Part shown: piece after piece, positions 1 through 64,000 of the stretch
How the letters are laid out: every line of letters begins with the position of its first letter
Numbering within the stretch: the first letter of the stretch is position 1
Assembly (NCBI GenBank): GCA_019636555.1
Contig: JAHBXH010000001.1
Span: 1,582,928 to 1,646,927 of the forward strand
From: Phycisphaeraceae bacterium
Lineage (GTDB): Bacteria > Planctomycetota > Phycisphaerae > Phycisphaerales > UBA1924
Length of the DNA stretch: 64,000 bases
Direction of reading: 5' to 3'
Notes under the pieces: generated by a model
Seen by the model: the letters and a program-made list of their open reading frames with translations, nothing else
Told to the model about the DNA's origin: nothing
The model's database searches: none
Position numbers and translations under genes: made by a program

Positions 1-2
1 GA

Positions 3-491
3 TCAACGCGCGCTCAGAAACCATCGCGTCGAGTCCCGCGTTTCGCGAAGCGTTCAAGAAACACCGCTGCCTCGTTCCCGCGAGCGGCTTCTATGGAATG
101 GCAGCACGTCGAGGGCTCGACGCGCAAGCAGCCTTGGTACATCCACGCGCGCCCGAAGACGGGATTCTGTTCTTCGCCGGCGTCTTCGATGAGTGGACGC
201 CGCCGGACGCGAGCGAGCCGCTCCGCACATTCTCCATTCTACAACCGGCCAAACGAGCTCATGCGTCCGTTGCACACGCGCATGCCCGTCGTGCTGACAA
301 AGCCGCAGCAGAGCCAGTGGCTCGATGCGGGTTCAAAACCCGACGATCTTGCTCCGCTCCTCGCGCCCAGCGACCCCTCGCTTCTCGAGGCCTATCGCGT
401 CGGCACCAAGGTCAACTCCGTGCGTTTCGACGATCCCGAATGCATCCGTCGCGATGAGCTGCCGGTCGAGCCGCCCTCGCTCTTCGGTTGA
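3..491 (+). pseudogene. SRAP-domain (YedK/HMCES-like abasic-site processing) protein, 5'-partial at window edge, with internal frame disruptions
   Basis: From nt 3 the frame reads [33 protein letters not shown]...RPNELMRPLHTRMPVVLTKPQQSQWLD, which are typical SRAP motifs. The conserved central block EDGILFFAGVFDEWTPPDASEPLRTFSIL is readable only in another frame (about nt 155-241). The open frame therefore hides compensating frame changes. Confidence 0.6.
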
Positions 492-893
492 TGGCGCAGC
501 CGAACGAAACAGACAGATCGGACTCATCCAGGAGCCTCGCGAGGGGTGAAGCCGCCCAGCTGAGGCTCTGTTGGCCGCAGGCCCCGAATATCCGCCTGCC
601 GCTGCACGTCCTTTCGGGAAGCCGACAGACATGGTCCGGGGTACCGGAAGCCTCGACGAGGCACGCAGGTGCCACGTGGAGATCGTCACGTAAGTCCGTT
701 CTGAGGCTTCGCTTACAGAGATATTGCCAAAAATCTTGGAAAACCAAACAAAACGCTATCAAACAGCAGCGATTTGTGTTAGTATATTGTCGGGTATACG
801 CCGAGGGGTGACGCCTTCTCGCGCCCGTCTCGCGTGCGGCGTTCGCCGCCTGATCCAATCGCTTCTGCATCTCTCTTCTCGAAAGGGTTCTCC

Positions 894-1922
894 ATGTCGC
901 GTCTTGCTTTGCGCTCGTTGTCTTCCCGATTCTCAGTCGCCGCTCCTCGTCGCATCCGAAACAAGAATGAGCTGAGTTTTTTCTTGCGGGCAGCGATCGG
1001 CGTGTGGCTCTTCGCGCGGCTGGCGGGTTGCGCAGTGCCCCCGGATCCCGGTGCGTTTGCCGATTCGACGCGAGCCCTCGCGACATCCGTGCGTGCGGTC
1101 GGCAATGAAACACGCGACCAACTCGCCCGGAGCGAATCGACGCGCGATCTTGCAAATGATTTCGCTGCACACTGGTCCGTGCGAGACCGCGCGATGACTG
1201 GCGCCGTCGGGTACAGCACGCAACTCGTTACGATCTTCGCACGCGCTCAATCCTCACAGCCCGCGGCACTCTCGCGCAGCCTCCAAACCTTCGCCCGTGC
1301 GGTCGGCGTTGGCGCGTCGGGCGAAGTTGGCGTGGGGGTTGGAGTGGGGGTGGGGGTGTTGGCGACCACGGCGGACACACTCGCATTCGTTGCCGCGCAG
1401 ATCGCCCTCGTCGAGGCATCCAAATCGCTCGAAGATGCGCTGACAACGGCGCAGCCTGTGATTGATCGCCTCGCGGCACTGATCGTTGCGGACACCGCCG
1501 ACCTGGAGCGGATCGTCCGTGCCGCCGCCGTGCTCGCCCGCGTTGAGCTGAATGCGCAATTCAACGCGCTGCTTTCCTTTTCGGAATCGATCGAGCAAAG
1601 GCGAGTCGAAATCCGGCGTGTTTCCTATGCGGAATTGACCGTTTCGCAAGCAGATGAACTCGTCCGCGCCGATGCGTTGGCCGCCGCGACCGCGGCGGAA
1701 CTCGCGCCGTATAGAGCTCGGCGCCAAACGATCGACACGCGCGAAGCCGATGCAATTGCCGCGATCGCGGAAACGCGCTCGGCGCTTATCGCCTGGGCCG
1801 AGTCGAATGCGTCTCTCGCGAAAGCGGTGCGCGAGAACCGCGAGCCCGATCTCGAAGCGCTGACGAGCGCCATCGCCGAACTGACGACTCTCATCGCCCG
1901 GTTGCGCGGGATTCAGAGATAG
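894..1922 (+). CDS. hypothetical Ala-rich lipoprotein (lipobox-like LAGC)
   Basis: Long ORF 834..1922. ATG at 894 gives MSRLALRS...WLFARLAGC. The body is helical and Ala/Arg/Glu-rich, with an internal GEVGVGVGVGVGV run near 1320-1365. No family recognised. Confidence 0.5.
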   Translation: MSRLALRSLSSRFSVAAPRRIRNKNELSFFLRAAIGVWLFARLAGCAVPPDPGAFADSTRALATSVRAVGNETRDQLARSESTRDLANDFAAHWSVRDRAMTGAVGYSTQLVTIFARAQSSQPAALSRSLQTFARAVGVGASGEVGVGVGVGVGVLATTADTLAFVAAQIALVEASKSLEDALTTAQPVIDRLAALIVADTADLERIVRAAAVLARVELNAQFNALLSFSESIEQRRVEIRRVSYAELTVSQADELVRADALAAATAAELAPYRARRQTIDTREADAIAAIAETRSALIAWAESNASLAKAVRENREPDLEALTSAIAELTTLIARLRGIQR

Positions 1923-1961
1923 CAGAAGTCCCTTCCAGTCACTTTCATTTGGAGATCGAAC

Positions 1962-2474
1962 ATGCCTTCAGAATTCGACACGCTCTCGACATTCTCAGAT
2001 TGGTCAACCAAACTCGCGGAGATTCTCGCCGCGGCCCGCGATGCGACCGACGACGATGCACGCATGTCCGCGGCACGCCGGCTCGAAGAGTTTGTGGCGC
2101 GGTCGACCCCGAATTCGCCGGAGATCGACAGTCTCGATCGAATGGCGGCGGATGGTGCGAACGCGCTCTGCCGGCGTGCATTCGAAGGCGCCGTCGATGG
2201 CCTCAGGTCGCGAACCGCGTCCGTCGCGGCGCGTGCGCAAGAACTCGATTCGATCGGGAAGTCTGCCGCGAAGGGACGGGTAGATCCCAAGTCCGTCGGC
2301 GCCGCACTCGACCGGGTGTCGGAACTTGTCGAAGAGGCCAAGTCGCTGGGGCGAGCCGCGGGAGCGAATCCGGGAGATTCCGAGGCTCTCCGGACGCATA
2401 TCGGGCGGTTGCTCGAGGCGCTTCTTGACCTCCGGATGACATTCGGCCCACTCCCCGGGCGGATCCGGAACTGA
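1962..2474 (+). CDS. hypothetical helical protein
   Basis: 170-aa ORF 40 nt after the preceding stop, same strand, with coding-like composition. No recognisable motif. Confidence 0.45.
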   Translation: MPSEFDTLSTFSDWSTKLAEILAAARDATDDDARMSAARRLEEFVARSTPNSPEIDSLDRMAADGANALCRRAFEGAVDGLRSRTASVAARAQELDSIGKSAAKGRVDPKSVGAALDRVSELVEEAKSLGRAAGANPGDSEALRTHIGRLLEALLDLRMTFGPLPGRIRN

Positions 2475-2480
2475 TCCCGC

Positions 2481-4232
2481 TTGCTTCCGGTACAGTTCTT
2501 TCGCAGGAACCGAGGGCGAACCGTGATCGATCAGGTGTTCTTTGCCATCCTCCTTCCGTTGCCGCTGATCGTCACGGCCGCGACGCTCATGTTCCTCATC
2601 CGGGCATGGAAGACGGAGACTGTGCGTCTGCGCCGATCGTTTCTCGCGACGGCGCTCTGGCTGGGTGTCTGTGCCGCGATCCTGTTCTTCTGCCGCGAGC
2701 GCGTTCGCGGCTGGCTTGGGGTCGAGTCCGGCGCCGTCGTCGTGTTCATGATTTCCAGCGCCGGCGCGATCGTCTCGCTCGGGATCGTCGTCGGGCTCTT
2801 CGCGACGATCGGCAGATCCATGCGGGGTCAGTTGCACTGCCCGCGCTGCTGGTACGACATGAGCGGAGCCGAACCACACGCGGAGGGCGGCGCCGTCTGC
2901 CCCGAATGCGGCACGGATTTCAGGTCGTTCGCCGATCTTGCTCGCCGAAAGAACTGGCCTTTATTCATTGCGGTCGCGGTGACCCTTCAACTCGCCGGCC
3001 AGTTCTGGTACCAGACTCTCCGCGCCGATCACGGAGGAATGCAGAGCTTCGTTCCGACGACCGTGCTGGTCGCGGGGATGTTTTCTCTCCCCGCGGATGC
3101 GGTCATTGGACCGCCGAGCCCGTTCGATGACAGCACGCTGTCGGGCCGGCTCGCGAACAGCAAGGCGGCCGATTGGCAGAAGTCCTGGGCGATTGCCAAG
3201 GCGCGGGCGGCCATCGAACGCGCCGACGAGCCCGAGTCGATCGCCCGCGCGTCCACAATTCTGAATCGGTGCGAATTCGACGGAGAGATTCCGCTCGCGG
3301 CGTGGAAATCATCCGTACGCCAGCTCTGCCGGTCCGCGTCGGGCACCACCGACGAGGCGTTCGTGTATCTCGCAGAGTGCTACTTCCGCGCGCGGGGAGG
3401 GGAGGACTCGGTCGGGCGCTTCATGTTTGCGAAGGATCCGGCTAAGTGCAAGAGCGAACTCGGGGACTTAGTTCCGGCCTTGCTCGGCTACCTCTCGCAC
3501 GCGACTGTTCGCAGCCGCGAGTGGTGGAGTGCGCTTCGTCTTCTTGCTCTGGCGGGCGACGCGGCTTCGCCGGTTGTGCCGCTGCTCGCGGACAGGATGC
3601 TGACGGAGGAATCGGATGCGGGGCGGGCCTTCTCCGCCGCCGCCCTCGCCATGCTTTCTCAGGGATTCCCCGATGCATCAGAAGCCGCGATCCGATCGTT
3701 CGTTTTTCTGGCGCCGTTTGAGCAGCCGCGGGTTTTGACCGCGATCACGCGGTATGTCCGACTCGCGCCGGATCAGGAAGAATCGTTTCGCGTGCTCGCC
3801 ACGTGCGGGGAACCTTTTCTTGAAGTCTCGGGATCGGTCGCTCTTCTCGGAGATTCACAGACTCGGTGCGAGGGAGCCGACCTGCTGATCGCGGCACTCG
3901 AGCGACAAACCGAGATCGGTTCTCCCGATTTGCTGCCGATCTACTGGTGCGTCGCCCGGGACCCACAGGACGGCGCTTCGTCTGAACTTATCGCCTATCT
4001 CGAGAGGCTCGCGCTGTATTCCAATTCCTCCGCTCGCATCGGCGCGATGTCGCTCCTGGCGAATATTGCCCGAGATCAGGAGACGCGGACGATTGAAATC
4101 GGCCTGTTCCTCGATTTCGTCGGCACCGATCGCAACGCCGCGGTCGCTGAGCGAGCCCGCGCGTTCGCGGTCGAAGTCCGTTCCTCTGCAAACTCGACCA
4201 ATTCTCCTCGGAAAGTTGCGGTGATTCCGTGA
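2481..4232 (+). CDS. hypothetical membrane protein with zinc-ribbon and HEAT/ARM-like repeats
   Basis: N-terminal hydrophobic helices, then CPRCWYDMSG...CPECG (paired CxxC), another helix, then a long Leu/Ala-rich repeat region. TTG start 7 nt after the upstream stop. Confidence 0.5.
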   Translation: MLPVQFFRRNRGRTVIDQVFFAILLPLPLIVTAATLMFLIRAWKTETVRLRRSFLATALWLGVCAAILFFCRERVRGWLGVESGAVVVFMISSAGAIVSLGIVVGLFATIGRSMRGQLHCPRCWYDMSGAEPHAEGGAVCPECGTDFRSFADLARRKNWPLFIAVAVTLQLAGQFWYQTLRADHGGMQSFVPTTVLVAGMFSLPADAVIGPPSPFDDSTLSGRLANSKAADWQKSWAIAKARAAIERADEPESIARASTILNRCEFDGEIPLAAWKSSVRQLCRSASGTTDEAFVYLAECYFRARGGEDSVGRFMFAKDPAKCKSELGDLVPALLGYLSHATVRSREWWSALRLLALAGDAASPVVPLLADRMLTEESDAGRAFSAAALAMLSQGFPDASEAAIRSFVFLAPFEQPRVLTAITRYVRLAPDQEESFRVLATCGEPFLEVSGSVALLGDSQTRCEGADLLIAALERQTEIGSPDLLPIYWCVARDPQDGASSELIAYLERLALYSNSSARIGAMSLLANIARDQETRTIEIGLFLDFVGTDRNAAVAERARAFAVEVRSSANSTNSPRKVAVIP

Positions 4233-4272
4233 CACAAGCGCCCATCAGCGCTCCACGCATAGCCTGTGCCCC

Positions 4273-5400
4273 GTGAATTCCTCTCCGCGAACTCAACTCC
4301 AACATGCGCGACGAATCGTCATCAAGGTCGGTAGCGCGGTGCTCGCGCCCGATGGCGAGTTGTCCGCGAGTTCGGTTCGCCGCCTCTGCGCCCAGATCGC
4401 CTCGCTCGCGTCGACCGGAAAACAGGTCATCGTCGTGTCGTCGGGCGCCGTCGCCTCGGGGTTTCGCGCGCTCAAGCTCTCTTCGCCTCCCCGCACGATC
4501 CGCCTGAAACAAGCCGCCGCGGCGGTCGGCCAGCAACGGCTGATGGCGAAGTACGCGAGCACGCTCGGCAAATCGGGAATGACCATCGCCCAGGTGCTGC
4601 TCACCGCGGAAGACTTCGAGCAGCGGGCACGATTTCTGAACGCGCGCCACACGCTGGAAGCGCTTCTCGAGCGCAGTGTCGTACCGATCATCAACGAAAA
4701 CGACAGCGTTTCGTTCGACGAAATCAAGCTCGGTGATAACGATCGTCTCTCCGCACTGACCGCCGTCATGCTGCGCGCCGATCTGCTCATCATGCTGAGC
4801 AGCGCACCGGGCGTCGTCTCGGGCGGGACACGGAAGATCATCTCGTGCTTCGATCGCGTGGATGATGCGCGCAAGCACGTGCGCAGCGACAAGTCCTCCG
4901 TCGGCATCGGCGGCATGAGCACCAAGCTCGACGCCGCGGCGATCGTCACGCGCGTTGGAATCGCCGCTATCATCGCGCCGGGCAATCTCGCCAACGCGGT
5001 ACCCAAGATCCTCGCCGGTGCCGAGATCGGAACCTTCTTCCGCCCCCAGCGCGCAAGGGTTGATGGGCGAAGGAGATGGATCGGGCTCGCCGCGAAATCC
5101 AAGGGCGTTGTCGAAGTGGATGCCGGCGCGGCGCGTGCCCTTGCTTCTCGCGGCGCGAGCCTCTTGCCATCAGGAATCACGGGAATCCGCGGCAATTTCG
5201 CACGCGGAGATGTGGTCGAGGTGCGTGATCCAACCGGCTCGTCACTCGCGCGCGGCACGGTCGCGTATTCATCGGATGAGATCGAACGGATCAGGGGAAA
5301 AAGGGCTTCTGAGATTGTTCGCGTGCTGGGGTACGCTCAGTGCGACGAGGTCATTCATCGCGACGATCTTGTTCTATTCGAGAAGGACGGTGAACTGTGA
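4273..5400 (+). CDS. proB: glutamate 5-kinase
   Basis: RIVIKVGSAVL, VVSSGAVASG and IINENDSV amino-acid-kinase motifs plus a C-terminal PUA-like segment (GVVEVDAGAARAL...GDVVEV). GTGA overlap with proA. Confidence 0.95.
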   Translation: MNSSPRTQLQHARRIVIKVGSAVLAPDGELSASSVRRLCAQIASLASTGKQVIVVSSGAVASGFRALKLSSPPRTIRLKQAAAAVGQQRLMAKYASTLGKSGMTIAQVLLTAEDFEQRARFLNARHTLEALLERSVVPIINENDSVSFDEIKLGDNDRLSALTAVMLRADLLIMLSSAPGVVSGGTRKIISCFDRVDDARKHVRSDKSSVGIGGMSTKLDAAAIVTRVGIAAIIAPGNLANAVPKILAGAEIGTFFRPQRARVDGRRRWIGLAAKSKGVVEVDAGAARALASRGASLLPSGITGIRGNFARGDVVEVRDPTGSSLARGTVAYSSDEIERIRGKRASEIVRVLGYAQCDEVIHRDDLVLFEKDGEL

Positions 5401-6638
5401 ATCTCGTTGCCGCGGCACGGAGCGCTCAGATTGCTTCGCGGCGGCTCAGGACGCTGAGCACTTCCGAGAAGAATCGCGTGCTCGAAGACATCGCGGGTGC
5501 GCTGCGTGCCGGGAGCTCGGAAATCCTGAACGCGAACGCCGAGGATGTTCGCGCCGCTACGGCATCGGGCCTTGCGCCCGCAAAGCTCAAGCGCCTCGAG
5601 TTGACGGCGAAATCGATCGAACAGCTCGCGGCTGGAGTTCTGCAGGTCGCGGCGCTGCCCGATCCGGTCGGAGCAGAGACCGATGCAGGCACTCGGCCTT
5701 CGGGACTCCGGGTGCGGCGCGTGCGCGTGCCGCTGGGTGTGGTGTGCATGATCTACGAAGCCCGGCCAGGCGTCACGGTCGATGCATTTGCGCTGTGTTT
5801 CAAAGCAGGAAACGCGTGCATCCTGAAAGGCGGTCGTGAGGCGGCGCGATCGAATGCGGCGCTGGCTTCGATCGTTCACGAAGTGCTCGAGCGGCGCGGC
5901 ATTCCGAGAGAAGCGCTCACGAGCGTTGATGCCGCGTCGCGCGAGGAATTGCGAGAACTCCTGCAACTCGATCGGTTCATTGATCTTGTTCTTCCGCGTG
6001 GCGGCGAAGAACTCATCCGCTTCGTCTCGGAAAACTCACGCATCCCCACGATTCAGCATTACAAGGGAGTCTGCCACATCTTTGTGGATGAGTCGGCGGA
6101 TCAGTCCCGCGCGATCGAGGTGTGCGTCGCGGCGAAGACTTCGGCGCCCGCGACGTGCAACGCGGCGGAGTGCGTACTCGTGCACCGGAAGATCGCCGGT
6201 GAATTCCTTCCGAAACTCGCGCGGGCATTCGTCGATGCCGGCGTCGAAGTGCGCGCCGATGCCGGAGCTTTCGCGCTGATGCCGGGCGCCGTCGCGGCGG
6301 CTCCCGACGACTTCGGGAAAGAGTTTCTCGATACGATCGTCGCGGTCGCGGTCGTAGAGAGTGTGCAAGGAGCGATCGATCACATCGCGCGATTCGGCTC
6401 GCATCACACAGAGGCCATTTTGACTTCGTCCGCCGAGTCGGCGCGTGCATTCCGCGAAGGCGTCGATGCGTCTTGCGTCGTCGTGAACGCCTCGACGCGA
6501 TTCAACGACGGGTTCCAACTCGGGCTCGGCGCGGAGATCGGCATCAGCACGAGCAAGCTTCACGCGTACGGCCCGATGGGGCTTGAAGAACTCACGACCC
6601 GGAGGTTCGAAATCGACGGAGACTTTCAGACGCGCTGA
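5397..6638 (+). CDS. proA: gamma-glutamyl phosphate reductase
   Basis: Aldehyde-dehydrogenase-type sequence (CNAAECVLVH, GAEIGISTSKLHAYGPMGLEELT). Translationally coupled to proB. Confidence 0.95.
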   Translation: MNLVAAARSAQIASRRLRTLSTSEKNRVLEDIAGALRAGSSEILNANAEDVRAATASGLAPAKLKRLELTAKSIEQLAAGVLQVAALPDPVGAETDAGTRPSGLRVRRVRVPLGVVCMIYEARPGVTVDAFALCFKAGNACILKGGREAARSNAALASIVHEVLERRGIPREALTSVDAASREELRELLQLDRFIDLVLPRGGEELIRFVSENSRIPTIQHYKGVCHIFVDESADQSRAIEVCVAAKTSAPATCNAAECVLVHRKIAGEFLPKLARAFVDAGVEVRADAGAFALMPGAVAAAPDDFGKEFLDTIVAVAVVESVQGAIDHIARFGSHHTEAILTSSAESARAFREGVDASCVVVNASTRFNDGFQLGLGAEIGISTSKLHAYGPMGLEELTTRRFEIDGDFQTR

Positions 6639-9600
6639 GGCGCCTGTTCGAGGGGCGTCAGCAGCCGGGTCAGCGCCTGGTTGTCGGGAGGCGCGTACGG
6701 CCTGAACTTCTCGAACGTACCCGTTTCTTCGCTGTAGAGGAGCGCGCGGTTCTGGCCGAGCGCCTGCGCGTGGGGCGAATCGATCAGCGAACTCGAGTCG
6801 GCGCCGCTCATCTGGAAGAGGACGCGCAGGTCGAACTCTTTCACGCCGCGACGGTCGATCGCGCGCTCGAGATTCGCCACGTTGTCGCACCACGCGATGG
6901 TGTGAATCCCGATCGTCGGCCCTTCGCGCAGGATCGACATGAACTGCTTGTCGGGCTTGGTGACGGCTTCCTCGGCGGAACCGGAAAACCCGTAGTCGTC
7001 TTCGGCTTTGCGCAACGACCGGAAGCGATGAACACCGTGCACTACGAGGAATATCGGCTCGAACTCCGCGTGCTCGATGGCGCGGCGGCGTTCGAGTTCG
7101 CCGTAAACGGTTGCGATCGCCTCGTCGGCTCCGCGTGCCGCGGCGTGGCGCGTGGCCGGCGAAAGACGCGTCGCGGTCTCGAGCAGAGGCGTTGCGCCGT
7201 CCCATTCGGGGCTCGGGCCTTCGATGATGGTGATGCGGGGTGCGGCTCCCTCGCGTGGAGGCTGAGGCAGACGTGCCGCCAGCGCGATGGTTGCACCGGC
7301 GAGCAGGCCGAATGCGGCTCGCTCGCTCTGGCCGACGATGAGCAGGTTGGCGCCGCTCTGAGGCCGGAACGTCACGGAAGTCGGATCCTTGATCGAAACC
7401 GCATCGCCCAGCCAGACTTTGGGCGCCACGCGCGCGGAGCGTCCTTCGCCTGAGAGCAGCGCGAGGAGCGGGGCGTTGCGCTCCATGTTCGAGGGGAGAT
7501 TGCCTTCAAAGACCAGCGCGGGCGGCGGTTTACGGCGCAGCGTGGAGACCTTTTCGCGCACCTGGCGGAGCTTCTCATCGCGTGCGTCGTCGGGCAGCCA
7601 GACAACCTGGAAGGGGCTGTTGCCTTCGAGCAATCCGCTCGCGTCGTTGTAGATCGCTTCGCCGGGACGCGTCAAAAGGCGTGCCGCCGGGTTGTCTTCG
7701 CTCAGGATCAGGTAGGAATCGGATTCGCTGCACTGAAGCGCGATGCGCACGGCCATTTGGCCGATCGTGCTTCGCGCCAGGCTGTAGGCGCCGCCGATGG
7801 TCTGGCTCCCGAGCACCACGTGCATTCCGAACGCGCGGCCCTGACGCACGAGTCGATCGAGCAGCAGCATCGCCTCCTGCGCCATCTTGTCGTCTTCAAC
7901 GAAGAATTCCTGGAATTCATCGACGATGAGCAGGACGCGCGGCATCGGATCGCGATCGGCATCGTCTTTCGTTGCCTGGCGATAGCCGGCGAGATCCTGC
8001 ACGCCGAGATCGCGCATGATCGTGCCGCGCTTAGTCAATTCCGCGTCGAGCCGCCTCAATACGCTGATGCCGAATTCGCGCTCGCTCTCGACGGCGATGA
8101 CCCGGGCGTGGGGGAGTTGATTGGTCGCGTAGGTCTTGAATTCGACGCCCTTTTTGAAGTCCACGAGATAGAGCTCGATTTCCTCGGGGCTGTACCACAT
8201 CGCGAGGCTCGTGATGATCGCGTGGAGCAGCGTCGATTTGCCCGAACCGGTGCGGCCCGCGATGAGGCCGTGCTGCGCGGTTCCCTTGCCGAGCACGAGG
8301 CTCTGAATTTTGGTTGCGCCGGCGCGTCCGATCGGCGCATCGAGTTCCTTCGCCGAGCTGCGCGTCCAGAGTTCGGCGGGCTTGGGCGCGACGGTGTCGA
8401 ACGGAACCTGCACGCGTCCGGAGTCTTTGGCGAGCGAGCCGAGGTGCTTGATGAGCACGTTGAAGACGTCGTCCGGCGGCGCTTGTTCCGGCTGGATGTT
8501 CCAGCGCGCGTAGTCATCGTCCTTGACCACGAACCGGTCGCTCTTCCAGGTGAGCGTGATCGCGCCGCGTTCGATATCCGCCATGGGCAGCCACGCCGGC
8601 GGCCGGGCGCGCGAGTCGGCCATGATGAGGGTGAAGACGCCGCAGCGCGGCCCGCTCGCGACGATCGCGGCGAGGCGCTTTGCCGCGGCCTCGCTGAAAT
8701 TGGCGGGCAGATCGGCGATGACGAGAAAGCGGAACGGCTCGGCGATCTCGCCGGCCTGAACGTTGTATTCCTGGATGCTGCCGAACTGGTTGCGCAGGTA
8801 TTTCTGGATCACCTGCTCCATGTGCTCGGTCAAGTCGGTGAGTTTCTGTTCGAGGTGGCGGGGCTCGGTCCAGATCCGGTCGCCCACGATCAGCGGCTCA
8901 AAGTCCGCGAGCTGCATGAAGCCGGCGAAACTCTGTCCGAGTCCGACGGGATCGAACATCGTGAAACGGACTTTGCCCGGGGGCAATTGGCTGAGCAGGC
9001 GCAGCATCGTTGCCTGGATTGTGCTCAGCGCTCGGGTGCGCGATTCGGGTGTGGTGTGCATCACCAGCGACCCAACGCCCTGCAGGTCGAGGTTCAGCGG
9101 CAGGCGCAAAGCGGTTTCGCCCGTGAGCTTGAGACCCTCGGAAGTCGGCAGGCCTCCGGGCATCTCGGCCAGGTTGACATCGATCCACCCGATCCGGATG
9201 AGGTCGTTGCTGCTCTCGCGCGCGGGGCGCTCGAGCAGTTGCGTCCAGTCCGGCTGGTCGGTCGCGCTCGAAGAACCGATGTCGCGTGCCTCCGCGAGCA
9301 GCCGGTTGCCTTCTTCCAGCCAGCGCGATTGGAGATCGGCTTCGCGTTTGGCGGCGACTTCCTTCGCCTCGGCGATCACCTGGTCGCGCCTGGCGGCGCT
9401 CGCGGCGACTTGTTCGTCCCTGCTTGCTTCGCGACGCTTTCGCTTGGCCTGATAGTCCTGCTCGGCGCGATCGAGTTTTCCGGTCCGGCGCTCCTCGGCT
9501 TTTCGAACGCGATAGTCGAGCTCGGTCCGCAGCTTGGGCTCCTTGACGGTGCGCCGCTGCTCGTACAGCTCGCGCGCTTCGAGCAGCCGTGTTTCCGCGG

Positions 9601-10537
9601 CGCGGTTCTCACGCCTCTTGATCGCCTGCACTTCACCGACAACGCGATCCCGGGCGACGTCGGCTTCGATCTGAGCGGAATCGAGGCGGCGCTTCGCGTT
9701 CTCGACGGCGCGCACGAAAGCGTGAATCGCGGGAGTGACCTGCCGATGGGCCCACGTGCGCACGCCGAACAGAATCGCCATCGCGAGCAGGAAGCCCGAG
9801 CCCATACCGATGGCGACGTCCTGCGCCACCGGCGGCCAGCCCTTCAGCGTTGCGACGCCTCCGCCCGCACCCATCATCACGAGCATCAGGAGCGCAATGC
9901 CCTCGCCTCGGAGCAGAAACGGGCTGAGAGCGCTCTGGAGCCAGTAGACGTGGTTCGCAACATCCACGGCCGAGGCGTCAAGGTCGGCGGTCGAAGACGG
10001 GGCGGGGCGCGATTCCGCGCTCTCCGGAGTCGGGTCCGGAAGCGTGCGGCCCTTCCTCGCGAGTATTTGCTTGGCCCGCTCGGTGGCCAGTTCCAGGTCC
10101 TCGCGCCGCGACTTCAGAGACTTGGTCGTCGTTTCGTGCTGGAGTCTCGCCTTGCGGAGCGTCGATTCGCCGACGGTCTCCGAGAGCCACAGCGCTTCTT
10201 CTGCCTGCTGCTCGGCCTTGTGCTCGAGTTCGGTGAGGCCGATGGAAAACTTCGAAAGCTCTTTCTCGCGCAGATCGCTGGTGTCCGCGACGAGCTGATC
10301 GAGCCGCGCGCGGAGCTGGTCCATGCCCGCGGCGTGGGTCCGATCGATCTCCGCCAATTCGCGGTCCGCGTCTTCCACTGCCTTGGCATGAATCCGCCTG
10401 GCCTCGGCTTCGGCCTCTCCAACGGTCTGACGCAGGCCGGAAGCGATCTGCTGCTCGACCTCGGCGCGGTGCGCAACGAGCGGCACGAGCGAACGCAGCA
10501 GGATTCGTTCGGGCTGGAGGCGATTCGGTTCGGTCAT
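6626..10537 (-). CDS. membrane-anchored multi-domain FtsK/SpoIIIE-family ATPase (EssC/EccC-like)
   Basis: 1303 aa. Coiled-coil N-terminus, two hydrophobic helices (about aa 212-262) and a second long coiled coil. A degenerate P-loop-like domain follows (about aa 480-650, no Walker A). The canonical FtsK domain has Walker A GRTGSGKST (nt 8231-8257) and Walker B LLIVDEF. A third degenerate domain (LLIVGQSERAAF..., about aa 1060-1290) ends the protein. Confidence 0.85.
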   Translation of the reverse strand: MTEPNRLQPERILLRSLVPLVAHRAEVEQQIASGLRQTVGEAEAEARRIHAKAVEDADRELAEIDRTHAAGMDQLRARLDQLVADTSDLREKELSKFSIGLTELEHKAEQQAEEALWLSETVGESTLRKARLQHETTTKSLKSRREDLELATERAKQILARKGRTLPDPTPESAESRPAPSSTADLDASAVDVANHVYWLQSALSPFLLRGEGIALLMLVMMGAGGGVATLKGWPPVAQDVAIGMGSGFLLAMAILFGVRTWAHRQVTPAIHAFVRAVENAKRRLDSAQIEADVARDRVVGEVQAIKRRENRAAETRLLEARELYEQRRTVKEPKLRTELDYRVRKAEERRTGKLDRAEQDYQAKRKRREASRDEQVAASAARRDQVIAEAKEVAAKREADLQSRWLEEGNRLLAEARDIGSSSATDQPDWTQLLERPARESSNDLIRIGWIDVNLAEMPGGLPTSEGLKLTGETALRLPLNLDLQGVGSLVMHTTPESRTRALSTIQATMLRLLSQLPPGKVRFTMFDPVGLGQSFAGFMQLADFEPLIVGDRIWTEPRHLEQKLTDLTEHMEQVIQKYLRNQFGSIQEYNVQAGEIAEPFRFLVIADLPANFSEAAAKRLAAIVASGPRCGVFTLIMADSRARPPAWLPMADIERGAITLTWKSDRFVVKDDDYARWNIQPEQAPPDDVFNVLIKHLGSLAKDSGRVQVPFDTVAPKPAELWTRSSAKELDAPIGRAGATKIQSLVLGKGTAQHGLIAGRTGSGKSTLLHAIITSLAMWYSPEEIELYLVDFKKGVEFKTYATNQLPHARVIAVESEREFGISVLRRLDAELTKRGTIMRDLGVQDLAGYRQATKDDADRDPMPRVLLIVDEFQEFFVEDDKMAQEAMLLLDRLVRQGRAFGMHVVLGSQTIGGAYSLARSTIGQMAVRIALQCSESDSYLILSEDNPAARLLTRPGEAIYNDASGLLEGNSPFQVVWLPDDARDEKLRQVREKVSTLRRKPPPALVFEGNLPSNMERNAPLLALLSGEGRSARVAPKVWLGDAVSIKDPTSVTFRPQSGANLLIVGQSERAAFGLLAGATIALAARLPQPPREGAAPRITIIEGPSPEWDGATPLLETATRLSPATRHAAARGADEAIATVYGELERRRAIEHAEFEPIFLVVHGVHRFRSLRKAEDDYGFSGSAEEAVTKPDKQFMSILREGPTIGIHTIAWCDNVANLERAIDRRGVKEFDLRVLFQMSGADSSSLIDSPHAQALGQNRALLYSEETGTFEKFRPYAPPDNQALTRLLTPLEQAPQRV

Positions 10538-10586
10538 GCGGCTTTCAGTTTATTCGTTTCGACGCGGCTCTTGGTCGCTACCCCAC

Positions 10587-10814
10587 TCAATCCTTGCCCG
10601 TGTCCTCGCACTCCCGGCGAACCTGGATCACCAGCTCGCTCACGTGCTCGAGCGCCTTGATCGCGGCAACAACCATCGGTTCGAGCGGTGCGAGCACTTC
10701 TTTTTCAAAGCGGCGGCTGGCACTGTCGTCCCACTCGGAGCGGGCGCGCTCCCAGCGAAACCGGAGTTCCTTGACCGCGTCGGTGATGTTGGCTTGGGCG
10801 ACTTTGGTGCTCAT
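10587..10814 (-). CDS. small helical WXG100-like protein
   Basis: 75 aa, predicted all-helical, with SEWDDSASRRFEKE resembling the W-x-G...F turn of WXG100 proteins. It lies immediately upstream of the FtsK-like ATPase. Confidence 0.5.
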   Translation of the reverse strand: MSTKVAQANITDAVKELRFRWERARSEWDDSASRRFEKEVLAPLEPMVVAAIKALEHVSELVIQVRRECEDTGKD

Positions 10815-10874
10815 GAGGCTTGATGGGCGGCGGGCGATTGAGGTCGGGGCGGCACGGACGAAGGAATGAACGCA

Positions 10875-11912
10875 CTAGGAAGCTTCGGAATGCCACAATT
10901 CCCGATCGCCCTCATCGAGAATGCTCCGGACGGTGCCGCTGGCGAGAACCGCCAGGCTTCCGGGTCGAAGACCGAGAACGGCGCGGATGTTCGGAACGAG
11001 CTTTGCAAAAGCGGCGATCGTGGTGCATGCGTACCCGCCGGGCTGTTCGGGTCTGTCGAGCGGGGCGACAAACCAGCCGCTGTCGGTGCAACCGTCGGCG
11101 CGGGGCGGCGCCGATTCGGCCCGGCGGGCCAGGAACACCGCTTCGCACGCAACCGCGCGCCAGGCGATGAAGATCAGGTCGTCGTCGCCGGGGGGCGCAT
11201 CGGCGCCGGACAGCTTCGCAATCGATTCGGCGTCGGATGGGCTGACGGTTCCGGCCTGCCACGGAGTTTCGAGCGGCGCGGGCTTGAGTTCCGAGGCGGC
11301 CTCAAGCGAAATGATCATGGCCCGAAGGTGAGCGTACTTCTCGACCGTGGAGCGCAGGACGACGGTTTCGGGCTGATCGGTCCAGGATTCACCGAACGCG
11401 GACGCATCGACGGGCGCGAGATCCGGCGAAGAGGCCTGCAATCGCAGATAGTCCTCGATGGCGACCGCCATTTTCTCGAGCCGCTCGATCGCGCGAGGAA
11501 GGGTGGCTTGCACGTATTCGGTCAGCGGGCGGCAGGTGGATTTGTACATCATCGCTTCACGCTCCCAGCGAGGCGCCCATTTTCTGACGGCTTCCTGCTT
11601 GCGCTGCAATTCCTCGAGCCGTCTCTTGAGTTTCTCGAGGACCTTGCGTTCTTCGACGACGCTCACGGGCTCGGGGGCGCGCATGTACTGCTTGCGGCTG
11701 ATGTCGCTCTTGGCGCGGGTGACGGCGTCTTCGGCGCGCCGGACGGCGTGCTTGTAGTACGCGGGGCGCTCCTGCTGAAGCCACTGCCCCATGCGCCCGA
11801 TCTCGGCATCGACCGAGGCGAACGCGATGTTGATCTGCTCGATGAATTGTGAGAGCGCGACCTTCAGATCGCGGAGCGCCGTGACGGACGAGATTCTTGC
11901 GGACTCGGACAT
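10875..11912 (-). CDS. hypothetical protein: helical N-domain plus Imm33/DUF2185-like C-domain
   Basis: 345 aa. The N-terminal ~165 aa are helical and charged. The C-terminus (ACEAVFLARRAESAPPRADGCTDSGWFVAPLD...LGLRPGSLAVL) resembles the DSGW-containing DUF2185/Imm33 fold family. Confidence 0.6.
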   Translation of the reverse strand: MSESARISSVTALRDLKVALSQFIEQINIAFASVDAEIGRMGQWLQQERPAYYKHAVRRAEDAVTRAKSDISRKQYMRAPEPVSVVEERKVLEKLKRRLEELQRKQEAVRKWAPRWEREAMMYKSTCRPLTEYVQATLPRAIERLEKMAVAIEDYLRLQASSPDLAPVDASAFGESWTDQPETVVLRSTVEKYAHLRAMIISLEAASELKPAPLETPWQAGTVSPSDAESIAKLSGADAPPGDDDLIFIAWRAVACEAVFLARRAESAPPRADGCTDSGWFVAPLDRPEQPGGYACTTIAAFAKLVPNIRAVLGLRPGSLAVLASGTVRSILDEGDRELWHSEAS

Positions 11913-11958
11913 GAGAAAGGGCCAGAAGGAGAGAGCGCCGGAGAAAGCAGCCGGGAAG

Positions 11959-12231
11959 TTACCGTTGATTCAAGTATTCCTCGATCTTCTCGGCTTTGCG
12001 CAGGAGGAACGGGACGTGCTGCTCGGAAAGATCGGTGAACCGATTGAGCGTCTTCATGGTCGCTTCAAACTGCTCGACGAACTTGACCTGTTCCTGGTCG
12101 CGCCAGGTCTGTCCGAGCGTGCTCAGGCGCCCCTGCAGCGCCTGCATCTGCTGGACAAGATTGGTGTTGAACCTTTTCAGATCGAGAGCAAAGCGTCGGA
12201 GTTCGGCGGGATCGACAACTGCTTTAGACAT
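11959..12231 (-). CDS. small helical WXG100-like protein
   Basis: 90 aa with a central LGQTWRDQEQVKF (W-x-D turn at about aa 43) flanked by two helices. First gene of the four-gene string. Confidence 0.55.
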   Translation of the reverse strand: MSKAVVDPAELRRFALDLKRFNTNLVQQMQALQGRLSTLGQTWRDQEQVKFVEQFEATMKTLNRFTDLSEQHVPFLLRKAEKIEEYLNQR

Positions 12232-12828
12232 GATGCGCTCCGGACGATTGAAGATGCGGCGGATATTCCGCCATCAACATAGCAATCCGCACGTGGGTCT
12301 CTACGGAGCGATCCCCGGCGGATTGCCGGTTGAACTCCAAAAATCGAAAGTTTTGCGTCGTGCACGCCCGAGCCCCTGCAAGAGGATCGGGGCCTCTCGA
12401 CGCGCATCGGGGTCGGTCCTGAATCCGGGCCGTGCGCTCAAGGCCCGATACCGGCGCGAATCCGGGTCTTGCTTTCGCCTCGACGGGCTCGAACGCCGCC
12501 TGTGCGAGCCGAAGCTGCCCCGAGAGGACGCCCGATGTGGTGCGGGCCGGGACGCGATTTATTTGGTGGGGCGAATCGTTCCAGCGCCGGCCCGGACCGA
12601 GCTCGATCGTTACCGGTGAACGCGTTGGTTTTTTGGCGCAAGAGGGAGATTCTCTGGTCGGTGATCCCGCGCGGCAGCGTCCGCGGGTTCGTCTGCCGTG
12701 AGCGCCGATTCAGCGACGGCTCACGGATGGATCATTCGGCTCACCGACAGTCAAGGTGTCGTGAGCGGCGGGGCAACGGACGCTCCGCCGCTCTTCCCGG
12801 GGGGGAGGGGGATCGCGCACCGAGAAGC

Positions 12829-14727
12829 ATGGCACGATCGAATCAAAGCCGGAATCGAGTCCCGCTCATCGTCGGCTGCGTCGCGGTTGTTTTGGCGCTC
12901 TATCTCGGGCGTAAGGTGCTCGTGCCGATCGCCCTCGCGGTCTTCGTCGCCTTCGTGCTCGCCCCGATCGTCCGAGCCCTGGAGCGAATTCACCTCCCGA
13001 GGATGCTCGCGGTGGCCTTGACGGTCGGTGTCGCGACGATCTCCATCGGCGCGCTCGGATGGCTGATCGAGCAGCAGGCGGTCGAGGTCGCGGGCAATCT
13101 GCATGACTACAGAGATAACATCGCGCGCAAGCTCACCGCCGTGCGCCCGTCCAAGCACAGCCCGCTGGCAAAGGCGGGGACCGCGATTGAAGAACTCGGA
13201 AAAGAGATCACCAAGCCGGCGGAGGATCAGGCCGCGGTCGAAAAGCTGCGCGTGCCGCTCGAGCAGACTCCATTGGAAGTCCGAGTGGTGGAGGATCCGA
13301 CACCGCCGGTGACGTATGCCCGCGATTACCTCGGCCCGGTCCTGGCGCGGCTGGCGACCGCGGCGATGGTTATCGTCTTCGCGGTCTTCATGCTCCAGAG
13401 GCGCGAAGACCTTCGCAACCGGCTGATCAGGCTGATCGGTGAGCGGGAAATCCATCTGACAACGCCGGCAATCGATGATGTCGCGCACCGGCTCAGTCGT
13501 TACCTGCTCACGCAGTCGCTCGTGAACGCGGGAGTCGGGCTGGTTGTGGGCGTGGGCCTCTTCCTGCTGGGAATGCAGAACGCACCGTTGTGGGGGTTCA
13601 CGGTCGCGGTTCTTCGATTCGTGCCGTACGTCGGAACGTGGATCGGGTCGGCGTTCCCGATCGCCATCTCATTCGCGGTGTCGGAGGGGTGGCGAGAGCC
13701 GCTCATGGTCGCCGGTCTTGTCATCACGGCCGAAGTGATCGGGGGGAGTTTCATCGAGCCATTGGTTGTCGGCTCGGGTACGGGGCTTTCACCGCTCGCG
13801 GTCCTTGTTTCGGCCGTGTTCTGGGCGTGGCTCTGGGGTCCGATCGGGCTGATTCTTTCAACGCCGATTGCGGTCTGCCTGTCGGTACTCGGACGGCACG
13901 TGCCGCGGCTGTCTTTTCTCAACATACTCCTTGGAGACGATCCGGTCCTGCAGCCCGAGACCCGGTTCTACCAGCGATTGCTGGCGGGAGATCAGGATGA
14001 GGCCTCGAGAATCGTGGAAGAGTTCGCGAAGGGTAAAGAGCCGGCCGAGGTATGCGATGAACTGGTGATCCCGGCTCTTCGACTCGCGGAAATCGATCGG
14101 CACCGCGGAGAACTCGACGAACGCCAGGTGCAGGCGGTGCGCGACGTGCTCGGCGCGATCGTTGACGATCTCGGGGCGGAGTCATTGAGCGCGGAAGACG
14201 CTGCCTCCGAACTTCGCTCGGAAGCCACGCCGGTGTTCTGCGTTCCGGTGCACGACCTGGCGGACGAGCTTTCCGCGCGGATGCTCGCGATTCTTCTGAA
14301 CGAGCGGGGCGTGGCGGCGGAATCTCTTTTGCTTCGAGGTTCGGTTCGCGCCCTGCTCAAAGACATCGAGGAGTTGCCCCCGGCCGTGCTGTGCATCTGT
14401 GCGCTCCCGCCGGGCGCGCTTCTGCACACCAAGGTCATCTGGCAGCAACTGCGTCAGCGGGCGCCGAAGCATCGCGTGGTCGTGGGTCTGTGGGACGACG
14501 CCATCGACATGGAGAGCGTTCGGGCACGGCTGGGTCGAGCGGCCGATGAGTCCGTCGCGACCACGATGCGCCAGGCAAGCGACAAGGTGGCTGCGATGGT
14601 GGCAAATCCTTTGGGCGAGCCGGACCCGCACGCCAACGGCTTTGCCGCGAATCAACGGACGGGGGACAGCCGAAATACTCGGCCATTTGATCAAATGGCC
14701 AAGAGCGGAGAATCAAACGCGGGCTGA
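12829..14727 (+). CDS. AI-2E (PerM/YhhT) family transporter with C-terminal B12-binding-like cytoplasmic domain
   Basis: ATG at 12829 (MARSNQSRNRVPLIVGCVAVVLALYLGRKVLVPIALA...) followed by multiple TM helices typical of AI-2E. The C-terminal ~250 aa (QRLLAGDQDEA...IPALRLAEIDRHRGE...VFCVPVHDLADELSARMLAILLNERG) resembles a cobalamin-binding-type domain. Confidence 0.8.
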   Translation: MARSNQSRNRVPLIVGCVAVVLALYLGRKVLVPIALAVFVAFVLAPIVRALERIHLPRMLAVALTVGVATISIGALGWLIEQQAVEVAGNLHDYRDNIARKLTAVRPSKHSPLAKAGTAIEELGKEITKPAEDQAAVEKLRVPLEQTPLEVRVVEDPTPPVTYARDYLGPVLARLATAAMVIVFAVFMLQRREDLRNRLIRLIGEREIHLTTPAIDDVAHRLSRYLLTQSLVNAGVGLVVGVGLFLLGMQNAPLWGFTVAVLRFVPYVGTWIGSAFPIAISFAVSEGWREPLMVAGLVITAEVIGGSFIEPLVVGSGTGLSPLAVLVSAVFWAWLWGPIGLILSTPIAVCLSVLGRHVPRLSFLNILLGDDPVLQPETRFYQRLLAGDQDEASRIVEEFAKGKEPAEVCDELVIPALRLAEIDRHRGELDERQVQAVRDVLGAIVDDLGAESLSAEDAASELRSEATPVFCVPVHDLADELSARMLAILLNERGVAAESLLLRGSVRALLKDIEELPPAVLCICALPPGALLHTKVIWQQLRQRAPKHRVVVGLWDDAIDMESVRARLGRAADESVATTMRQASDKVAAMVANPLGEPDPHANGFAANQRTGDSRNTRPFDQMAKSGESNAG

Positions 14728-14728
14728 A

Positions 14729-15314
14729 CTACGCGGGGGTTTTCATCGCCGCGAGCAATTCGCCCGAGCCGGCGCCCCACTTGGTGATGCACTTGAGCGC
14801 TTTGGTCACCGGAATATCGAGCGGGTGCACGCGCGAGCCGGCGATGATGTAGACCGTTCCCGCCGCGGGCGTGGGTGAGGAAGGCACAAAGACGGTTCGC
14901 CTGCCGTCGGCGTGCTCTTCGATGATGAAGCAGGGGGCGAGCGCGTCCTCGATCTCGACGAGGGCGGGCTGGAATCCGCGGCTGTTCTCGATCTGGCCTA
15001 GTTGCTCGGCCACGCTGCGAAGCGTGGAATAGCCCGGGAGACGCTCGAGCACGGTGGATTCGAACGCGCGGCGGGCATGGCGCCCGACGGCCGTCGAGTC
15101 AGGATTCCGACGGCAAAGCAGATCAGCAGGATCAGCAGCGCGCCCATGACCATCGGGTACCGGATCGATTCGGGGAGGCCCGCGCTCACGGGTTTGACGA
15201 GGATCTCGAGGTGAACGAGCGCTTTGAGCAGGAGCAGGATGGCGAGCCACGCGGCAGCACGACGAGCATGCCCCCGACGAGAGTCGATTTCAGAAAATCG
15301 AGTGCTTTGAACAT
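14729..15314 (-). pseudogene. DUF502-family membrane protein, split over three frames
   Basis: MFKALDFLKSTLVGGMLVVLP (ATG 15314), then WLAILLLLKALVHLEILVKPVSAGLPESIRYPMVMGALLILLICFAVGIL, then STAVGRHARRAFESTVLERLPGY...VFVPSSPTPAAGTVYIIAGSRVHPLDIPVTKALKCITKWGAG. Each piece lies in a different frame. Confidence 0.6.
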
Positions 15315-15363
15315 GGTTTGTCCCGGGCAGGGGGTGTGAATCCGACCGCCGAAAAGGCGGCAA

Positions 15364-15388
15364 GAAAAAACCCCTGCTGACGCAGGGG
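15364..15388 (-). terminator. rho-independent terminator-like hairpin
   Basis: cccctgc-tgac-gcagggg. On the minus strand it is followed by a T-run (complement of aaaaaa at 15365-15370). Confidence 0.5.
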
Positions 15389-15603
15389 CTATTTCAAGTG
15401 GAGGTTACTCTCCACGGCTCGAACAATCCTCGCCGCGGAGGCCTCGGGGAAACAGTGACAGACCTGCAGCTTGAGGGCAAGCGAACAGATCTCCACACAC
15501 GCTTAGCAGAGCTTGGAAAAAGTAAGACTGTGCAAGAGCTGTTGAAGGAGGTGTTGCGTGCGGCAGCGTGACCGTGCAGCGTCGTAAGTGTATGTGCTGA
15601 CCG

Positions 15604-16896
15604 CTAGCAGGCTGTTGAACAAGGGCTGTCTGTCGGCGATCTGAAGCATGCCCCGGACGGTATGGCCGGTGCTGTTCGGATTGTTCGTGCTGCTCACGCC
15701 GCCAGCAGCTTCCGCATCCGCACCAGGTTGTACGCCGCGGCGGCGAGCTCGAAGCACTGCCCGATCTTCTCGCGTCCCACGTGCCTGGCCCGTCTCATCC
15801 CCGCCACCGTCTTGACCCATCCGAAGAACTCCTCCACCAGTTTTCTTCGTCGCTGGCTCTTCTTGAACGCGGCGCTCCGTCGTTCGCCGCGGACGAACCA
15901 TCTCGCCCAGGTTCCCTCGTCCGCACGCGTGCTCGCCCAGTCGATCTTCCCCTCCTTGATCGCCACGTGCGGCCGGATCCAGCGCTCCTCGAGCGCCAGC
16001 AGGAACGCCCCCGCGTCGTACCCCTTGTCCGCACCCAGCGTGGATGGACGCACCCCGTGCCGGCACTCGACATGATCGAGCATCGCCAGCGCGCCGGCAC
16101 GCTCGGCCGTGCCGTTGGCTTCATCCACCCGCACGCTCATCACCAGCCCGTGCCGGTTCTCGGTGAGCGCATGGCCCGAGTGACAGAGGAACGCTCCCAC
16201 CCCATTCCCCTTCTTGTAGAGCTTCGCCTCCGGGTCGGTCGTGCTGGCGTGCGTCGCGTTGGTCCGCCGCTCGCCCTTGAAGTCCCCCGATGGGTTGCGT
16301 CCCGATGGTCCATCGTCGTCTTTGTCCGACGCCTCGCGTTCGATCCTCTTCAGGCTCTTGAGCGAGGCGTGGCTCTGGATGAGCGAGCCGTCCACCGTGA
16401 AGTGCTCGTCGCTGGTCAATCCCGCATCGATCGCCTGCTTCACCACATGCTCGAAGAACTTCCTCGTGATGCCGTGCTCGGCCAGCCGGTCGCGGTTGTG
16501 CGTGAAGACCGAGTGGTCGAACACTTCGTCCGATGGCTGCAAATCCAGGAACCAGCGGAAGAGGAGGTCGGTCTTCAGACGCCTGCACAGCTCGCGTTCG
16601 GACCGGATGGTGTAGAGACACTGCAGCAGGAGCGCCTTGAGCAGCGTCTCGGGCGGGATGCCCGGCCGCCCGAGGCTGCTGTACGCCGCGGCAAACGTGC
16701 GGGTCATCTCCGCGAGCGCCGCGTCCACCATCCGCTTGATCGGCCGCAGCGGATGGCCAGTCTCGATCAAATCTTCGACGTTGAACGTGTGGTAGATCGC
16801 CGCCTGCCGACCGGGTGTGCCCTTCATGCCCTCATCTTCGCACGCCGGAAACTTCCGGTTGCGCGGGCTTTGCGGGATTCTTCAACAGCCTGCTAG
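15604..16896 (-). mobile_element. IS5-family insertion sequence
   Basis: Perfect 16-bp terminal inverted repeat: ctagcaggctgttgaa (15604-15619) and ttcaacagcctgctag (16881-16896). The outer CTAG may be a 4-bp target duplication typical of the IS5 group. It encloses a single DDE transposase ORF. Confidence 0.85.
15694..16827 (-). CDS. IS5-family DDE transposase
   Basis: 377 aa. N-terminal InsH/DUF772-like region (GRPGIPPETLLKALLLQCLYTIRSERELCRRL) and C-terminal DDE domain (LGADKGYDAG...EEFFGWVK). Confidence 0.9.
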   Translation of the reverse strand: MKGTPGRQAAIYHTFNVEDLIETGHPLRPIKRMVDAALAEMTRTFAAAYSSLGRPGIPPETLLKALLLQCLYTIRSERELCRRLKTDLLFRWFLDLQPSDEVFDHSVFTHNRDRLAEHGITRKFFEHVVKQAIDAGLTSDEHFTVDGSLIQSHASLKSLKRIEREASDKDDDGPSGRNPSGDFKGERRTNATHASTTDPEAKLYKKGNGVGAFLCHSGHALTENRHGLVMSVRVDEANGTAERAGALAMLDHVECRHGVRPSTLGADKGYDAGAFLLALEERWIRPHVAIKEGKIDWASTRADEGTWARWFVRGERRSAAFKKSQRRRKLVEEFFGWVKTVAGMRRARHVGREKIGQCFELAAAAYNLVRMRKLLAA

Positions 16897-17060
16897 AAAG
16901 GTGCGAGCATGGCAGAACGCCTGCCTGGTGCCTATGTTTGTCGAGGATGTCTCCTACCCATGCCGGCGAAAGGGTTGACGCTGCGAAATGTCTTCCGCGG
17001 AGGTTGCCGAGACAATGTGAAAACGGCTATTATAGATAACTTCAGCGAAAACGTTGCGCA

Positions 17061-17337
17061 TCACCGAACCCGCGTCAATTCACCCTTCGCCCACTCTCGC
17101 CATTCGCGTGTCTCACCCTGCATGGCGATCACTTTCAAGAGCGCGGGCGTGCGTTCGTCGGTCTTCCCCTGCTTGATCTGCAATCGCGCGAGACCCTGTG
17201 CCGCCGCGACATAGTCCGGGTAGATTTCAAGAGCCGTGCGATAGGTTGCCATCGCGTCGTCGTTGCGCCCAGCAGATTCGAGTGTCATAGCTAGGTTCAC
17301 TCGTGGATCAGGATGGCCCGGAAGAAGCCGCCGAGCC
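17061..17337 (-). pseudogene. TPR-repeat protein, 3' remnant
   Basis: ...NLAMTLESAGRNDDAMATYRTALEIYPDYVAAAQGLARLQIKQGK... TPR-like repeats ending at the 17061 stop. The 5' part is replaced at about 17338 by an Rhs-derived repeat. Confidence 0.5.
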
Positions 17338-17383
17338 CAGGTGAACAAGAGGGGGACGGTGGAGTGGTACCGGTTCCCGTACG
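17338..17383 (+). repeat. 46-bp Rhs-derived direct repeat, copy a (copy b at 19270-19315)
   Basis: caggtgaacaagagggggacggtggagtggtaccggttcccgtacg is identical at both positions. Confidence 0.9.
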
Positions 17384-18023
17384 CGCCGGATGCGATCGGG
17401 AGCTTCCGGTACTTCACGCTGGAAGGGGCGAGCTACCCGCCGGCGTGCCCGGGGTCGGACATCGGGGAGCTTGTCAAACACTTCACGTACGACGGTGTGG
17501 GGCGGCTGGTCCGGGTGACTGGGCTTTGGACTGGACGGCGAAAGATGACGAGCCGTGGGTTGAACCGGCGGACAGCGAACTCGATCTTGAGGACATCGGC
17601 TTCGACGACGAGGGCGGCTACGACGGCCCGATGGGGTACAGCCGGATTTCGCGCACCAAGTCGTCGATAGACGTAATTCGCAAATCAGCCAAGCAAGCCA
17701 GGGCTATGGCCGCGCTTCGAGGAGGAGTCTTCAGCAAATTTTCTGTAGCGCAGACAGCTACGGAGGGAGCCGGTCGCGCTCTTCAGGCGCACCACATACT
17801 TCCAAAGTGGGGGGCAAGGCAGTTTGGTTTCCTTATCAAGCACGACGATATTCCCGCCGTGGTCTTGTCGCGTCGGCAGCATGCCAGAATCGGACCGCAA
17901 GTTGATAAAATTCTAAAAGGGCTTCCTGACGGCGCATCGAAAGAGCAGGTGCTCAACACGCTTCGAGAGGTCTACAGCAGGATTTGCCCTCAAGTCATTC
18001 CGTTCTTGACTGGAATCAAATGA
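17338..18023 (+). pseudogene. orphan Rhs C-terminal fragment with AHH-type HNH nuclease toxin tip
   Basis: A YD-repeat fragment VNKRGTVEWYRFPY...DIGELVKHFTYDGVGRLVRV sits in one frame. The tip ...GRALQAHHILPKWGARQFGF...RRQHARI (AHH motif) sits in another frame (ORF 17313..18023). There is no in-frame N-terminal Rhs body. Confidence 0.6.
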
Positions 18024-18892
18024 AGAAGTACTGGAAGATCGGTGTTGGAACTGTTGATACCAACGATTCTGTTCGGCACACATTCATACAGCATGCCGGT
18101 ATTGTGAAATCTGATGATCTTGATGTCACTGTCGCCAGGACTTGGTTTGCACTCGCCGATGACGATCCACGGCTTTCCACAGTGAGGAGACTTGCGAGAG
18201 AGAATTCCAACATCGATCTCTGGGAATTTCCAGACACTCGCTTTGACCGGAAAGACATTGCCGCGGCTCCATATTCCTTTCTCGGTGGACTTGCGTGGGC
18301 GACCAGAAAATCGATCGAGGCCGGCGCCGACTTCGGCACCAAGTACGACATGTCGCACGCCTGCCGCGCTTGCGGAGCCGGTGCGCGGCAGATCGGCCTT
18401 CTCAAGGTCAAGCCGAAGGAGTTGCCGAAGAAACAACCCTGGGTGCGGACCTACCAGGGAATGCTCTACCACGAGAGCTTTATCGCGCCTCTTCGCGAGA
18501 TTAAGGGCTTCGAGAAGTGCATACGCCCCGTGGAGGCGCGGAAGGGCGGCGAGCAACTTCCCTGGTATGAACTCATCAGCGACTACACCATGCCGCGCTT
18601 GAGCGGCCAAGGGATCGAGCGGCGCGACGACCCCTGCCAGGTCTGCGATCGCGGCGACTGGTGGTTCGCGAAGGAGTTCAAGGACCTTTGGTATGAAGAC
18701 ATGGATCGCGCTGTCGATAAACTTCCTCCGGTGTGTATGACATGGGAATGCTGGACAGCGTCGTACATCTTCGCGGATGATCACAAGCGATATGCACCGC
18801 AGGGGCCGGTGGTGTGCCGCGAGATCGCGCTGCACATGTTCGACAAGGTGGGAGAGGATGCGTTGGTTGTTCCGCTTCGGTTCAAGGGCTGA
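18020..18892 (+). CDS. putative immunity protein (unknown family, two CxxC pairs)
   Basis: ATG 18020 overlaps the toxin stop (ATGA). 290 aa, visibly more AT-rich than its surroundings, with CRACG and CQVCD motifs. Its position immediately after the toxin tip is the main argument. Confidence 0.45.
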   Translation: MKKYWKIGVGTVDTNDSVRHTFIQHAGIVKSDDLDVTVARTWFALADDDPRLSTVRRLARENSNIDLWEFPDTRFDRKDIAAAPYSFLGGLAWATRKSIEAGADFGTKYDMSHACRACGAGARQIGLLKVKPKELPKKQPWVRTYQGMLYHESFIAPLREIKGFEKCIRPVEARKGGEQLPWYELISDYTMPRLSGQGIERRDDPCQVCDRGDWWFAKEFKDLWYEDMDRAVDKLPPVCMTWECWTASYIFADDHKRYAPQGPVVCREIALHMFDKVGEDALVVPLRFKG

Positions 18893-18918
18893 GGGGTCCG
18901 GAAAAGCTGAGCAGACTG

Positions 18919-20310
18919 ATGCGGATTTTGGGCTACTTGTTCGGCTTGTGCTTCGGCCTGAGCACGTGGTACACGACGGACTACGGGCACGAGGTGTCGT
19001 TCGACGGGACGCCCCCGAGTGGAGTGAGCGAAGTGTTCGAGCGGCATCACGCGGCCGACGCGCCGACGGTGACGCAGTCGAAAAACCAGCTTCCGAGCGA
19101 GTGGATGACGAACCTGCACGGGAGCGCTCTACGGGGAATCCAGTCCACCGATCCGTACGCAACACCGGCCCCGATCGAGACGCACAGCCACTACCGGAGC
19201 GACCCGAACGGGAATCTGGTGTACGACGACGAGTACTTCTATCAGTACGACGCGTGGAACCGGCTGGTGCAGGTGAACAAGAGGGGGACGGTGGAGTGGT
19301 ACCGGTTCCCGTACGAGCAGTTCTATCCGCACCCATCGATGGTCTTCGGGCACAAGACGCTGGCGATCGATCGTCTTGACGCGCCGGCGCTGTCGTGGGA
19401 CAATGGAGTTGGCTCGATCTTTGAAACCCGAAGACTGGTTCCCGGCGCGAAGCTGATCGCGTACGCGCGGAACCGCACGCTCGACATCGCCAACGGCCGT
19501 TGGCTCCAGCAGGATCCGAATGCGAGTGGAATTAGCACGCTTAGGTCTGCGATGCATGGCGCAGCACCAATCGTTTCCGCGATCTTGGTCCAGTTGGAAG
19601 AACGGATCGCGGACGGGCTAAGCCTGTTTGAGTACGGCGGCTCTGAAGTAATACAACGACGGGATCCGTTGGGCTTGTACTCCGGCGACGAATTTGTAGA
19701 AGATTTATTTGGTGCGAGTTTCAGCCTTCCGACTCCCGGAGATTTCATTCGGGGCGCTCTCTCTGGAATGGTCAGCGAGTATGCATCGAGGCAGACATGG
19801 GACGTCGAATGGGCGAGCGATTTCAACCTTGGAGACAACGAACACAGTCGGACCGAGAATCTCTGGGTGACCGTCGCGCTGATGCGAGGGTTGCGAGACT
19901 GCTTCGAGATTGGATTTGGTGACTACAAGATCAATCTGCTCGATGGGTTTGACATGGCGAGTGTCGGAGGAGGAGGTGCTCGTACCCCCAAGAGCAGAAT
20001 CCACTCGCCGCGCGGGGTCGCTGGGTACGCAAGGACGGTGTCTGTAAACGGGTTCCACGCCAGTGTTTATTCAAGACCGGGAGGCGGACGCAGTTACGTG
20101 CTCTTCGACGACAAGGCGGTTCGTGCTAATGTGAGAGTCAATGTCACCACACGAGCACAGGAGCGGATCGATGCAAACAAAGCGGCAGGGCTTTCCAAAG
20201 CACCCACTGGTTGGGTATGGCATCATCACTCCACCAAGAGAGGCATAATGCAACTTGTTCCCGAGAAATTGCACGAGAAAGTCGGCCATCTCGGCCGAGC
20301 GGATTGGTAA
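18919..20310 (+). CDS. short Rhs-family protein with WHH-type HNH nuclease toxin tip
   Basis: MRILGYLFGLCFGLSTWY hydrophobic start. YD repeats (YQYDAWNRLVQV, YARNRTLDIANGRWLQQDPNASG), a core-end motif RRDPLGLY, then a C-terminal GWVWHHHSTKRGIMQLVPEKLHEKVGHLG (WHH family signature). Confidence 0.75.
   Translation: MRILGYLFGLCFGLSTWYTTDYGHEVSFDGTPPSGVSEVFERHHAADAPTVTQSKNQLPSEWMTNLHGSALRGIQSTDPYATPAPIETHSHYRSDPNGNLVYDDEYFYQYDAWNRLVQVNKRGTVEWYRFPYEQFYPHPSMVFGHKTLAIDRLDAPALSWDNGVGSIFETRRLVPGAKLIAYARNRTLDIANGRWLQQDPNASGISTLRSAMHGAAPIVSAILVQLEERIADGLSLFEYGGSEVIQRRDPLGLYSGDEFVEDLFGASFSLPTPGDFIRGALSGMVSEYASRQTWDVEWASDFNLGDNEHSRTENLWVTVALMRGLRDCFEIGFGDYKINLLDGFDMASVGGGGARTPKSRIHSPRGVAGYARTVSVNGFHASVYSRPGGGRSYVLFDDKAVRANVRVNVTTRAQERIDANKAAGLSKAPTGWVWHHHSTKRGIMQLVPEKLHEKVGHLGRADW
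19311..19529 (+). repeat. 219-bp Rhs-derived direct repeat, copy a
   Basis: Collinear with 20950-21168 at constant offset 1639. The few mismatches cluster near 19480-19500. Confidence 0.9.
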
Positions 20311-20322
20311 GGAGGAGGCCGA

Positions 20323-20796
20323 TTGCTTGAAATAATTCACGCACTAGAAGCAAGGATCGGAACTCGGTTGCCGATCGAGTATGTGCAATTTCTACTGAGC
20401 GAGCCGCTTTCAGATCCTTTTCGAAAATGGTTCTGGTTCAAGCACTCCGTGCGCGGGAGCGTTCGCATCGGAATTCGCACCTTGAATCGGCTTCCGCCAC
20501 GGCCACCAGGAACGGGACCGGAGATTCTCAGTTATGTTGACATTTACGCCGAGCGATTCGAAGGATGTGGATTGCTGCCGCCCTTTTATCTACCCCTCGG
20601 ATCGTGCTGGGACGACGAGACACTGCTTCTCGAATTGAGGCCAGGCTTGTTCTTCGGGCGTGTCAGCCTGAAGACGTACGAAACTCTTCACGAGACCGGC
20701 GTGGACAGAGCTGAAGACGACATCTTCCCGGTCGCGCCTTCGTTCGGAGTTTTTCTCTCCATGCTCACTGATCCGCAAGAGGGTGACGAACAGTAG
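20323..20796 (+). CDS. SMI1/KNR4 (SUKH-1) family immunity protein
   Basis: LEIIHALEARIGTRLPIEYVQFLLSEP... is a typical SUKH N-terminus. TTG start 13 nt after the WHH toxin stop. Confidence 0.7.
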   Translation: MLEIIHALEARIGTRLPIEYVQFLLSEPLSDPFRKWFWFKHSVRGSVRIGIRTLNRLPPRPPGTGPEILSYVDIYAERFEGCGLLPPFYLPLGSCWDDETLLLELRPGLFFGRVSLKTYETLHETGVDRAEDDIFPVAPSFGVFLSMLTDPQEGDEQ

Positions 20797-20829
20797 AGCT
20801 TCGACACCAACCCGCAAACCGATACGCCA

Positions 20830-21225
20830 CCGACCGACCGATTTGCGTACTTCTCTGCCGCGGCGGGCGCAAACCTGCCTGCCGGCTGCCTTGGCTCGGA
20901 TATCGGCGAACTGGTCAAGCACTTCACGTACGACGGTGTCGGGAGACTGGTACGAGCAGTTCTATCCGCACCCATCGATGGTCTTCGGGCACAAGACGCT
21001 GGCGATCGATCGTCTTGACGCGCCGGCGCTGTCGTGGGACAATGGAGTTGGCTCGATCTTTGAAACCCGAAGACTGGTTCCCGGCGCGAAGCTGATCGCG
21101 TACGCGCGGAACCGCACGTTCGACATCGACACTGGCAGATGGCTCCAGCAGGATCCGAATGCGAGTGGCGTAACGCTGCTGAGTGGTACCGCATACCACG
21201 GTGCTGTTGCAGACGCGATGGCAGG
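20830..21225 (+). pseudogene. third orphan Rhs repeat fragment
   Basis: ...LGSDIGELVKHFTYDGVGRLV then (frame change) EQFYPHPSMVFGHKTLAIDRLDAPALSWDNGVGSIFETRRLVPGAKLIAYARNRTFDIDTGRWLQQDPNASG. Only ~19 aa of variable tip remain before the sequence turns into a recombinase fragment. Confidence 0.6.
20950..21168 (+). repeat. 219-bp Rhs-derived direct repeat, copy b
   Basis: See copy a. Encodes EQFYPHPSMVFGHKTLAIDRLDAPALSWDNGVGSIFETRRLVPGAKLIAYARNRT...WLQQDPNASG. Confidence 0.9.
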
Positions 21226-22130
21226 CGAGTATTCGGTGCGATTCCTGCACCAGAAGATCAAGGACATGGGCTTGACTACGGGGCTTCGAGGCAAGCCCAT
21301 CGCCTTGGCCAAGGTCCATTACGCCCTTCAGAACCCGTTCTATTGCGGGGTCATGCGGTATGGCGGAGAGCTGTTCGATGGGGCCCACCAGTCGATGGGG
21401 CCCACCAGCCACTGATTTCGCAGGAATTGTTCGAGCGGTGCCAAAAAATGCGGCGGCAGCTGGGCAAAGATGGCTTGCGGGCGCCGCTACAGGGGGTTCG
21501 CCTACCGGCGGCTGTTCCGCTGCGGCGAGTGCGGATGCACGATTTCGATGGAGGTTCAGAAGGGCCACCAGTATCTGCGGTGCACCAAGAAGAAAGGCCG
21601 GTGTCGCCAGCGGTTCCTGCGGGAGGAAGAGGCGACGCGCCAGCTCGACGCCTTGCTGGAGGCATGCTCGATGCACCCGCGGACCGCGGAGCGGCTGCTC
21701 GCCAAGCTGGACGGAATCCAGGCTTCCGAGCACGAGGCCGGGAAAGCTGAGCGAATCAAACTGCGAGAAGAGATCCGGTTGGCCGATGAGCAGATAGCTC
21801 GCCTGACCCTGGCCTTCGCGTCCAGCGACCTCAGCCTGCAGGAGTTCCGGGCTCTAAAGAATCGCCTGCTTCTGGAAAACAAAGCAAGAAGCGAGGAACT
21901 AGCCAAGCTCGAAGCCGGGAACGGCTCGCTTTGGCTCGAACCCATGCGGAGATTCGTAAATGCCTCACGTGACGCGAGTTCGATCGCAAGAGCCAAAGAG
22001 TTACGGCCGAAGGCCGATTTTACCAGAAACCTCGGCTCGAACCTGACCCTGAGGGATCAGCGGCTCGCGTGGGATCGGCGTGGGGTGTGGCAACTGGTTG
22101 AGACGTCGGAGTTTGTGTCGTTGAAGAGCT
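21226..22130 (+). pseudogene. large serine recombinase, N-terminally truncated and frameshifted
   Basis: Recombinase-domain motifs YSVRFLHQKIKDMGLTTGLRGKPIALAKVHYALQNPFYCGVMRYGGELFDGAHQ / PLISQELFERCQ / zinc-ribbon FRCGECGCTISMEVQKGHQYLRCTKKKGRC and a coiled-coil tail are spread over three frames. No resolvase catalytic domain. The ORF 21470..22309 reads through the tRNA. Confidence 0.7.
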
Positions 22131-22189
22131 TGGGGAATCGGGGAGAGGGATTGACGGAAAGGGAAAGGGACGAAGAGGACACTGGGGAA

Positions 22190-22262
22190 TGGAGCGGAGG
22201 AGAGTCGAACTCCCGACCTCATCATTGCGAACGATGCGCTCTACCAACTGAGCTACCGCCCC
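22190..22262 (-). tRNA. tRNA-Ala (anticodon CGC)
   Basis: Minus strand reads GGGGCGGTAGCTCAGTTGGTAGAGCGCATCGTTCGCAATGATGAGGTCGGGAGTTCGACTCTCCTCCGCTCCA. It has a cloverleaf with a G3:U70 pair, anticodon loop TTCGCAA and T-loop TTCGACT. CCA is not encoded. Confidence 0.9.
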
Positions 22263-22457
22263 GGATTGTGCCCACGAAGACCACAAACTCCGCGGGGTGG
22301 GGAGTGTAGCGCGGAGACGAGAATCTTCCAGCCGCGCCGACGGGTCGGGCGCATCGGTGCCCGACAAGGGGGCTCGGATCGGGCACAGGCCTCAATCCCG
22401 CACGCTGAACCCGGCCCAATTCGGCGCGAACATTCCGGGCCTCGGAGGGCTATTCTA

Positions 22458-22475
22458 TTGAGAATCAATTCTCAA
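22458..22475. promoter_or_regulatory. Fur/Zur-family operator-like palindrome upstream of znuA
   Basis: ttgagaat-ca-attctcaa is a perfect 8-2-8 inverted repeat in an AT-rich patch about 45 nt upstream of the znuA start. Confidence 0.45.
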
Positions 22476-22518
22476 ATTGGATGACGCCCGCTCCGTTGGC
22501 GGTCGATGAGAAAACAGG

Positions 22519-23454
22519 ATGAATCAGACGCGGTTGAATTGGGTGTTGCGTGCGCTGGCGCTTTGCGTGTGGTGCCTGGCTGCTCCTTGCGATGGCGCGG
22601 GTCTGCGCGTCGTGGTCACCATTCCGCCCCTCAAGGGAATCATCGAACCGCTCTTGCCCGAAGGATCATCGGTCGCGGTTCTGATGACGCCGGGCCGGAG
22701 CGAGCACAATTATGAATTCACGCCGTCCGACATGGCGAGAGTGGGAGGGGCGAATCTGGTCGTTTGTGTCGGCTTGGGTCTGGAGCAACAGCTGCAACAG
22801 TTTCTTGAGTCTCACACTTCCCCGAAACGAGTCGATCTCAGCCTCGGCGCGGCCGCCGGCGTCGAGCAAGCGGCTGATTCGGACGACCAAGCAAGCGAAG
22901 GCGAATCGGAGCATCATCACGGCGCGGTCGATCCGCACGTGTGGCTCGATCCGGTTCTGGTCGAGGCGGCGCTGCCGCGGCTTGCGGATGGCGTGCGCGA
23001 CGCGATGAAAGCGACCGGAATCTGGAACGACGATGCGAAGAAGCATCTCGAAGACGCTCTTGCATCGGAGCAGGCTGAAGTCGCGAAACTCAACCTCGCG
23101 TTTCAGGAAGCGCTGGCAAAGTTCAAGGGCGACAAGATCGTCACGCATCACGCGGCGTTCGGACGGCTCGCGAACCGGTACGGGCTGGTGGTTGCGGAGG
23201 TTATTCGAGTGAACGAGGGCGAGGAGCCGACCCCCGGGCGCATCGCGGCGATCGTGCAGGCAGTTCGGAAGGAAGGCGTGACAGCAATCTACGTCGAACC
23301 GCAGTTCAGCAGCGCGACGGCCGAGCGCATTGCCAGTGCCGCGGGTGTGCGGGTTGTGAAGCTCGATCCGCTGGGCAACGGCGACTGGATCGCGATGATG
23401 CAAGAGAACCTGAACGGGCTCGTGGCCGGGCTTTCCAAAGCAAAGAACAAATAG
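22519..23454 (+). CDS. znuA: metal (zinc/manganese) ABC transporter substrate-binding protein
   Basis: TroA/ZnuA-like sequence with an acidic/His-rich loop DSDDQASEGESEHHHGAVDPHVWLDP and an N-terminal signal-like segment. Confidence 0.9.
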   Translation: MNQTRLNWVLRALALCVWCLAAPCDGAGLRVVVTIPPLKGIIEPLLPEGSSVAVLMTPGRSEHNYEFTPSDMARVGGANLVVCVGLGLEQQLQQFLESHTSPKRVDLSLGAAAGVEQAADSDDQASEGESEHHHGAVDPHVWLDPVLVEAALPRLADGVRDAMKATGIWNDDAKKHLEDALASEQAEVAKLNLAFQEALAKFKGDKIVTHHAAFGRLANRYGLVVAEVIRVNEGEEPTPGRIAAIVQAVRKEGVTAIYVEPQFSSATAERIASAAGVRVVKLDPLGNGDWIAMMQENLNGLVAGLSKAKNK

Positions 23455-23484
23455 ACTCATCGAGTCTTGCGGGCGATCCACCGG

Positions 23485-24384
23485 ATGAATCATCAAGTGG
23501 CAAGAACGAGCGAAATCGCCATCCGCTACAGCGGCGTGACGTTTTCGTACGACGGCGCCGGCGAAGCGCCGGCGCTCGATCGCGTCTCGCTCGATGTGCG
23601 GAGAGGCGAGCGGCTGGGAATCCTCGGGCCAAACGGAGGCGGAAAATCGACGCTGCTGAAACTCACGCTCGGGATCTTGCGGGGCTATTCGGGAACGATC
23701 GAGATCGAGGGTTTGGCCCCGTCAGAATCCGCGAAGAGGCGGCTCATTGGGTATGTGCCGCAGAGAGTGGAAGCGGAACTGGCTTTCCCGATTACGGCGC
23801 GCCACGCGGCATCGATGGCGGCGAGCGCCGGGCTCGGGTTTTTCGCGAGCGGACGGGGGGCGCGGGAGAAGGCGGATCGCGCGCTTTCGATGGTGGGCGC
23901 TTCTTCGTTTGCCGAAAAACCGGTGGGGACGCTGTCCGGCGGGCAACTCCAGCGGGTGATGATCGCGCGCGCTCTCGCCAGCGAGGCGAAGATCCTGCTG
24001 CTCGATGAGCCGACCGTCGGCATCGACCCGGCGGGGCAGAAGCAGTTCTCGGAGCTCATCCAGCGCTTGCACGATGAATTGAAGTTGACGACGATCGTCG
24101 TGAGCCATGATCTGCGGACGGTGGCGGCGACGAGCGATCGGGTCGCGTGCCTTGCCCGGACTTTGCATTACCACGATTCACCGGAGGGGTTGACGCCCCA
24201 CGTGTTGGCGGAAGTGTTCCGGCACGATGCCGCGGCGATCTTTGGGGATCTGCACGTCGATGCACATCGGGCGTCGGAGTGCGGGCACGATCACTCGGAT
24301 GATCATGGACACGAGGGACATGGGACCTATGGGTCCCAAGGGACTCATAGGTCCCATGAAGAACGCACAGGAGGTGGGGCGTGA
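23485..24384 (+). CDS. znuC: metal ABC transporter ATP-binding protein with His-rich C-terminal tail
   Basis: Walker A GPNGGGKST, signature LSGGQLQR, Walker B LLLDEP. Tail HVDAHRASECGHDHSDDHGHEGHGTYGSQGTHRSHE. Confidence 0.9.
   Translation: MNHQVARTSEIAIRYSGVTFSYDGAGEAPALDRVSLDVRRGERLGILGPNGGGKSTLLKLTLGILRGYSGTIEIEGLAPSESAKRRLIGYVPQRVEAELAFPITARHAASMAASAGLGFFASGRGAREKADRALSMVGASSFAEKPVGTLSGGQLQRVMIARALASEAKILLLDEPTVGIDPAGQKQFSELIQRLHDELKLTTIVVSHDLRTVAATSDRVACLARTLHYHDSPEGLTPHVLAEVFRHDAAAIFGDLHVDAHRASECGHDHSDDHGHEGHGTYGSQGTHRSHEERTGGGA
24319..24358. repeat. 40-nt near-perfect palindrome at the znuC 3' end
   Basis: catgggacctatg ggtcccaagggact cataggtcccatg has 13-bp perfect outer arms and an inner gtccc/gggac pair. 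It ends 23 nt before the znuB GTG. Confidence 0.85.
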
Positions 24385-25286
24385 AGACGCTCGAATACCT
24401 CTCGGATCCGGCGCTGCGGTCGATTTTTCTTCCCGGGGTTCTGGCCGGTCTCGCGATCGCGCTCTTCGGCGGCTTGCTGAGTGTGTTTGTCGTGATGAAG
24501 AGGCTCGCGTTCATCGGGCAGGGGATCAGCCACGCGGCGTTTGGCGGGATCGGCGTCGCGTATGTGCTGGGGTTTGGGGCTGCCGCGGTGGGCGGTGCGG
24601 GCGGGAGTGGGGCCGCGTTCAGCGCGCAACTCGGGATTGTGTTTTTGTTTTGCCTGTTCGCGGCGCTGCAGATCGGGTTCTTGACGAGCGGAGATTCGGG
24701 AAGGCGCGGAGGACGCGGGCGAGCGCAGGCGGACACCGCGATCGGCATCGTGCTGGTTGCCTCGATGGGGCTTGGTTCGCTTTTGCTGCACATCGCGGAG
24801 AAGCAGCAGCGCGTGGCGACGGTTTCGTGGGAGAGTTTGCTCTTTGGTTCGATCGTGAGCGTGAGCGAAGCGGATGCGTGGGCGGCGGGGGTGGTTGCGC
24901 TGCTGATCGTCGGCGGGCTTTTCCTGGTGCGCCGGCCGCTGACTTTCTGGACGTTTGATGAGCCGGCGGCGGCGGCGTTCGGGGTGAACGCCGGACTCAT
25001 GCGCTTTGTGCTGCTCGTGATGCTCGCGCTCGCGACGGTGACCGCGATGAAACTTGCGGGTGTTGTGCTGGCGACGGCGATGCTGGTTTTGCCCGCGGCG
25101 GCGGCGGTGCAGTTCAGCCAGCGCGCGGGGACGGTGACGGTTCTGAGCGTTCTGTTTGCCCTTTGCGCGGTGGCTTGCGGGATGGTGTTGAGCTTTGAGT
25201 TTGATTGGCCGACCGGGGCGAGTATCGTGCTGGTGCTTGCGGCGCTGTTCGGAATCGGCTGGGGAAAGAGCCGGATCGCGGCGTGA
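24381..25286 (+). CDS. znuB: metal ABC transporter permease
   Basis: ABC-3 type polytopic membrane protein. GTGA overlap with znuC and a GGAGGTGG SD upstream. Confidence 0.9.
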   Translation: MKTLEYLSDPALRSIFLPGVLAGLAIALFGGLLSVFVVMKRLAFIGQGISHAAFGGIGVAYVLGFGAAAVGGAGGSGAAFSAQLGIVFLFCLFAALQIGFLTSGDSGRRGGRGRAQADTAIGIVLVASMGLGSLLLHIAEKQQRVATVSWESLLFGSIVSVSEADAWAAGVVALLIVGGLFLVRRPLTFWTFDEPAAAAFGVNAGLMRFVLLVMLALATVTAMKLAGVVLATAMLVLPAAAAVQFSQRAGTVTVLSVLFALCAVACGMVLSFEFDWPTGASIVLVLAALFGIGWGKSRIAA

Positions 25287-25308
25287 GAGCGCGGCACTGG
25301 AGGCAAGA

Positions 25309-25494
25309 ATGAAGGCGGAAAATCTTCTGGCGGAACTCAACCGGCTTCGCAAAGACATCGGGGAAGACAAGAGCGACCTCGAGTGGCTCGCGGTGCATCA
25401 CGCGTTCTGCTTCATCAGTTACAAGATGAGCGAGTTTCAGAAGTACGTGGAAGAGCAGGACAAGGCGGGGGCGTTTCGTGAGTATGAGGGGTGA
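25309..25494 (+). CDS. small hypothetical protein (61 aa)
   Basis: ATG preceded by GGAGG at a 6-nt spacing. MKAENLLAELNRLRKDIGEDKSDLEWLAVHHAF... is helical. No family recognised. Confidence 0.4.
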   Translation: MKAENLLAELNRLRKDIGEDKSDLEWLAVHHAFCFISYKMSEFQKYVEEQDKAGAFREYEG

Positions 25495-25762
25495 ATCGAG
25501 ATGTGGGATGTGGGATCGATGCAACTATGCATCAATGACCCCCATTTGCTCCACTTGTGATGAGATGTAACTCTTGAGAGCGGGTGGAATTAGCGCGGGT
25601 CACTCGAAAGCGGGTTGCGTGCCGGCGGGATTTCGGCGAGACTCAGGGCCACCGAGAATCTGTTCGCGGATCTCGTTTGCCGCGAGCGGCCGAGGTTGTG
25701 ACGAGCAAAGTGGTTGCTCATCGGATTTGGTGTATCGCTGCAATCGTGAAGGAGCGCTGGAC

Positions 25763-26038
25763 ATGAAGAAACTGATGAAGGCAACGGGGGTATTGTGTGC
25801 CGCGGTGTTGTTGTGTTCGGGCACGCCGGCGCGCGCCGATGACACGACGCTTCCGTGTCCCGAGATTTGCATGGATCTTTTTAATTCGCTGGCTCAATAC
25901 GCTTTAGAGGAATACGAACGGAGTGCCACGGCCTGCGGGAATGATCCCTGGTGCATACTGGAGGCTTGGGCTATTTACGCGCAGAGGATGGAGATCGCCC
26001 AAGAGATCTATGGACAGTGTTGCCAGCTTATGAACTGA
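25763..26038 (+). CDS. small secreted Cys-rich protein (91 aa)
   Basis: GAAGGAG SD 8 nt upstream. Signal peptide MKKLMKATGVLCAAVLLCSGTPARA. The mature ~66 aa carry 6 Cys (CPEIC...CGNDPWC...CC). Confidence 0.55.
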   Translation: MKKLMKATGVLCAAVLLCSGTPARADDTTLPCPEICMDLFNSLAQYALEEYERSATACGNDPWCILEAWAIYAQRMEIAQEIYGQCCQLMN

Positions 26039-26333
26039 CCAGCGTTCTCGGGCGGTCCCACTCGGGAGTATCTGTGCTCGTCAAGACGGCGGGTGGTTCA
26101 GGAGCAAGATCTGCTTCAAACAAAATTTGTTGCATCCGAACCGGAAATCGGCGATAATCGTTGTATTGGAGTGCTCGCTCTCGCAACGGACGCCACTGGC
26201 GCATCGAACGAGTGCGGGTTCCGACGACCGCCGAGCGGACGCTTGTCGGGCGATGTGCCGCGGGTGACGGCCCGCGGAGGGAAAGTGCGGCGGCGTGCTG
26301 TACAGCGCGTGTCGGCTGCAAGGGCTTTCTCAA

Positions 26334-26383
26334 AAGGAGGTGATCCAGTGATTGATTCATGTACGCAGGGGCTGCGCGGCTAA
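26334..26383 (+). promoter_or_regulatory. 15-nt perfect Shine-Dalgarno (complement of 16S 3' end) plus 11-codon mini-ORF
   Basis: aaggaggtgatccag followed at ideal spacing by GTG ATT GAT TCA TGT ACG CAG GGG CTG CGC GGC TAA. A strong terminator lies about 65 nt downstream. Confidence 0.3.
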
Positions 26384-26445
26384 GCGCGGACTCGACGGAG
26401 TCGCGCAATGCGCGGCCCTACTCCTACGTAAAACAGAACGTAGCG

Positions 26446-26478
26446 CCGGCGGCCCCGAAAGGGCCGCCGGTTGTTTTG
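26446..26478 (+). terminator. rho-independent terminator
   Basis: ccggcggccc-cgaaa-gggccgccgg followed by ttgttttg. Confidence 0.7.
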
Positions 26479-26841
26479 TGAGACGGACTGATTCGGGCGA
26501 ATACCGCCGGTTGGGGATGAACTCTTGTCGAGTGCGGCACCGATCAAGCGAGCAAGTTCGCGCCGAACTGTGAGAGAGTGACGTAGAAGGGGTCTCGCCG
26601 TGGCCACCGGCCAGTTTGATTGCTGTCTGGGCGGCACAACAGACTTGGGCCGGGAGTCGTTCCGAGCCCGCGCCACTCATTATCGACGCAAGCGCGAGGG
26701 CCTGCCGCGGGACCTGGACATTGCTTCTTGTAGTCCGCAGCCAAATCGGGCGACGGGCGAACCTTGCCCATTTCGGAACCGCGAAGTAGGGCGTTTACCC
26801 CATGCGTCGTGCAAGCTCAAAGGGACGCCCGACGCTGACGT

Positions 26842-26896
26842 AAAAAAAACCCTGACATCGCGACGACACCCACCCCGGTGCCGTCGCGATGTCAGG
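26842..26896 (-). terminator. rho-independent terminator (minus strand)
   Basis: 15-bp perfect arms cctgacatcgcgacg / cgtcgcgatgtcagg. On the minus strand they are followed by T8 (complement of aaaaaaaa at 26842-26849). Confidence 0.6.
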
Positions 26897-27195
26897 ATCA
26901 ACATTCGCTCAGTTTCGCTCGACGGCTCGATTGAGGGAGCCATCGGCGAGCTGTGCGAACCGCCCCACCGGACCATTTTTCTTCGCCCTTCCACCGGTTT
27001 CGAATAGACTCATGAACCAGCCGGTCCAGGGTGACTGAGACGGCTATTCGAAGGTGAGAGCGCGCTGCCTTTTTCCAAGAAGTTTGCGGAGCAAGGGGGT
27101 AAATCTTTCACCGAACCGAGACTTTTTGGCGAAAAAAGGCGGGGTCAACAAGGGGGTGCTTTCTGGGCGAAAGAACCGGTCAAACGACGACCACG

Positions 27196-27771
27196 TTGCT
27201 CCTGGAGCAGCTGAAATCGGAGGGCAATCAGGAGGCGTGGCAGCGGGTAGACGAACGATTCAGGGGAATCGTTTTTGGTGCCGCTCGAAGGGTCGGGCTA
27301 GATGAAGCCGATGCCGCGGACGTCGCACAGGAAACCATGGTTCAGTGCCTTCGGGATTTCCGGGCCGGGGGTTACGATCGGGCCCGTGGCAGGCTCAGCG
27401 GGTGGATCATCGCGATCGCACACAATCGAATATCCGATGTCCTGCGTCGAAAGCAGCGTGCGAACCAGGATGTGGGCGACACGTCTCTGGTGGCTCTGCC
27501 GGCGGTAGACGCGGTATCCGCCGCCTGGAATGAGGCACTGCGCGACGACCTCTTTCGCCGCTCCTGGGAGCGTCTCCAGGCCGAAAGCGGGCAGAATCCG
27601 GCGACGATCAAGGCGTTCGAGCTCGCGGTGATCCGCGGCGTGCCGACGCAAGCGGTCGCGCAGGAGTGCGGATTAACTGTTGACCAGGTCTATTTGGCGA
27701 AGAATCGCGTGTCGGGGAAGCTTCGCGAGATTGTGGAAGAGATGACCAAGGCGTATGAGGACGGGCTATGA
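27196..27771 (+). CDS. ECF-type RNA polymerase sigma factor (copy 1)
   Basis: 191 aa. Region 2 (ADVAQETMVQCLRDF...GWIIAIAHNRISD) and region 4 (ECGLTVDQVYLAKNRVSGKLRE). TTG start. ATGA overlap with the downstream kinase. Confidence 0.85.
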   Translation: MLLEQLKSEGNQEAWQRVDERFRGIVFGAARRVGLDEADAADVAQETMVQCLRDFRAGGYDRARGRLSGWIIAIAHNRISDVLRRKQRANQDVGDTSLVALPAVDAVSAAWNEALRDDLFRRSWERLQAESGQNPATIKAFELAVIRGVPTQAVAQECGLTVDQVYLAKNRVSGKLREIVEEMTKAYEDGL

Positions 27772-30700
27772 GCAAGGCGTCCGAACCTTGCCCGGCTGCA
27801 TCCGAGCTCGACGCTTTCGCGATTGCCGAGTCCGCATCATGCGACGGGGAGCCCGACCGAGCGATTGCTGCCCATATCGAGACTTGCGGCGCGTGCGCGG
27901 AGTGGGTGCGCAATGCCAGGTTTGCGCGCGAATTCGGCGCGGCAGCAAGTACACGGGCGCTCGAGGATGATTCAATCGAGTTTTCTCGGCCGGAGATGCC
28001 GGGGTACGAAATCGTCCGCGAAATCTCGAAGGGCGGGCAAGGGATTGTCTACGAAGCGGTGCAGTCTCGTACTCGGCGGCGGGTGGCGATCAAAGTCCTG
28101 CGCCGGGATCATGGAATCGGGCGTGCACAGCGTGCGCGTTTCGAACGGGAGATCGAGATCGCCGCAGCTCTCCATCACCCGGGCATCGTGACGGTGTACG
28201 ACAGCATGGCGCTGCCGGCGGGCGGCCATGCACTCGTCCTGGAATTCGTGAACGGGATTTCGCTCGAGAGTCACTTTGATGCGCGTTCGCACGGTCCGCT
28301 GGACGTCCGAGCAGAAGTCGAATTGGTGGCACGGGTTTGCGACGCGGTTCACTACGCCCATCAGCGCGGCGTGATTCACCGGGATCTCAAGCCCTTGAAC
28401 ATCCTGCTGGACGCCGCGGGCTCGCCGCGGATTCTCGACTTTGGAGTTGCGCGCTGGTTCGGCGCATCCGCAACCGATCGCTCGGGCGTTACGCTGACGG
28501 GCGAGTTTGCCGGAACCCTGGCGTACGCGGCACCGGAGCAGGTGGCGGGCGAACGCGGACCTCCTGACTTGCGGAGCGACCTGTATGCACTCGGTGTGAT
28601 TCTGTATCAGGCTTGCGTCGGGAAGCTGCCGTACCAGGTTCGCGGTTCGCTCGAAACGGTGATACGGAACATCACGAACGCCCCGCCCGCCCGGTTGCCG
28701 CGGCCGAAATTGGACGAGGATTTGTGGGTCATTCTCAATAAGGCTCTTTCCAAGGACGCGGAGCGGCGGTATCAGTCGGGCGCGGCGATGGCGACGGATT
28801 TGCGGAGGTATTTGCGGGGCGAATCGATCGAAGCGCGGCAAGACAGCCGTTTCTATGTGTTGCGGAAGGCGATTTGGGGCCACCGATACGCCGCGTCGGG
28901 AGTGTTGCTGGCGCTCGTCGGGCTGCTTGCGCTGGGCGCGCGGATTCAGGCTCAGAACACTCGCCTCGTGGCGGCACTGCGCGAAAGCAATAACGAACAG
29001 GCTCGTGCGATGGGCGCCGCTGGAAACCGGCCGGCGGCGCAGGCGATGCTTGCATCTGAATTGTTGCGAATCGGAGACGCGATCGAGCGGCCCCAGGAGC
29101 TGATGTTTCGGGGCACTCCGGAGCAGCGGAGCGTGCTCTGGACCGGGGCCGAATTGCAGGCTTCACAGCCTTGCCTCGCGACGGTCATGCTGCCCGCCGA
29201 ATGGGCGACGGACGCCTGGTGGGAGCACGATCGCGTCTGCGTCGTGTCCGCCGATGGTATCGAACGGGAGCGGTCGCTTCCGGACTTGCGGTTGTTGTCT
29301 GAGCGAAAATTGATCGATCGTCCGGCGTTGGATCTCCTCTGTTCTCCCGGAACGGACCGGCTGCTCGTGCGCTTCGCCGACAAGATTCAGTGCATCGAGT
29401 CGAAAACCGGGACGGTGCTTGGTGAGACGCGCTACGAGTCGGATCTTCGAACGAGCATGACGCTCGCTCCAACGGGCGATTCATTGGCCGTCTGTTCTCG
29501 CGAGCGGGGCGTCGTGGTTTTCTCGCTGCCGGACTTCAACGAACTTCTCGAAGTTCGCGATGTCAGCATCCGCCAGCGCCCGTGGATCGGTGCGAAGGGC
29601 GACCGCGTTGCGGTTGTCAAAGAGGATGGTCGCTTGATGATCTTCGGCTTGGCTTCGGGAAAGCTGGAGAAGGAGCTGCTCGTCGTATCGCAGGGGCAAA
29701 TAAAGAAAGATCCGCACGGACCCGACGACCAGTGGAGAGTGACCGGAATCGGTTCCGGAGAAATGATGGCGGTCGGACGCAGGCGTCGGGTTTGGCTCGT
29801 CAACACATTGAGCGGACAGGTGCGCCCGCCGATTCTGACAACGATCGGAAACCTCGTTGAAGGAGTGTTTACAGAATCGGGTCGCTGGCTTTTGATGCAG
29901 TCCAATCAGGACTCGCGGGTCCAGGTCTGGAGCACGAAAGATTGGCAGGAACAGGCGACTCTGCCGGGCCATGCGGGGGGAACTTCATGCGTCTTTGTTT
30001 CTCCCGACGAGCGGTACATCCTGAGCGTGGACAACGCCCGGGTGATGAGGCTGTGGGCCGGGCCCGATGCGGGCTGGCGTCGAAGTCTTCCGGATTCTCC
30101 CGTCGGGGCACACGATTTGGCGCTCGATCCGAAGCGAGAGGCGATCACGTGCGCATTCAACCAAGGCACGATTGAAACCTGGTCGGCGACCGCGCCGGGT
30201 CCGCCTTCGATCGATCGGGTTGATCCGAAAGGGGTGTACACGGTTGCGTATTCACCAGAGTTCGACGTGACCGCCGCGGCAGGCTTGACCGGCGAGATCG
30301 TGCTCCTGCGAAGCGGCGAAGAGATCGCCCCGAGGTTGACGGTTCAGTCCGGAGTCTCGGTGAGGAGCGTTCGGTTCAGTCCGGATGGTCGTTACCTCGC
30401 GGCGAGCACCGATGGCGGGAGTGCGGTCGTCTATGAGACCAAGGCATGGTCAATCGTGTACAAGATCGATGTGACGACGGGGCGGATCGCGAGTGTGCGA
30501 TGGAGTCCGAAGGGTGACCGCCTCGCGCTTGGCGTCGGCGATGGGACTTGCAGGGTTTACTCGATACCGGATTTCCGGCTGCAAGCGAATTGGCACGCGG
30601 ACAGCAAGCTCTGCCGAGCGGCAGTTTTTTCGCCAGATGGGCGAGTCATCGCGACGACGGACGAAGCGGGAACAATCCGGATTTGGGATACCGATTCGTG

Positions 30701-30929
30701 GAAGTTGAAGCACGAGATTTCGGTCAATCAAGACGCGGTTTTTTGCCTGGCCTTTCATCCGGACGGACACATTCTTTCGGTGGGCGATCGCTCCGGCCGC
30801 GTGACGCAGGTCGGGATTCCCGAGGGCAAGGTGCTGGCGGGATTCAGCGTCGAAAGCCCGGTCATGGCGATCGAGTATTGCGGAACGAATCTGGTGGTGG
30901 GGTCGATCGATCGACCCGTGCAAGTGTGA
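27768..30929 (+). CDS. Ser/Thr protein kinase with N-terminal HxxxCxxC motif, one TM helix and C-terminal WD40 repeats (copy 1)
   Basis: HIETCGAC near the N-terminus. Kinase motifs VAIKVL, HRDLKPLNILL, DFGVAR, APEQ. A hydrophobic helix (GVLLALVGLLALG). Repeats such as FSPDGRVIATTDEAGTIRIWD. Confidence 0.9.
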   Translation: MSKASEPCPAASELDAFAIAESASCDGEPDRAIAAHIETCGACAEWVRNARFAREFGAAASTRALEDDSIEFSRPEMPGYEIVREISKGGQGIVYEAVQSRTRRRVAIKVLRRDHGIGRAQRARFEREIEIAAALHHPGIVTVYDSMALPAGGHALVLEFVNGISLESHFDARSHGPLDVRAEVELVARVCDAVHYAHQRGVIHRDLKPLNILLDAAGSPRILDFGVARWFGASATDRSGVTLTGEFAGTLAYAAPEQVAGERGPPDLRSDLYALGVILYQACVGKLPYQVRGSLETVIRNITNAPPARLPRPKLDEDLWVILNKALSKDAERRYQSGAAMATDLRRYLRGESIEARQDSRFYVLRKAIWGHRYAASGVLLALVGLLALGARIQAQNTRLVAALRESNNEQARAMGAAGNRPAAQAMLASELLRIGDAIERPQELMFRGTPEQRSVLWTGAELQASQPCLATVMLPAEWATDAWWEHDRVCVVSADGIERERSLPDLRLLSERKLIDRPALDLLCSPGTDRLLVRFADKIQCIESKTGTVLGETRYESDLRTSMTLAPTGDSLAVCSRERGVVVFSLPDFNELLEVRDVSIRQRPWIGAKGDRVAVVKEDGRLMIFGLASGKLEKELLVVSQGQIKKDPHGPDDQWRVTGIGSGEMMAVGRRRRVWLVNTLSGQVRPPILTTIGNLVEGVFTESGRWLLMQSNQDSRVQVWSTKDWQEQATLPGHAGGTSCVFVSPDERYILSVDNARVMRLWAGPDAGWRRSLPDSPVGAHDLALDPKREAITCAFNQGTIETWSATAPGPPSIDRVDPKGVYTVAYSPEFDVTAAAGLTGEIVLLRSGEEIAPRLTVQSGVSVRSVRFSPDGRYLAASTDGGSAVVYETKAWSIVYKIDVTTGRIASVRWSPKGDRLALGVGDGTCRVYSIPDFRLQANWHADSKLCRAAVFSPDGRVIATTDEAGTIRIWDTDSWKLKHEISVNQDAVFCLAFHPDGHILSVGDRSGRVTQVGIPEGKVLAGFSVESPVMAIEYCGTNLVVGSIDRPVQV

Positions 30930-31045
30930 GACTTTGCGATGCTTGGGCGCTGCGTGCGGAACGATGCGGAGTATCTTCGCAGTGCGAGTGAACGCGCGAG
31001 CGGAGAGTGATGAAGCGGGCTGCTCGTCTGCGATGAAGACGAGGG

Positions 31046-31828
31046 CTAAAACCGTTTGCGGCGCGATGCGAAGGCGGAGGTCGCAATAAACAACGCGAAG
31101 CCCGACGGAGACGGCACGGCCGTCCAGACGCGCACGTCCATGCCGCCGAACGCGCCGGGGTCTGCGAACGTCGGGTTCTCGTATTCCGAGGGCGCGAAAT
31201 TGCCGGGGTTCGCAGACGCGATCGAAGTACGGAACACGCCGGTTCCTTGCGTCATCGCGGTGGAACCGACGGTGGGGCCGGCGAGTGAGCCGTAACCGAT
31301 GGCGTAGAGGCCCGGGTCGGAACTCCAGACTCCGCCGCTGAGTGTTTCGAATGTGTAGGCGATTCCGATCGGGCCCAGGGACGACACGGTCACCGGGATT
31401 TTGAATTTCCAATAGGGGGTGTTGGGTGAAAGTCCGACGGGGTATCTCGCGGGCGAGAACCCCGGCGCGGCGCCCGTAAACGCGGTCTGGGAGAGGACGA
31501 CTTCCTCCGAGACGAGATTCGAGAAGACCAGACTCGAGGAAGGAGTAAAGGTGTCGTACACGCGGACACGCAAGCGCACTTCGCCGGCGTTGAACTGGCG
31601 AATACCCTCAAAGTAGAAACCCGCATCGACGCCGGTGATCGATCGTGACGGTGACGCAGTGGACAGATTGAGCGCCTGGCCGATCCATTTGAGCGAATAG
31701 GGAGCGACGACACCGGGCTTGTTGCTGCCGCCCAGAGTGTGGCGGCTGTTTTCGTAGGCGTTGAAATCGGCGAGTGAAACCGCCGGGCTGATGAGGCAGC
31801 AGGCGAGTGCGAATCGGAAAACCTTCAT
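31046..31828 (-). CDS. PEP-CTERM-anchored secreted protein
   Basis: AAGGAGAAG SD before ATG 31828. Signal peptide MKVFRFALACCLISPAVSLA. C-terminal VPSPSGFALFIATSAFASRRKRF is a PEP-CTERM-type sorting signal. Confidence 0.8.
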   Translation of the reverse strand: MKVFRFALACCLISPAVSLADFNAYENSRHTLGGSNKPGVVAPYSLKWIGQALNLSTASPSRSITGVDAGFYFEGIRQFNAGEVRLRVRVYDTFTPSSSLVFSNLVSEEVVLSQTAFTGAAPGFSPARYPVGLSPNTPYWKFKIPVTVSSLGPIGIAYTFETLSGGVWSSDPGLYAIGYGSLAGPTVGSTAMTQGTGVFRTSIASANPGNFAPSEYENPTFADPGAFGGMDVRVWTAVPSPSGFALFIATSAFASRRKRF

Positions 31829-32130
31829 TGTCTTCTCCTTGTGAACCGGCGCGCCGGCAAGAGAGGAAACGCCGGTGGGGGGTTGGCTCGGGTTCGAATT
31901 CGGCCAGAACGATCGGGTTGAATTGCGAGGCGTCGCACACCAAACGCCCTTGGATGCCTTCACAAAAGCCGGTAGACTGGTCAACAGCGGCGGTGGCTTC
32001 GGGGTCACCTGGTCGTTGGACCGATCGGCTTCTCTGGCAAGTCTGCGAGGCCGTCTCAGGGTTCTTGCGGCAATGGCCGGAAAAAGAGGAAGATTCCTTG
32101 GCGGTTGCGGGGGCACCCATCACGACGACC

Positions 32131-32706
32131 TTGCTGCTCGAGCAGCTCCGGGACGAGAGCAACCAGGCGGCATGGCGGACGTTTGACGAGCGCTTTCGCG
32201 ACGTGCTCTTTGGCGTGGCACGCTCGATGGGCCTTGGCGAGGCGGACGCGGCGGATGTTGCGCAGGAGACTCTTTTTCAGAGCGTGCGCGACTATCGCGC
32301 GGGAAAGTACGATCGTTCGCGCGGGCGTCTGAGCAGTTGGATCATCTCGATCGCGCACCACCGCATCGCGGACCTCCTGCGTCGGCGCGGACGTGACAAG
32401 GTCGCCGCGGGTGATACGACGATGCGTGAACTTCCAGCGGTGGAGACGGTGGCGTCCGCGTGGGAGGCAGCGCTGCGAGACAGCCTGTTCAGGCGGGCGT
32501 GGGAAAGTTTGCTCTGCGAGCAACGGTTTAGCGCGGGCAACACCCGAGCATTCGAACTTGTTGTGATACGCGGCGTGCCACCCGAGACGGCGGCGGAGGA
32601 ATGCGGGATTTCGGTGGACCAGGTGTACGTCGCGAAGAGCAGGATTTCTTCGAGGCTTCGGGAGATTGTGTCTGCGCTCAGCGCGGCGTACGAGGATGGC
32701 TTGTGA
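32131..32706 (+). CDS. ECF-type RNA polymerase sigma factor (copy 2)
   Basis: TTG 32131 gives a 191-aa protein collinear with copy 1 (LLLEQLRDESNQAAWRTFDERFRDVLFGVARSMGL...). GTGA overlap with the downstream kinase. Confidence 0.8.
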   Translation: MLLEQLRDESNQAAWRTFDERFRDVLFGVARSMGLGEADAADVAQETLFQSVRDYRAGKYDRSRGRLSSWIISIAHHRIADLLRRRGRDKVAAGDTTMRELPAVETVASAWEAALRDSLFRRAWESLLCEQRFSAGNTRAFELVVIRGVPPETAAEECGISVDQVYVAKSRISSRLREIVSALSAAYEDGL

Positions 32707-35700
32707 GTCGGGCCTGTCCGCCAGCCCGCGAAGTCGAGCGTTCGGCGGCGATGCCGGCGCCGGGTGCCGGGCTCGCCGAGCACCTGCGCACGTGCGAGCG
32801 GTGTCGCGAAATCTACGATGCCGCGAAGTTTGAAAGCGCGTTCGCGTCGGCGCTGCGGGACTCGCCGCGGCGAATCGAGAACGGCCCGCCGGAAATCGCG
32901 GGCTATGAGATTGTGCGCGAGGTGTCGCGCGGCGGTCAGGGGATCGTGTACGAAGCGATCCAGCAGCGAACCAGGCGTCGCGTTGCGATCAAAGTTCTGC
33001 GGCAGGACTACCCGGTTTCGCCCGCGAGCAGGGCGCGGTTCGAGCGAGAGATCGAGATCGCGGCGGCGCTCAAACACCCGGGGATTGTGGCGGTGTACGA
33101 CAGCATCGCGATGCCTCAAGGACGATTTGCGCTTGTCCTCGAGTATGTCGTGGGACACGAGCTGGACTACTCGATCGCTCCGGCGGGTGATGCGGAGCGG
33201 CGCGCCCGGCTCGAGCAGATCGCGGAGCTGTGCGATGCGGTTCACTATGCGCATCAGAAGGGCGTCATCCATCGCGATCTGAAGCCGTCGAACGTGATCG
33301 TGGACGAGACGGGGCGGCCGCGCGTGCTCGATTTCGGCGTGGCGCGATGGTCGAGCAATCTCGACGAGCAGCGGGGCAGGATCACGATGACCGGCGAGTT
33401 TGCGGGGACGCTGGCGTACGCGGCACCGGAGCAGGTGTCGGGTTCGGGCGGCCCTCCGGATCTGCGAAGCGACGTGTATGCGCTGGGAGTCATGCTCTAC
33501 CAGGCGACGTTCGGCGCGTTGCCGTACAGCGTCGAGGGAGTGCTCGACTCGGCGATCTGGAATATCGCGAACGCGCCGCCCTCGCGTCCGGCGGGTGGAT
33601 TGCGAGCGAATGAGGACCTTTGGACGATCATTCACAAGGCGCTCTCGAAGGCGCCGGAGCGACGCTATCAATCGGCTGGCGCGCTCGCGGCGGACCTCAG
33701 ACGGTATCTCGAGGGCGAAACGATCGAGGCGCGCAGAGACAGCCGCTGGTATGTGGTGCGAAAATCCCTGTGGAGGCATCGGGTCGGCGTCGGCGTATTG
33801 GCCGGAGTGGCTGTTGGGCTCGTGGCTTTCGGCATGGTGCAGACTCTGAGCAATCAGAGGCTGGGAGCGGCGCTGCGTACGAGCGCGATCGAACGCGCCA
33901 GAGCGCTCGGGGCCGCGGGATCACGCCCGCAGGCCGACGGAGTGATCTGGCGAGAATTGCTTTCGCTCGCCGACTCTCCGCTGGAGCTTGCCGAGGCTTT
34001 GTTTGGCGGCTCGTCCGACGAGCGCCGGGCACTCTGGGCGTTTTCAGAAATCCAAGGGGCGTATCCGTGTTTGAAATCGATTACACTCGAGAGCGAAGCG
34101 ACGGCTGCGAGTTGCAGCGCCGATGAGTGCATCGTTGCGACTTCGAACGGATTCATTCACCGATGGGCGATGCCCGGATTGACCCATTGCGAATCGATGA
34201 TCGTCGCGGACGCTGACTCGCGGATTCAGGCTGTTTCGAGCGCGGGTTGCATCGGCTTGGCTTTCGGCAATGCGCGGATGACCGTGTTCGATATCGCCAC
34301 CGGGCAAGTGCTTCAACGCGGCGAATGGAGGTCTGCGATTGCCGGGGCGAGGATGGACGCGAGCGGCAGCGCGGCGGTTGTGTGGAGCGATTTTGATGTG
34401 TCCGTCTTCGAACTGCCTTCCCTCAGGCGGATGTTTTCCGACTTTTCCGAACGAAGGGCTATAGGAATCAGTCACGAGGGCGATTCTACGCTGTACGTTG
34501 GTCGGGACGATGTTGCTCACGTCCATTCGGTGAAGTTAAACAAGGAGGTAGCAGCGTTCGGGTTCGGGCCAAATCACGATTCCATTGCGGAATACCCATT
34601 TGGGATCATGGGAACGAATCTCGGCATCTCCAAGAGCCAAAACCTTGGCGCGATAGGGTTCAGCCGGAATCTCGTTGTGTGCAATCTCGATACCGGTGAC
34701 CACATGCAGCGGTTTCGGATCACGAGTGGCGACGCCGCAGTGCCGATGTTCGCTCCGACGGGCAGGTGGATAACTGTTTCGTCGGCCGGCGACCCAAATG
34801 TCGAGATTCTGAGAACTTCGGACTGGTCGAGGCTCGCGATGCTTTGCGGACATGAAGGCGGCGCCAGAGTCACGGCGATCGCGGATGATGAGAGTTACGT
34901 GATTACGTGCGACTACAACCGGAGTCTTCGCTTGTGGCCCAGGCCGGGGTCGGGTGCGTGCGCCGACCTCGAAGACTCGATCGTTCAGCCGCACGATATT
35001 TCGTTCGACCGAGCAAGCCGGGAAATCTGGGCGTCGGACAGCCGCGGATTTGTCCGCTGCTGGGGCGGACTCGGGCGGCGAGAGCCGTGGATGCTACGCG
35101 CGGATGCAGCGTGCGCGACGACATTGGCGCGAGCGGCGACGAAGTCCTTGGGAGCGGCAGGTGGTTTCGATGGCGTGCTGAGCGTCTTCAGGACGAGCGA
35201 TCTCTTTTTGTTGCGATCGATTCACCTTGAAGGAGATGGCGGCATTGCGCACGCCCGCTTCAACCCGGAAGAGTCACTTCTCGCGGTCGGGATGCGAGGG
35301 GGCCGAATTGCTCTCCTCCGAACGGATTCCTGGGAGCAGGTTGCGGCAACGAGACTCGCCGTCGCAAGGCTCGTGCAGCTCCGGTGGAGTCCGAACGGGG
35401 AGTTTCTTGCGGTTGCGGCGGCGAACGGCAGGTGTCATGTCCTCGACGGAAGGAGCCTGCGTCCGGTCATTGACTTTGAGTGCCACAAGCCGAGGTGCCG
35501 CGCAGCGGAGTTTTCTCCGGACGGGCGATTACTCGCGACGACGGGCGACGATGGAATGGTTCGGTTATGGAATAGCAAGACATGGAAGCTCGAGCGCGAG
35601 ATCGGGTTTGGTACGACCGTCGGATACGCGCTCGCCTTTCACGAAAAAGGAAAGGTGCTCGCTATCGGCGACCGAATCGGTCGTTTGACGATCGTGGACG

Positions 35701-35891
35701 TGGAGAACGGCCGGTTGCTGGCGGGGTTCGACGAGGGTGAAGCGATCACGGCGCTGCAATTCGCCGGGGATCGACTGGCTGTGGCCAGTTTCGAACGGCC
35801 GATCAGGATTTGGGACTTTGAGATGATGGCGAAGAGCCTGGCCGGCAACTGGGAGTATTGGAAAGAGAGGCTGGCCGACCAGCCCGAATGA
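32703..35891 (+). CDS. Ser/Thr protein kinase with N-terminal HxxxCxxC motif, TM helix and WD40 repeats (copy 2)
   Basis: HLRTCERC, VAIKVL, HRDLKPSNVIV, DFGVAR, TM helix, WD40-like repeats (FSPDGRLLATTGDDGMVRLWN). The start could also be ATG 32751. Confidence 0.85.
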   Translation: MSRACPPAREVERSAAMPAPGAGLAEHLRTCERCREIYDAAKFESAFASALRDSPRRIENGPPEIAGYEIVREVSRGGQGIVYEAIQQRTRRRVAIKVLRQDYPVSPASRARFEREIEIAAALKHPGIVAVYDSIAMPQGRFALVLEYVVGHELDYSIAPAGDAERRARLEQIAELCDAVHYAHQKGVIHRDLKPSNVIVDETGRPRVLDFGVARWSSNLDEQRGRITMTGEFAGTLAYAAPEQVSGSGGPPDLRSDVYALGVMLYQATFGALPYSVEGVLDSAIWNIANAPPSRPAGGLRANEDLWTIIHKALSKAPERRYQSAGALAADLRRYLEGETIEARRDSRWYVVRKSLWRHRVGVGVLAGVAVGLVAFGMVQTLSNQRLGAALRTSAIERARALGAAGSRPQADGVIWRELLSLADSPLELAEALFGGSSDERRALWAFSEIQGAYPCLKSITLESEATAASCSADECIVATSNGFIHRWAMPGLTHCESMIVADADSRIQAVSSAGCIGLAFGNARMTVFDIATGQVLQRGEWRSAIAGARMDASGSAAVVWSDFDVSVFELPSLRRMFSDFSERRAIGISHEGDSTLYVGRDDVAHVHSVKLNKEVAAFGFGPNHDSIAEYPFGIMGTNLGISKSQNLGAIGFSRNLVVCNLDTGDHMQRFRITSGDAAVPMFAPTGRWITVSSAGDPNVEILRTSDWSRLAMLCGHEGGARVTAIADDESYVITCDYNRSLRLWPRPGSGACADLEDSIVQPHDISFDRASREIWASDSRGFVRCWGGLGRREPWMLRADAACATTLARAATKSLGAAGGFDGVLSVFRTSDLFLLRSIHLEGDGGIAHARFNPEESLLAVGMRGGRIALLRTDSWEQVAATRLAVARLVQLRWSPNGEFLAVAAANGRCHVLDGRSLRPVIDFECHKPRCRAAEFSPDGRLLATTGDDGMVRLWNSKTWKLEREIGFGTTVGYALAFHEKGKVLAIGDRIGRLTIVDVENGRLLAGFDEGEAITALQFAGDRLAVASFERPIRIWDFEMMAKSLAGNWEYWKERLADQPE

Positions 35892-35918
35892 GGCCGGCCG
35901 GAGCGCGCGCATGGAATG

Positions 35919-35945
35919 AAAAAGCCCCGCGAGTGCGGGGCTTTG
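35919..35945. terminator. bidirectional terminator hairpin between convergent genes
   Basis: aaaaa-gccccgc-gagt-gcggggc-ttt. Confidence 0.65.
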
Positions 35946-35994
35946 GAAGATTCACTCATTGCGGGAAACGCTTTCCTGCCTTCGGTCGGGGTCC

Positions 35995-38568
<2,574 letters not shown>

Positions 38569-38764
38569 ATCTGCGGTTCCAGGGAGTCGGGAGGGTGTGC
38601 GTTCCGGGCCAAGCCGGCGCTTCCGGGAATAGCCTCGACGAATTCGGTGCCGCCGAACATCGCGGCGGAGATCGGCCAGAGAAGGCCGGAGTGTAACGAG
38701 ATCGGCAGGCGCGTGCCTTGCGCTGCAAGGTTTGCGGCGTTTGCACGGACCGAAGGGCCGGGAG

Positions 38765-38980
38765 TTACTTCTCTTCCTTGCGGGTGAAGAATTCGCCCGT
38801 GGTCGCCAGGCGGCGGTTCAGGCTCTTGCGGGCGGCGCGGCGGCGACGTTCGCTGGGCTTCTCGTAGAATTCCTTGCGGCGGATGTCCTTGATCAGGCCT
38901 TCCTTCTCGCAGAGTTTCTTGAAGCGGCGCATCATCTGTTCGACCGTTTCGCCGCTACGTGATTTCACCCGAATCGCCAT
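38765..38980 (-). CDS. rpsU: 30S ribosomal protein S21
   Basis: MAIRVKSRSGETVEQMMRRFKKLCEKEGLIKDIRRKEFYEKPSERRRR. Confidence 0.9.
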   Translation of the reverse strand: MAIRVKSRSGETVEQMMRRFKKLCEKEGLIKDIRRKEFYEKPSERRRRAARKSLNRRLATTGEFFTRKEEK

Positions 38981-39200
38981 CCGAACCTCGCTCTGTGCTG
39001 AGACTTATGCCGCCCTGCGCCCGCAACCGATTGCGAACGTGCGGCGAAGAATTCCGTCCCACGGGGGATGTGGGGGGCGGGATAATAGAACCCTGACCGG
39101 GGGAGTATCAATCCCGGCGAGCGGGAGGGGCCGCCATTTCGTACCATGCGGGACCGATCGGCGCGGAAGCCGTCGGAATCGGTCGGTTGGACTCCAATCT

Positions 39201-39638
39201 ATGAAGACATCGACTTTGAGCGGAAAGCGGCATCCTACTCGATTTGGCGCTTGTTTCTCTGGGCTTCTCCTGGCGGTTGGGACGCTGATTGGCGGCTGCG
39301 AGACGGCCTCCAAGGTGCAGGGGGAAGCGGAAAAGGTCATCGCCAACTACAAGGCGGGGACCCTGACGGCAACCTTGAGCGCCACGCCGTCGCAGGTCCT
39401 CGCGGCATCGGAGCAGACGCTGCGAGACCGCGGGTATTCCATCGATCAGAATGCGACCACGAAGGATCAAGGTGGCATTTTTGCCAGGCCTCCGATGTAC
39501 AACCTCGGACGGACAATCCGGATAGACGTCAGCCCCACGGCGGAGAACAGCGCCGAGATCTTCATCACGACCAATCCGTGGGATGAGTCGCTGGCGCGGA
39601 TCACGTTGGACGGGATACTGGAGCGGCTGGGGATGTGA
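39201..39638 (+). CDS. DUF3568-like lipoprotein
   Basis: ATG 39201. LLAVGTLIGGC lipobox. ~145 aa with the pattern typical of this small lipoprotein family. Confidence 0.55.
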   Translation: MKTSTLSGKRHPTRFGACFSGLLLAVGTLIGGCETASKVQGEAEKVIANYKAGTLTATLSATPSQVLAASEQTLRDRGYSIDQNATTKDQGGIFARPPMYNLGRTIRIDVSPTAENSAEIFITTNPWDESLARITLDGILERLGM

Positions 39639-39690
39639 CGGATGTCGGATGCGTGAATTGGGGTTGCAACGCTGCATTGTCGCATAGCTG

Positions 39691-39723
39691 CAGAAAAGAA
39701 AAAACCCCTCTGCTCGAGGGGTT
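39691..39723 (-). terminator. rho-independent terminator after citrate synthase
   Basis: aacccctc-tgctc-gaggggtt, followed on the minus strand by a ttttcttttctg run. Confidence 0.65.
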
Positions 39724-39755
39724 CGGGTGGATGGCGTCGAGGTTCGGAACTCAGA

Positions 39756-40895
39756 TTACCGCTTGTCGATCGGCGTGTAGGCAACGGCGTGCGGTCCGGT
39801 GTAATCGGAGCCGGGGCGGAAGAGGCGGTTGTCGCTGAGCTGCTCGATGCAGTGAGCCGACCAGCCGCCGACCCGCGAGATCACGAAGCTGGGCGTGAAG
39901 AGATCGAGCGGAAGCCCGATGCAGTGGTAGGTGGTGGCGCTGTAGAAATCGACGTTGGGATAGATGCCCTTCGCGGCCTTCTCGCGGGTCATGACCGCTT
40001 CGATCGCGGTGCTCTTCTCAAAGAGCGGCATGTTGCCGGTGTCCTGCGCGAGCTGCTTCGCGAGGACTTTGAGGTGCGTCGCCCGCGGGTCGTAGGCCTT
40101 GTAGATGCGGTGGCCGAAGCCGGGGATCTTGTCCTTCTTTGCGAGTTTGTCCTGAATGAACTTTTCCGCGTCGTCGACGGTGGGGATCTGATTCAGCATC
40201 TTCATCACGCCCTCGTTGGCGCCGCCGTGGAGGGGGCCGCGGAGCGAGCCAATGGCGCCGGTGATTGCCGAGTAGATGTCGCTCTCGGTCGAGATGAGGA
40301 CGCGGGCGGTGAACGTGCTGTTGTTGAAGCCGTGATCGGCATGGAGCACAAGGCAGACGTCCATCGCCTTGGTCATGGCGGGGGTCGGCTTCTTGCCGTT
40401 GAGCATGTAGAGGAAGTTTTCCGCGAGGCCCATGTTCTTGTCCGGGCGAATGAAGGGCTTGCCCTGACGGAACTGATGGAAGTAGGCGAGCAGCGTCGGA
40501 ACCTGCGCGAGGATCGAGAGCGCCTTGTCGCGGATCGCGGGGATTTCGATCGAGTTGGGCTTGGGATCGTGAAGCCCGAGCGAGGAAACGAGCGTGCGGA
40601 TCGCGTGCATCGGTTCCGCCGTCTTGGGGAAGGTGAGCAGAAGGTCTTCCACACCCTTGGGGATTTCGTAGCGAGAACGGATGGCGGACTCGAAGTCGGC
40701 GAGCTCGGACTTCTTCGGAAGGTGGCCGTTCCAGAGGAAGAAAACGGTCTCCTCGAAGGACGAATTTGACGCGAGATCGCCGATCGGGATGCCGACGTAT
40801 TCGAGGACGCCTTTCTCGCCATCGATAAACGAGATTTTGGTTTGCGCCGCGACGACGCCCTCGAGGCCCTTGGAGAAGGCGGGTTTGTCTGACAT
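39756..40895 (-). CDS. gltA: citrate synthase
   Basis: MSDKPAFSKGLEGVVAAQTKISFIDGEKGVLEYVGI..., HADHGFNNSTF, GFGHRIYKAYDPR. The upstream part of ORF 39756..41252 is not citrate-synthase-like. Confidence 0.9.
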   Translation of the reverse strand: MSDKPAFSKGLEGVVAAQTKISFIDGEKGVLEYVGIPIGDLASNSSFEETVFFLWNGHLPKKSELADFESAIRSRYEIPKGVEDLLLTFPKTAEPMHAIRTLVSSLGLHDPKPNSIEIPAIRDKALSILAQVPTLLAYFHQFRQGKPFIRPDKNMGLAENFLYMLNGKKPTPAMTKAMDVCLVLHADHGFNNSTFTARVLISTESDIYSAITGAIGSLRGPLHGGANEGVMKMLNQIPTVDDAEKFIQDKLAKKDKIPGFGHRIYKAYDPRATHLKVLAKQLAQDTGNMPLFEKSTAIEAVMTREKAAKGIYPNVDFYSATTYHCIGLPLDLFTPSFVISRVGGWSAHCIEQLSDNRLFRPGSDYTGPHAVAYTPIDKR

Positions 40896-41106
40896 GGCAA
40901 GAGTTCCGGCGGGCATGTGGTTGGTGCGGCCGAGGGCCGAATCGGGTGAAATAGAGGCGGGTTTGAGACTTGCGGCGCGAGTGCCGCGCAGGGAGAGACT
41001 ATAGAAACCGGCCCGAGCCGGAGGCAACGCGAGTGGCATTCTCGGGCCCAGATTTCCGCGGTTTTTTGGTCGGCGCACGGGGGCGAAACGTCCCGTACCA
41101 TCGGGC

Positions 41107-42321
41107 GTGATTTTTCCGATCGGCACCGACCGACCGCTCCAACGCCCGACGCTCGTCAACCATCTGCTGCTCCTCCTCAACCTCTTTGCGTTCTGCATCG
41201 TGGTGGTGGGGACGGGGATGGAAGGCGAGACGTACGAATGGGTTGTGGACACGTTTGGTGTATCGCGTGAACATCACGAGTGGTGGCGGTTCATTTCATA
41301 CACGTTTGTTCACGCCGGACCGATGCACCTCATCGGCAACCTGGTGACGCTGTGGGTGTTTGGTCCGAACGTCGAGGATCGGTTCGGCCGGCTGGGGTAT
41401 CTGGCTTTCTACGTCATGGGCGGCGCGATCGCGGGCATGGCTCACCTGATTTCGGGGCCGGCGATCGTGATCGGCGCGTCGGGAGCGATCTCGGCCGTGA
41501 CCGGAGCGTTCCTCGTGCTTTTTCCGCGCACGGTCGTGCGGACGTTCATCTTTTTCTTCCTCATCGGGGTGTTCAACATCCCTGCGATCTACTTCATCTG
41601 CTTCGCGATCGCACGCGATGCGCTCGGCGCGGGCACGGGCGGGTCGAATGTCTCGTACGCCGCGCACTTCGGCGGGTACATCTACGGCTTTTCGGTCGCG
41701 ATGTTCCTGCTCGTGACGAAGGTGCTCGCGCGGGAAGATTACGACTTGTTCTTCATGCTCCGCCAGATGAAGCGGCGCCGGGAAATGCAGGAAGCCCTTC
41801 GGGAAAGCCAGCAGCGATTGCGGCGCGATGCGGCCCGGCCCGAGCGGATTGTCGTCGAATTACCGGAAGTACCCGCCGAGGTCGCTCAGGCGAGAGCAGC
41901 ACTGTCGCGGGCCGTTTCGGCGAACGAGCGCACGAATCTTCCGGCGCTCTATTCGGCACTGATCAGCGCGGTCGAGGCTGCCCGCAAAGTCAATTCGAAT
42001 CTGTCGCCTTCGCTCGAGGTGCTGTCGAACCGCGCGCAGGTCGATCTTGCCAATCGCCTTTTCGAGGCGGGCGAGCGCGAACTGGCGGCGCGGGCGTACA
42101 AGGGGTTCCTCACGCTGTACGAAAAGGATCCGGAATCGGGTGTGGTCCGCGTGATGCTGGCGCTGCTCATGGTGCGCTATCTGAAGCAGCAGCAGCAGGC
42201 GAAGTCGATCCTGGAGGCCGCGATCGGAGCGCTCAAAGACAAAGACGCGGAGCACAAGGAGTTGGCGAGGTCGCTGCTCAGCGAGATCGACACTCCCTCG
42301 GGCAGGGCGGCGGGGACCTGA
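41107..42321 (+). CDS. rhomboid-family intramembrane serine protease with C-terminal helical (TPR-like) extension
   Basis: Catalytic-type motifs GASGAISAV and HFGGYIYG in a polytopic core. GTG start. Confidence 0.8.
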   Translation: MIFPIGTDRPLQRPTLVNHLLLLLNLFAFCIVVVGTGMEGETYEWVVDTFGVSREHHEWWRFISYTFVHAGPMHLIGNLVTLWVFGPNVEDRFGRLGYLAFYVMGGAIAGMAHLISGPAIVIGASGAISAVTGAFLVLFPRTVVRTFIFFFLIGVFNIPAIYFICFAIARDALGAGTGGSNVSYAAHFGGYIYGFSVAMFLLVTKVLAREDYDLFFMLRQMKRRREMQEALRESQQRLRRDAARPERIVVELPEVPAEVAQARAALSRAVSANERTNLPALYSALISAVEAARKVNSNLSPSLEVLSNRAQVDLANRLFEAGERELAARAYKGFLTLYEKDPESGVVRVMLALLMVRYLKQQQQAKSILEAAIGALKDKDAEHKELARSLLSEIDTPSGRAAGT

Positions 42322-42324
42322 CCG

Positions 42325-42966
42325 ATGAGCCGGACACGGGTCAAGATCTGCGGGATTCGCGACATCGATTCGGCACACGCCGCGATCGAAGCGGGCGCCG
42401 ATGCAATCGGGTTCATCTTCGTGCGGTCGAGCCCGCGCTACATCGAGCCGGATGCCGCGGCAGAGATCATGTCTTCTTTGCCCCCGTTTATTTCGACGGT
42501 GGGCGTGTTCATGAACATGCCCATCGACGCGTTCAGCGACATCGAGGAAGCATGCCCGACGACGCACACGCAGTTACATGGCGACGAGGATGCGGAGTTG
42601 ATCGCATCGTGTGCACCGGTGATCAAGGGCGTGCGGTTTGCTGCTCCGACGATCGCGGGTGAACTCGAGCGATTCGAAGGGGACGAGAACGTGGAAGCGA
42701 TCCTGATCGACGGCCCCGCGCCGGGAGAGGGTGTGCCGTTTCGGTGGTCGGATCTGTCGGCACACCTCGCATCGGTATCAAAGCCCGTGTTTCTCGCCGG
42801 GGGACTGAACGAACAAAACGTGGGAGAGGCGATTGCGGAGTTGCGGCCGTATGCGGTGGATGTGTCGAGCGGCGTCGAGCGCGAGCGCGGCGTGAAAGAT
42901 CATGAGTTGATCCGGCGCTTCTGCGAAGCGGTGCGGCGAGCCGATTCCGAACTCGGGGATGAGTGA
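42325..42966 (+). CDS. trpF: phosphoribosylanthranilate isomerase
   Basis: RVKICGIRDIDSAHAAIEAGADAIGFIFVRSSPRYI...AGGLNEQNV. Confidence 0.9.
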   Translation: MSRTRVKICGIRDIDSAHAAIEAGADAIGFIFVRSSPRYIEPDAAAEIMSSLPPFISTVGVFMNMPIDAFSDIEEACPTTHTQLHGDEDAELIASCAPVIKGVRFAAPTIAGELERFEGDENVEAILIDGPAPGEGVPFRWSDLSAHLASVSKPVFLAGGLNEQNVGEAIAELRPYAVDVSSGVERERGVKDHELIRRFCEAVRRADSELGDE

Positions 42967-42975
42967 ACGCGAGCC

Positions 42976-43470
42976 ATGCTGAATATTGGTGAGAACGCGC
43001 CCAATTTCACGCTCATGGATGATTCTGGTGCGCGCGTGTCTCTTTCGTCGTTGCTCGCCTCAGGTCCGGTCGTGCTCTATTTCTACCCGGCCGATTTCAC
43101 GCCCGTGTGCACCGCCGAGGCGTGCATGTTCCGCGATTGGACGGCGGAGCTTGCCGCGGCGGGCGTGCGCGTCATCGGCATCAGCCCGCAGGGCGCGGAA
43201 TCAAAGAGAAAGTTCAAAGAGAAGCACGCGCTGAGCTTTCCGCTGCTCGCCGATCCGGAGAAGGAAGCGATCCACGCGTACGGCGCGGATTTTCTCTTCG
43301 GCATGTTCACGCGCCGGGTGACGTATCTCGTGGAAATCGTTGCGGGTGAGGCGAACGGCCCAGTGCGCGGCGTAGTCGCCGATCGCGCAGTCGCCGATCT
43401 TTCAGTCAAGCCGCACGAGGCGTTTGTGAAGCGCGTGCTCGCCAGATTCGGATCAGTTGCGGGCGCTTGA
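42976..43470 (+). CDS. bcp: peroxiredoxin (Bcp/AhpC-TSA family)
   Basis: VVLYFYPADFTPVCTAEAC peroxidatic-Cys motif. Confidence 0.9.
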   Translation: MLNIGENAPNFTLMDDSGARVSLSSLLASGPVVLYFYPADFTPVCTAEACMFRDWTAELAAAGVRVIGISPQGAESKRKFKEKHALSFPLLADPEKEAIHAYGADFLFGMFTRRVTYLVEIVAGEANGPVRGVVADRAVADLSVKPHEAFVKRVLARFGSVAGA

Positions 43471-44190
43471 GCGCGTAGCGGCGCGCAAGACGCGGACACG
43501 CGGCGGGGCCGCTCCGTCTGAAACGTCGACGACATCCGTATCCGTGATCGCGTAGACGCGGTCGCCGGGTTCGGGACGGATGGCCGCCCCGGAAGACATC
43601 CCGGTGAACGCCGGGAGCAGCGCCGTGTTTGATCCAAAGCAGAAACAGGGCAGCCGGAGCGCATCGCCTCTCGTCCGCAGATGAACAAGCGGGTGGACGT
43701 GGCCGCACCACACGATGCCCTTGGCGCGATCCCGCGCTGGAATGCTCGCGGGATCGTGCGTGAACGCGAAGGGCGGTTCGATCAGCATGGAGTCGTGCAC
43801 GTGTAGACTCCACTCGCGGATGACGAGATTCAGCCGGCGGTCGTGATTGCCGGGTACGAGTTCCATCGGGACGCCGATTTGATGCCGCCAACGCGAAACG
43901 CGCGAGATCATGTCGTCGGTGAGGCCCGCGGGAGCATGAAGCAGATCGCCGAGCACAAGGACGCGCCGAGCCCGGGTCTTTTCGATTGCAACGGAAAGTC
44001 GATTGAGAGGTTCTTCGAGACTGGCGGCCGCCACGACATCGCCGACCGGCTTTCCCTCGGCGTGCCAGGCGTGCTGGCGCCCGAAGTGAAGATCGGCAAC
44101 GAGTAGCGTCTTTGATGCATGCAGGAATGCCGCGCGTTCCGGCAGCAGTTGCACCCGTTGTCCGGCGAGCTCGATGGTGATTCCGTTCAT
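43453..44190 (-). CDS. pdeM: ligase-associated DNA damage response metallophosphoesterase (PdeM-like)
   Basis: MNGITIELAGQRVQLLPERAAF...LLVADLHFGR...VLVLGDLLH...VPGNHD. ATGA overlap with the upstream helicase. Confidence 0.8.
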   Translation of the reverse strand: MNGITIELAGQRVQLLPERAAFLHASKTLLVADLHFGRQHAWHAEGKPVGDVVAAASLEEPLNRLSVAIEKTRARRVLVLGDLLHAPAGLTDDMISRVSRWRHQIGVPMELVPGNHDRRLNLVIREWSLHVHDSMLIEPPFAFTHDPASIPARDRAKGIVWCGHVHPLVHLRTRGDALRLPCFCFGSNTALLPAFTGMSSGAAIRPEPGDRVYAITDTDVVDVSDGAAPPRVRVLRAATRSSARN

Positions 44191-46817
44191 CCTTTCCGCC
44201 CCTTCCCCTGCACGGCGCTCCGGCTTTCCCACTCCGTCTGCATCCGCTCGATTCTTGCCTGCAACGACTCGGTTGACATCCGGCCCGCGATGCGTTCGAT
44301 GATCAGCGGCATGGCGAGCGGCGTCGGCATGATCGGCGCGACGATCCGCATCTTCGAGGCGCCGATGCGACGGAGCACGCGCGCGAGCCTTGTTTCTTCG
44401 AACTGCTTCTCCAGAACTTCCCGCCGCGCCTGATGCAGCAGCAGATTGCCGGGATCAAACTCGCGGAGGACGTCGTACAAGAGGCCGGCGCTTGCCTGGG
44501 TCTGGCGCCCGGACTTTTTCGCGCCGGGAAATGTCTGAGTCACCAGCCCGGAGACTCGCGCGACTTCACGGAACTGGATCTTGGCGAGTTCGGCCATGTT
44601 GATGCTCTCGATCGAGTCTTCGAGCACGCGATCGAGCGAAAAAAGCTCGTGCGCAATGGGTTGATCGAGGCGCAGCGGCGAGGGCGAGAGCAATTCGAAT
44701 CCGTAGTCGTTCGCGGAGATTGTGAACGTTGCGGGAGAGCGCCGCGCGAGGCGGAGGGCGCAGATCGCGGCGATCCCCGCATGCACCAGCCTGCCATCGA
44801 ACGGATAGAAGAACAGGTGGTATCCCTCGCGCGTCTCGACTGTTTCGATGAGCAGTTCATCGGAGCGCGGGATCGCGGAAAGTTCGGATTGCGCGCGGAT
44901 CAGGCCGGCGGCGCCGCGCAATTCGACCGAATCAAGTAGCCCTTCCTGCGCGTGCTCGAGCGTGAGTCGCACGGATTCGCCCAGCGATTCCGAGATCGGC
45001 AGCTTGGTCCCCGCCCAGTGCGGCGTGCGCCTGTTCTTTCCCGAGGCGGGCCGCACATAGGCGACCATGTCGCGAAGCCCGACGAAAACCAGTTGCCTCC
45101 CGGCAAAAAAGAACTTGTCGCCCTGCCGGAGATTCGCAACAAAGTACTCTTCGATCGAGCCGATCCGCCTGCCGCGCCCGATGCAGACATCGACGACGGC
45201 CTCGCCGACGATCGTGCCGACATTCAGCCGGTGCAGGTGCGCGATCCGCTTGTCCGGGACGGTCGCGCGCCCGTCGATGATGTGAACCTTTCGATAGTGG
45301 GGGTACGCACGGAGAGTCTCTCCGCCGCGGCAGACAAGGTCGAGCGCCCAGTCGAATTCCTCGCGCGTCAGATCGCGAAATGACGATGCATCGCGGACTT
45401 CATCAAAGAACAAATCGGGGGAAAAGCCGCCGCCGAGCGAGCACGTGACCATGTGCTGCGCGAGAACATCCAACGGTTTGCGGATCGCGGTTCGCGATTC
45501 GATCCTTCCGCTCTCGATCGCCCGCTTCGCTGCATCGAGTTCGATCAACTCGAGCGCGTGCGTCGGTACGCAGGTGATGTGGCAGGGCGCGCCCGGCCGG
45601 TGGCTCGCGCGCCCCGCGCGCTGAAGCAGCCGCGCAATCCCCTTCACCGATCCGATCTGGAGAACGCGTTCTACCGGGGAGAAATCCACGCCCAGATCGA
45701 GCGAACTGGTCGCGACGGCGAGTTTGATCGTTCCACTCTTGAGCCCCGCTTCGGCGCGCTCGCGATCCTGTCGATCGATCGAGCCGTGGTGCAGCGCCAT
45801 GTGCTCCCGCCACTCCGGCTTCGCATGCCAGATCGCGTGGAACCAGAGTTCCGATTGCGCCCGGGTGTTGGTGAAGAGAAGTGTCGAGCGCTCCGGGTCG
45901 ATGGTTTCGAGCACGCGCGGCAGCATCGAAAGACCGAAGAACCCCGCCCAAGGCAGCCTTTGATCACGAGTCGGCAGCAAAGCTTCCACCACGACATCGC
46001 GGCTGATATCGCCGCGGACGATCGCCGGTTCCGGCGCGGCCGATCCAACGAGCACTCGCGCCGCTTCCTCCAGGTTCGGCAACGTCGCGGAGAGCCCCCA
46101 AGTGCGCATGTTCGGGGCAAAGCTGCGAAGCCGAGCCAGACAGAGTTCGACCTGCGTGCCGCGCTTGCTCGTGAGGAGTTCATGCCACTCGTCCACGATC
46201 ACAGACGACAAGTCGGCGAATAGCTCCGCAGAGTTGTCACGCGTCAAGAGCAGGCACAGGCTCTCCGGCGTGGTAATGAGCACTTCCGGGAGTCGCGTCC
46301 GCTGCTTGGCGCGGATCGATTGCTTCGTATCGCCAGTGCGGCTCTCGACGCCAAATGGCAGCGCCATCTCGTCGATCGGCGCCCGCAGTGCGAGTTCGAT
46401 ATCGCGTGACACCGCCCGCAGCGGTGTCACGTAAAGGATGCGAAGAGCTTGCTTTCGCGCCGGACTCCCCGCCGCCAGTTGCTCATCGATGAGCACCGAA
46501 AGCGGCCCGAGGTACGCGCCATACGTCTTGCCCGCCCCGGTCGGCACCTGAATCAGTCCATCGCGCCCCCGACGAAATGCGCTCCAGGATTCCTCCTGAA
46601 ATCGCCAAGATTCCCAGCCACGCGCTTCAAACCATCGCTTGATCGCTCCCAGCCCATCAGCGGCATCGCGCCAGAGACCGCTGTCGCCTCTCGGCTGGGC
46701 GGCGCGAGGAACTTTCTCTTTCGGCGGAGCAGTCAACGCGCGCAATTGTCGCGAGAGACTGCTGGCGGTCCGCTTCGTCGTCGTCGAAACGGTGGTTTGT
46801 TCCGCGTCTTCAAGCAC
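44187..46817 (-). CDS. lhr: Lhr-like DEXH-box helicase (ligase-associated DNA damage response type)
   Basis: PTGAGKT Walker A, VIVDEWHEL DEXH box, helicase C domain and a long Lhr-type C-terminal region. GTG start. Confidence 0.85.
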   Translation of the reverse strand: MLEDAEQTTVSTTTKRTASSLSRQLRALTAPPKEKVPRAAQPRGDSGLWRDAADGLGAIKRWFEARGWESWRFQEESWSAFRRGRDGLIQVPTGAGKTYGAYLGPLSVLIDEQLAAGSPARKQALRILYVTPLRAVSRDIELALRAPIDEMALPFGVESRTGDTKQSIRAKQRTRLPEVLITTPESLCLLLTRDNSAELFADLSSVIVDEWHELLTSKRGTQVELCLARLRSFAPNMRTWGLSATLPNLEEAARVLVGSAAPEPAIVRGDISRDVVVEALLPTRDQRLPWAGFFGLSMLPRVLETIDPERSTLLFTNTRAQSELWFHAIWHAKPEWREHMALHHGSIDRQDRERAEAGLKSGTIKLAVATSSLDLGVDFSPVERVLQIGSVKGIARLLQRAGRASHRPGAPCHITCVPTHALELIELDAAKRAIESGRIESRTAIRKPLDVLAQHMVTCSLGGGFSPDLFFDEVRDASSFRDLTREEFDWALDLVCRGGETLRAYPHYRKVHIIDGRATVPDKRIAHLHRLNVGTIVGEAVVDVCIGRGRRIGSIEEYFVANLRQGDKFFFAGRQLVFVGLRDMVAYVRPASGKNRRTPHWAGTKLPISESLGESVRLTLEHAQEGLLDSVELRGAAGLIRAQSELSAIPRSDELLIETVETREGYHLFFYPFDGRLVHAGIAAICALRLARRSPATFTISANDYGFELLSPSPLRLDQPIAHELFSLDRVLEDSIESINMAELAKIQFREVARVSGLVTQTFPGAKKSGRQTQASAGLLYDVLREFDPGNLLLHQARREVLEKQFEETRLARVLRRIGASKMRIVAPIMPTPLAMPLIIERIAGRMSTESLQARIERMQTEWESRSAVQGKGRKG

Positions 46818-46973
46818 AAACCGGCTCTCCGCTCCGTCGGGTTAAACCCGCAACCCACAACGATAGTGTCGGCTCGGGAGTCAGGAGTGGTTGGAGGGCG
46901 CTCCGAAGCGTTCTCGGGTCCCGCGAAGAACATGTGACACGTCAGCGTTGCTTGTGTCATACTGCATCAACCG

Positions 46974-48068
46974 ATGTCCGTGCTTTCCATCCCATCCCCC
47001 GCCGCGGCAGAGATCAAGGGCCGGCTTCGGCCAACCGATGCCGACGGCGCTCCGCCGACGACGGAACTCCTGCCGCGGATCGATGTGGTCGTCGCGTTCT
47101 GGAACGAATCAAAACTGATTGCTCCCAAAGTGCGGAATCTGCTCGCGCTCGACTATCCGCCCGAACTGCTCCGATTCATCTTCGTTGACGGCGGCTCAAC
47201 CGACGAATCGATGCTCGTTGCCAAGCTTTCCGCCAAGGGCGATAAGCGATTCGCGTGGCTCTCGTGCCCCGGCCGCGGCAAAACCGCGCAGCTCAACATG
47301 GCGATGGATCACGCAACCGCGCCCTGGCTCCTCGTCACAGACGCCGACGCCCGGCTCCCGACCGAAACGCTCCGCAGCATGATCGGCGCAGCAGACCGGA
47401 GCGAAAAAATCGGCCTCGTCGGCGTGCGGTGCTACCCACGCCACGCAATCGGCGCAGATCGTGCCCACTGGTCGCTCTGGAACACGATCCGAAAAGTTGA
47501 AAATGTATTCGGCTGCGCCACCGCGCTCGGGCCCTGTTATCTCATTCGCCGCGCTGCCTTCGGCGGATGGCCGAAGAGCGTGATCGCGGACGATGTCTTT
47601 GCCTCGCTCGAAATCAACCGAACCGGCGCCCGCGCGATCTTGTCGGATGTGCTGGTGATCGAGCGTCGAGCGCCGAGCGGCCTTCTCGCCCTTGTTTGGC
47701 ACAAACTCCGAAAAGCGCGGGCGGTCGTTCGCGAGTTTCTGCGCTTCCTGCCGCGCTCGCTCGAGTTCGGGTGGAAGTCCTGTCCGATTTTTCTCTTCCG
47801 CGCGATCGCTTTACTTCTCGGCCCCTTCGCCATCCTCACGATGATCGGCTGGCTCGCGATCACATTTCCCTTCGCGACCCTCGCGGGTGCTGGAGCTTTC
47901 ATCGTGCTCGCAGGTCCGGCCGGGCGCCGAGCGCAAGTCGTGCAAAAGGCCGCCCGCGCGCCCTTGCTCATGGTCATGCTCTCGATCGTTCTTGTCGTCG
48001 CGATCGCGACGTGCGCCTTTGTCCGCTCGAAGCCCGAGTTCTGCCGCTGGAAGCAGGAGGAAATGTGA
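46974..48068 (+). CDS. family 2 glycosyltransferase with C-terminal TM helices
   Basis: IDVVVAFWNES, FVDGGSTDES, VTDADARLP (DxD), then hydrophobic C-terminal helices. Confidence 0.8.
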   Translation: MSVLSIPSPAAAEIKGRLRPTDADGAPPTTELLPRIDVVVAFWNESKLIAPKVRNLLALDYPPELLRFIFVDGGSTDESMLVAKLSAKGDKRFAWLSCPGRGKTAQLNMAMDHATAPWLLVTDADARLPTETLRSMIGAADRSEKIGLVGVRCYPRHAIGADRAHWSLWNTIRKVENVFGCATALGPCYLIRRAAFGGWPKSVIADDVFASLEINRTGARAILSDVLVIERRAPSGLLALVWHKLRKARAVVREFLRFLPRSLEFGWKSCPIFLFRAIALLLGPFAILTMIGWLAITFPFATLAGAGAFIVLAGPAGRRAQVVQKAARAPLLMVMLSIVLVVAIATCAFVRSKPEFCRWKQEEM

Positions 48069-49111
48069 AAGCATCCACCAAAGTCCGGATCGGACTGAAC
48101 ATTCTTCAATCGCGCATCACCGGCGAGCCCCGTCCGTTCTTCGTTCAGTATTCGCTCCTGAACGGCTGCAACATGCGCTGCTCCTACTGCAATTCGCCCA
48201 ACCGTGACGACGCACAGATCGACACACAGACCCACAAACATCTGCTCGCCCAATTCGCAGACCTCGGGACTGCGCGCATCAAGTTCCTCGGCGGCGAGCC
48301 TCTCCTCCGCGACGATATCGGCGAACTGGTCTCGGAAACTAAGCGGCTCAAGATGCGCGCCGCGATGGTCACCAACGCGCTCCTCATCCCCCAGAAGTTC
48401 GATGTCATCCGCGAGCTCGACGAACTCATCATCTCGATCGACGGCCGGGAAGAAGCCCACGATCGTCAGCGCGGCAAGGGCACCTGGAAGCGCGTGATGA
48501 ACTCGATCGAAATGTGCGCCGCCGCCAGGATCGACTTCTTCCTCAGCGCCGTCGTGACCAAGGAGAGCACCGGCGAGATCGATTGGCTCATTGATCTCGC
48601 CCGCCGCCTCGGCGTCATGGTCAACTTCCAATTGCCGCAGTTCAATCCCGAGATGTACGGTCTTGGTGCAAAGAAAGCCCTCCCCGACGACACGCTCGCC
48701 CGCGATGTTCTCCACAAAATCATCGCCGCCAAGCGCTCCGGCGCGCCCGTCCTCTTCACCGAGCAGTCCTATCAGAAGACGCTCAATTGGAGCGACTATT
48801 CGCAGGAGCGCGTGATCGACGACTCCCGGGATTCGTCCTGCACCGCGGGCAAGTACTTCCTCCAGATGGAGCCCAACGGCGACATCTATCCCTGCGTTCT
48901 TCACATCGGAACGTTCCAGCCCAAAAACGCGGTCCGCGACGGCGTGCGCGCCGCGTGGGAACATTGCCACAAACATTCCTGCGCATCCTGCTACAACACC
49001 TGGCTCAACGAGAACCGCGCCGTCTTCGATCTCTCGCCGCACGTGCTCGGCAATTTCTGGAGCAACTACCTCAGACCGGGACGCGCCGCAAAACCGGCGC
49101 CGAGCGCGTGA
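48065..49111 (+). CDS. radical SAM protein with Cys-rich (SPASM/twitch-like) C-terminus
   Basis: CNMRCSYC (CxxxCxxC) near the N-terminus. C-terminal Cys cluster SSCTAGKYFLQMEPNGDIYPC...CHKHSCASC. GTG start overlapping the GT2 stop. Confidence 0.8.
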   Translation: MKASTKVRIGLNILQSRITGEPRPFFVQYSLLNGCNMRCSYCNSPNRDDAQIDTQTHKHLLAQFADLGTARIKFLGGEPLLRDDIGELVSETKRLKMRAAMVTNALLIPQKFDVIRELDELIISIDGREEAHDRQRGKGTWKRVMNSIEMCAAARIDFFLSAVVTKESTGEIDWLIDLARRLGVMVNFQLPQFNPEMYGLGAKKALPDDTLARDVLHKIIAAKRSGAPVLFTEQSYQKTLNWSDYSQERVIDDSRDSSCTAGKYFLQMEPNGDIYPCVLHIGTFQPKNAVRDGVRAAWEHCHKHSCASCYNTWLNENRAVFDLSPHVLGNFWSNYLRPGRAAKPAPSA

Positions 49112-50352
49112 GCCCCGCGAGCGGAATCACAATTCGAACGCAGCGATCCCTCGGGCTCCTCCTGCTGATCGCATGGCTCGCGATCTGGGGCTTCAGCATC
49201 GCGCGCGATCAATCCGTCCTGCGCGGGCTGATCTGGCTCCCTCTTTGGGACAAGCTCTCCGTCGATGTCCAAGGCAACTTCCTCTGCTCCCGCGCCCTCG
49301 TGCGAGGCGAAAATCCGTACGAACTCAAATTCGGCTCGCTCCTCCCCCTGACCTACGGCTATCCGCCCGCGACTCTCTGGCAGTTCGTGTGGTGCGCCTT
49401 CATGCCCTCTCTACGCGCGGCATCGATCACGTGGTTCATCGCCTCGTCGCTCATCATCCTGCTCGCGGTTCACGCCTCCCTGCGAGTCCGACGCGAACTC
49501 GGTTTGCGATCGATCGATCCGGTGCTCGCGCTCGGGCTCATCCTCTTTTCCAGCCCGGTCTTCTTCGAGCTCGAGCGATCCAACTGCAATTCGCTCGTCC
49601 TGCTTCACCTCGTCATCGCCTGCGCCGCCCTGCGCAGCCGAACACTCCTCGGAGACCTCATCGCCGCGGCGGCGCTCGGGCTCGCCACATGGACCAAGAT
49701 CTATCCGTTCGCCGCCGTCCCGGCTCTTCTTGTCTTCGCGCGCCCACGTGCGTTTGTCTTCGCGCTTGGCTTCGTCGCCCTTTTCGCCATAGCAGACCTC
49801 GAAGGCCTGCGGAGCTTCTGGCTTCACCGCCAGCAAACCGCGTCGATCCATTACGCCGGCGTGCACGGAATCTACGACTCCTTCATGCACCCGCTCGGTG
49901 CATGGTGGGTCCTGCTTTGGCGCAAGGCCGGAGTCACGGTCTTCGATCCGCTGCCGCAGGCGGCAATCGCAGCCGCGCTGCTCGCGCCGCTCTTTCTCCC
50001 GATCACGCGATCAATTCTGAATCTGGCCGCCCCGGTGCGAGCGAAACTCCAGATGCCCTTCCTTTTCTGGGTGGTGAGCGGCGCCACGTTTCTTCTCCCG
50101 ATCGCGAATGACTACAACCTCATCTTCCTGCCGCTCGCGTTGCTGTGCGTGCTCGGTTTCAGGTTTTGCGGAGTCTCAAAGAGCGAAAAAGTGGCCGCGG
50201 TTCTGTTCCTGCTTTCGTTGCCCTGGCTGCAGCCGTTCCGAATGTCGATCGACCCCTACGTCATGACCGCATTGAAACTCTGCTGCCTTGCCTCGGCAGG
50301 CTTCGCCATCCACGCCCGCTGCGCCTCGCTCGCAAAGGGATGCGCGGCATGA
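49108..50352 (+). CDS. polytopic membrane protein, GT87/DUF2029-like glycosyltransferase
   Basis: About 10 hydrophobic helices. N-terminal loop with ...RGENPYE...YGYPP... as in DUF2029-type transferases. GTGA overlap with the radical SAM gene. Confidence 0.55.
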   Translation: MSPASGITIRTQRSLGLLLLIAWLAIWGFSIARDQSVLRGLIWLPLWDKLSVDVQGNFLCSRALVRGENPYELKFGSLLPLTYGYPPATLWQFVWCAFMPSLRAASITWFIASSLIILLAVHASLRVRRELGLRSIDPVLALGLILFSSPVFFELERSNCNSLVLLHLVIACAALRSRTLLGDLIAAAALGLATWTKIYPFAAVPALLVFARPRAFVFALGFVALFAIADLEGLRSFWLHRQQTASIHYAGVHGIYDSFMHPLGAWWVLLWRKAGVTVFDPLPQAAIAAALLAPLFLPITRSILNLAAPVRAKLQMPFLFWVVSGATFLLPIANDYNLIFLPLALLCVLGFRFCGVSKSEKVAAVLFLLSLPWLQPFRMSIDPYVMTALKLCCLASAGFAIHARCASLAKGCAA

Positions 50353-51818
50353 CCGGATCACGCACGCTCATGTGGTTCCGATCCGATCTGCGCACCCGCG
50401 ACAACGCGGCACTCTTCAACGCCTGCCGCCGCGCCGGGGGAAAAGCGGGCAGCGGCGTCGTCGCGGCGTTCCTGATTTCCCCGGGCGAGTGGAAGGCGCA
50501 CGACTACGCGCCCGTGCGCGTCGATCTGATCCTGCGCTCGCTCGTGGAATTGAGCAAAGCGCTCGATGATCTCAACATCCCGCTTCTCATCGAGACCGTT
50601 CCCAGGGCCGACAGAATCCCCGATGTTCTTGTCGGGCTCGCAAAGAAGCACGCCTGCAGCGAGATCCACTTCAACAAGGAATACGAACTCAACGAAAGCC
50701 GGCGCGACGCGGCAGTCACCGCGGCATTCGAGACCGCAGGCCTTCGCGCCTCCGCCCACACCGATCAGGTCTGCTTCGAGCCCGGCACGATCCGCACCGG
50801 CGAAGGCAAGTTCTTCACCGTCTTCACTCCCTTCAAACGCGCGTGCTTCAAGAAATGGGCTGAAGTCGGCGGCGTTCCCGCGCTCGCCACACCCTCCATG
50901 CAGGCCCAGCTCGCACTCAAGAGCTCGGCTGTTGCCAAGTCCGTTCCCGGCTGGGATTCGCACGTTCCCGCCGATCGCTGGCCCGCAGGCGAAGCCGCGG
51001 CAGTCAAGCGCCTGAAACTCTTCGCTCGCCAGAGCATCCTCGAATACAAAGACCGCCGCGACTTCCCCGGCGTCGACGGCACAAGCCAGCTCTCGCCCTA
51101 CCTCACGGTGGGGTGCGTCTCGCCTCGCCAGTGCATCGAAGCCGCGATCGAAGCAAATAGTGCCGCAAACCCAAAGCTCACGGGAAGCCCGCTCGAAAAC
51201 GGCTCCGATGGTCCGGTCACATGGATCAGCGAAGTCTTGTGGCGCGAGTTCTACGTCCACGTCATGACCGGCTTCCCGCGCGTCTGCATGCACCGCGCAT
51301 TCCAGACCGCGACCGAGGCGATCCGATGGGACGACGATCCGAAGAAATTCGAGGCGTGGAAAGCCGGGCGAACCGGCGTGCCGATCGTCGATGCCGGCAT
51401 GCGCCAACTCCTCCGCGACGGCTGGATGCACAACCGCGTCCGCATGATCGTCGCGATGTATTTCACCAAAGACCTCTGGCTTGATTGGCGCCGCGGCGAG
51501 CAGTGGTTCATGCAAAACCTCGTCGACGGCTTCCTCGCCAGCAACAACGGGGGCTGGCAGTGGTCCGCGAGCACCGGCACCGACGCGGCTCCGTACTTCC
51601 GCATCTTCAACACCTACAGCCAGAGCGAGAAATTCGACGCGGATGGCTCGTACATCCGCGAATTCGTCCCCGAACTCCGCGCCATCGATGGCCCGGCCAT
51701 CCACAACCCGCAGGACCTCGCGCCCCTCGCCCGCGCGAAACTCGATTATCCCGATCCGCTTGTCGATCAGGTCAAAGCCCGCGCTCGCGCCATCGAAGCA
51801 TTCAAGCGCTTGCGATAG
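50349..51818 (+). CDS. phr: deoxyribodipyrimidine photolyase
   Basis: LMWFRSDLRTRDNAAL N-terminal domain. FAD-binding domain WMHNRVRMIVAMYFTKDL, NNGGWQW, YFRIFN. ATGA overlap with the upstream gene. Confidence 0.9.
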   Translation: MTGSRTLMWFRSDLRTRDNAALFNACRRAGGKAGSGVVAAFLISPGEWKAHDYAPVRVDLILRSLVELSKALDDLNIPLLIETVPRADRIPDVLVGLAKKHACSEIHFNKEYELNESRRDAAVTAAFETAGLRASAHTDQVCFEPGTIRTGEGKFFTVFTPFKRACFKKWAEVGGVPALATPSMQAQLALKSSAVAKSVPGWDSHVPADRWPAGEAAAVKRLKLFARQSILEYKDRRDFPGVDGTSQLSPYLTVGCVSPRQCIEAAIEANSAANPKLTGSPLENGSDGPVTWISEVLWREFYVHVMTGFPRVCMHRAFQTATEAIRWDDDPKKFEAWKAGRTGVPIVDAGMRQLLRDGWMHNRVRMIVAMYFTKDLWLDWRRGEQWFMQNLVDGFLASNNGGWQWSASTGTDAAPYFRIFNTYSQSEKFDADGSYIREFVPELRAIDGPAIHNPQDLAPLARAKLDYPDPLVDQVKARARAIEAFKRLR

Positions 51819-51974
51819 CCTTCTCCCTTCTCCGCTCCTCTTCTGTTCTCTCGTCGCTACGTCTCTTTTCTCTCCCCGTGTCTTCCTCCGTGGTTCTCTG
51901 TGGTGCTCCGTGTTCGATCGGTTTTCCTACACTCGAATCCTGTCCGTTCGCTCGCCTCTCATCAGAAAGTCGCG

Positions 51975-52976
51975 ATGCCCCGCAAGCCCAGCAAACCCAA
52001 GCCCGGCAAGACCACTTCCAAACGCTCCGCTTCTGCGCGAGCAGTTCAACGCCGCATCCCCGATCACGTCGTCCGCGTCGGGCTGACGCAGATGGCGTGC
52101 GGCGAAGCGGTCCAGCCCAACCGCGCCCGCCAGATGGTGCTCATCGAGAAAGCCGCGAAGCAGGGCGCGCAGATCATCTGCACGCAGGAACTCTTCACGA
52201 GCCAGTATTTCTGCCAGGCCGAAGACCACCGCTTCTTCGATCTCGCAGAGCCGATCCCCGGCCCGAGCACCGACGCGATGTGCAAGCTTGCGAAGAAGCA
52301 CAATGTTGTCATCGTCGGCAGTCTCTTCGAACGCCGCGCCCGCGGCCTCTACCACAACACCGCGACGGTCATCGACGCCGACGGCTCGCTCTTGGGCATC
52401 TACCGCAAGATGCACATCCCCGACGATCCGCTCTACTACGAAAAGTTCTACTTCACGCCCGGCGATACCGGCTTCCGCGCATGGAAGACGAAGTACGCGA
52501 CGATCGGCGTCCTCGTCTGCTGGGATCAGTGGTTCCCCGAAGGCGCCCGCCTCACCGCGATGCAGGGCGCAGAAATCCTCTTCTATCCGACCGCGATCGG
52601 CTGGCATCCGATGGAGAAAGATGAGTACGGCGACGCGCAGCACGATTCATGGGAACTGATGCAGCGCTCGCACGCCGTCGCCAACGGCTGCTACGTCTGC
52701 GCTCCCAACCGCATCGGTCACGAGTACGTCAAGGGACCCGACGGAAAGCCCGTCAGCAAGGAAGGCATCCAGTTCTGGGGCCAGTCCTTTGTCGTGCAGC
52801 CCAACGGCCAGGTCGTCAAACGCGCGAGTATCAATCGCGAAGAAGTTCTCATCGCGGACTGCGATCTCGCGAAAGTCGAGTTCGCCCGCACCCACTGGCC
52901 CTTCCTGCGCGATCGGCGAATCGACGCCTACGGCGATTTGACGAAGCGATTCTCCGGCGAACAGGTCAACAGGTGA
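51975..52976 (+). CDS. aguB: N-carbamoylputrescine amidase
   Basis: Nitrilase-superfamily motifs QELF...YFC, YRKMHIPDDPLYYEKFYFTPGDTGF, VCWDQWFPEGAR, LFYPTAIGW. Confidence 0.9.
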   Translation: MPRKPSKPKPGKTTSKRSASARAVQRRIPDHVVRVGLTQMACGEAVQPNRARQMVLIEKAAKQGAQIICTQELFTSQYFCQAEDHRFFDLAEPIPGPSTDAMCKLAKKHNVVIVGSLFERRARGLYHNTATVIDADGSLLGIYRKMHIPDDPLYYEKFYFTPGDTGFRAWKTKYATIGVLVCWDQWFPEGARLTAMQGAEILFYPTAIGWHPMEKDEYGDAQHDSWELMQRSHAVANGCYVCAPNRIGHEYVKGPDGKPVSKEGIQFWGQSFVVQPNGQVVKRASINREEVLIADCDLAKVEFARTHWPFLRDRRIDAYGDLTKRFSGEQVNR

Positions 52977-52990
52977 ACAGGTGGGGAGGT
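52973..52990. repeat. left arm of inverted repeat flanking the four-helix-bundle gene
   Basis: gtgaacaggtggggaggt. Its reverse complement at 53443-53460 (acctccccacctgctcac) matches 17 of 18, with a 13-nt perfect core caggtggggaggt. Confidence 0.85.
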
Positions 52991-52999
52991 GAGAAAGCC

Positions 53000-53431
53000 G
53001 TGGAGCCGTCACGAAAGCGAATCACTTCGCACCGGCAACTGGTGGTCTGGAAGAAGGCATTCGAAGTCTCGATGCAGGTATTCGAGTTCAGCAAGGCCTT
53101 TCCTCGTGAAGAGTGCTATTCACTGACAAGCCAGATTCGGCGATCCTCGCGCTCGGTGACCACGAGCATCACCGAGGCATGGCGTAAACGACGCTACGAG
53201 CCGGCATTTGTCAGCAAGTTGAACGACGCTGAAACCGAGGCCGCGGAGACTCAAGATTGGATTCAATATGCCGTCCGCTGCGGCTACTTGGACCGAAAGC
53301 ACGGCGTTGCTTTGTTTCGTGAATATGAATCGATTCTCAAGACAATTGTCGGCATGATCACGCACGCTGATTCCTGGGTCTTCCCGCTGTCCCCACGCGA
53401 TGCGCGCAAGTTGCGCCGTGAGGAACCCTGA
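53000..53431 (+). CDS. four-helix-bundle protein (23S rRNA intervening-sequence protein family)
   Basis: HRQLVVWKKAFEVSMQVFEFSKAFPREECYSLTSQIRRSSRSVTTSITEAWRKRRY...ETQDWIQYAVRCGYL. GTG 53000 is preceded by GGAGGTGA. Confidence 0.8.
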   Translation: MEPSRKRITSHRQLVVWKKAFEVSMQVFEFSKAFPREECYSLTSQIRRSSRSVTTSITEAWRKRRYEPAFVSKLNDAETEAAETQDWIQYAVRCGYLDRKHGVALFREYESILKTIVGMITHADSWVFPLSPRDARKLRREEP

Positions 53432-53442
53432 GGTCACATCAC

Positions 53443-53460
53443 ACCTCCCCACCTGCTCAC
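53443..53460. repeat. right arm of inverted repeat flanking the four-helix-bundle gene
   Basis: See left arm. A further cacctcccc copy follows at 53466-53474 just before the aguA ATG. Confidence 0.85.
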
Positions 53461-53474
53461 CTTTTCACCTCCCC

Positions 53475-54635
53475 ATGAAGACTCCGAGAATTCTCTCCGG
53501 CACTCCTCTTTCCCACGGCTTCACATTCCCCGCCGAATGGGAAAAACAGCGCGCCACGTGGTTTTCCTGGCCGCGCCCCGAAGGGATTTCCTTCCCGGCC
53601 AAGTACGAAACCGTTCCCGCCAATATCGCGCTCTTCATCCGCGAGATCGCGCCGCGCCAGACCGTTCACATCAACGTCCCCAATGAGAACTACGAGCGCA
53701 TCGCGCGCGAGCAGCTCATCGCCGCAGGTGTCCCCAAAAAGTTCTTCGGCCCGCTCACCGGCCTCGATGAAAAGCCCTCGCGCACCTCACGCATCCAATT
53801 CCACTACATCAAGACCAACGAATCCTGGTGCCGCGATCACGGACCCGCCTTCGTCACCCGCACCCGCCGCGGCAAACGCGAATTCGCCATCGTCGATTGG
53901 GGCTTCAACGCCTGGGGCGGCAAATACCCCCCGTTCGACAGCGACGACGCCGTCCCCACACGCATCGCCGAGGAATTCGCCAAAGCAAAAACCCCCGGCT
54001 TCGCAGGCATCTTCTATCCAAAGCATCCCGCGACAAGGAACGGAACCCCGGTCATCATGGAGGGCGGCGCCATCGAGGTGAACGGCCGAGGCACGCTCCT
54101 CACCACCGAATCCTGCCTTCTCAATAAGAACCGCAATCCGAATCTCACCAAAAAACAAATAGAGCACTATCTCAAGGAGTACTACGGACAGGATCACATC
54201 TGCTGGCTCGGCGACGGCATCGTCGGCGACGATACCGACGGTCACATCGACGACCTCGCCCGCTTCCTTGATCCGCGCACCATGGTCGTCGCGCTCGAGA
54301 CAAACCGCAAAGACAAGAACTTCAAGATCCTCCGCGAAAACTACCAGCGCGCCCAGGAACTCCGCGATCAGGATGGAAAGCCATTCGACATCATCGAGAT
54401 CCCCATGCCCGGCCTCGTGGAGCACAAGGGCCAGCGCCTGCCCGCAACCTACCTCAACTTCCTCTTCATCAACGGCGCCGTGCTCGTGCCCACCTTCCGC
54501 CACAAGAACGACAAACTCGCCCTCGCGATCCTGCAAAAGCACCTGCCGCGGCACAAAGTAGTGGGGGTCGACAGCGTCGAACTCATCTGGGGACTCGGCT
54601 CCATCCACTGCCTCTCGCAGCAGCAGCCCAAGTAG
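53475..54635 (+). CDS. aguA: agmatine deiminase
   Basis: FPAEWEKQRATWFSWP, ESWCRDHGP, VDWGFNAWGGKY, MEGGAIEVNGRGTLLTTESCLLNKNRNP, DDTDGHIDD, SIHCLSQQQP. Confidence 0.95.
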   Translation: MKTPRILSGTPLSHGFTFPAEWEKQRATWFSWPRPEGISFPAKYETVPANIALFIREIAPRQTVHINVPNENYERIAREQLIAAGVPKKFFGPLTGLDEKPSRTSRIQFHYIKTNESWCRDHGPAFVTRTRRGKREFAIVDWGFNAWGGKYPPFDSDDAVPTRIAEEFAKAKTPGFAGIFYPKHPATRNGTPVIMEGGAIEVNGRGTLLTTESCLLNKNRNPNLTKKQIEHYLKEYYGQDHICWLGDGIVGDDTDGHIDDLARFLDPRTMVVALETNRKDKNFKILRENYQRAQELRDQDGKPFDIIEIPMPGLVEHKGQRLPATYLNFLFINGAVLVPTFRHKNDKLALAILQKHLPRHKVVGVDSVELIWGLGSIHCLSQQQPK

Positions 54636-54682
54636 CGTTTGCCGTTCCGCAAAGCCGCGAAACCCGTTCTGTAAAATCTGGC

Positions 54683-54786
54683 TTTGCCCCTTTGCCCCTT
54701 TGCCCCTTTGCCCCTTTGCCCCTTTGCCCCTTTGCCCCTTTGCCCCTTTGCCCCTTTGCCCCTTTGCCCCTTTGCCCCTTCTCCCC
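54683..54786. repeat. 8-bp tandem repeat (tttgcccc) x12 plus one degenerate unit
   Basis: Twelve perfect head-to-tail copies at 54683-54778, then ttctcccc. The array lies between the aguA stop and the TruD-homologous sequence. Confidence 0.95.
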
Positions 54787-54787
54787 C

Positions 54788-56134
54788 TTGACCATCCGCA
54801 AGCAGCCATCCGATTTTCGCGTTGAGGAACTGCTCTCTCCCGAAACGCAGGCCGCGATCCACGATCGCGCCGGCGGCAGCGACGTTCACGCGCTCTACGA
54901 ACTCGAGAAGACTTCGCTCACGACCCCCGCAGCGGTCAATGAACTCTGTCGCGCGCTCAAGGCCCGCCCCGATCACGCGAGCTACGCCGGGCTCAAAGAC
55001 AAGCACGCCCAAACCCGCCAGCACATCACGGTCAAGCTGCGCACGCCCTCCGATGCTCCGCGTGCCGCAGAGGGCAAGCAGTGGCACGCCGCGCTCCGCG
55101 GCTTTGTCGATCACCCGATCACCGCCGCCGACATCACCGGCAACCGCTTCGTCATCACCGTCCGCGATCTCAAGCGCCCCGACAGCGAAGAAATGGACCG
55201 CCGCGCCGGTCTTCTTTCCGAAACCCCCTCCCGGAGAGGGTGGGGGGAGGGGGCAGGGGGTGGGCTGCTTTCTCCCCTCGGCACCTCGACACCTCGACAC
55301 CTCGACACCTGTCTTCTCTTCACGAACTACTTCGGCGCCCAGCGTTTCGGCTCCGCCCGCCACGGCGCGGGCTGGATCGCCAAGTCACTGATCTCCGGCG
55401 ATTTCGAAACCGCGCTCAAACTCGCCATCGGCACTCCCGCGCGCAAGGACACCGGCAAGACCCGCGACTTCACGCGCATCCTCGCCTCGCGCTGGGGCGA
55501 CTGGAAAGGGATGCTCAAGGATCTGCCGCGCCTGCCCGAGGCCCGCGCGATCGAAGTGCTGGCGCGCGGCCGGCACGTTGACGGTGGGGGCGACTTCAAG
55601 GAGGCCTTCGCCGCGCTCCCGTACTTCCTGCAATCTCTTTTCGTCGAGGCCTATCAGTCGCACCTCTGGAACCGCTGCGCCTGCGAACTCACCGGTGCAG
55701 CTGCAGGAACCCCCTCCCCGAGGGAGGGGGAAGGGGGTGGGCGGTCGTCTGCAACCCAATCACCCATGTTGAGAACCGGCGACGAATTCGGCGAAATGCT
55801 CTTCGCTCCCGCCTCACTCATCCAACCTCCCTGGCGCGATCTCGATCTCCCTCTGCTCGCCAAAAACTCCGAATTGCTCGACCCGTGGAAGGAAACTTAC
55901 GAGCGCGTGCTGGCTTCCGAAGGCATCGCCCTCGCCGATCTCCGCGTCAAAGGTCTCAAGCGTCCGTTCTTCGGCGAGGCCTCGCGCCGCCTCTTCGCCG
56001 AGGCACGCAACTTCGCTCTTTCTGTGCCCGAGCCGGATGAGCTCTCCAGGTCCGGCCTCCGCAAACGCACCGCATCCTTCGACCTGTCCCGCGGCAGTTA
56101 CGCCACCGTCGTCCTCCGCGCGCTCGGTCAGTAG
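54788..56134 (+). CDS. truD: tRNA pseudouridine(13) synthase TruD
   Basis: IRKQPSDFRVEELL..., YAGLKDKHAQTRQ, NYFGAQRFG motifs. Only TTG starts are available (54788, or in-frame TTGs inside the 8-bp repeat from 54692). Confidence 0.8.
   Translation: MTIRKQPSDFRVEELLSPETQAAIHDRAGGSDVHALYELEKTSLTTPAAVNELCRALKARPDHASYAGLKDKHAQTRQHITVKLRTPSDAPRAAEGKQWHAALRGFVDHPITAADITGNRFVITVRDLKRPDSEEMDRRAGLLSETPSRRGWGEGAGGGLLSPLGTSTPRHLDTCLLFTNYFGAQRFGSARHGAGWIAKSLISGDFETALKLAIGTPARKDTGKTRDFTRILASRWGDWKGMLKDLPRLPEARAIEVLARGRHVDGGGDFKEAFAALPYFLQSLFVEAYQSHLWNRCACELTGAAAGTPSPREGEGGGRSSATQSPMLRTGDEFGEMLFAPASLIQPPWRDLDLPLLAKNSELLDPWKETYERVLASEGIALADLRVKGLKRPFFGEASRRLFAEARNFALSVPEPDELSRSGLRKRTASFDLSRGSYATVVLRALGQ
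55224..55264. repeat. GC-rich hairpin element E1 inside truD
   Basis: ccccctcccggagagggtggggggagggggcagggggtggg. Related to E2 at 55710-55741. Confidence 0.7.
55282..55311. repeat. 8-bp tandem repeat (cacctcga) x3 plus a partial unit inside truD
   Basis: cacctcga cacctcga cacctcga cacctg. Confidence 0.9.
55710..55741. repeat. GC-rich hairpin element E2 inside truD
   Basis: ccccctccc-cga-gggaggggg followed by aagggggtggg. Confidence 0.7.
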
Positions 56135-56269
56135 CTGCTGATTTGAGCACCACGAACATTTCGTATGTCAGGCCGGCTCTTTTGCCGGGTCAAATGCGGA
56201 ACATAAGCCGCTGTCGCATCCATCAGCTGCCCGCTTTCAGCCCGAATGGGCTGATAAATTCGAGCCGAG

Positions 56270-56830
56270 AGGGGGGGTGGGGTGGAGCGAGTCTTCGAGC
56301 GACACCCTCGGTGCAAGCGCGAAGACTCCGGCACGCCATCGGCGTGCGACATCTGGATAGCGATCGGCCAATCACGCCGCTAGCACAATCTGTTATTGGT
56401 TGGGTGAACGTATCCGAGCGAATCGTCGAGCGATGACCGAGGGGGTTTCAAACCGGATTCTCTTCTTTTTGCTCCGTCTCTCCGTCTCTTTGCCTTGCCG
56501 TCTCTGCTGCCCTGCCGCACCGCCACGCTGCCGTTCTAGTTCGACTCAACGCACTTCAAACTGAGTCCTCCCCCGCTCCCCAGCGGGGAGGTGTCATCGC
56601 GGAGGCTTGGCGGAGCGATGACGGAGGGGCTGTCAAATGAACGCCGTCCTTACTCTCCATCTCTCCGTCTCTGCCGTTTGCGGGCCCGTGCAATCCCGTT
56701 TCGGTCCTCCCCCTTTGCCGAAAGGGGGAGATGTCCGAGCGAGTCTTCGAGCGAGGACGGAGGGGGTGTCAATCGAAACCGCCCTTACTCTCCGTCTCTG
56801 CCCCTCCGCCTCTCCCTCACTTCCCCGCTG
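56270..56830. repeat. array of degenerate repeat units with GC-rich hairpins and CT-rich tails
   Basis: Identical 18-mer gagcgagtcttcgagcga at 56285-56302 and 56737-56754. Hairpins at 56567-56591 (cctcccccgct cccc agcggggagg) and 56707-56730 (ctcccccttt gccg aaagggggag). Related tails ...gacggagggg.tgtcaa...ccttactctcc..gtctctgcc start at about 56411, 56592 and 56731. Confidence 0.75.
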
Positions 56831-57881
56831 CCCTCATCGCTTCGTCATACACCCCGCCCAGCGTCCGCGGCTTCAGCACATCCGCTCGCTGATACTCCGC
56901 GTATTCATCGAACGGACGCTTCAAAAAATCCTCGCGGCTCTGGCCCGAATTGACCGCCGCTGCCGCCTTCGCGCGCAGCGCGATCAACATCTGCCGCTGC
57001 CGCTGCGCCATCTCGCGATCGCCGATGTCGCCGTGGCCCGGAATCACCACCCTCTGCTTCTCGCCGCACAATTCGAGAATCTTCTCGCATCCCTTGACCC
57101 AGCCCGCCGTGTCCGATCCTCCCGGCAGATCGATCACCGGCCACGTGCGGTTGAAAAGCAAATCACCCCCGTGCAGCACGTTCTCCCGCGGCACGACGAT
57201 GATCAGGTCGTTGTCCGTGTGCCCGTTCCCCACATGTGCCAGTTGCAACTCGATGCCGCCGATCGTGATCGTCTCGCTGTCGCCCAGCGACTTCGTCGGG
57301 TTCCACGAGTTCTTCGTGTATCCCGCGCCGTCAAACGCCGCGAGGTCATTCAGCACTGCGCCCTTCGCCGGTTTGTCGCTCTCGCTCACTTGCTTCTGGG
57401 CCCGTGCCGCGCCGCCCAGCAAGCGCTCGCCCTGGCTCGCGATCCGCGGCAGCGCGTTCTGGTGCGCCATCACCGCGCAATCCTTCGTGAACGCGTAGTT
57501 CCCACCGATGTGATCGCCGTGGTGATGCGTGTTGATCAAAGTCTTCACCGGCTTGCCGCAGACGGCTTCGGCTTCGCGCCGCAGCGTCGCGCCGTACCCC
57601 GCGTTCTTCGCGTCGATGACGATCGCTTCATTCTCGCCTGCGATCACCAGCACATTCCCGCCCTCTCCCTGCGCAACCCAGCAGCGCGGCGAGACCTTTG
57701 TCCACGCAAACCAGTTCATCGCCGAATCTTGAAGCGATGCATCCCCAAGCAGCGCCGCGCGTGTCGTACGCGTGAACGTGGCGTTGGCGGCAAACGCAAG
57801 CCCCGCCGAAACACCCGCCGATAGCCCGAGAAAACCGCGACGAGAAAGTCCGAAGTTGCACGCTGGGTCGATCTGTTTCAC
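56817..57881 (-). CDS. MBL-fold metallo-hydrolase with twin-arginine signal
   Basis: GTG 57881 gives VKQIDPACNFGLSRRGFLGLSAGVSAGLAFAANA (Tat-like). HHHGDH metal motif (LINTHHHGDHIGGN). Confidence 0.8.
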   Translation of the reverse strand: MKQIDPACNFGLSRRGFLGLSAGVSAGLAFAANATFTRTTRAALLGDASLQDSAMNWFAWTKVSPRCWVAQGEGGNVLVIAGENEAIVIDAKNAGYGATLRREAEAVCGKPVKTLINTHHHGDHIGGNYAFTKDCAVMAHQNALPRIASQGERLLGGAARAQKQVSESDKPAKGAVLNDLAAFDGAGYTKNSWNPTKSLGDSETITIGGIELQLAHVGNGHTDNDLIIVVPRENVLHGGDLLFNRTWPVIDLPGGSDTAGWVKGCEKILELCGEKQRVVIPGHGDIGDREMAQRQRQMLIALRAKAAAAVNSGQSREDFLKRPFDEYAEYQRADVLKPRTLGGVYDEAMRAAGK

Positions 57882-58084
57882 GGTTGCGCTCCAGCCCGGG
57901 GCCGACCGAAATGCTCGAAGTCCGCTCCCGTTGAGCCTATCATCCGCCCCTCGCCGCGTCGGGCAACCCGCGGCAGGAACATTGACAAAGTCTTGGTATT
58001 TCGGCCCATGCGCTCGCAAAGGCTGGATTCCGCAACTTTTTCACTCGCAGCAAGAGCCCGCACAAGGGCGACAGGAACCAGGCG

Positions 58085-58639
58085 ATGAAAGCGATCGACA
58101 TGCGTCCCGGAATGGGCTTCAAGATGGACGGCAAGATGTGCGTGGTGGTCGGAACCGAACACCGCACCCCGGGCAACCTCCGCGCGTTCGTGCAGCTCAC
58201 CTATCGCGAGATCCTCGCCGGCAAAACGCTCGATAAGCGCATGCAGCCCTCGGAAGACATCGAGATCCTCGATCTCGACCGCCGCGAGATGGAGTACCTC
58301 TACTCCGATTCGCAGGGCGCGACGTTCATGGACACCGAGAGTTACGAGCAGTATCAGTTGAACGAGAACGTCCTCGGCAACACGCTCAAGTTCATCCGCC
58401 CCAACAGCAAGTGCACCGTCCTGCTCTTCGACGGGAACCCGATCACGGTCGAACTTCCGCCGTCGGTCGAACTCACCATCACCGATTGTCCGCCCGAAGT
58501 GAAGGGCGCCACCGTGACCAACCAGACCAAGGACGCCGAGACCGAAACCGGTTTGAAAGTGAAGGTCCCGGCCTTCATCAAGCAGGGCGAGACCATCCGC
58601 ATCGCCACGATGGACGGCAGCTACCAGTCGCGCGCCTGA
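58085..58639 (+). CDS. efp: elongation factor P
   Basis: 184 aa, collinear with the EF-P three-domain pattern (...GATVTNQTKDAETETGLKVKVPAFIKQGETIRI...). Confidence 0.9.
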   Translation: MKAIDMRPGMGFKMDGKMCVVVGTEHRTPGNLRAFVQLTYREILAGKTLDKRMQPSEDIEILDLDRREMEYLYSDSQGATFMDTESYEQYQLNENVLGNTLKFIRPNSKCTVLLFDGNPITVELPPSVELTITDCPPEVKGATVTNQTKDAETETGLKVKVPAFIKQGETIRIATMDGSYQSRA

Positions 58640-58663
58640 GCAGGAATTACGCGAGTTTTCATC

Positions 58664-58690
58664 AGGCCCCGTGCTGGGGCCTTTTTCTTT
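58664..58690 (+). terminator. rho-independent terminator after efp
   Basis: aggcccc-gtgct-ggggcct followed by ttttcttt. Confidence 0.7.
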
Positions 58691-58727
58691 GCGCCGGTTT
58701 TCCCGCTAGGCTCTGAGGGAAAGAACC

Positions 58728-60335
58728 ATGAAAAAGGCACGAAAATTCATCCTCGCAATCGCGTCCGCGGCACTCGTCGCGGTTGTCGGCATCGGCGCGA
58801 TCATCTTCTTTTCGCTCAGGTCGGGCAGCGGCGCGCTCGAGACCTGGCTCGGCAGACAACTCGTCGGCATCGCATCGACATACGTCGAGCCGACGATCGA
58901 CTTCAAACGCATCCGGTACACCTACCCCGGCACGGTCGTCTTGAGCGATGTGACCTTCACGGCAAGCGACCGCACGCGCGTGGTCTCATTGAACACGCTC
59001 ACGGTGACCCTCGCCGAAATCCCGAAGATCGGTTCGCCCCTCAAGATCGAGCGGGTGGAGCTCGAAACGCCGACGGTCAACCTCATTTCCGTCCCCGGAG
59101 GCGGATTCAAGGGCCTGGTTCCTTTCGTCAAGAACGTCCCGGGCAAGGAGTCGGCGCAAACACCGACCGAGTTCAAGCTGTCGAACGTCCTCCAGCTCCG
59201 CAAGTTCATTCTGAAGAACGGGACGGTTGTGTACGACGCCGGTGGGGGTCAGCCCGTCATGAAGCTCGACGGCATCAGCACCGAGATGGACATCAAGCCG
59301 ATCACGATCGGGAACGAGACCGGCTGGTACGAACTCGCGTTCAACGCCGGAAAAGCTCCCGGTGTCGAAATGAAGGTCAAAGGACAGCTCAATCTCGACA
59401 CATCCGTCGCCAAAATCGACGACGCGACTATGGACGTCATGCTCGACGACAAAACGATCCAAGGATTGCCGCCACAGCTGCAATCAACGCTCCGCGCCGC
59501 CGAGGCCCGCGGCAAACTCGCCGCCAACATCGCGGGAACCGTCCCCGCCAACGCTTGGCGCACCAGCGAGTTGCAGGGCAGGGTCACGCTCGCGGATTTC
59601 AATGTCGCAGCCGGCCGGTTCAAGTTCCCCATCGACCGGGGCGATGTCCCGATCTCAATCGCGAACGGGCTGCTCAATCTGAACCCGATTCAAATCAACC
59701 TGCTCGGCGGGCAGTTCACATCGTCGGTCTCCGCGAATCTGTCCGATACCAACATTCCGGTTTCCGGGAATTGGCAGGCATCGAATCTCGACCTCGAAAA
59801 ACTGATGCGGGCGCAGCAGGATGTGAACGCGCCGCCCGGATTTCAGGGTCAATTGCGCAGCTCGGGCAACTTTGCTCTGAACGCGGGGTCCCCAAATCCG
59901 AACGCCGACCCGTTCGCCGTCCTCGCAACCGCGAGCGGGGCCGGCGACCTGAACATCGAGAATGGCCGACTCTTTGTCATCCCCGGCCTGATGGACGCGA
60001 TGAATCTCGCAACAGGAAAGTCCATCTCCTTCATGGATGACGCCACCAAGCACACCCTCAACGCGAATTTCAATATCACCGGCCAGGGAATCCAGGTCAC
60101 GCAGTCACACATCGTGGCCAGCGCGCTCGACGCCCGCGCGACCGGCTTGATCGACTGGCACATGGATCTCCACATGACCGCGACCGCCAATCCGATCGCC
60201 GCGGTAACACAACCGCTCGGCGCCGTCGGACGCATCATCGGCAACATGACCAAGGAAGTGATTCAATACCAGATCACCGGCAAAGTCGGCGATCCCAAGG
60301 TCTCCGTGAAGCCCTTCGGCCTCGGCGGCAATTGA
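58728..60335 (+). CDS. AsmA-like large envelope protein with N-terminal membrane anchor
   Basis: MKKARKFILAIASAALVAVVGIGAIIFF anchor, then a long beta-rich Gly/Asn/Thr-rich region. The AsmA/DUF748-like call is from overall pattern only. Confidence 0.5.
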   Translation: MKKARKFILAIASAALVAVVGIGAIIFFSLRSGSGALETWLGRQLVGIASTYVEPTIDFKRIRYTYPGTVVLSDVTFTASDRTRVVSLNTLTVTLAEIPKIGSPLKIERVELETPTVNLISVPGGGFKGLVPFVKNVPGKESAQTPTEFKLSNVLQLRKFILKNGTVVYDAGGGQPVMKLDGISTEMDIKPITIGNETGWYELAFNAGKAPGVEMKVKGQLNLDTSVAKIDDATMDVMLDDKTIQGLPPQLQSTLRAAEARGKLAANIAGTVPANAWRTSELQGRVTLADFNVAAGRFKFPIDRGDVPISIANGLLNLNPIQINLLGGQFTSSVSANLSDTNIPVSGNWQASNLDLEKLMRAQQDVNAPPGFQGQLRSSGNFALNAGSPNPNADPFAVLATASGAGDLNIENGRLFVIPGLMDAMNLATGKSISFMDDATKHTLNANFNITGQGIQVTQSHIVASALDARATGLIDWHMDLHMTATANPIAAVTQPLGAVGRIIGNMTKEVIQYQITGKVGDPKVSVKPFGLGGN

Positions 60336-60382
60336 CCGTCTCCACACATCCGCCATCCGAAATCCGATATCCCACATCCGCC

Positions 60383-60913
60383 ATGCCTTCCCCCCGCCTC
60401 ATCCTTCTCGGTCTCCGCACCAGCGGCAAAACGACGCTCGGCGCGCGCGCCGCGCAATCGCTCGGTCTTCCGTTCCTCGATCTCGATGACCTCACCGCCC
60501 GCGTGCTCAATCAACCCTCGGCGGGAGACGCGATCCGCAATCTCGGCCTCCCCGCGTTCCGCGCCGGCGAAGTGCGCGCGCTGTCAATGCCCGAAGCAAC
60601 TTCGGTCGGTGTTCTTTCTCTCGGCGGCGGCACACCCACCGATCCCGTCGCGCGCGCCGCTCTCGCCGCCCTGCAGAAAGCCGGCTCGCGCATCATCTAC
60701 CTGCGCGCAACACCCGCGACGCTCAAGTCCCGAATGTCCGCGACCGATCTCGCCACGCGCCCGAGCCTGACCGGCAAGAACCCGATCGACGAAGTCGATC
60801 AGATCTTCCGCGAGCGCGATCCGCTCTTCAAAGAAGTCGCCGACACCACGATCGACGTGGACTCCATGTCCGAGGATTCCGCGCTCGCTTCGGTCCTTGC
60901 TACATTGAGTTGA
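60383..60913 (+). CDS. aroK: shikimate kinase
   Basis: LILLGLRTSGKTTLG Walker A, LDLDD, GGG...; size fits. A TTG at 60332 is an alternative start. Confidence 0.8.
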   Translation: MPSPRLILLGLRTSGKTTLGARAAQSLGLPFLDLDDLTARVLNQPSAGDAIRNLGLPAFRAGEVRALSMPEATSVGVLSLGGGTPTDPVARAALAALQKAGSRIIYLRATPATLKSRMSATDLATRPSLTGKNPIDEVDQIFRERDPLFKEVADTTIDVDSMSEDSALASVLATLS

Positions 60914-62094
60914 TGTCTTCAGTCGCAACACGTCTTCAACCCTTCGGCACGACCATCTTCACCGAGATGACCGCGCTCGCGATCAAGCACAACGCGGTGA
61001 ACCTCGCGCAGGGTTTCCCGGACTTCGATGGCCCACAGCTCGCGAAAGATGCAGCGAAAGCCGCGATCGACGCCGGTCATTCTCAATATGCCCGGATGTT
61101 CGGCGTGCCCAAGCTCAACGCCGCGATCGCGCGCGCGTTCGCCGCGCGCACGAATGTCCCGATCGATCCCGATGCGAACGTCACCGTCACGAGCGGGTGC
61201 ACCGAGGCGCTTCCCGCTGCTTTTCTCGGGCTTGTGAACAGCGGCGACGAGGTGATTCTCTTCGAGCCTTTTTACGATTCCTACAGAGCGTGCGTCGCGC
61301 TCGCGGGTGCGACGCCGAAGTTCGTGACGCTGCGGCCTGATTCTTCGGGTCGATTCGGGTTCGATGAGCGCGAGCTCGAGCGCGCGTTCACGAAGCGCAC
61401 CCGCGCGATCCTGGTGAACACGCCGCACAATCCGACGGGGAAAGTGTTCACGCGTGCGGAGCTGGAGAGCATCGCGCGGCTGTGTGCGAAGCACAACACC
61501 ATCGCGATCACCGACGAGGTGTACGAGCATCTCACGTATGAGCCCGCGCTGCCTCATATATCGCTCGCGTCGTTGCCCGGTATGTGGGAGCGCACGGTGA
61601 CGCTCTCGTCGCTCGGAAAATCGTTCAGTCTGACCGGTTGGAAAATCGGATGGGCGATCGCGCCGGCGCACCTGACAGCCGGAGTGAGGGCGGCGCACCA
61701 GTTCCTGACTTTCGCGACGGCGACGCCACTCCAGCACGGCGCCGCGGCGGTGATCGAGAACCCGGGCCCGATCGTGAACGAGTATCGCGCGCTCTTCCGA
61801 AGGAATCGCGACGTGCTCGGCGCGGCGCTCGCGAAACTCGGCTTCGAAGCGTTCCCATCCGACGGAACGTACTTCATCATGGCGGATCACACCGAGGTGA
61901 GCAGGCGCCTCGGCGCGAGCGACGATCGCGACCTGTGCCACAAGCTCATCGAGCGCTGCGGCGTCGCGGCGATCCCGCCGAGTGTGTTCTATGAAAATAG
62001 AGAGCATGGCAAATCCTTTGTGCGGTTTGCGTATTGCAAGAAAGCGGAGACGATCGATGAGGCGGTGAAGCGGCTCGCGCGACTTGCCACTTGA
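60913..62094 (+). CDS. class I/II PLP-dependent aminotransferase (YbdL/methionine aminotransferase-like)
   Basis: NLAQGFPDFDGP, NTPHNPTGKVF, SLGKSFSLTGWKIGW (PLP lysine), RFAYCK. Confidence 0.85.
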   Translation: MSSVATRLQPFGTTIFTEMTALAIKHNAVNLAQGFPDFDGPQLAKDAAKAAIDAGHSQYARMFGVPKLNAAIARAFAARTNVPIDPDANVTVTSGCTEALPAAFLGLVNSGDEVILFEPFYDSYRACVALAGATPKFVTLRPDSSGRFGFDERELERAFTKRTRAILVNTPHNPTGKVFTRAELESIARLCAKHNTIAITDEVYEHLTYEPALPHISLASLPGMWERTVTLSSLGKSFSLTGWKIGWAIAPAHLTAGVRAAHQFLTFATATPLQHGAAAVIENPGPIVNEYRALFRRNRDVLGAALAKLGFEAFPSDGTYFIMADHTEVSRRLGASDDRDLCHKLIERCGVAAIPPSVFYENREHGKSFVRFAYCKKAETIDEAVKRLARLAT

Positions 62095-62105
62095 GTGGCG
62101 CGATC

Positions 62106-62444
62106 TCAGGGATGTTTTCCGCCGGATGCCGCGGCGGCGATCCCGAGAATCCCGACCACGAAGATCAGCCAGACCAAGCCGATCAACAGGCCGAGCGCGT
62201 GCAGGCAGACGCTCACGATGCCACAGATCTTTCCGGCCTGGGTTGTGCCGCGGCCGGTCGATTGCATCATGCCGCGGTCCATGAGCGCGAGATCGCGGTT
62301 GGCCATGGTCCACGCGATGATCCCGAGGATCCAGCCCGCGCACCCGATGAGGAGCGAGAGGATGCCGAGCGCGAGGATGATGCCGCTGCGATCGGGCTGC
62401 TTGAATTGCTCGGCCGGCACGGGCGTATTCGGTTCGTTGTTCAT
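62106..62444 (-). CDS. DUF4190-like small membrane protein
   Basis: MNNEPNTPVPAEQFKQPDRSGIILALGILSLLIGCAGWILGIIAWTMANRDL... has two hydrophobic hairpins. An alternative ATG lies at 62462. Confidence 0.6.
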   Translation of the reverse strand: MNNEPNTPVPAEQFKQPDRSGIILALGILSLLIGCAGWILGIIAWTMANRDLALMDRGMMQSTGRGTTQAGKICGIVSVCLHALGLLIGLVWLIFVVGILGIAAAASGGKHP

Positions 62445-62473
62445 CGTGGTACTTTCTCTCATGAGCTTATCAG

Positions 62474-63802
62474 ATGGATGCCGCATCGAAAACTCTGGTT
62501 GAAGAACTGCGCGGGTTTCTGACCGTTGCGCGAGAGGCATCGGACGCGCGCGCGGCGCTGCGGCCGCATGTACGGGCGTTTGGGCGGAACGCCTCGCGGC
62601 CTCTTTCGCTCCTTGCGTTCGGCAAGGCATCGCTCGAGATGATGGATGAGGCCGTTCAGATTCTGGGCGAGAGGGTTGTGCGCGGCATCGCGACGGTCGT
62701 TCCCGAGCGGCTTGCTGCATTGGCGCGCGAGAGAGAAGAAGCGATTCGCGCGTGCGGGGTGCGGCTCTTGCCCGCGGATCATCCGCTGCCGACTAAGCGC
62801 AATGTGGCCGCGGCGGGTGAAGTGCGGGACTTTGTTTCGTCGCTGGCTCCCGCGGATTCGTTGCTCGTGCTTGTATCGGGCGGGGGCAGTGCGCATCTCA
62901 CGCTGCCGGCGCGGGGACTCACACTCGACAACTTGCGCGATGCGACGCGGGCGCTGCAGCGCGCGGGGCGCACCATCAACGAATTGAACTGCGTTCGCAA
63001 GCATTGTGAGCAACTCAAAGGCGGGCGGCTCGCGGCGCTCTCTCGCGCGGGGGAGGCGCGGGTGCTCGTTCTTTCGGATGTGCTCGGCGATCCGCTCGAT
63101 GTCATCTCGTCGGGGCCGTTTGCTCCGGATTCGACGACTTTCGCCGAGGCGCTCGAAGTTGTTGAGAAGAGCATTGGAGGTGATGCCGCTCCTGAAATCG
63201 CGGCGCATCTTCGCCGCGGCACGCGCGGCGAGATCGCGGAAACACCGAAGCAGGGCGACCCGGCCTTTGCTGGCGTAACTACGAGCGTGATCGCGAACAA
63301 CGCTTCGGTGGTGGATGCACTGTTGGCTCATGCGGAATCGCGCGGGATCAAGGTCGTGGAGATCTGGAAGTCGATCGATGGTGAAGCGAGCGCGATCGCG
63401 GCACGGATCGGCGCGGCTGTTCGGTCGATGCCGCACGACAAGCAACGGCGCGCGATCATTGTCGGAGGCGAGTGGACGGTGAAGGTCACCGAGTCGAGCG
63501 GGATTGGCGGACCGAGTCAGGAACTGGCGCTGGCGCTCGCGATGCAACTTCGGGGTTTGCCCGCTGCGGCGCTGTGCTTTTCGACCGACGGGGTGGATGG
63601 TCCGACCGACGGCGCGGGGGCGATCGTGGATGGAAGGACCATCGATGCCGCGGATGCAGCGGGATTGGACGGCGCTGCGGCGCTTGCGGCGCACGACAGC
63701 TACGGGTTCTTCGAAAGGCTTTCCGGCGCAAACCACCTGAAAACCGGCCCGACGGGGACGAACCTGAATCACGTTGTTGTGGTGCTGATCGACTCTCGGT
63801 AG
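62474..63802 (+). CDS. glycerate 2-kinase (DUF4147 + MOFRL domains)
   Basis: LLAFGKAS..., LLVLVSGGGSAHLTLP, C-terminal MOFRL-like GGEWTVKV...GGPSQELAL...STDGVDGPTD...TGPTGTNLN. Confidence 0.85.
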   Translation: MDAASKTLVEELRGFLTVAREASDARAALRPHVRAFGRNASRPLSLLAFGKASLEMMDEAVQILGERVVRGIATVVPERLAALAREREEAIRACGVRLLPADHPLPTKRNVAAAGEVRDFVSSLAPADSLLVLVSGGGSAHLTLPARGLTLDNLRDATRALQRAGRTINELNCVRKHCEQLKGGRLAALSRAGEARVLVLSDVLGDPLDVISSGPFAPDSTTFAEALEVVEKSIGGDAAPEIAAHLRRGTRGEIAETPKQGDPAFAGVTTSVIANNASVVDALLAHAESRGIKVVEIWKSIDGEASAIAARIGAAVRSMPHDKQRRAIIVGGEWTVKVTESSGIGGPSQELALALAMQLRGLPAAALCFSTDGVDGPTDGAGAIVDGRTIDAADAAGLDGAAALAAHDSYGFFERLSGANHLKTGPTGTNLNHVVVVLIDSR

Positions 63803-63922
63803 GAGGGTGTGGCAATGGGAGGCGGAGTCACGCAGCGGAGCGGCTCGATATTCGGAGTCTCCGGATCGGGGCTGCCGGGTTGTGGGCTTCGGGCACGGAT
63901 TTGTTTTTGGTAGGCTCTTTTC

Positions 63923-64000
63923 ATGATCACCGGCAGCCTCACCATTCAGCGGCTTCTCAGCTCGATGAAGAAACTCGATGCTTCCGACCTGCACATCAAG
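63923..64000 (+). CDS. PilT/PilB-type secretion ATPase, 5' fragment (runs off the window)
   Basis: MITGSLTIQRLLSSMKKLDASDLHIK matches the N-terminal ASDLH motif of PilT-like ATPases. Only 26 codons are visible. Confidence 0.4.
   Translation, partial: MITGSLTIQRLLSSMKKLDASDLHIK

Follow-up and report, generated by a model that had tools for sequence, protein, structure and literature searches.

We lean, with slightly better than even confidence, toward reading a four-gene chromosomal locus of a Phycisphaeraceae bacterium as a T7SS-like module: a stand-alone, membrane-anchored member of the operon type that combines WXG100 proteins with a three-domain EssC/YueA-like ATPase. The cassette type itself is not new, having been described earlier computationally, by comparative genomics only. 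Zhang et al. 2012 (PMC3482391, Table 1, footnote 6) recorded a WXG100/three-domain EssC(YueA)-like operon, with planctomycetes listed, and Bell et al. 2024 (PMC11090510), citing Anantharaman et al. 2012, described the same operon type as a mobile T7SS-like element. A sequence-only reading of the locus had called the variant essentially uncharacterized, which is true of experiments and does not hold for computational work, given these two descriptions.

The cassette and its small WXG100-like proteins

The window, by which we mean the whole 64,000-nucleotide stretch of DNA that was analyzed, contains these four genes:

Gene A, 11959 to 12231, minus strand: 90 aa, WXG100-family helical hairpin
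Gene B, 10875 to 11912, minus strand: 345 aa, two domains; sits in the operon family's "cargo/toxin" slot
Gene C, 10587 to 10814, minus strand: 75 aa, divergent WXG100-like hairpin
Gene D, 6626 to 10537, minus strand: 1303 aa, membrane-anchored EssC/EccC-like ATPase

A check of the ORFs bore out the earlier description of four adjoining, co-directional minus-strand genes with short gaps, which measure 46 nt (A/B), 60 nt (B/C), and 49 nt (C/D). A consensus scan found neither promoter-like nor minus-strand terminator-like sites in these gaps; it gave four terminator-like matches (three on the plus strand and one upstream of A), fewer than shuffled sequences yield. No hydrophobic signal or transmembrane (TM) segment is present in A, B, or C, so these proteins are not expected to be Sec substrates.

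Protein A, which contains LGQTWRDQEQVKF, scores 35.4 bits against the Pfam WXG100 model, above its gathering score of 27.3 bits. Its turn is W-R-D (W43, D45), of the W-x-D rather than the W-x-G type, and its C terminus ends in a conserved ...IEEYLNQR tail; W43, D45, and Y86 are invariant in all 26 family members. Identity across loci is 51 to 64%, which is unusually high for WXG100 proteins. When the family profile was compared with solved structures, the best match was HP0062 of H. pylori (3fx7; E = 3e-12, full-length alignment), followed by EsxB of B. anthracis (2e-9) and EsxA of S. aureus (7e-5). These profile matches place A among WXG100 proteins of the HP0062 (W-x-D) type. HP0062 (PDB 3FX7, 2GTS), the closest solved relative, shares the W-R-D turn and has an acidic C terminus (...EEDYL) that resembles the tail of A. 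It is a helical hairpin, reported to dimerize as a four-helix bundle, whose gene clusters with an FtsK/SpoIIIE gene, HP0066 (PMC3397514, PMC4978471). The host of HP0062 is an epsilonproteobacterium, unlike that of A, and the comparison covers A only. Terminal motifs conserved in the cassette are also present in HP0062.

The turn of protein C, which contains SEWDDSASRRFEKE, is W-D-D (W28, D30), and an R-x-[ED]-C motif is conserved close to the C terminus; W28 and D30 are retained in 57 of 57 members and the cysteine in 50 of 57. Alignment of the two families with hhalign gave E = 2.7e-5 (probability, 75%) with the W-x-D motifs in register, and iterating the profile of either family leads to the other. 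C also matches TIGR03930 (E = 1e-3), and its family profile matches S. aureus EsxA (E = 0.005). Judged from these alignments, C is a shorter paralogue of A, and the two WXG100-like proteins proposed earlier both stand.

Architecture and affinities of the ATPase

Protein D can be divided as follows (all minus strand):

Residues 1 to 200, 9938 to 10537: cytoplasmic N-terminal coiled-coil region, where EssC has FHA domains
Residues 203 to 262, 9752 to 9931: TM hairpin, two hydrophobic helices with a 9-residue loop
Residues 263 to 430, 9248 to 9751: second coiled-coil "stalk" from the membrane to the ATPase domains, predicted from sequence
Residues 431 to 720, 8378 to 9247: first FtsK-like domain, degenerate, at the position of the EccC DUF domain
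Residues 721 to 965, 7643 to 8377: FtsK/SpoIIIE domain most similar to EccC D1, the only one predicted to be catalytically competent
Residues 975 to 1303, 6629 to 7615: third FtsK-like domain, degenerate and strongly conserved

The hairpin comprises hydrophobic segments at about residues 203 to 232 and 237 to 262, and Kyte-Doolittle windows above 1.5 in the N-terminal part of D are confined to it. Hydrophobic segments occupy the equivalent position in 74 of 76 full-length relatives, 61 of which have two. Residues 1 to 200 are helical and charged in composition, and no Pfam domain, FHA included, was found in residues 1 to 430.

The middle domain scores 117.7 bits against PF01580, and residues 720 to 946 align with D1 of T. 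curvata EccC at 132.9 bits. Its P-loop (GxTGSGKST) and Walker B DE are invariant (G761, T763 to T769, and D873-E874 in 50 of 50 relatives), and the Walker positions of domains I and III are degenerate throughout the family. The membrane ATPase proposed before, with one canonical P-loop domain between two degenerate ones, is thus what the family displays. In domain I, an alpha/beta domain in the AF2 model, GK[ST] and DE are absent, and 50 relatives show KAxDxGR and VVANFP at the Walker positions. No PDB sequence resembles this domain; its FtsK-like fold is assigned from the match of the whole model to EccC in Foldseek. The Walker region of domain III is VGQxxEAALG, without Lys and without DE, and includes G1069 (50 of 50 relatives) and Q1070 (49 of 50). 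Domain III likewise lacks similarity to PDB sequences, and its AF2 model matches EccC/EssC D2-D3 structures (4n1a, 4lya, 5fv0; E = 1e-17 to 1e-18). By analogy, it is a candidate substrate-receptor domain.

Could D instead be a DNA pump, that is, a chromosome or plasmid translocase of the FtsK/SpoIIIE type or a conjugative coupling protein? We consider this very improbable. D does carry a PF01580 domain, FtsK and TcpA are detectable relatives, and many homologues are annotated as "cell division protein FtsK" or S-DNA-T family. A word-indexed profile search found at least 7988 clusters of D homologues at 90% identity (E ≤ 1e-20), and annotations among the matches listed read FtsK/SpoIIIE, AAA, or hypothetical only. 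However, FtsK scores only 42 to 52 bits, against 110 to 133 for EccC/EssC: the NCBIfam scores are 133 bits (EccCa), 110 (EssC), and 42 (FtsK), and those against PDB sequences are 133 (EccC), 109 (EccC5), 52 (FtsK), and 34 (TcpA). The Foldseek values are 2e-28 for EccC versus 3e-8 for FtsK. A domain search detected no FtsK gamma or other DNA-binding domain in D, the neighborhood holds no conserved relaxase, integrase, or transfer gene, the gene for D lies in tight linkage with WXG100 genes, and tandem degenerate domains are a hallmark of EccC/EssC. Sequence and modeled fold over all three domains place D closer to EccC/EssC than to FtsK, in agreement with the earlier assignment.

The best matches of D, EccC (T7SSa; 4NH0, 7NP7) and EssC/YukB (T7SSb; 5FV0, 9QKS), have, like D, a pair of N-terminal TM helices, a stalk, a tandem array of FtsK-like domains, some of them degenerate, and WXG100 neighbors. 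They differ in having four P-loop-like folds (DUF plus D1 to D3) and more than one nucleotide-binding domain, whereas D has three such folds, one of them active. Unlike EssC, D has no FHA domains and has about 200 residues of coiled coil ahead of the TM hairpin. It also falls far under the NCBIfam equivalog cut-offs (133 versus 509 bits for EccCa and 110 versus 778 bits for EssC).

The cargo slot and the plasmid relatives

Protein B had been described as helical. That holds for its N-terminal two-helix hairpin, but the protein also has a disordered linker and a C-terminal alpha/beta domain:

Residues 1 to 161, 11430 to 11912, minus strand: long antiparallel helical hairpin, conserved core of the B family
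Residues 239 to 345, 10878 to 11198, minus strand: Imm33-like alpha/beta domain at the C terminus, optional in the family and carrying a DSGW motif

The AF2 model has a pLDDT of 82 overall and about 90 in the hairpin, whose helices span residues 10 to 76 and 86 to 161 (about 70 residues each). Of 62 members, 57 retain W44, near the end of the first helix, and all retain Y155 of the L-[ED]-x-Y motif that ends helix 2. Residues 1 to 161 match no Pfam family, LXG included, and Foldseek returned generic hairpins alone (best E = 0.2), with no specific structural relative. PF24719 (Imm33-like) was found in 21 of 24 close relatives (best E = 4e-9); the window copy gave E = 0.002, below the cut-off. 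Across loci, the long form accounts for 13 of 62 proteins and the bare hairpin for 49. An exhaustive search (E ≤ 0.001) recovered 2553 clusters of B homologues at 50% identity.

Among known systems, the mobile T7SS operon family is one of the closest to the cassette. Its ATPases have three FtsK/HerA domains, the middle alone active, and a long N-terminal coiled coil, and its operons encode two WXG100-type small proteins (one without the canonical motif) with a coiled-coil protein between them. The plasmid operons have the same gene order: WXG100, coiled-coil protein, small protein, ATPase. The A family matches WXG100 proteins of Caballeronia, Helicobacter, Rhodococcus, and Deinococcus at E = 4e-26 to 7e-10. 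The product encoded in the B slot of the plasmid relatives is a coiled coil with an HNH or REase-like domain attached: on the Helicobacter plasmid it is an HNH endonuclease, whose gene precedes a SUKH immunity gene, and in Caballeronia it is an REase-like (D...EVK) fusion.

These nucleases, and the variable C terminus of B, with its short form and its long form bearing the Imm33-like domain, would fit a cassette that delivered polymorphic toxins for interbacterial antagonism, with B as the secreted toxin and A and C as targeting partners, as for the LXG toxins of T7SSb. For the planctomycete cassette, we regard this as improbable. The window B has no toxin or nuclease domain, and its C-terminal domain resembles an immunity protein instead; the bare hairpin form predominates among B proteins; neither the window ORFs nor the neighbor families of the loci include an immunity gene after B; and A, B, and D are strongly conserved over the phylum rather than diversifying. 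The likeness to LXG toxins and their Lap factors, which form the T7SSb pre-secretion complex (PMC9600955), is an analogy only: B has a long helical N-terminal domain and a variable C terminus and lies beside two small WXG100-like hairpins, but neither its sequence nor its profile detectably resembles LXG (PF04740) or Lap families.

Conservation across Planctomycetota and proposed function

The A-B-C-D order, whose conservation the sequence-only reading had left to be checked, was found again in 52 of 84 loci of relatives, all labeled Planctomycetota, which is far beyond chance; loci without the full order were mostly interrupted by contig ends. B was found in 63 of the 84. Carriers are labeled as orders of both Phycisphaerae and Planctomycetia, every order sampled has the cassette, and the tree of D agrees with taxonomy. 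The planctomycete cassette is chromosomal and, from this pattern, appears to be largely vertically inherited, whereas the published family is described as mobile. Flanks vary between loci, and no other neighbor family is conserved beside the cassette. None of the canonical components EccB/D/E, MycP, or EsaA/EssA/EssB/EsaB is linked to it; that other canonical components are not recognizable had been noted for this locus. Upstream of the cassette in one planctomycete relative, L001, lies a Ser/Thr kinase-TPR gene.

The cassette might instead encode a nonsecretory intracellular machine derived from a defense or conflict element, in which a membrane-tethered EssC-like hexamer remodels, unfolds, or sequesters A, B, and C, for example, as a sensor or switch. 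The ATPases of the Caballeronia, Helicobacter, and Micromonospora relatives have no TM segments and sit among VWA, CARF, PP2C, Ser/Thr kinase, or TerD genes; the Helicobacter plasmid ATPase has 823 aa and no clear TM hairpin, versus 1303 aa and one hairpin in D. A similar role was suggested for TM-less homologues in CoCoNuT/TerY-P islands, for which "a different mechanism appears likely" (PMC11090510). The N-terminal coiled coil of those relatives exceeds 200 residues (PMC11090510), and residues 1 to 200 of D correspond to it. The long coiled coils of D could pair with the hairpin of B, and the kinase gene of L001 would also fit. Nevertheless, we think such a machine unlikely. The TM hairpin, which interrupts the N-terminal coiled coil of planctomycete ATPases and is absent from the plasmid and defense-island ATPases examined (PMC11090510), would serve no evident purpose in a remodeler confined to the cytoplasm. 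No defense genes (VWA, TerY-P, CoCoNuT) conservedly adjoin the cassette, PADLOC gave generic FtsK-domain matches only, and a nuclease effector is absent. Presence in all sampled orders with a taxonomy-like tree also differs from the patchiness of defense islands.

We return to the T7SS-like interpretation, which is supported by the profile match of A, the grouping of D with EccC/EssC, and the conserved gene order; secretion itself we infer. The most likely function of the cassette is to export helical bundles to the periplasm in a T7SS-like manner. This is favored by the EccC/EssC-like predicted features of D (one active domain and a TM hairpin), by the WXG100 membership of A and its homology to C, and by the shared syntax of the plasmid relatives, whose B slot carries a nuclease toxin plus an immunity gene. 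Counting against it, the closest non-planctomycete ATPases are TM-less and lie in defense islands, so the ancestral activity may not have been transmembrane transport. In addition, D lies below the equivalog cut-offs and has one P-loop-like domain fewer than the usual four, the turn is W-x-D instead of W-x-G, and B matches no Pfam family, LXG included, and no specific structural relative. Planctomycetota are a diderm phylum with peptidoglycan. Analysis of conserved neighbors revealed no linked outer-membrane conduit or other membrane component, leaving export past the periplasm unexplained.

For export, D would form a hexamer, as FtsK-superfamily ATPases do, with its 12 TM helices as the channel and the cytoplasmic rings stacked beneath, as in EccC. 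A and C would pair into four-helix bundles, either homo- or heterodimeric, and these, by themselves or bound along the B hairpin in LXG-Lap fashion, would be recognized through conserved C-terminal motifs (...EEYLxQR in A, L-[ED]-x-Y in B, and R-x-E-C in C). The degenerate third domain of D would receive A, B, and C; their receipt would trigger the middle domain to hydrolyze ATP, and the folded helical complex would cross the cytoplasmic membrane to the periplasm. Because the toxin domain of B has been lost and the cassette appears to be largely vertically inherited, the role of the planctomycete version is probably physiological and conserved, not strain-level warfare.

A four-gene cassette and its conservation in Planctomycetota

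The sequence-only reading had proposed a type VII secretion system (T7SS)-like module made up of four minus-strand open reading frames (ORFs), and all four were found where it had placed them:

Gene A: 11959-12231, minus strand, 90 aa
Gene B: 10875-11912, minus strand, 345 aa
Gene C: 10587-10814, minus strand, 75 aa
Gene D: 6626-10537, minus strand, 1303 aa, EccC/EssC-like ATPase

The intergenic gaps A/B, B/C, and C/D measure 46, 60, and 49 nt, and a consensus scan, itself uninformative, detected neither promoter-like sites nor minus-strand terminator-like sites in these gaps. Given the short gaps and the lack of such sites, cotranscription of A to D can reasonably be assumed. No additional paralogs of A to D were found elsewhere in the 64-kb window. 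The flanks are unrelated to the cassette: proB and proA lie beyond the 3' end of D in convergent orientation, and upstream of A lie a diverging AI-2E-family transporter gene and then an IS5-type transposase. The transposase (15694-16827, minus strand; DUF772 plus DDE_Tnp_1) is located ~3.5 kb upstream of the cassette, an arrangement that is not conserved among relatives. The transporter ORF (12469-14727, plus strand) continues into a long C-terminal extension, part of which weakly resembles B12-binding_2 (E = 1e-4), and its TTG start at 12469 is probably overextended. Long plus-strand ORFs run antisense over D (7757-10660, 967 aa) and over B (10866-11852, 328 aa). Equivalent shadow ORFs are present in nearly all relatives; they arise from high GC content and from the conserved coding sequence on the opposite strand and are not genes. 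GC skew in the window is +0.05 to +0.22 over ~18-44 kb and -0.07 to -0.18 over ~46-62 kb, and the change of sign near 44-46 kb could mark a replication terminus or origin or, alternatively, a switch in gene-strand bias.

Conservation of the gene order, which the sequence-only reading had singled out for checking, was borne out in relatives. Two of these, with ATPases 63% and 46% identical to D, have A to D in identical order among entirely different neighbors. When one genome per GTDB species was scanned, at least 471 relatives were found; the best 80 are all labeled Planctomycetota, with Phycisphaerales, Tepidisphaerales, Sedimentisphaerales, Isosphaerales (Singulisphaera), Gemmatales, Pirellulales, Thermoguttaceae, and Planctomycetales among the labels. 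Cultured carriers exist, such as Singulisphaera sp. Ch08. In a word-indexed search, the D family comprised at least 7988 clusters at 90% identity. Gene order was scored in 84 loci fetched from relatives, by iterating HMMs over their ORFs. The order A-B-C-D recurs in 52 of them; 13 have B-C-D or C-D, mostly where the contig end cuts the cassette, and 2 contain all four genes but with ORF-calling artifacts. D stands alone in the remaining 17, 10 of which end within ~860 nt upstream of D (nine within ~430 nt). Seven loci with enough upstream sequence (L006, L007, L024, L025, L035, L070, and L078) lack A to C next to D, and relaxed searches at these loci recovered no divergent copies. Two of the seven, L070 and L078, from metagenome-assembled genomes labeled "Candidatus Kuenenia stuttgartiensis" and "Planctomyces sp. 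SH-PL62," have a transketolase-like gene and a 331-aa GNAT-like gene in common upstream of D; their taxon labels look unreliable, and for this reason Brocadiia were left out of the tally of carriers.

Clustering of the flanking ORFs of the 84 loci, intended to reveal any further conserved member such as a conduit through the outer membrane, returned only the antisense shadow ORFs, so the module consists of exactly four genes. Identity to the window copy is 51 to 64% for A (25 loci aligned) and 49 to 73% for the ATPase domains of D. A neighbor-joining tree of D, calculated without support values and including some metagenome-assembled genomes with dubious labels, places the Phycisphaerae-class and Planctomycetia-class sequences in separate clades and groups Tepidisphaerales, Isosphaeraceae, Gemmatales, and Thermoguttaceae. 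This topology points to mainly vertical descent of the cassette within the phylum.

The membrane ATPase D

D matched the FtsK/SpoIIIE family PF01580 with 117.7 bits. Among NCBIfam models it scored 133 bits against EccCa, 110 against EssC, 93 against EccCb, and 42 against FtsK; the first three scores are far below the respective equivalog cutoffs of 509, 778, and 347. The ranking was similar for sequences of solved structures, with T. curvata EccC at 133 bits, EccC5 at 109, YukB at 79, FtsK at 52, and TcpA at 34, and the T. curvata EccC alignment paired D residues 720-946 with domain D1. An AF2 model of residues 431-1303, built from a 50-sequence alignment, had a pLDDT of 80 and contained three alpha/beta domains. 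The eight best Foldseek matches to this model were all EccC or EssC chains (E = 2e-28 to 7e-16), including the EccC cytoplasmic domain at 2e-28 over 960 columns and EccC/EssC D2-D3 at ~1e-17 to 1e-18, whereas FtsK matches began at 3e-8, 20 orders of magnitude weaker than EccC.

Only the middle domain of D (residues 721-965) has a Walker A motif, G-[KR]-T-G-S-G-K-S-T, and a Walker B D-E, both invariant in 50/50 relatives. In the first (431-720) and third (975-1303) domains, both Walker positions are degenerate across the family and yet conserved, with G1069 kept in 50/50 and Q1070 in 49/50. These two domains gave nothing significant against PDB sequences; a P-loop fold is suggested for both by the AF2 model together with the Foldseek match of the whole chain. 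The N terminus consists of ~200 residues of coiled coil, two hydrophobic helices (~203-232 and ~237-262) joined by a 9-residue loop, and ~170 further residues of coiled coil; the coiled coils (residues 1-200 and 263-430, helical and charged) were called by reading the sequence, without a dedicated predictor. The transmembrane (TM) hairpin is a family trait, present in 74 of 76 full-length relatives. Motifs and hairpin together vindicate the earlier description of D as a membrane ATPase with one canonical P-loop between two degenerate ones.

The PF01580 match raises the alternative that D pumps DNA rather than protein. We consider this very improbable and rejected an assignment to the FtsK/SpoIIIE DNA translocases, since D gave no match to the gamma (KOPS-binding) domain and scored 42 bits against FtsK versus 133 against EccCa. 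Assignment to a known defense system was also rejected: PADLOC returned only generic FtsK-domain matches (SspH, mad8, HerA) and none for A, B, or C. Homologs of D (P0149, P0159, P0163, and others) are often annotated as "cell division protein FtsK" or "S-DNA-T family DNA segregation ATPase." Universal FtsK has been reported for FtsZ-less PVC bacteria (PMC5147048); division-gene surveys of FtsZ-less Planctomycetota and other PVC bacteria that rely on PF01580 could be counting the EssC-like D family.

The helical proteins A, B, and C

A matched the Pfam WXG100 family (PF06013) at 35.4 bits, above the gathering cutoff of 27.3. When a 26-member profile of the A family was compared with solved structures, the first match, aligned end to end, was HP0062 (E = 3e-12), the Helicobacter pylori WXG100-type protein (PDB 3FX7), followed by Bacillus anthracis EsxB (2e-9), streptococcal SAG1039, and Staphylococcus aureus EsxA (7e-5). 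The W-x-G turn that features in the minimal definition of a T7SS is present in neither small protein. A instead has W-R-D, a turn in common with HP0062 (PMC3397514); in the A family W43, D45, E47, and F51 are invariant, and R occurs in 25/26 members. C has W-x-D, with W and D kept in 57/57. An invariant ...E-E-Y86-L-x-Q-R closes the C terminus of A.

Alone, C matched nothing in Pfam. Its relationship to A emerged from several comparisons: C matched TIGR03930 at E = 1e-3, PF06013 touched 9 of 48 C-family members, the C-family profile matched S. aureus EsxA at E = 0.005, hhalign aligned the two families with their W-x-D motifs in register (E = 2.7e-5, probability 75%), and in iterated HMM searches the A and C profiles recruited each other's members after one round. 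Together, these ties indicate that C is a shorter, divergent WXG100 paralog of A. In 50/57 members, C has a lone Cys in R-[RQ]-[ED]-C, at or within a few residues of the C terminus; the 76-aa counterpart of C on a Caballeronia plasmid ends in ...DYGCAQ. This conserved motif could act as a tail for recognition or as a site of disulfide formation or dimerization in the periplasm. No hydrophobic segment usable as a Sec signal or TM helix was found in A, B, or C.

B belongs to a large family (2553 clusters at 50% identity, E <= 0.001, in an exhaustive search). Its AF2 model (24-sequence alignment, pLDDT 82) is an antiparallel hairpin of two ~70-residue helices (10-76 and 86-161), followed by a disordered linker (162-187) and a C-terminal alpha/beta domain (245-341). 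The hairpin matched no Pfam family, and Foldseek of the model against the PDB returned only generic long coiled-coil hairpins (best E = 0.2), so the structural assignment of B is limited to "helical hairpin." Membership in the LXG group was rejected because no profile similarity to LXG was found. The C-terminal domain is matched by the Imm33-like family PF24719 in 21 of 24 close relatives (best E = 4e-9) and, below threshold, in the window copy (E = 0.002). Imm33 (DUF2185) has been described as an immunity domain associated with HNH-fold nuclease toxins (Zhang et al. 2012; PMC3482391). The domain is optional: among 62 B proteins from the loci, 49 consist of the bare hairpin (165-264 aa) and 13 have the long form. 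W44, a Trp close to where helix 1 ends, is present in 57/62, and an L-[ED]-x-Y155 that closes helix 2 in 62/62. The latter echoes the invariant ...I-E-E-Y86 of A and the ...EEDYLE end of HP0062, and the Y-containing motif shared by A, B (11430-11912), and HP0062 may be a recognition motif, unlike the mycobacterial YxxxD/E.

Related systems and a possible export function

[quoted passage not shown] A is a WXG100 protein encoded in the same apparent operon as D, and the TM hairpin, sequence, and fold of D are those of a membrane-bound, multidomain ATPase of the EccC/EssC clade. EccC and EssC have a DUF plus D1, D2, and D3, whereas D has only three P-loop-like domains, one of them active. Within the neighborhood of the 84 loci, none of the T7SSa (ESX) components EccB, EccD, EccE, and MycP was linked, and none of the T7SSb (Ess/Yuk) components EsaA, EssA, EssB, and EsaB (YukD) occurred among the conserved neighbors; residues 1-430 of D contain neither an EssC-type FHA nor any other Pfam domain. 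The sequence-only reading had likewise recognized no other canonical T7SS component. The T7SSa-j classification covers Bacillota and Actinomycetota only (PMC11217815), and H. pylori HP0062 and HP0066 have been termed a "minimal set" of T7SS (PMC4978471). Reviews note only that in a few Gram-negative bacteria WXG100 genes adjoin an FtsK/SpoIIIE gene, with secretion unconfirmed (PMC10765036, citing Sutcliffe 2011 and Unnikrishnan 2017).

This exact variant has been described in two comparative-genomics papers, the first being Zhang et al. 2012, in footnote 6 to Table 1 (PMC3482391). In the second, Bell et al. 2024 found a three-domain EssC homolog, with the central domain alone active, in Type III-A CoCoNuT and TerY-P islands; its N terminus is a coiled coil of >200 residues, it lacks TM helices, and its partners are a D-ExK nuclease fused to a coiled coil and a pair of WXG100 proteins, of which one has no W-x-G (PMC11090510). 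The same operon also occurs as a stand-alone element (PMC11090510). D is like the ATPase of this operon type in its three FtsK/HerA domains, of which only the central one is active, and in its long N-terminal coiled coil, and A, C, and B correspond to the two WXG100-type proteins, one lacking the canonical motif, and the coiled-coil protein. The window differs from the CoCoNuT-linked form in that B has no nuclease and D has a TM hairpin, although nuclease fusion and a TM-less ATPase are features of the described subform and not necessarily of the whole operon family. Members of this operon type have so far been described by comparative genomics only (PMC10765036; PMC11090510).

A tblastn search of plasmids with the ATPase part of D gave multidomain matches in several organisms, and the A family matched the WXG100 proteins of four plasmid-borne operons:

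Caballeronia plasmid: 89-aa WXG100 protein (A-family match, E = 4e-26), 436-aa coiled coil plus REase-like protein, 113 aa, 76 aa, 927-aa ATPase
Helicobacter plasmid: 89 aa (A-family match, E = 6e-18), 340-aa "HNH endonuclease," SUKH immunity protein, 77 aa, 823-aa ATPase
Rhodococcus plasmid: ATPase, then B-like (E = 1e-7), 73 aa, A-like (E = 5e-15); adjoins TerD genes
Deinococcus plasmid: short coiled-coil plus TM gene, ATPase, then A-like (E = 7e-10), C-like (E = 3e-8)

The Caballeronia operon is embedded among VWA, CARF, PP2C, and kinase genes. The Caballeronia, Helicobacter, and Micromonospora ATPases have no TM hairpin, and in Micromonospora and Deinococcus a separate small coiled-coil plus TM gene adjoins the ATPase. 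In this actinobacterial relative, on a Micromonospora gifhornensis contig (L085, 4723-9320), the 887-aa ATPase is 28% identical over D residues 505-1223 and has the same degenerate-active-degenerate layout, without an N-terminal TM segment or coiled coil. Directly downstream, a 219-aa gene encodes a coiled coil with C-terminal TM helices and looks like a split version of the N terminus of D. The upstream genes (86-aa helical and 338-aa) had no Pfam match.

The plasmid gene orders place B in the slot that nuclease toxins occupy in the mobile relatives. Delivery of a toxin, which this position would suggest, seems improbable for the cassette; no nuclease domain was found in B, which is bare or carries the Imm33-like domain. 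The main rival to export is a cytoplasmic, nonsecretory role inherited from the relatives in defense islands, with their TM-less ATPases. We regard it as unlikely. The planctomycete form differs from its mobile relatives in having the membrane anchor fused into the ATPase, in lacking the nuclease and immunity gene, and in being a stable chromosomal trait.

With the homology, architecture, and linkage of A to D established, we lean, by analogy, toward T7SS-like export as the function of the cassette, and computation, as far as it reaches, supports the T7SS-like interpretation of the sequence-only reading. D would form a hexamer, as do EccC/EssC and other FtsK-superfamily ATPases, with its TM hairpins lining a channel. 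Its degenerate third domain may take in substrate much as EccC D3 is reported to do with the EsxB tail (Rosenberg et al. 2015; PDB 4N1A). A and C, possibly with B, would leave as folded helical bundles into the periplasm, and ATPase-dependent export of a WXG100 protein by the cassette is putative. No outer-membrane conduit is linked to the cassette, and so we do not claim secretion past the periplasm.

The locus belongs to a T7SS-like operon family known from computation and experimentally uncharacterized. It is neither a canonical T7SSa or T7SSb nor a categorically new system, and the basic idea is already in print. As far as we found, the accessible literature does not spell out the strictly four-gene, stand-alone organization across the labeled orders, the conserved TM hairpin of the ATPase, or the toxin-less B. 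More tentatively than export itself, we suggest that the sampled labeled orders share a vertically inherited four-gene "minimal T7SS," a domesticated mobile toxin-export/defense cassette in which a TM hairpin was fused into the ATPase and the nuclease discarded, and in which one EssC-like motor and channel exports folded WXG100-type bundles into the large planctomycetal periplasm. If this is true, a classical diderm phylum would have its first T7SS-type export route, which would also be the simplest T7SS known.

In T7SS research the system is regarded as a machine of Gram-positive bacteria and mycobacteria whose accessory membrane proteins are phylum specific, and Gram-negative WXG100/FtsK pairs appear in reviews as unconfirmed curiosities (PMC10765036). 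Because the cassette is abundant and self-contained, with four genes, and cultured strains carry it, two questions become testable: whether an EccC/EssC-type ATPase can act as a protein-conducting channel without EccB/D/E or EssA/B/EsaA, and what role WXG100 proteins have without an attached toxin. The cassette is an attractive minimal model both for the T7SS mechanism and for the domestication of a mobile conflict module.

Follow-up and report, generated by a model that had tools for sequence, protein, structure and literature searches.

The window, which is the whole 64-kb stretch of DNA analysed here, carries three toxin-gene modules (F1, F2 and F3) and two candidate immunity genes on a genomic island at the 3' end of a tRNA-Ala gene. 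The features of the locus are summarized in Table 1.

Table 1. Features of the island locus, with positions in the window
Feature	Position	Strand	Evidence and remarks
Left TGGAG direct repeat, 5 bp	15399..15403	.	left island junction
Genomic island, ~6.8 kb	15404..22189	.	inserted at tRNA-Ala 3' end; carries IS, TPR fragment, array, recombinase remnant
IS5-type insertion sequence	15608..16892	-	transposase ORF 15694-16827
TPR-repeat gene, C-terminal fragment	17061..17340	-	cut at F1 start
F1 YD-repeat piece	17338..17516	+	template ~160-219, QVNKRGTVEWYRFPY...GELVKHFTYDGVGRLVRVT; tblastn with P0004, P0005, P0007, P0009
F1 tip	17517..18023	+	post-core linker DWALDWTAKDDEPW and AHH-like toxin domain (QAHHILP...VLSRRQHARI)
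Candidate immunity gene 1	18020..18892	+	290 aa from ATG 18020
F2 (P0001), intact 463-aa ORF	18919..20310	+	template mapping, Pfam
Immunity gene 2, SUKH-1 / SMI1_KNR4, 157 aa	20323..20796	+	PF09346
F3 YD-repeat piece	20833..20950	+	template ~175-216, ...GSDIGELVKHFTYDGVGRLV; tblastn; 82% DNA identity to F1
F3 core end and tip stub	20951..21225	+	template ~393-470 (219-bp repeat) and ~19 aa of third tip
Large serine recombinase remnant	21226..22189	+	PF07508, Zn_ribbon_recom
tRNA-Ala(CGC), integration target	22190..22262	-	ARAGORN; Rfam RF00005 65.7 bits; synteny with L004, L006

The borders of the island were located by comparison with relatives: DNA identity of 80-88% ends at 22190 and picks up again at about 15262-15403, and in relatives without the island DUF502, the tRNA and ZnuA are adjacent. 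In L004 and L006 the sequence '...TTTCAAG' continues directly into the tRNA 3' end 'TGGAGCGGAGG'. The left junction of the window reads '...TTTCAAGTGGAG' and is followed by unrelated sequence; the right TGGAG copy is the tRNA-Ala 3' end (22190-22194). Position at a tRNA 3' end, a direct repeat (of only 5 bp), absence from relatives and a recombinase gene at one end mark it as a tRNA-integrated island. The IS5-type element (Pfam DUF772 2.5e-24, DDE_Tnp_1 1e-13) has 19-nt terminal inverted repeats that are 95% complementary, and the sequence reads CTAG on either side (15604-15607 and 16893-16896). As a source of the truncations described below it was rejected, being a simple insertion between the CTAG copies. 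The ORF 17061-17417 matches TPR_19 (5e-12) and further TPR models over residues 25-100, and its initial ~25 codons are only the reverse strand of F1. At the other end of the island, the recombinase remnant aligns with profile positions 14-64 of PF07508 in one frame and 82-100 in another, has a Zn_ribbon_recom match in the ORF 21470-22309, lacks the catalytic resolvase domain and contains at least two frameshifts; it is non-functional, and its gene cuts F3.

Self-BLAST of positions 17000-21600 detected three repeats shared by the modules, at the coordinates given by the earlier note: 17338-17383 equals 19270-19315 (46 bp, 100% identity, E 3e-19), 19311-19529 matches 20950-21168 (219 bp, 97.3% identity, E 2e-105) and 17433-17510 matches 20875-20951 (78 bp, 82% identity, E 3e-13). 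All three are well past chance expectation, and no additional copies occur in the 64-kb window. In the 219-bp repeat the 169 bp at the 5' side are identical and the six mismatches are grouped toward the 3' end. The label 'core end', which had been given to all of the repeats, holds for this one only; template mapping by tblastn with relatives places the 46-bp and 82% blocks in the YD-repeat region (template residues ~160-216), a region that intact relatives carry some 180-230 residues N-terminal to the core end, and F1 is therefore without any core end. The 82% block of F1 and F3 contains nine synonymous codon differences and one non-synonymous (read in the frame of the F3 YD piece), which shows that both copies encoded functional protein sequence until their frames were broken. 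The GC content is 0.54-0.57 in the tips and immunity genes versus 0.62-0.67 in the repeat parts.

Each of the three modules is a composite without the central ~180-300 residues of the template, whereas every other family protein that was tested is collinear with it. Five rearrangement junctions occur within 4 kb; the right-hand junction of F2 and F3 is exactly identical and the left-hand junction of F1 and F3 nearly so. The core-end blocks of F2 and F3 start at one GTACG, and the pieces joined to them (to template ~173 and ~216) end in GTACG. Each upstream piece resembles a 'trailing fragment' derived from the next orphan of a donor, like those at the ends of the arrays in L001, L011, L015 and L019. 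The clean cassettes of core end plus tip that had been described earlier were not found: all three modules lack the central region and two of the three are frame-broken.

By sequence comparison, the fragments belong to giant YD/Rhs-type polymorphic toxins of ~2,700-3,400 aa, a family specific to Phycisphaerales. At intact loci the C-terminus of the main-gene product consists of a divergent Rhs-type core (...ARNRT...GRWLQQDPNASG...DPxGL) with a variable toxin tip, and the gene is followed by its immunity gene and then often by several 5'-truncated orphans with their own tip and immunity gene. In L002, for example, an RHS_repeat/AHH gene of at least 3,093 aa is followed by an Imm11 gene and then by a 753-aa orphan with 81% identity across 600 aa; the layout of L010 and L016 is similar. 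Main genes are held by L003, L010, L013 and L016, and arrays of at least three modules by L001, L008, L011, L012, L015 and L019. An exhaustive family search delivered 932 representatives, with about 25 giants among the top 150. These main-plus-orphan relatives support the previous description of the locus as orphan-type Rhs/YD toxin fragments with different tips and immunity genes. The window fragments alone, being too short, match neither PF05593 nor TIGR01643; their repeat units YFYQYDAWNRLV and HFTYDGVGRLV align where PF05593 matches P0004, P0005 and P0009. Long relatives pass the YD-repeat cut-offs (P0023 2e-16, P0072 5e-13; P0026 with TIGR01643 4e-18). The Rhs_assc_core model TIGR03696 (cut-off 32.5 bits) gives 17 bits for F3 and no match for F2; in relatives it scores 19-28 bits at the expected position, always under the cut-off. 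F2 carries the core motifs ARNRT...GRWLQQDPNASG...DPLGL. Sequence divergence in the family begins past DPNASG, ahead of DPxGL.

The YD-repeat piece of F1 lacks both a start and a core end, and reading of the frames confirmed that the tip with the AHH motif (QAHHILP) is in a frame different from that of 17338-17516; the database gene call for the tip is P0040 (165 aa). It shares 38% identity over 171 aa (E 3e-35) with the tips of P0010 and P0011, which follow in frame after an intact core end. No Pfam or NCBIfam model matches the F1 tip even at E<=10, PDB yielded no sequence match, and the AHH profile PF14412 is unmatched at E<=10 by this tip and by P0010 and P0011 alike. Alignment with AHH-positive tips by hhalign reached a probability of only 39% (38.8%, E 3e-4), and a fold search with the AF2 model (pLDDT 44.5) returned nothing. 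The AHH assignment of this tip thus did not hold up against profile HMMs. The start of candidate immunity gene 1 and the stop of the tip overlap as ATGA in the sequence. Its product, a 290-aa Cys-rich protein outside known families and without Pfam or PDB match, is 40% identical (E 9e-59) to that of a 297-aa gene directly 3' of P0011 in L008, and the situation in L009 is the same; the F1 tip and its partner thus have cognate relatives conserved at other loci.

In F2, template ~70-173 is fused straight to template ~393-end, in frame, with about 220 residues missing and the junction at GTACG 19311-19315. The DPLGL of the core end (19663-19677) is followed by a linker and, at about 20197-20295, by a WHH nuclease tip with the motif WVWHHH...H, which matches PF14414 at 8e-10 (38.7 bits versus the gathering cut-off of 25.1) and also Colicin-DNase at 1.6e-7 (Pfam). 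This bears out the WHH tip in an intact ORF. The chance of an in-frame join is 1 in 3, and the intact 463-aa ORF with its own ATG speaks against pure decay. F2 is 57% identical to P0002 over the C-terminal 333 aa, and the same tip type is present on the 3,067-aa P0041. Immunity gene 2 is preceded by an AGGAGG ribosome-binding site read from the sequence; its product matches PF09346 over residues 4-146 (3.9e-6, 27.9 bits versus the gathering cut-off of 25.4), in line with the SUKH family proposed for it. It shares 51% identity (E 2e-48) with the gene 3' of the WHH protein P0002 in L019, where the pairing of WHH tip and SUKH-1 is conserved. An intact ORF is thus present 3' of both complete tips, as had been observed before, and two tip-immunity pairs are intact: the AHH-like tip with the 290-aa protein, and the WHH tip with SUKH-1.

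Such pairs may serve within the cell as a toxin-antitoxin or addiction module and thereby stabilise the island, F2-SUKH foremost and perhaps tip 1 with its partner, read from their own or internal starts. Orphan Rhs toxins of Salmonella are driven by internal promoters and act as type II toxin-antitoxin modules (PMC7043789), F2 has an intact ORF with ATG, the SUKH gene has its ribosome-binding site, the ATGA overlap of tip 1 and immunity gene 1 is kept, and promoter-like matches lie 5' of F2 (18752-18781) and within the 219-bp repeat (19376-19404, 21015-21043). These matches, however, are sigma-70 consensus hits only, by rules that may not hold in this phylum, and the one inside the repeat falls in codons unconserved across the family; moreover, little is left to stabilise because the island's other genes are dead. 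We consider this function unlikely.

F3 starts 37 bp past the SUKH stop. Its core end is out of frame with 20833-20950, with the junction at GGTACGAG, and the database gene call P0028 covers 20891-21415. The third tip ends ~19 aa past DPNASG, at ~21225, in agreement with the earlier note.

The large N-terminal delivery/shell region of the relatives (>1,000 aa) is absent from the window. The giants match the window only at 17326-21367 and only via their last ~600 residues, and neither a main gene nor any other piece of a giant gene occurs in the 64 kb. Upstream of F1 there is no main gene; the opposite-strand TPR fragment, the IS and the island edge are located there. In the relatives examined, orphans of this family normally lie directly downstream of the main gene, and the previous statement that 'the main gene must lie elsewhere' is thus unproven. 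Protein searches found no family member on the same 3.79-Mb contig outside the window, although the word index misses giants; none of 25 giants checked is on this contig. Among the representative giants, identity to F2 does not exceed 49%, the representatives standing for 50%-identity clusters. Exact-pattern scans of genome and metagenome collections for a near-identical homology block shared with a main gene found nothing.

These observations bear on the proposal that the modules are silent cassettes, kept so that homologous recombination through the shared repeats can swap them into a full-length rhs gene at another place in the genome. In Salmonella, main and orphan genes are documented to recombine through a 522-bp block that is 95% identical (PMC3967940), a comparable layout with long homology exists in the family (L002), and F2 retains 219 bp of core end, an intact tip and an immunity gene. 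But F1 is frame-broken and without core end, and F3 is without tip, so that the swappable layout holds for F2 at most and fails for F1 and F3. In every relative examined the orphans sit directly downstream of their main gene; with a distant main gene, swapping would require a double crossover or gene conversion, not the simple deletion of the Salmonella type. The searches of the contig outside the window, and the 49% limit together with the 0 of 25 giants on it, speak weakly against a partner. Maintenance for swapping is improbable in our judgement.

The array may also be pure genetic debris, free of selection, with ORFs that simply have not yet been hit. This agrees with the five junctions found in 4 kb, with the two broken reading frames, with the dead state of the recombinase, and with the truncation of the TPR gene and the insertion of an IS. 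Yet four ORFs of ~3.2 kb together (tip 1, immunity gene 1, F2 and SUKH) are uninterrupted and retain motif residues, 38-57% identity to relatives and translational coupling, whereas the recombinase of similar length gained at least two frameshifts. Complete absence of selection is accordingly doubtful.

Based on the demonstrated anatomy of the array, its family relationships, conserved pairings and island borders, we prefer, with a probability of roughly 55%, a decayed array of three orphan modules of the giant-toxin family on a degraded island at tRNA-Ala, with immunity genes that would now be protective. Illegitimate, microhomology-mediated joins (GTACG, GACTGG) would have left three composites without central repeats. 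A YD piece would have been joined out of frame to linker and AHH-like tip in F1, an N-proximal YD piece in frame to core end and WHH nuclease tip in F2, and a YD piece out of frame to the core end in F3. The F3 tip would have been lost in the same deletion as the catalytic half of the serine recombinase on the island. The tips are probably HNH-superfamily nucleases neutralised by their partner proteins. Lacking the ~2,400-aa delivery part, the array locus should not be able to export any tip; its benefit today would be mainly protection by the immunity genes against relatives that deploy AHH-like and WHH tips. Of the three cassettes, only F2 could still be rescued through recombination, via its 219-bp core end. 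Most likely the array is a decaying cassette graveyard, in which the two immunity genes, and perhaps a single toxin-immunity pair, are the useful parts.

The shared F2/F3 and F1/F3 junctions fit module recombination or serial capture better than random deletions that arose independently, so that 'decay' may be too simple a term. We nevertheless consider it quite improbable that the composites record the serial capture of incoming toxin-immunity segments, always at the same preferred short site. If they did, arrays of the family would be enlarged by insertion at a favoured site immediately 5' of the core end, guided by microhomology or restriction ends, and the island would be a mobile vehicle that carries immunity genes in Planctomycetota.

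AHH and WHH nuclease tips (Pfam PF14412 and PF14414) belong to the HNH/EndoVII superfamily, and SUKH-family proteins are known as immunity proteins. The F2 module agrees with these polymorphic toxins, tip and SUKH-1 partner both matching above cut-off. The F1 tip has the AHH motif, a conserved His ~28 residues on and a strand-strand-helix arrangement, but differs from AHH tips in its lack of a profile match and in its Cys-rich 290-aa partner from outside the known families.

In comparison with the mobile islands of Bacteroidales (AID and rAID-1; Ross et al. [quoted passage not shown] The window, in contrast, holds only two immunity genes with toxin tips still attached, a dead recombinase of the serine type on the 3' side of the array, and intergenic regions in which no repetitive integron-like motif was found, its only repeats being gene fragments; classification as an rAID-1 cluster was rejected on these grounds.

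The closest known systems are the orphan rhs-CT/rhsI modules of Enterobacteriaceae, e.g. STM0292 of Salmonella Typhimurium LT2 (Poole 2011, PMC3150448; Koskiniemi 2014, PMC3967940). Unlike these, the window array has no adjacent main gene, its modules lack the central region (one also the whole core end, and two are frame-broken), the parents are Phycisphaerales proteins of ~3,000 aa with a divergent core below the TIGR03696 cut-off, and neither a T6SS nor any other known export partner was observed. Like them, the modules are 5'-truncated, stand in tandem in one orientation and combine part of the conserved region with a distinct tip and an own immunity gene, and the relatives show the same layout of main gene plus orphans with long homology blocks. 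The truncated fragment, distinct tip and downstream immunity gene characteristic of an orphan rhs-CT/immunity module can be recognized in the window, and the array is an ordinary, mostly decayed case of an already known kind of locus.

The three orphan toxin modules F1, F2 and F3 were mapped to P0009, a related, full-length-looking module of 725 aa whose residue numbering (T) serves as the template. F2, which encodes the 463-aa protein P0001, lacks about 220 residues at its internal junction. F3 lacks about 176 residues plus most of its tip (the variable C-terminal toxin part), and F1 is without the central region, the core end (the conserved Rhs-type segment before the tip) and DPxGL. Since 38 of 38 other tested family proteins are collinear with the template, the gaps are specific to this locus, and internal deletion as a trait of the family is ruled out. 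Much of the layout described in the earlier note was found as claimed: reading of the three forward frames placed the AHH-motif tip out of frame with its preceding repeat piece, and forward-frame reading placed the WHH tip within an intact ORF, the end of the third tip about 19 residues past DPNASG (at ~21225), and an intact ORF downstream of each complete tip. The GC content of tips and immunity genes is 0.54-0.57, versus 0.62-0.67 in the repeat pieces and the genome.

Coordinates of the orphan modules, their repeats and other features in the window
Feature	Position	Strand	Description
F1	17338-18023		T~160-219, then post-core linker (DWALDWTAKDDEPW) and tip; frame shifted
F2	18919-20310		T~70-173, then T~393 to end; in frame, junction GTACG at 19311-19315
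F3	20833-21225		T~175-216, then T~393-470 and 19-aa tip stub; frame shifted
F1/F2 repeat	17338-17383 and 19270-19315		46 bp, 100% identity, BLAST E 3e-19
F2/F3 repeat	19311-19529 and 20950-21168		219 bp, 97.3% identity, BLAST E 2e-105
F1/F3 repeat	17433-17510 and 20875-20951		78 bp, 82% identity, BLAST E 3e-13
IS5-type element	15608-16892
TPR gene, C-terminal fragment		opposite to array	cut exactly at start of F1
Large serine recombinase gene remnant	within island		without catalytic domain, at least 2 frameshifts
Type VII secretion-like cluster	6626-12231	-
FtsK/SpoIIIE ATPase	6626-10537	-	1,303 aa; type VII-like cluster
345-aa protein	10875-11912	-	weak Imm33-like match; type VII-like cluster
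WXG100 protein	11959-12231	-	type VII-like cluster

All three repeats were confirmed by BLAST at the positions claimed for them, with no further copies within the 64-kb window. Their description as Rhs core-end sequence holds for the 219-bp repeat only; the 46-bp and 82%-identical blocks belong to a YD-repeat region, which in intact genes precedes the core end by about 180-230 residues. The initial 169 bp of the 219-bp repeat are free of differences, and all six differences are grouped at its 3' end. In the YD frame the F1/F3 block shows nine synonymous versus one non-synonymous codon differences (1:9 and 1:10 in the other frames), which argues that both copies evolved as working coding sequence before their frames were broken.

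The right-hand junction is identical in F2 and F3, the left-hand junction is nearly identical in F1 and F3, and microhomology of 5-6 nt (GTACG, GACTGG) occurs at all junctions. Several microhomology-mediated deletions within a normal array would account for this pattern about as well as would the serial insertion, immediately ahead of a core end already in place, of donor segments that each comprise a tip, its immunity gene and the beginning of the orphan that follows in the donor. A promoter-like match (TTGACG, 17-nt spacer, TG-GACAAT, extended -10) lies inside both 219-bp copies at 19376-19404 and 21015-21043; it is a consensus hit whose codons are not conserved in the family, and it resembles the promoters that lie within rhs genes of Salmonella.

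In contigs of related species, which share an identical WXG100 protein and about 80% DNA identity with the window, the DUF502 gene, terminator, tRNA-Ala and ZnuA are adjacent. Homology of the window to these relatives ends exactly at the 3' end of the tRNA (22190) and restarts at ~15403. Because of this gap and of the TGGAG present at both junctions, positions 15404-22189 are recognized as an island of 6.8 kb with tRNA-Ala(CGC) as its insertion site. The IS5-type element, the TPR gene fragment, the toxin array and the recombinase remnant all lie on this island. The serine recombinase of the island lost its catalytic domain at the join with F3. Since the inverted repeats of the IS5-type element are intact and CTAG is found on either side, the element represents a simple insertion, and an IS-mediated deletion behind the truncations is ruled out.

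The F2 tip matches WHH (PF14414, 8e-10) and also Colicin-DNase, and the gene 3' of F2 matches SUKH-1/SMI1_KNR4 (3.9e-6); PF14414 and SUKH-1 both pass their cut-offs, in agreement with the earlier assignments. Similarity to the related module P0002 (57% identity for the tip) and to the product of its downstream gene (51% identity for the SUKH protein, E 2e-48) marks the F2 tip and the SUKH gene as a conserved pair at the sequence level. A WHH tip of the F2 type also forms the C-terminal end of P0041, a family member of 3,067 aa.

The AHH assignment of the F1 tip was not borne out by profiles: no Pfam or NCBIfam match was obtained at E<=10, nor any PDB sequence match. The tip carries the motif QAHH(I/M)LP...VLSRRQHxRI, and hhalign against Pfam-positive AHH tips gave a probability of 39% (E 3e-4). 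A low-confidence AF2 model from a two-sequence alignment (pLDDT 44.5) has the order strand-strand-helix and gave no meaningful match in a Foldseek search of the PDB. Over 171 aa the F1 tip shares 38% identity (E 3e-35) with the tips of two relatives, P0010 and P0011, in which the tip stands in frame behind an intact core end. Downstream of F1, a 290-aa ORF starts with the ATG at 18020, overlapping the stop of the tip as ATGA, and its product shares 40% identity (E 9e-59) with the protein downstream of P0010/P0011. By these similarities, the F1 tip and the 290-aa protein are a genuine conserved tip-partner pair, a new one without a Pfam family and a candidate nuclease/immunity pair.

Relatives of P0001 were found only in genomes and metagenomes of Phycisphaerales/Phycisphaeraceae. 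An exhaustive HMMER search recovered 932 cluster representatives at E <= 0.001, and about 25 proteins of 2,700-3,200 aa (giants) are among the best 150 of them. YD repeats exceed curated cut-offs in the long members and TIGR03696 (Rhs core) always matches at the expected place, though its scores of 17-28 bits are below the cut-off of 32.5; the family is therefore classified, by sequence, as divergent Rhs/YD-type polymorphic toxins. The variable part starts immediately past WLQQDPNASG, and the tips include WHH, AHH, Tox-REase-9, CdiA-type tRNase, PT-HINT and unclassified types. At the related locus L002, a gene of at least 3,093 aa (RHS_repeat 4e-7, AHH tip 3.7e-6) is followed by an Imm11 gene and a 753-aa module, whose first 600 residues are 81% identical to the penultimate 600 residues of the giant. 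Main genes of ~2,950-3,400 aa occur in L003, L010, L013 and L016, and tandem arrays of at least three 5'-truncated modules in L001, L008, L011, L012, L015 and L019. In such arrays each module starts 40-65 bp past the preceding immunity gene, and a short trailing fragment frequently closes the array.

In L003 (MAG GCA_041156665.1, 9994-10003) 5 bp separate the end of a 2,716-aa YD-repeat gene from the 698-aa P0017 in another frame; the two are probably one toxin gene of ~3,400 aa that a frameshift or an assembly error has divided. Two genes downstream of it lies a secretin gene.

No main gene is present within the window, where the large ORFs are unrelated and the giants match solely at 17326-21367, with their last ~600 residues. 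Neither an exact 59-mer of the 219-bp repeat in the genome collection nor an exact 40-mer of the 46-bp block and a 26-mer of the core end in the metagenome collection found a match, both collections being without the source contig. No public sequencing run was found to contain the region. A word-indexed protein profile search returned only P0001 and P0028 (the gene call over F3), both encoded within the window, as family members from the 3.79-Mb source contig. Word-indexed searching missed every giant, even one with its C-terminus in the query; its hits from the family did not exceed 1,570 aa, and P0010/P0011, the closest relatives of the F1 tip, also escaped it. Exhaustive HMMER and local BLAST recovered both groups, so that negatives of the indexed search do not equal absence. 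The 25 giants that rank within the best 150 representatives (of 50%-identity clusters) are all located off the 3.79-Mb contig, and the identity of representative giants to F2 does not exceed 49%, a comparison in which non-representative cluster members are not visible. Together these searches give no evidence for a recombination partner, a weak negative that falls short of proving a main gene absent.

The type VII-like cluster, which also includes a gene of ~75 aa, is conserved in L004, L005 and L007, relatives that are all without the island. A link between its WXG100 and FtsK/SpoIIIE genes and the array was rejected, as the cluster is kept in island-free relatives and absent at the other toxin loci examined. 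In L004 (7418-10001) three extra genes (YflT-like, BON and Kdo_hydroxy; 2.6 kb) lie between the AI-2E transporter and WXG100, compared with window positions 12231-12853, and L006 shows a third arrangement; variation of this neighbourhood among related genomes is thus independent of the island.

Positions 26112-26477 form an intergenic element of ~360 bp that is 89-94% identical to L004 and L006, versus ~80% for its flanking genes, with sharp conservation borders and a GC-rich hairpin plus T-run at its end. Its + strand has a 40-aa ORF at 26359-26481 and carries AAGGAGGTGATCC, which is perfectly complementary over 13 nt to the 3' end of the 16S rRNA; the sole Rfam match is CC2171 (20.6 bits versus a gathering score of 75). 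An unannotated small RNA is one possible identity of the element; a leader that includes a small ORF is another. At 54682-54785, ~13 perfect copies of the 8-bp unit CTTTGCCC follow one another in tandem. Paralogous Ser/Thr protein kinase-WD40 beta-propeller fusions of 1,053 and 1,096 aa are encoded at 27768-30929 and 32601-35891, with DNA blocks 71-77% identical.

By analogy with intact loci of the family and with enterobacterial rhs orphans (PMC3150448; PMC3967940), the tips would be nuclease toxins and the downstream proteins their specific immunity factors. None of the three tips could be exported from the locus, because the delivery part of ~2,400 residues is missing. F1 would be beyond rescue by homologous recombination, as its only homology lies upstream of the frame-breaking join, and F3 has no tip; for F2, rescue via its 219-bp core end would still be feasible, provided that there is a main gene to match it. 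A working store of Rhs cassettes, as proposed earlier, is not upheld, and the main outcome is a corrected annotation: the locus is what is left of a polymorphic-toxin array, carried by a dead island. Its two immunity genes are probably still useful, their most probable current role being protection from relatives armed with these tips. Expressed internally, F2 and its SUKH gene may have a secondary role as an addiction module, a behaviour shown for orphans of Salmonella (PMC7043789). The analysis establishes the island borders, the anatomy of the pieces, their membership of the family and the conserved pairings; it infers toxicity, neutralisation and expression.

Such loci are a record of past strain-to-strain warfare. 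The main points of interest are the ~3,000-aa YD/Rhs-type toxins of Phycisphaerales, a large and little-described family with many tips in which orphan arrays are common, and the F1 tip, AHH-like but unclassified, together with the 290-aa protein paired with it. To our knowledge, contact-dependent antagonism has hardly been studied in this phylum. Like AID-type immunity islands the locus is borne on a mobile element, yet it falls outside the AID definition. From orphan rhs-CT/immunity arrays it differs in having no adjacent main gene, one of their defining features, and in being rearranged more than is typical; it descends from such arrays and would work like them.
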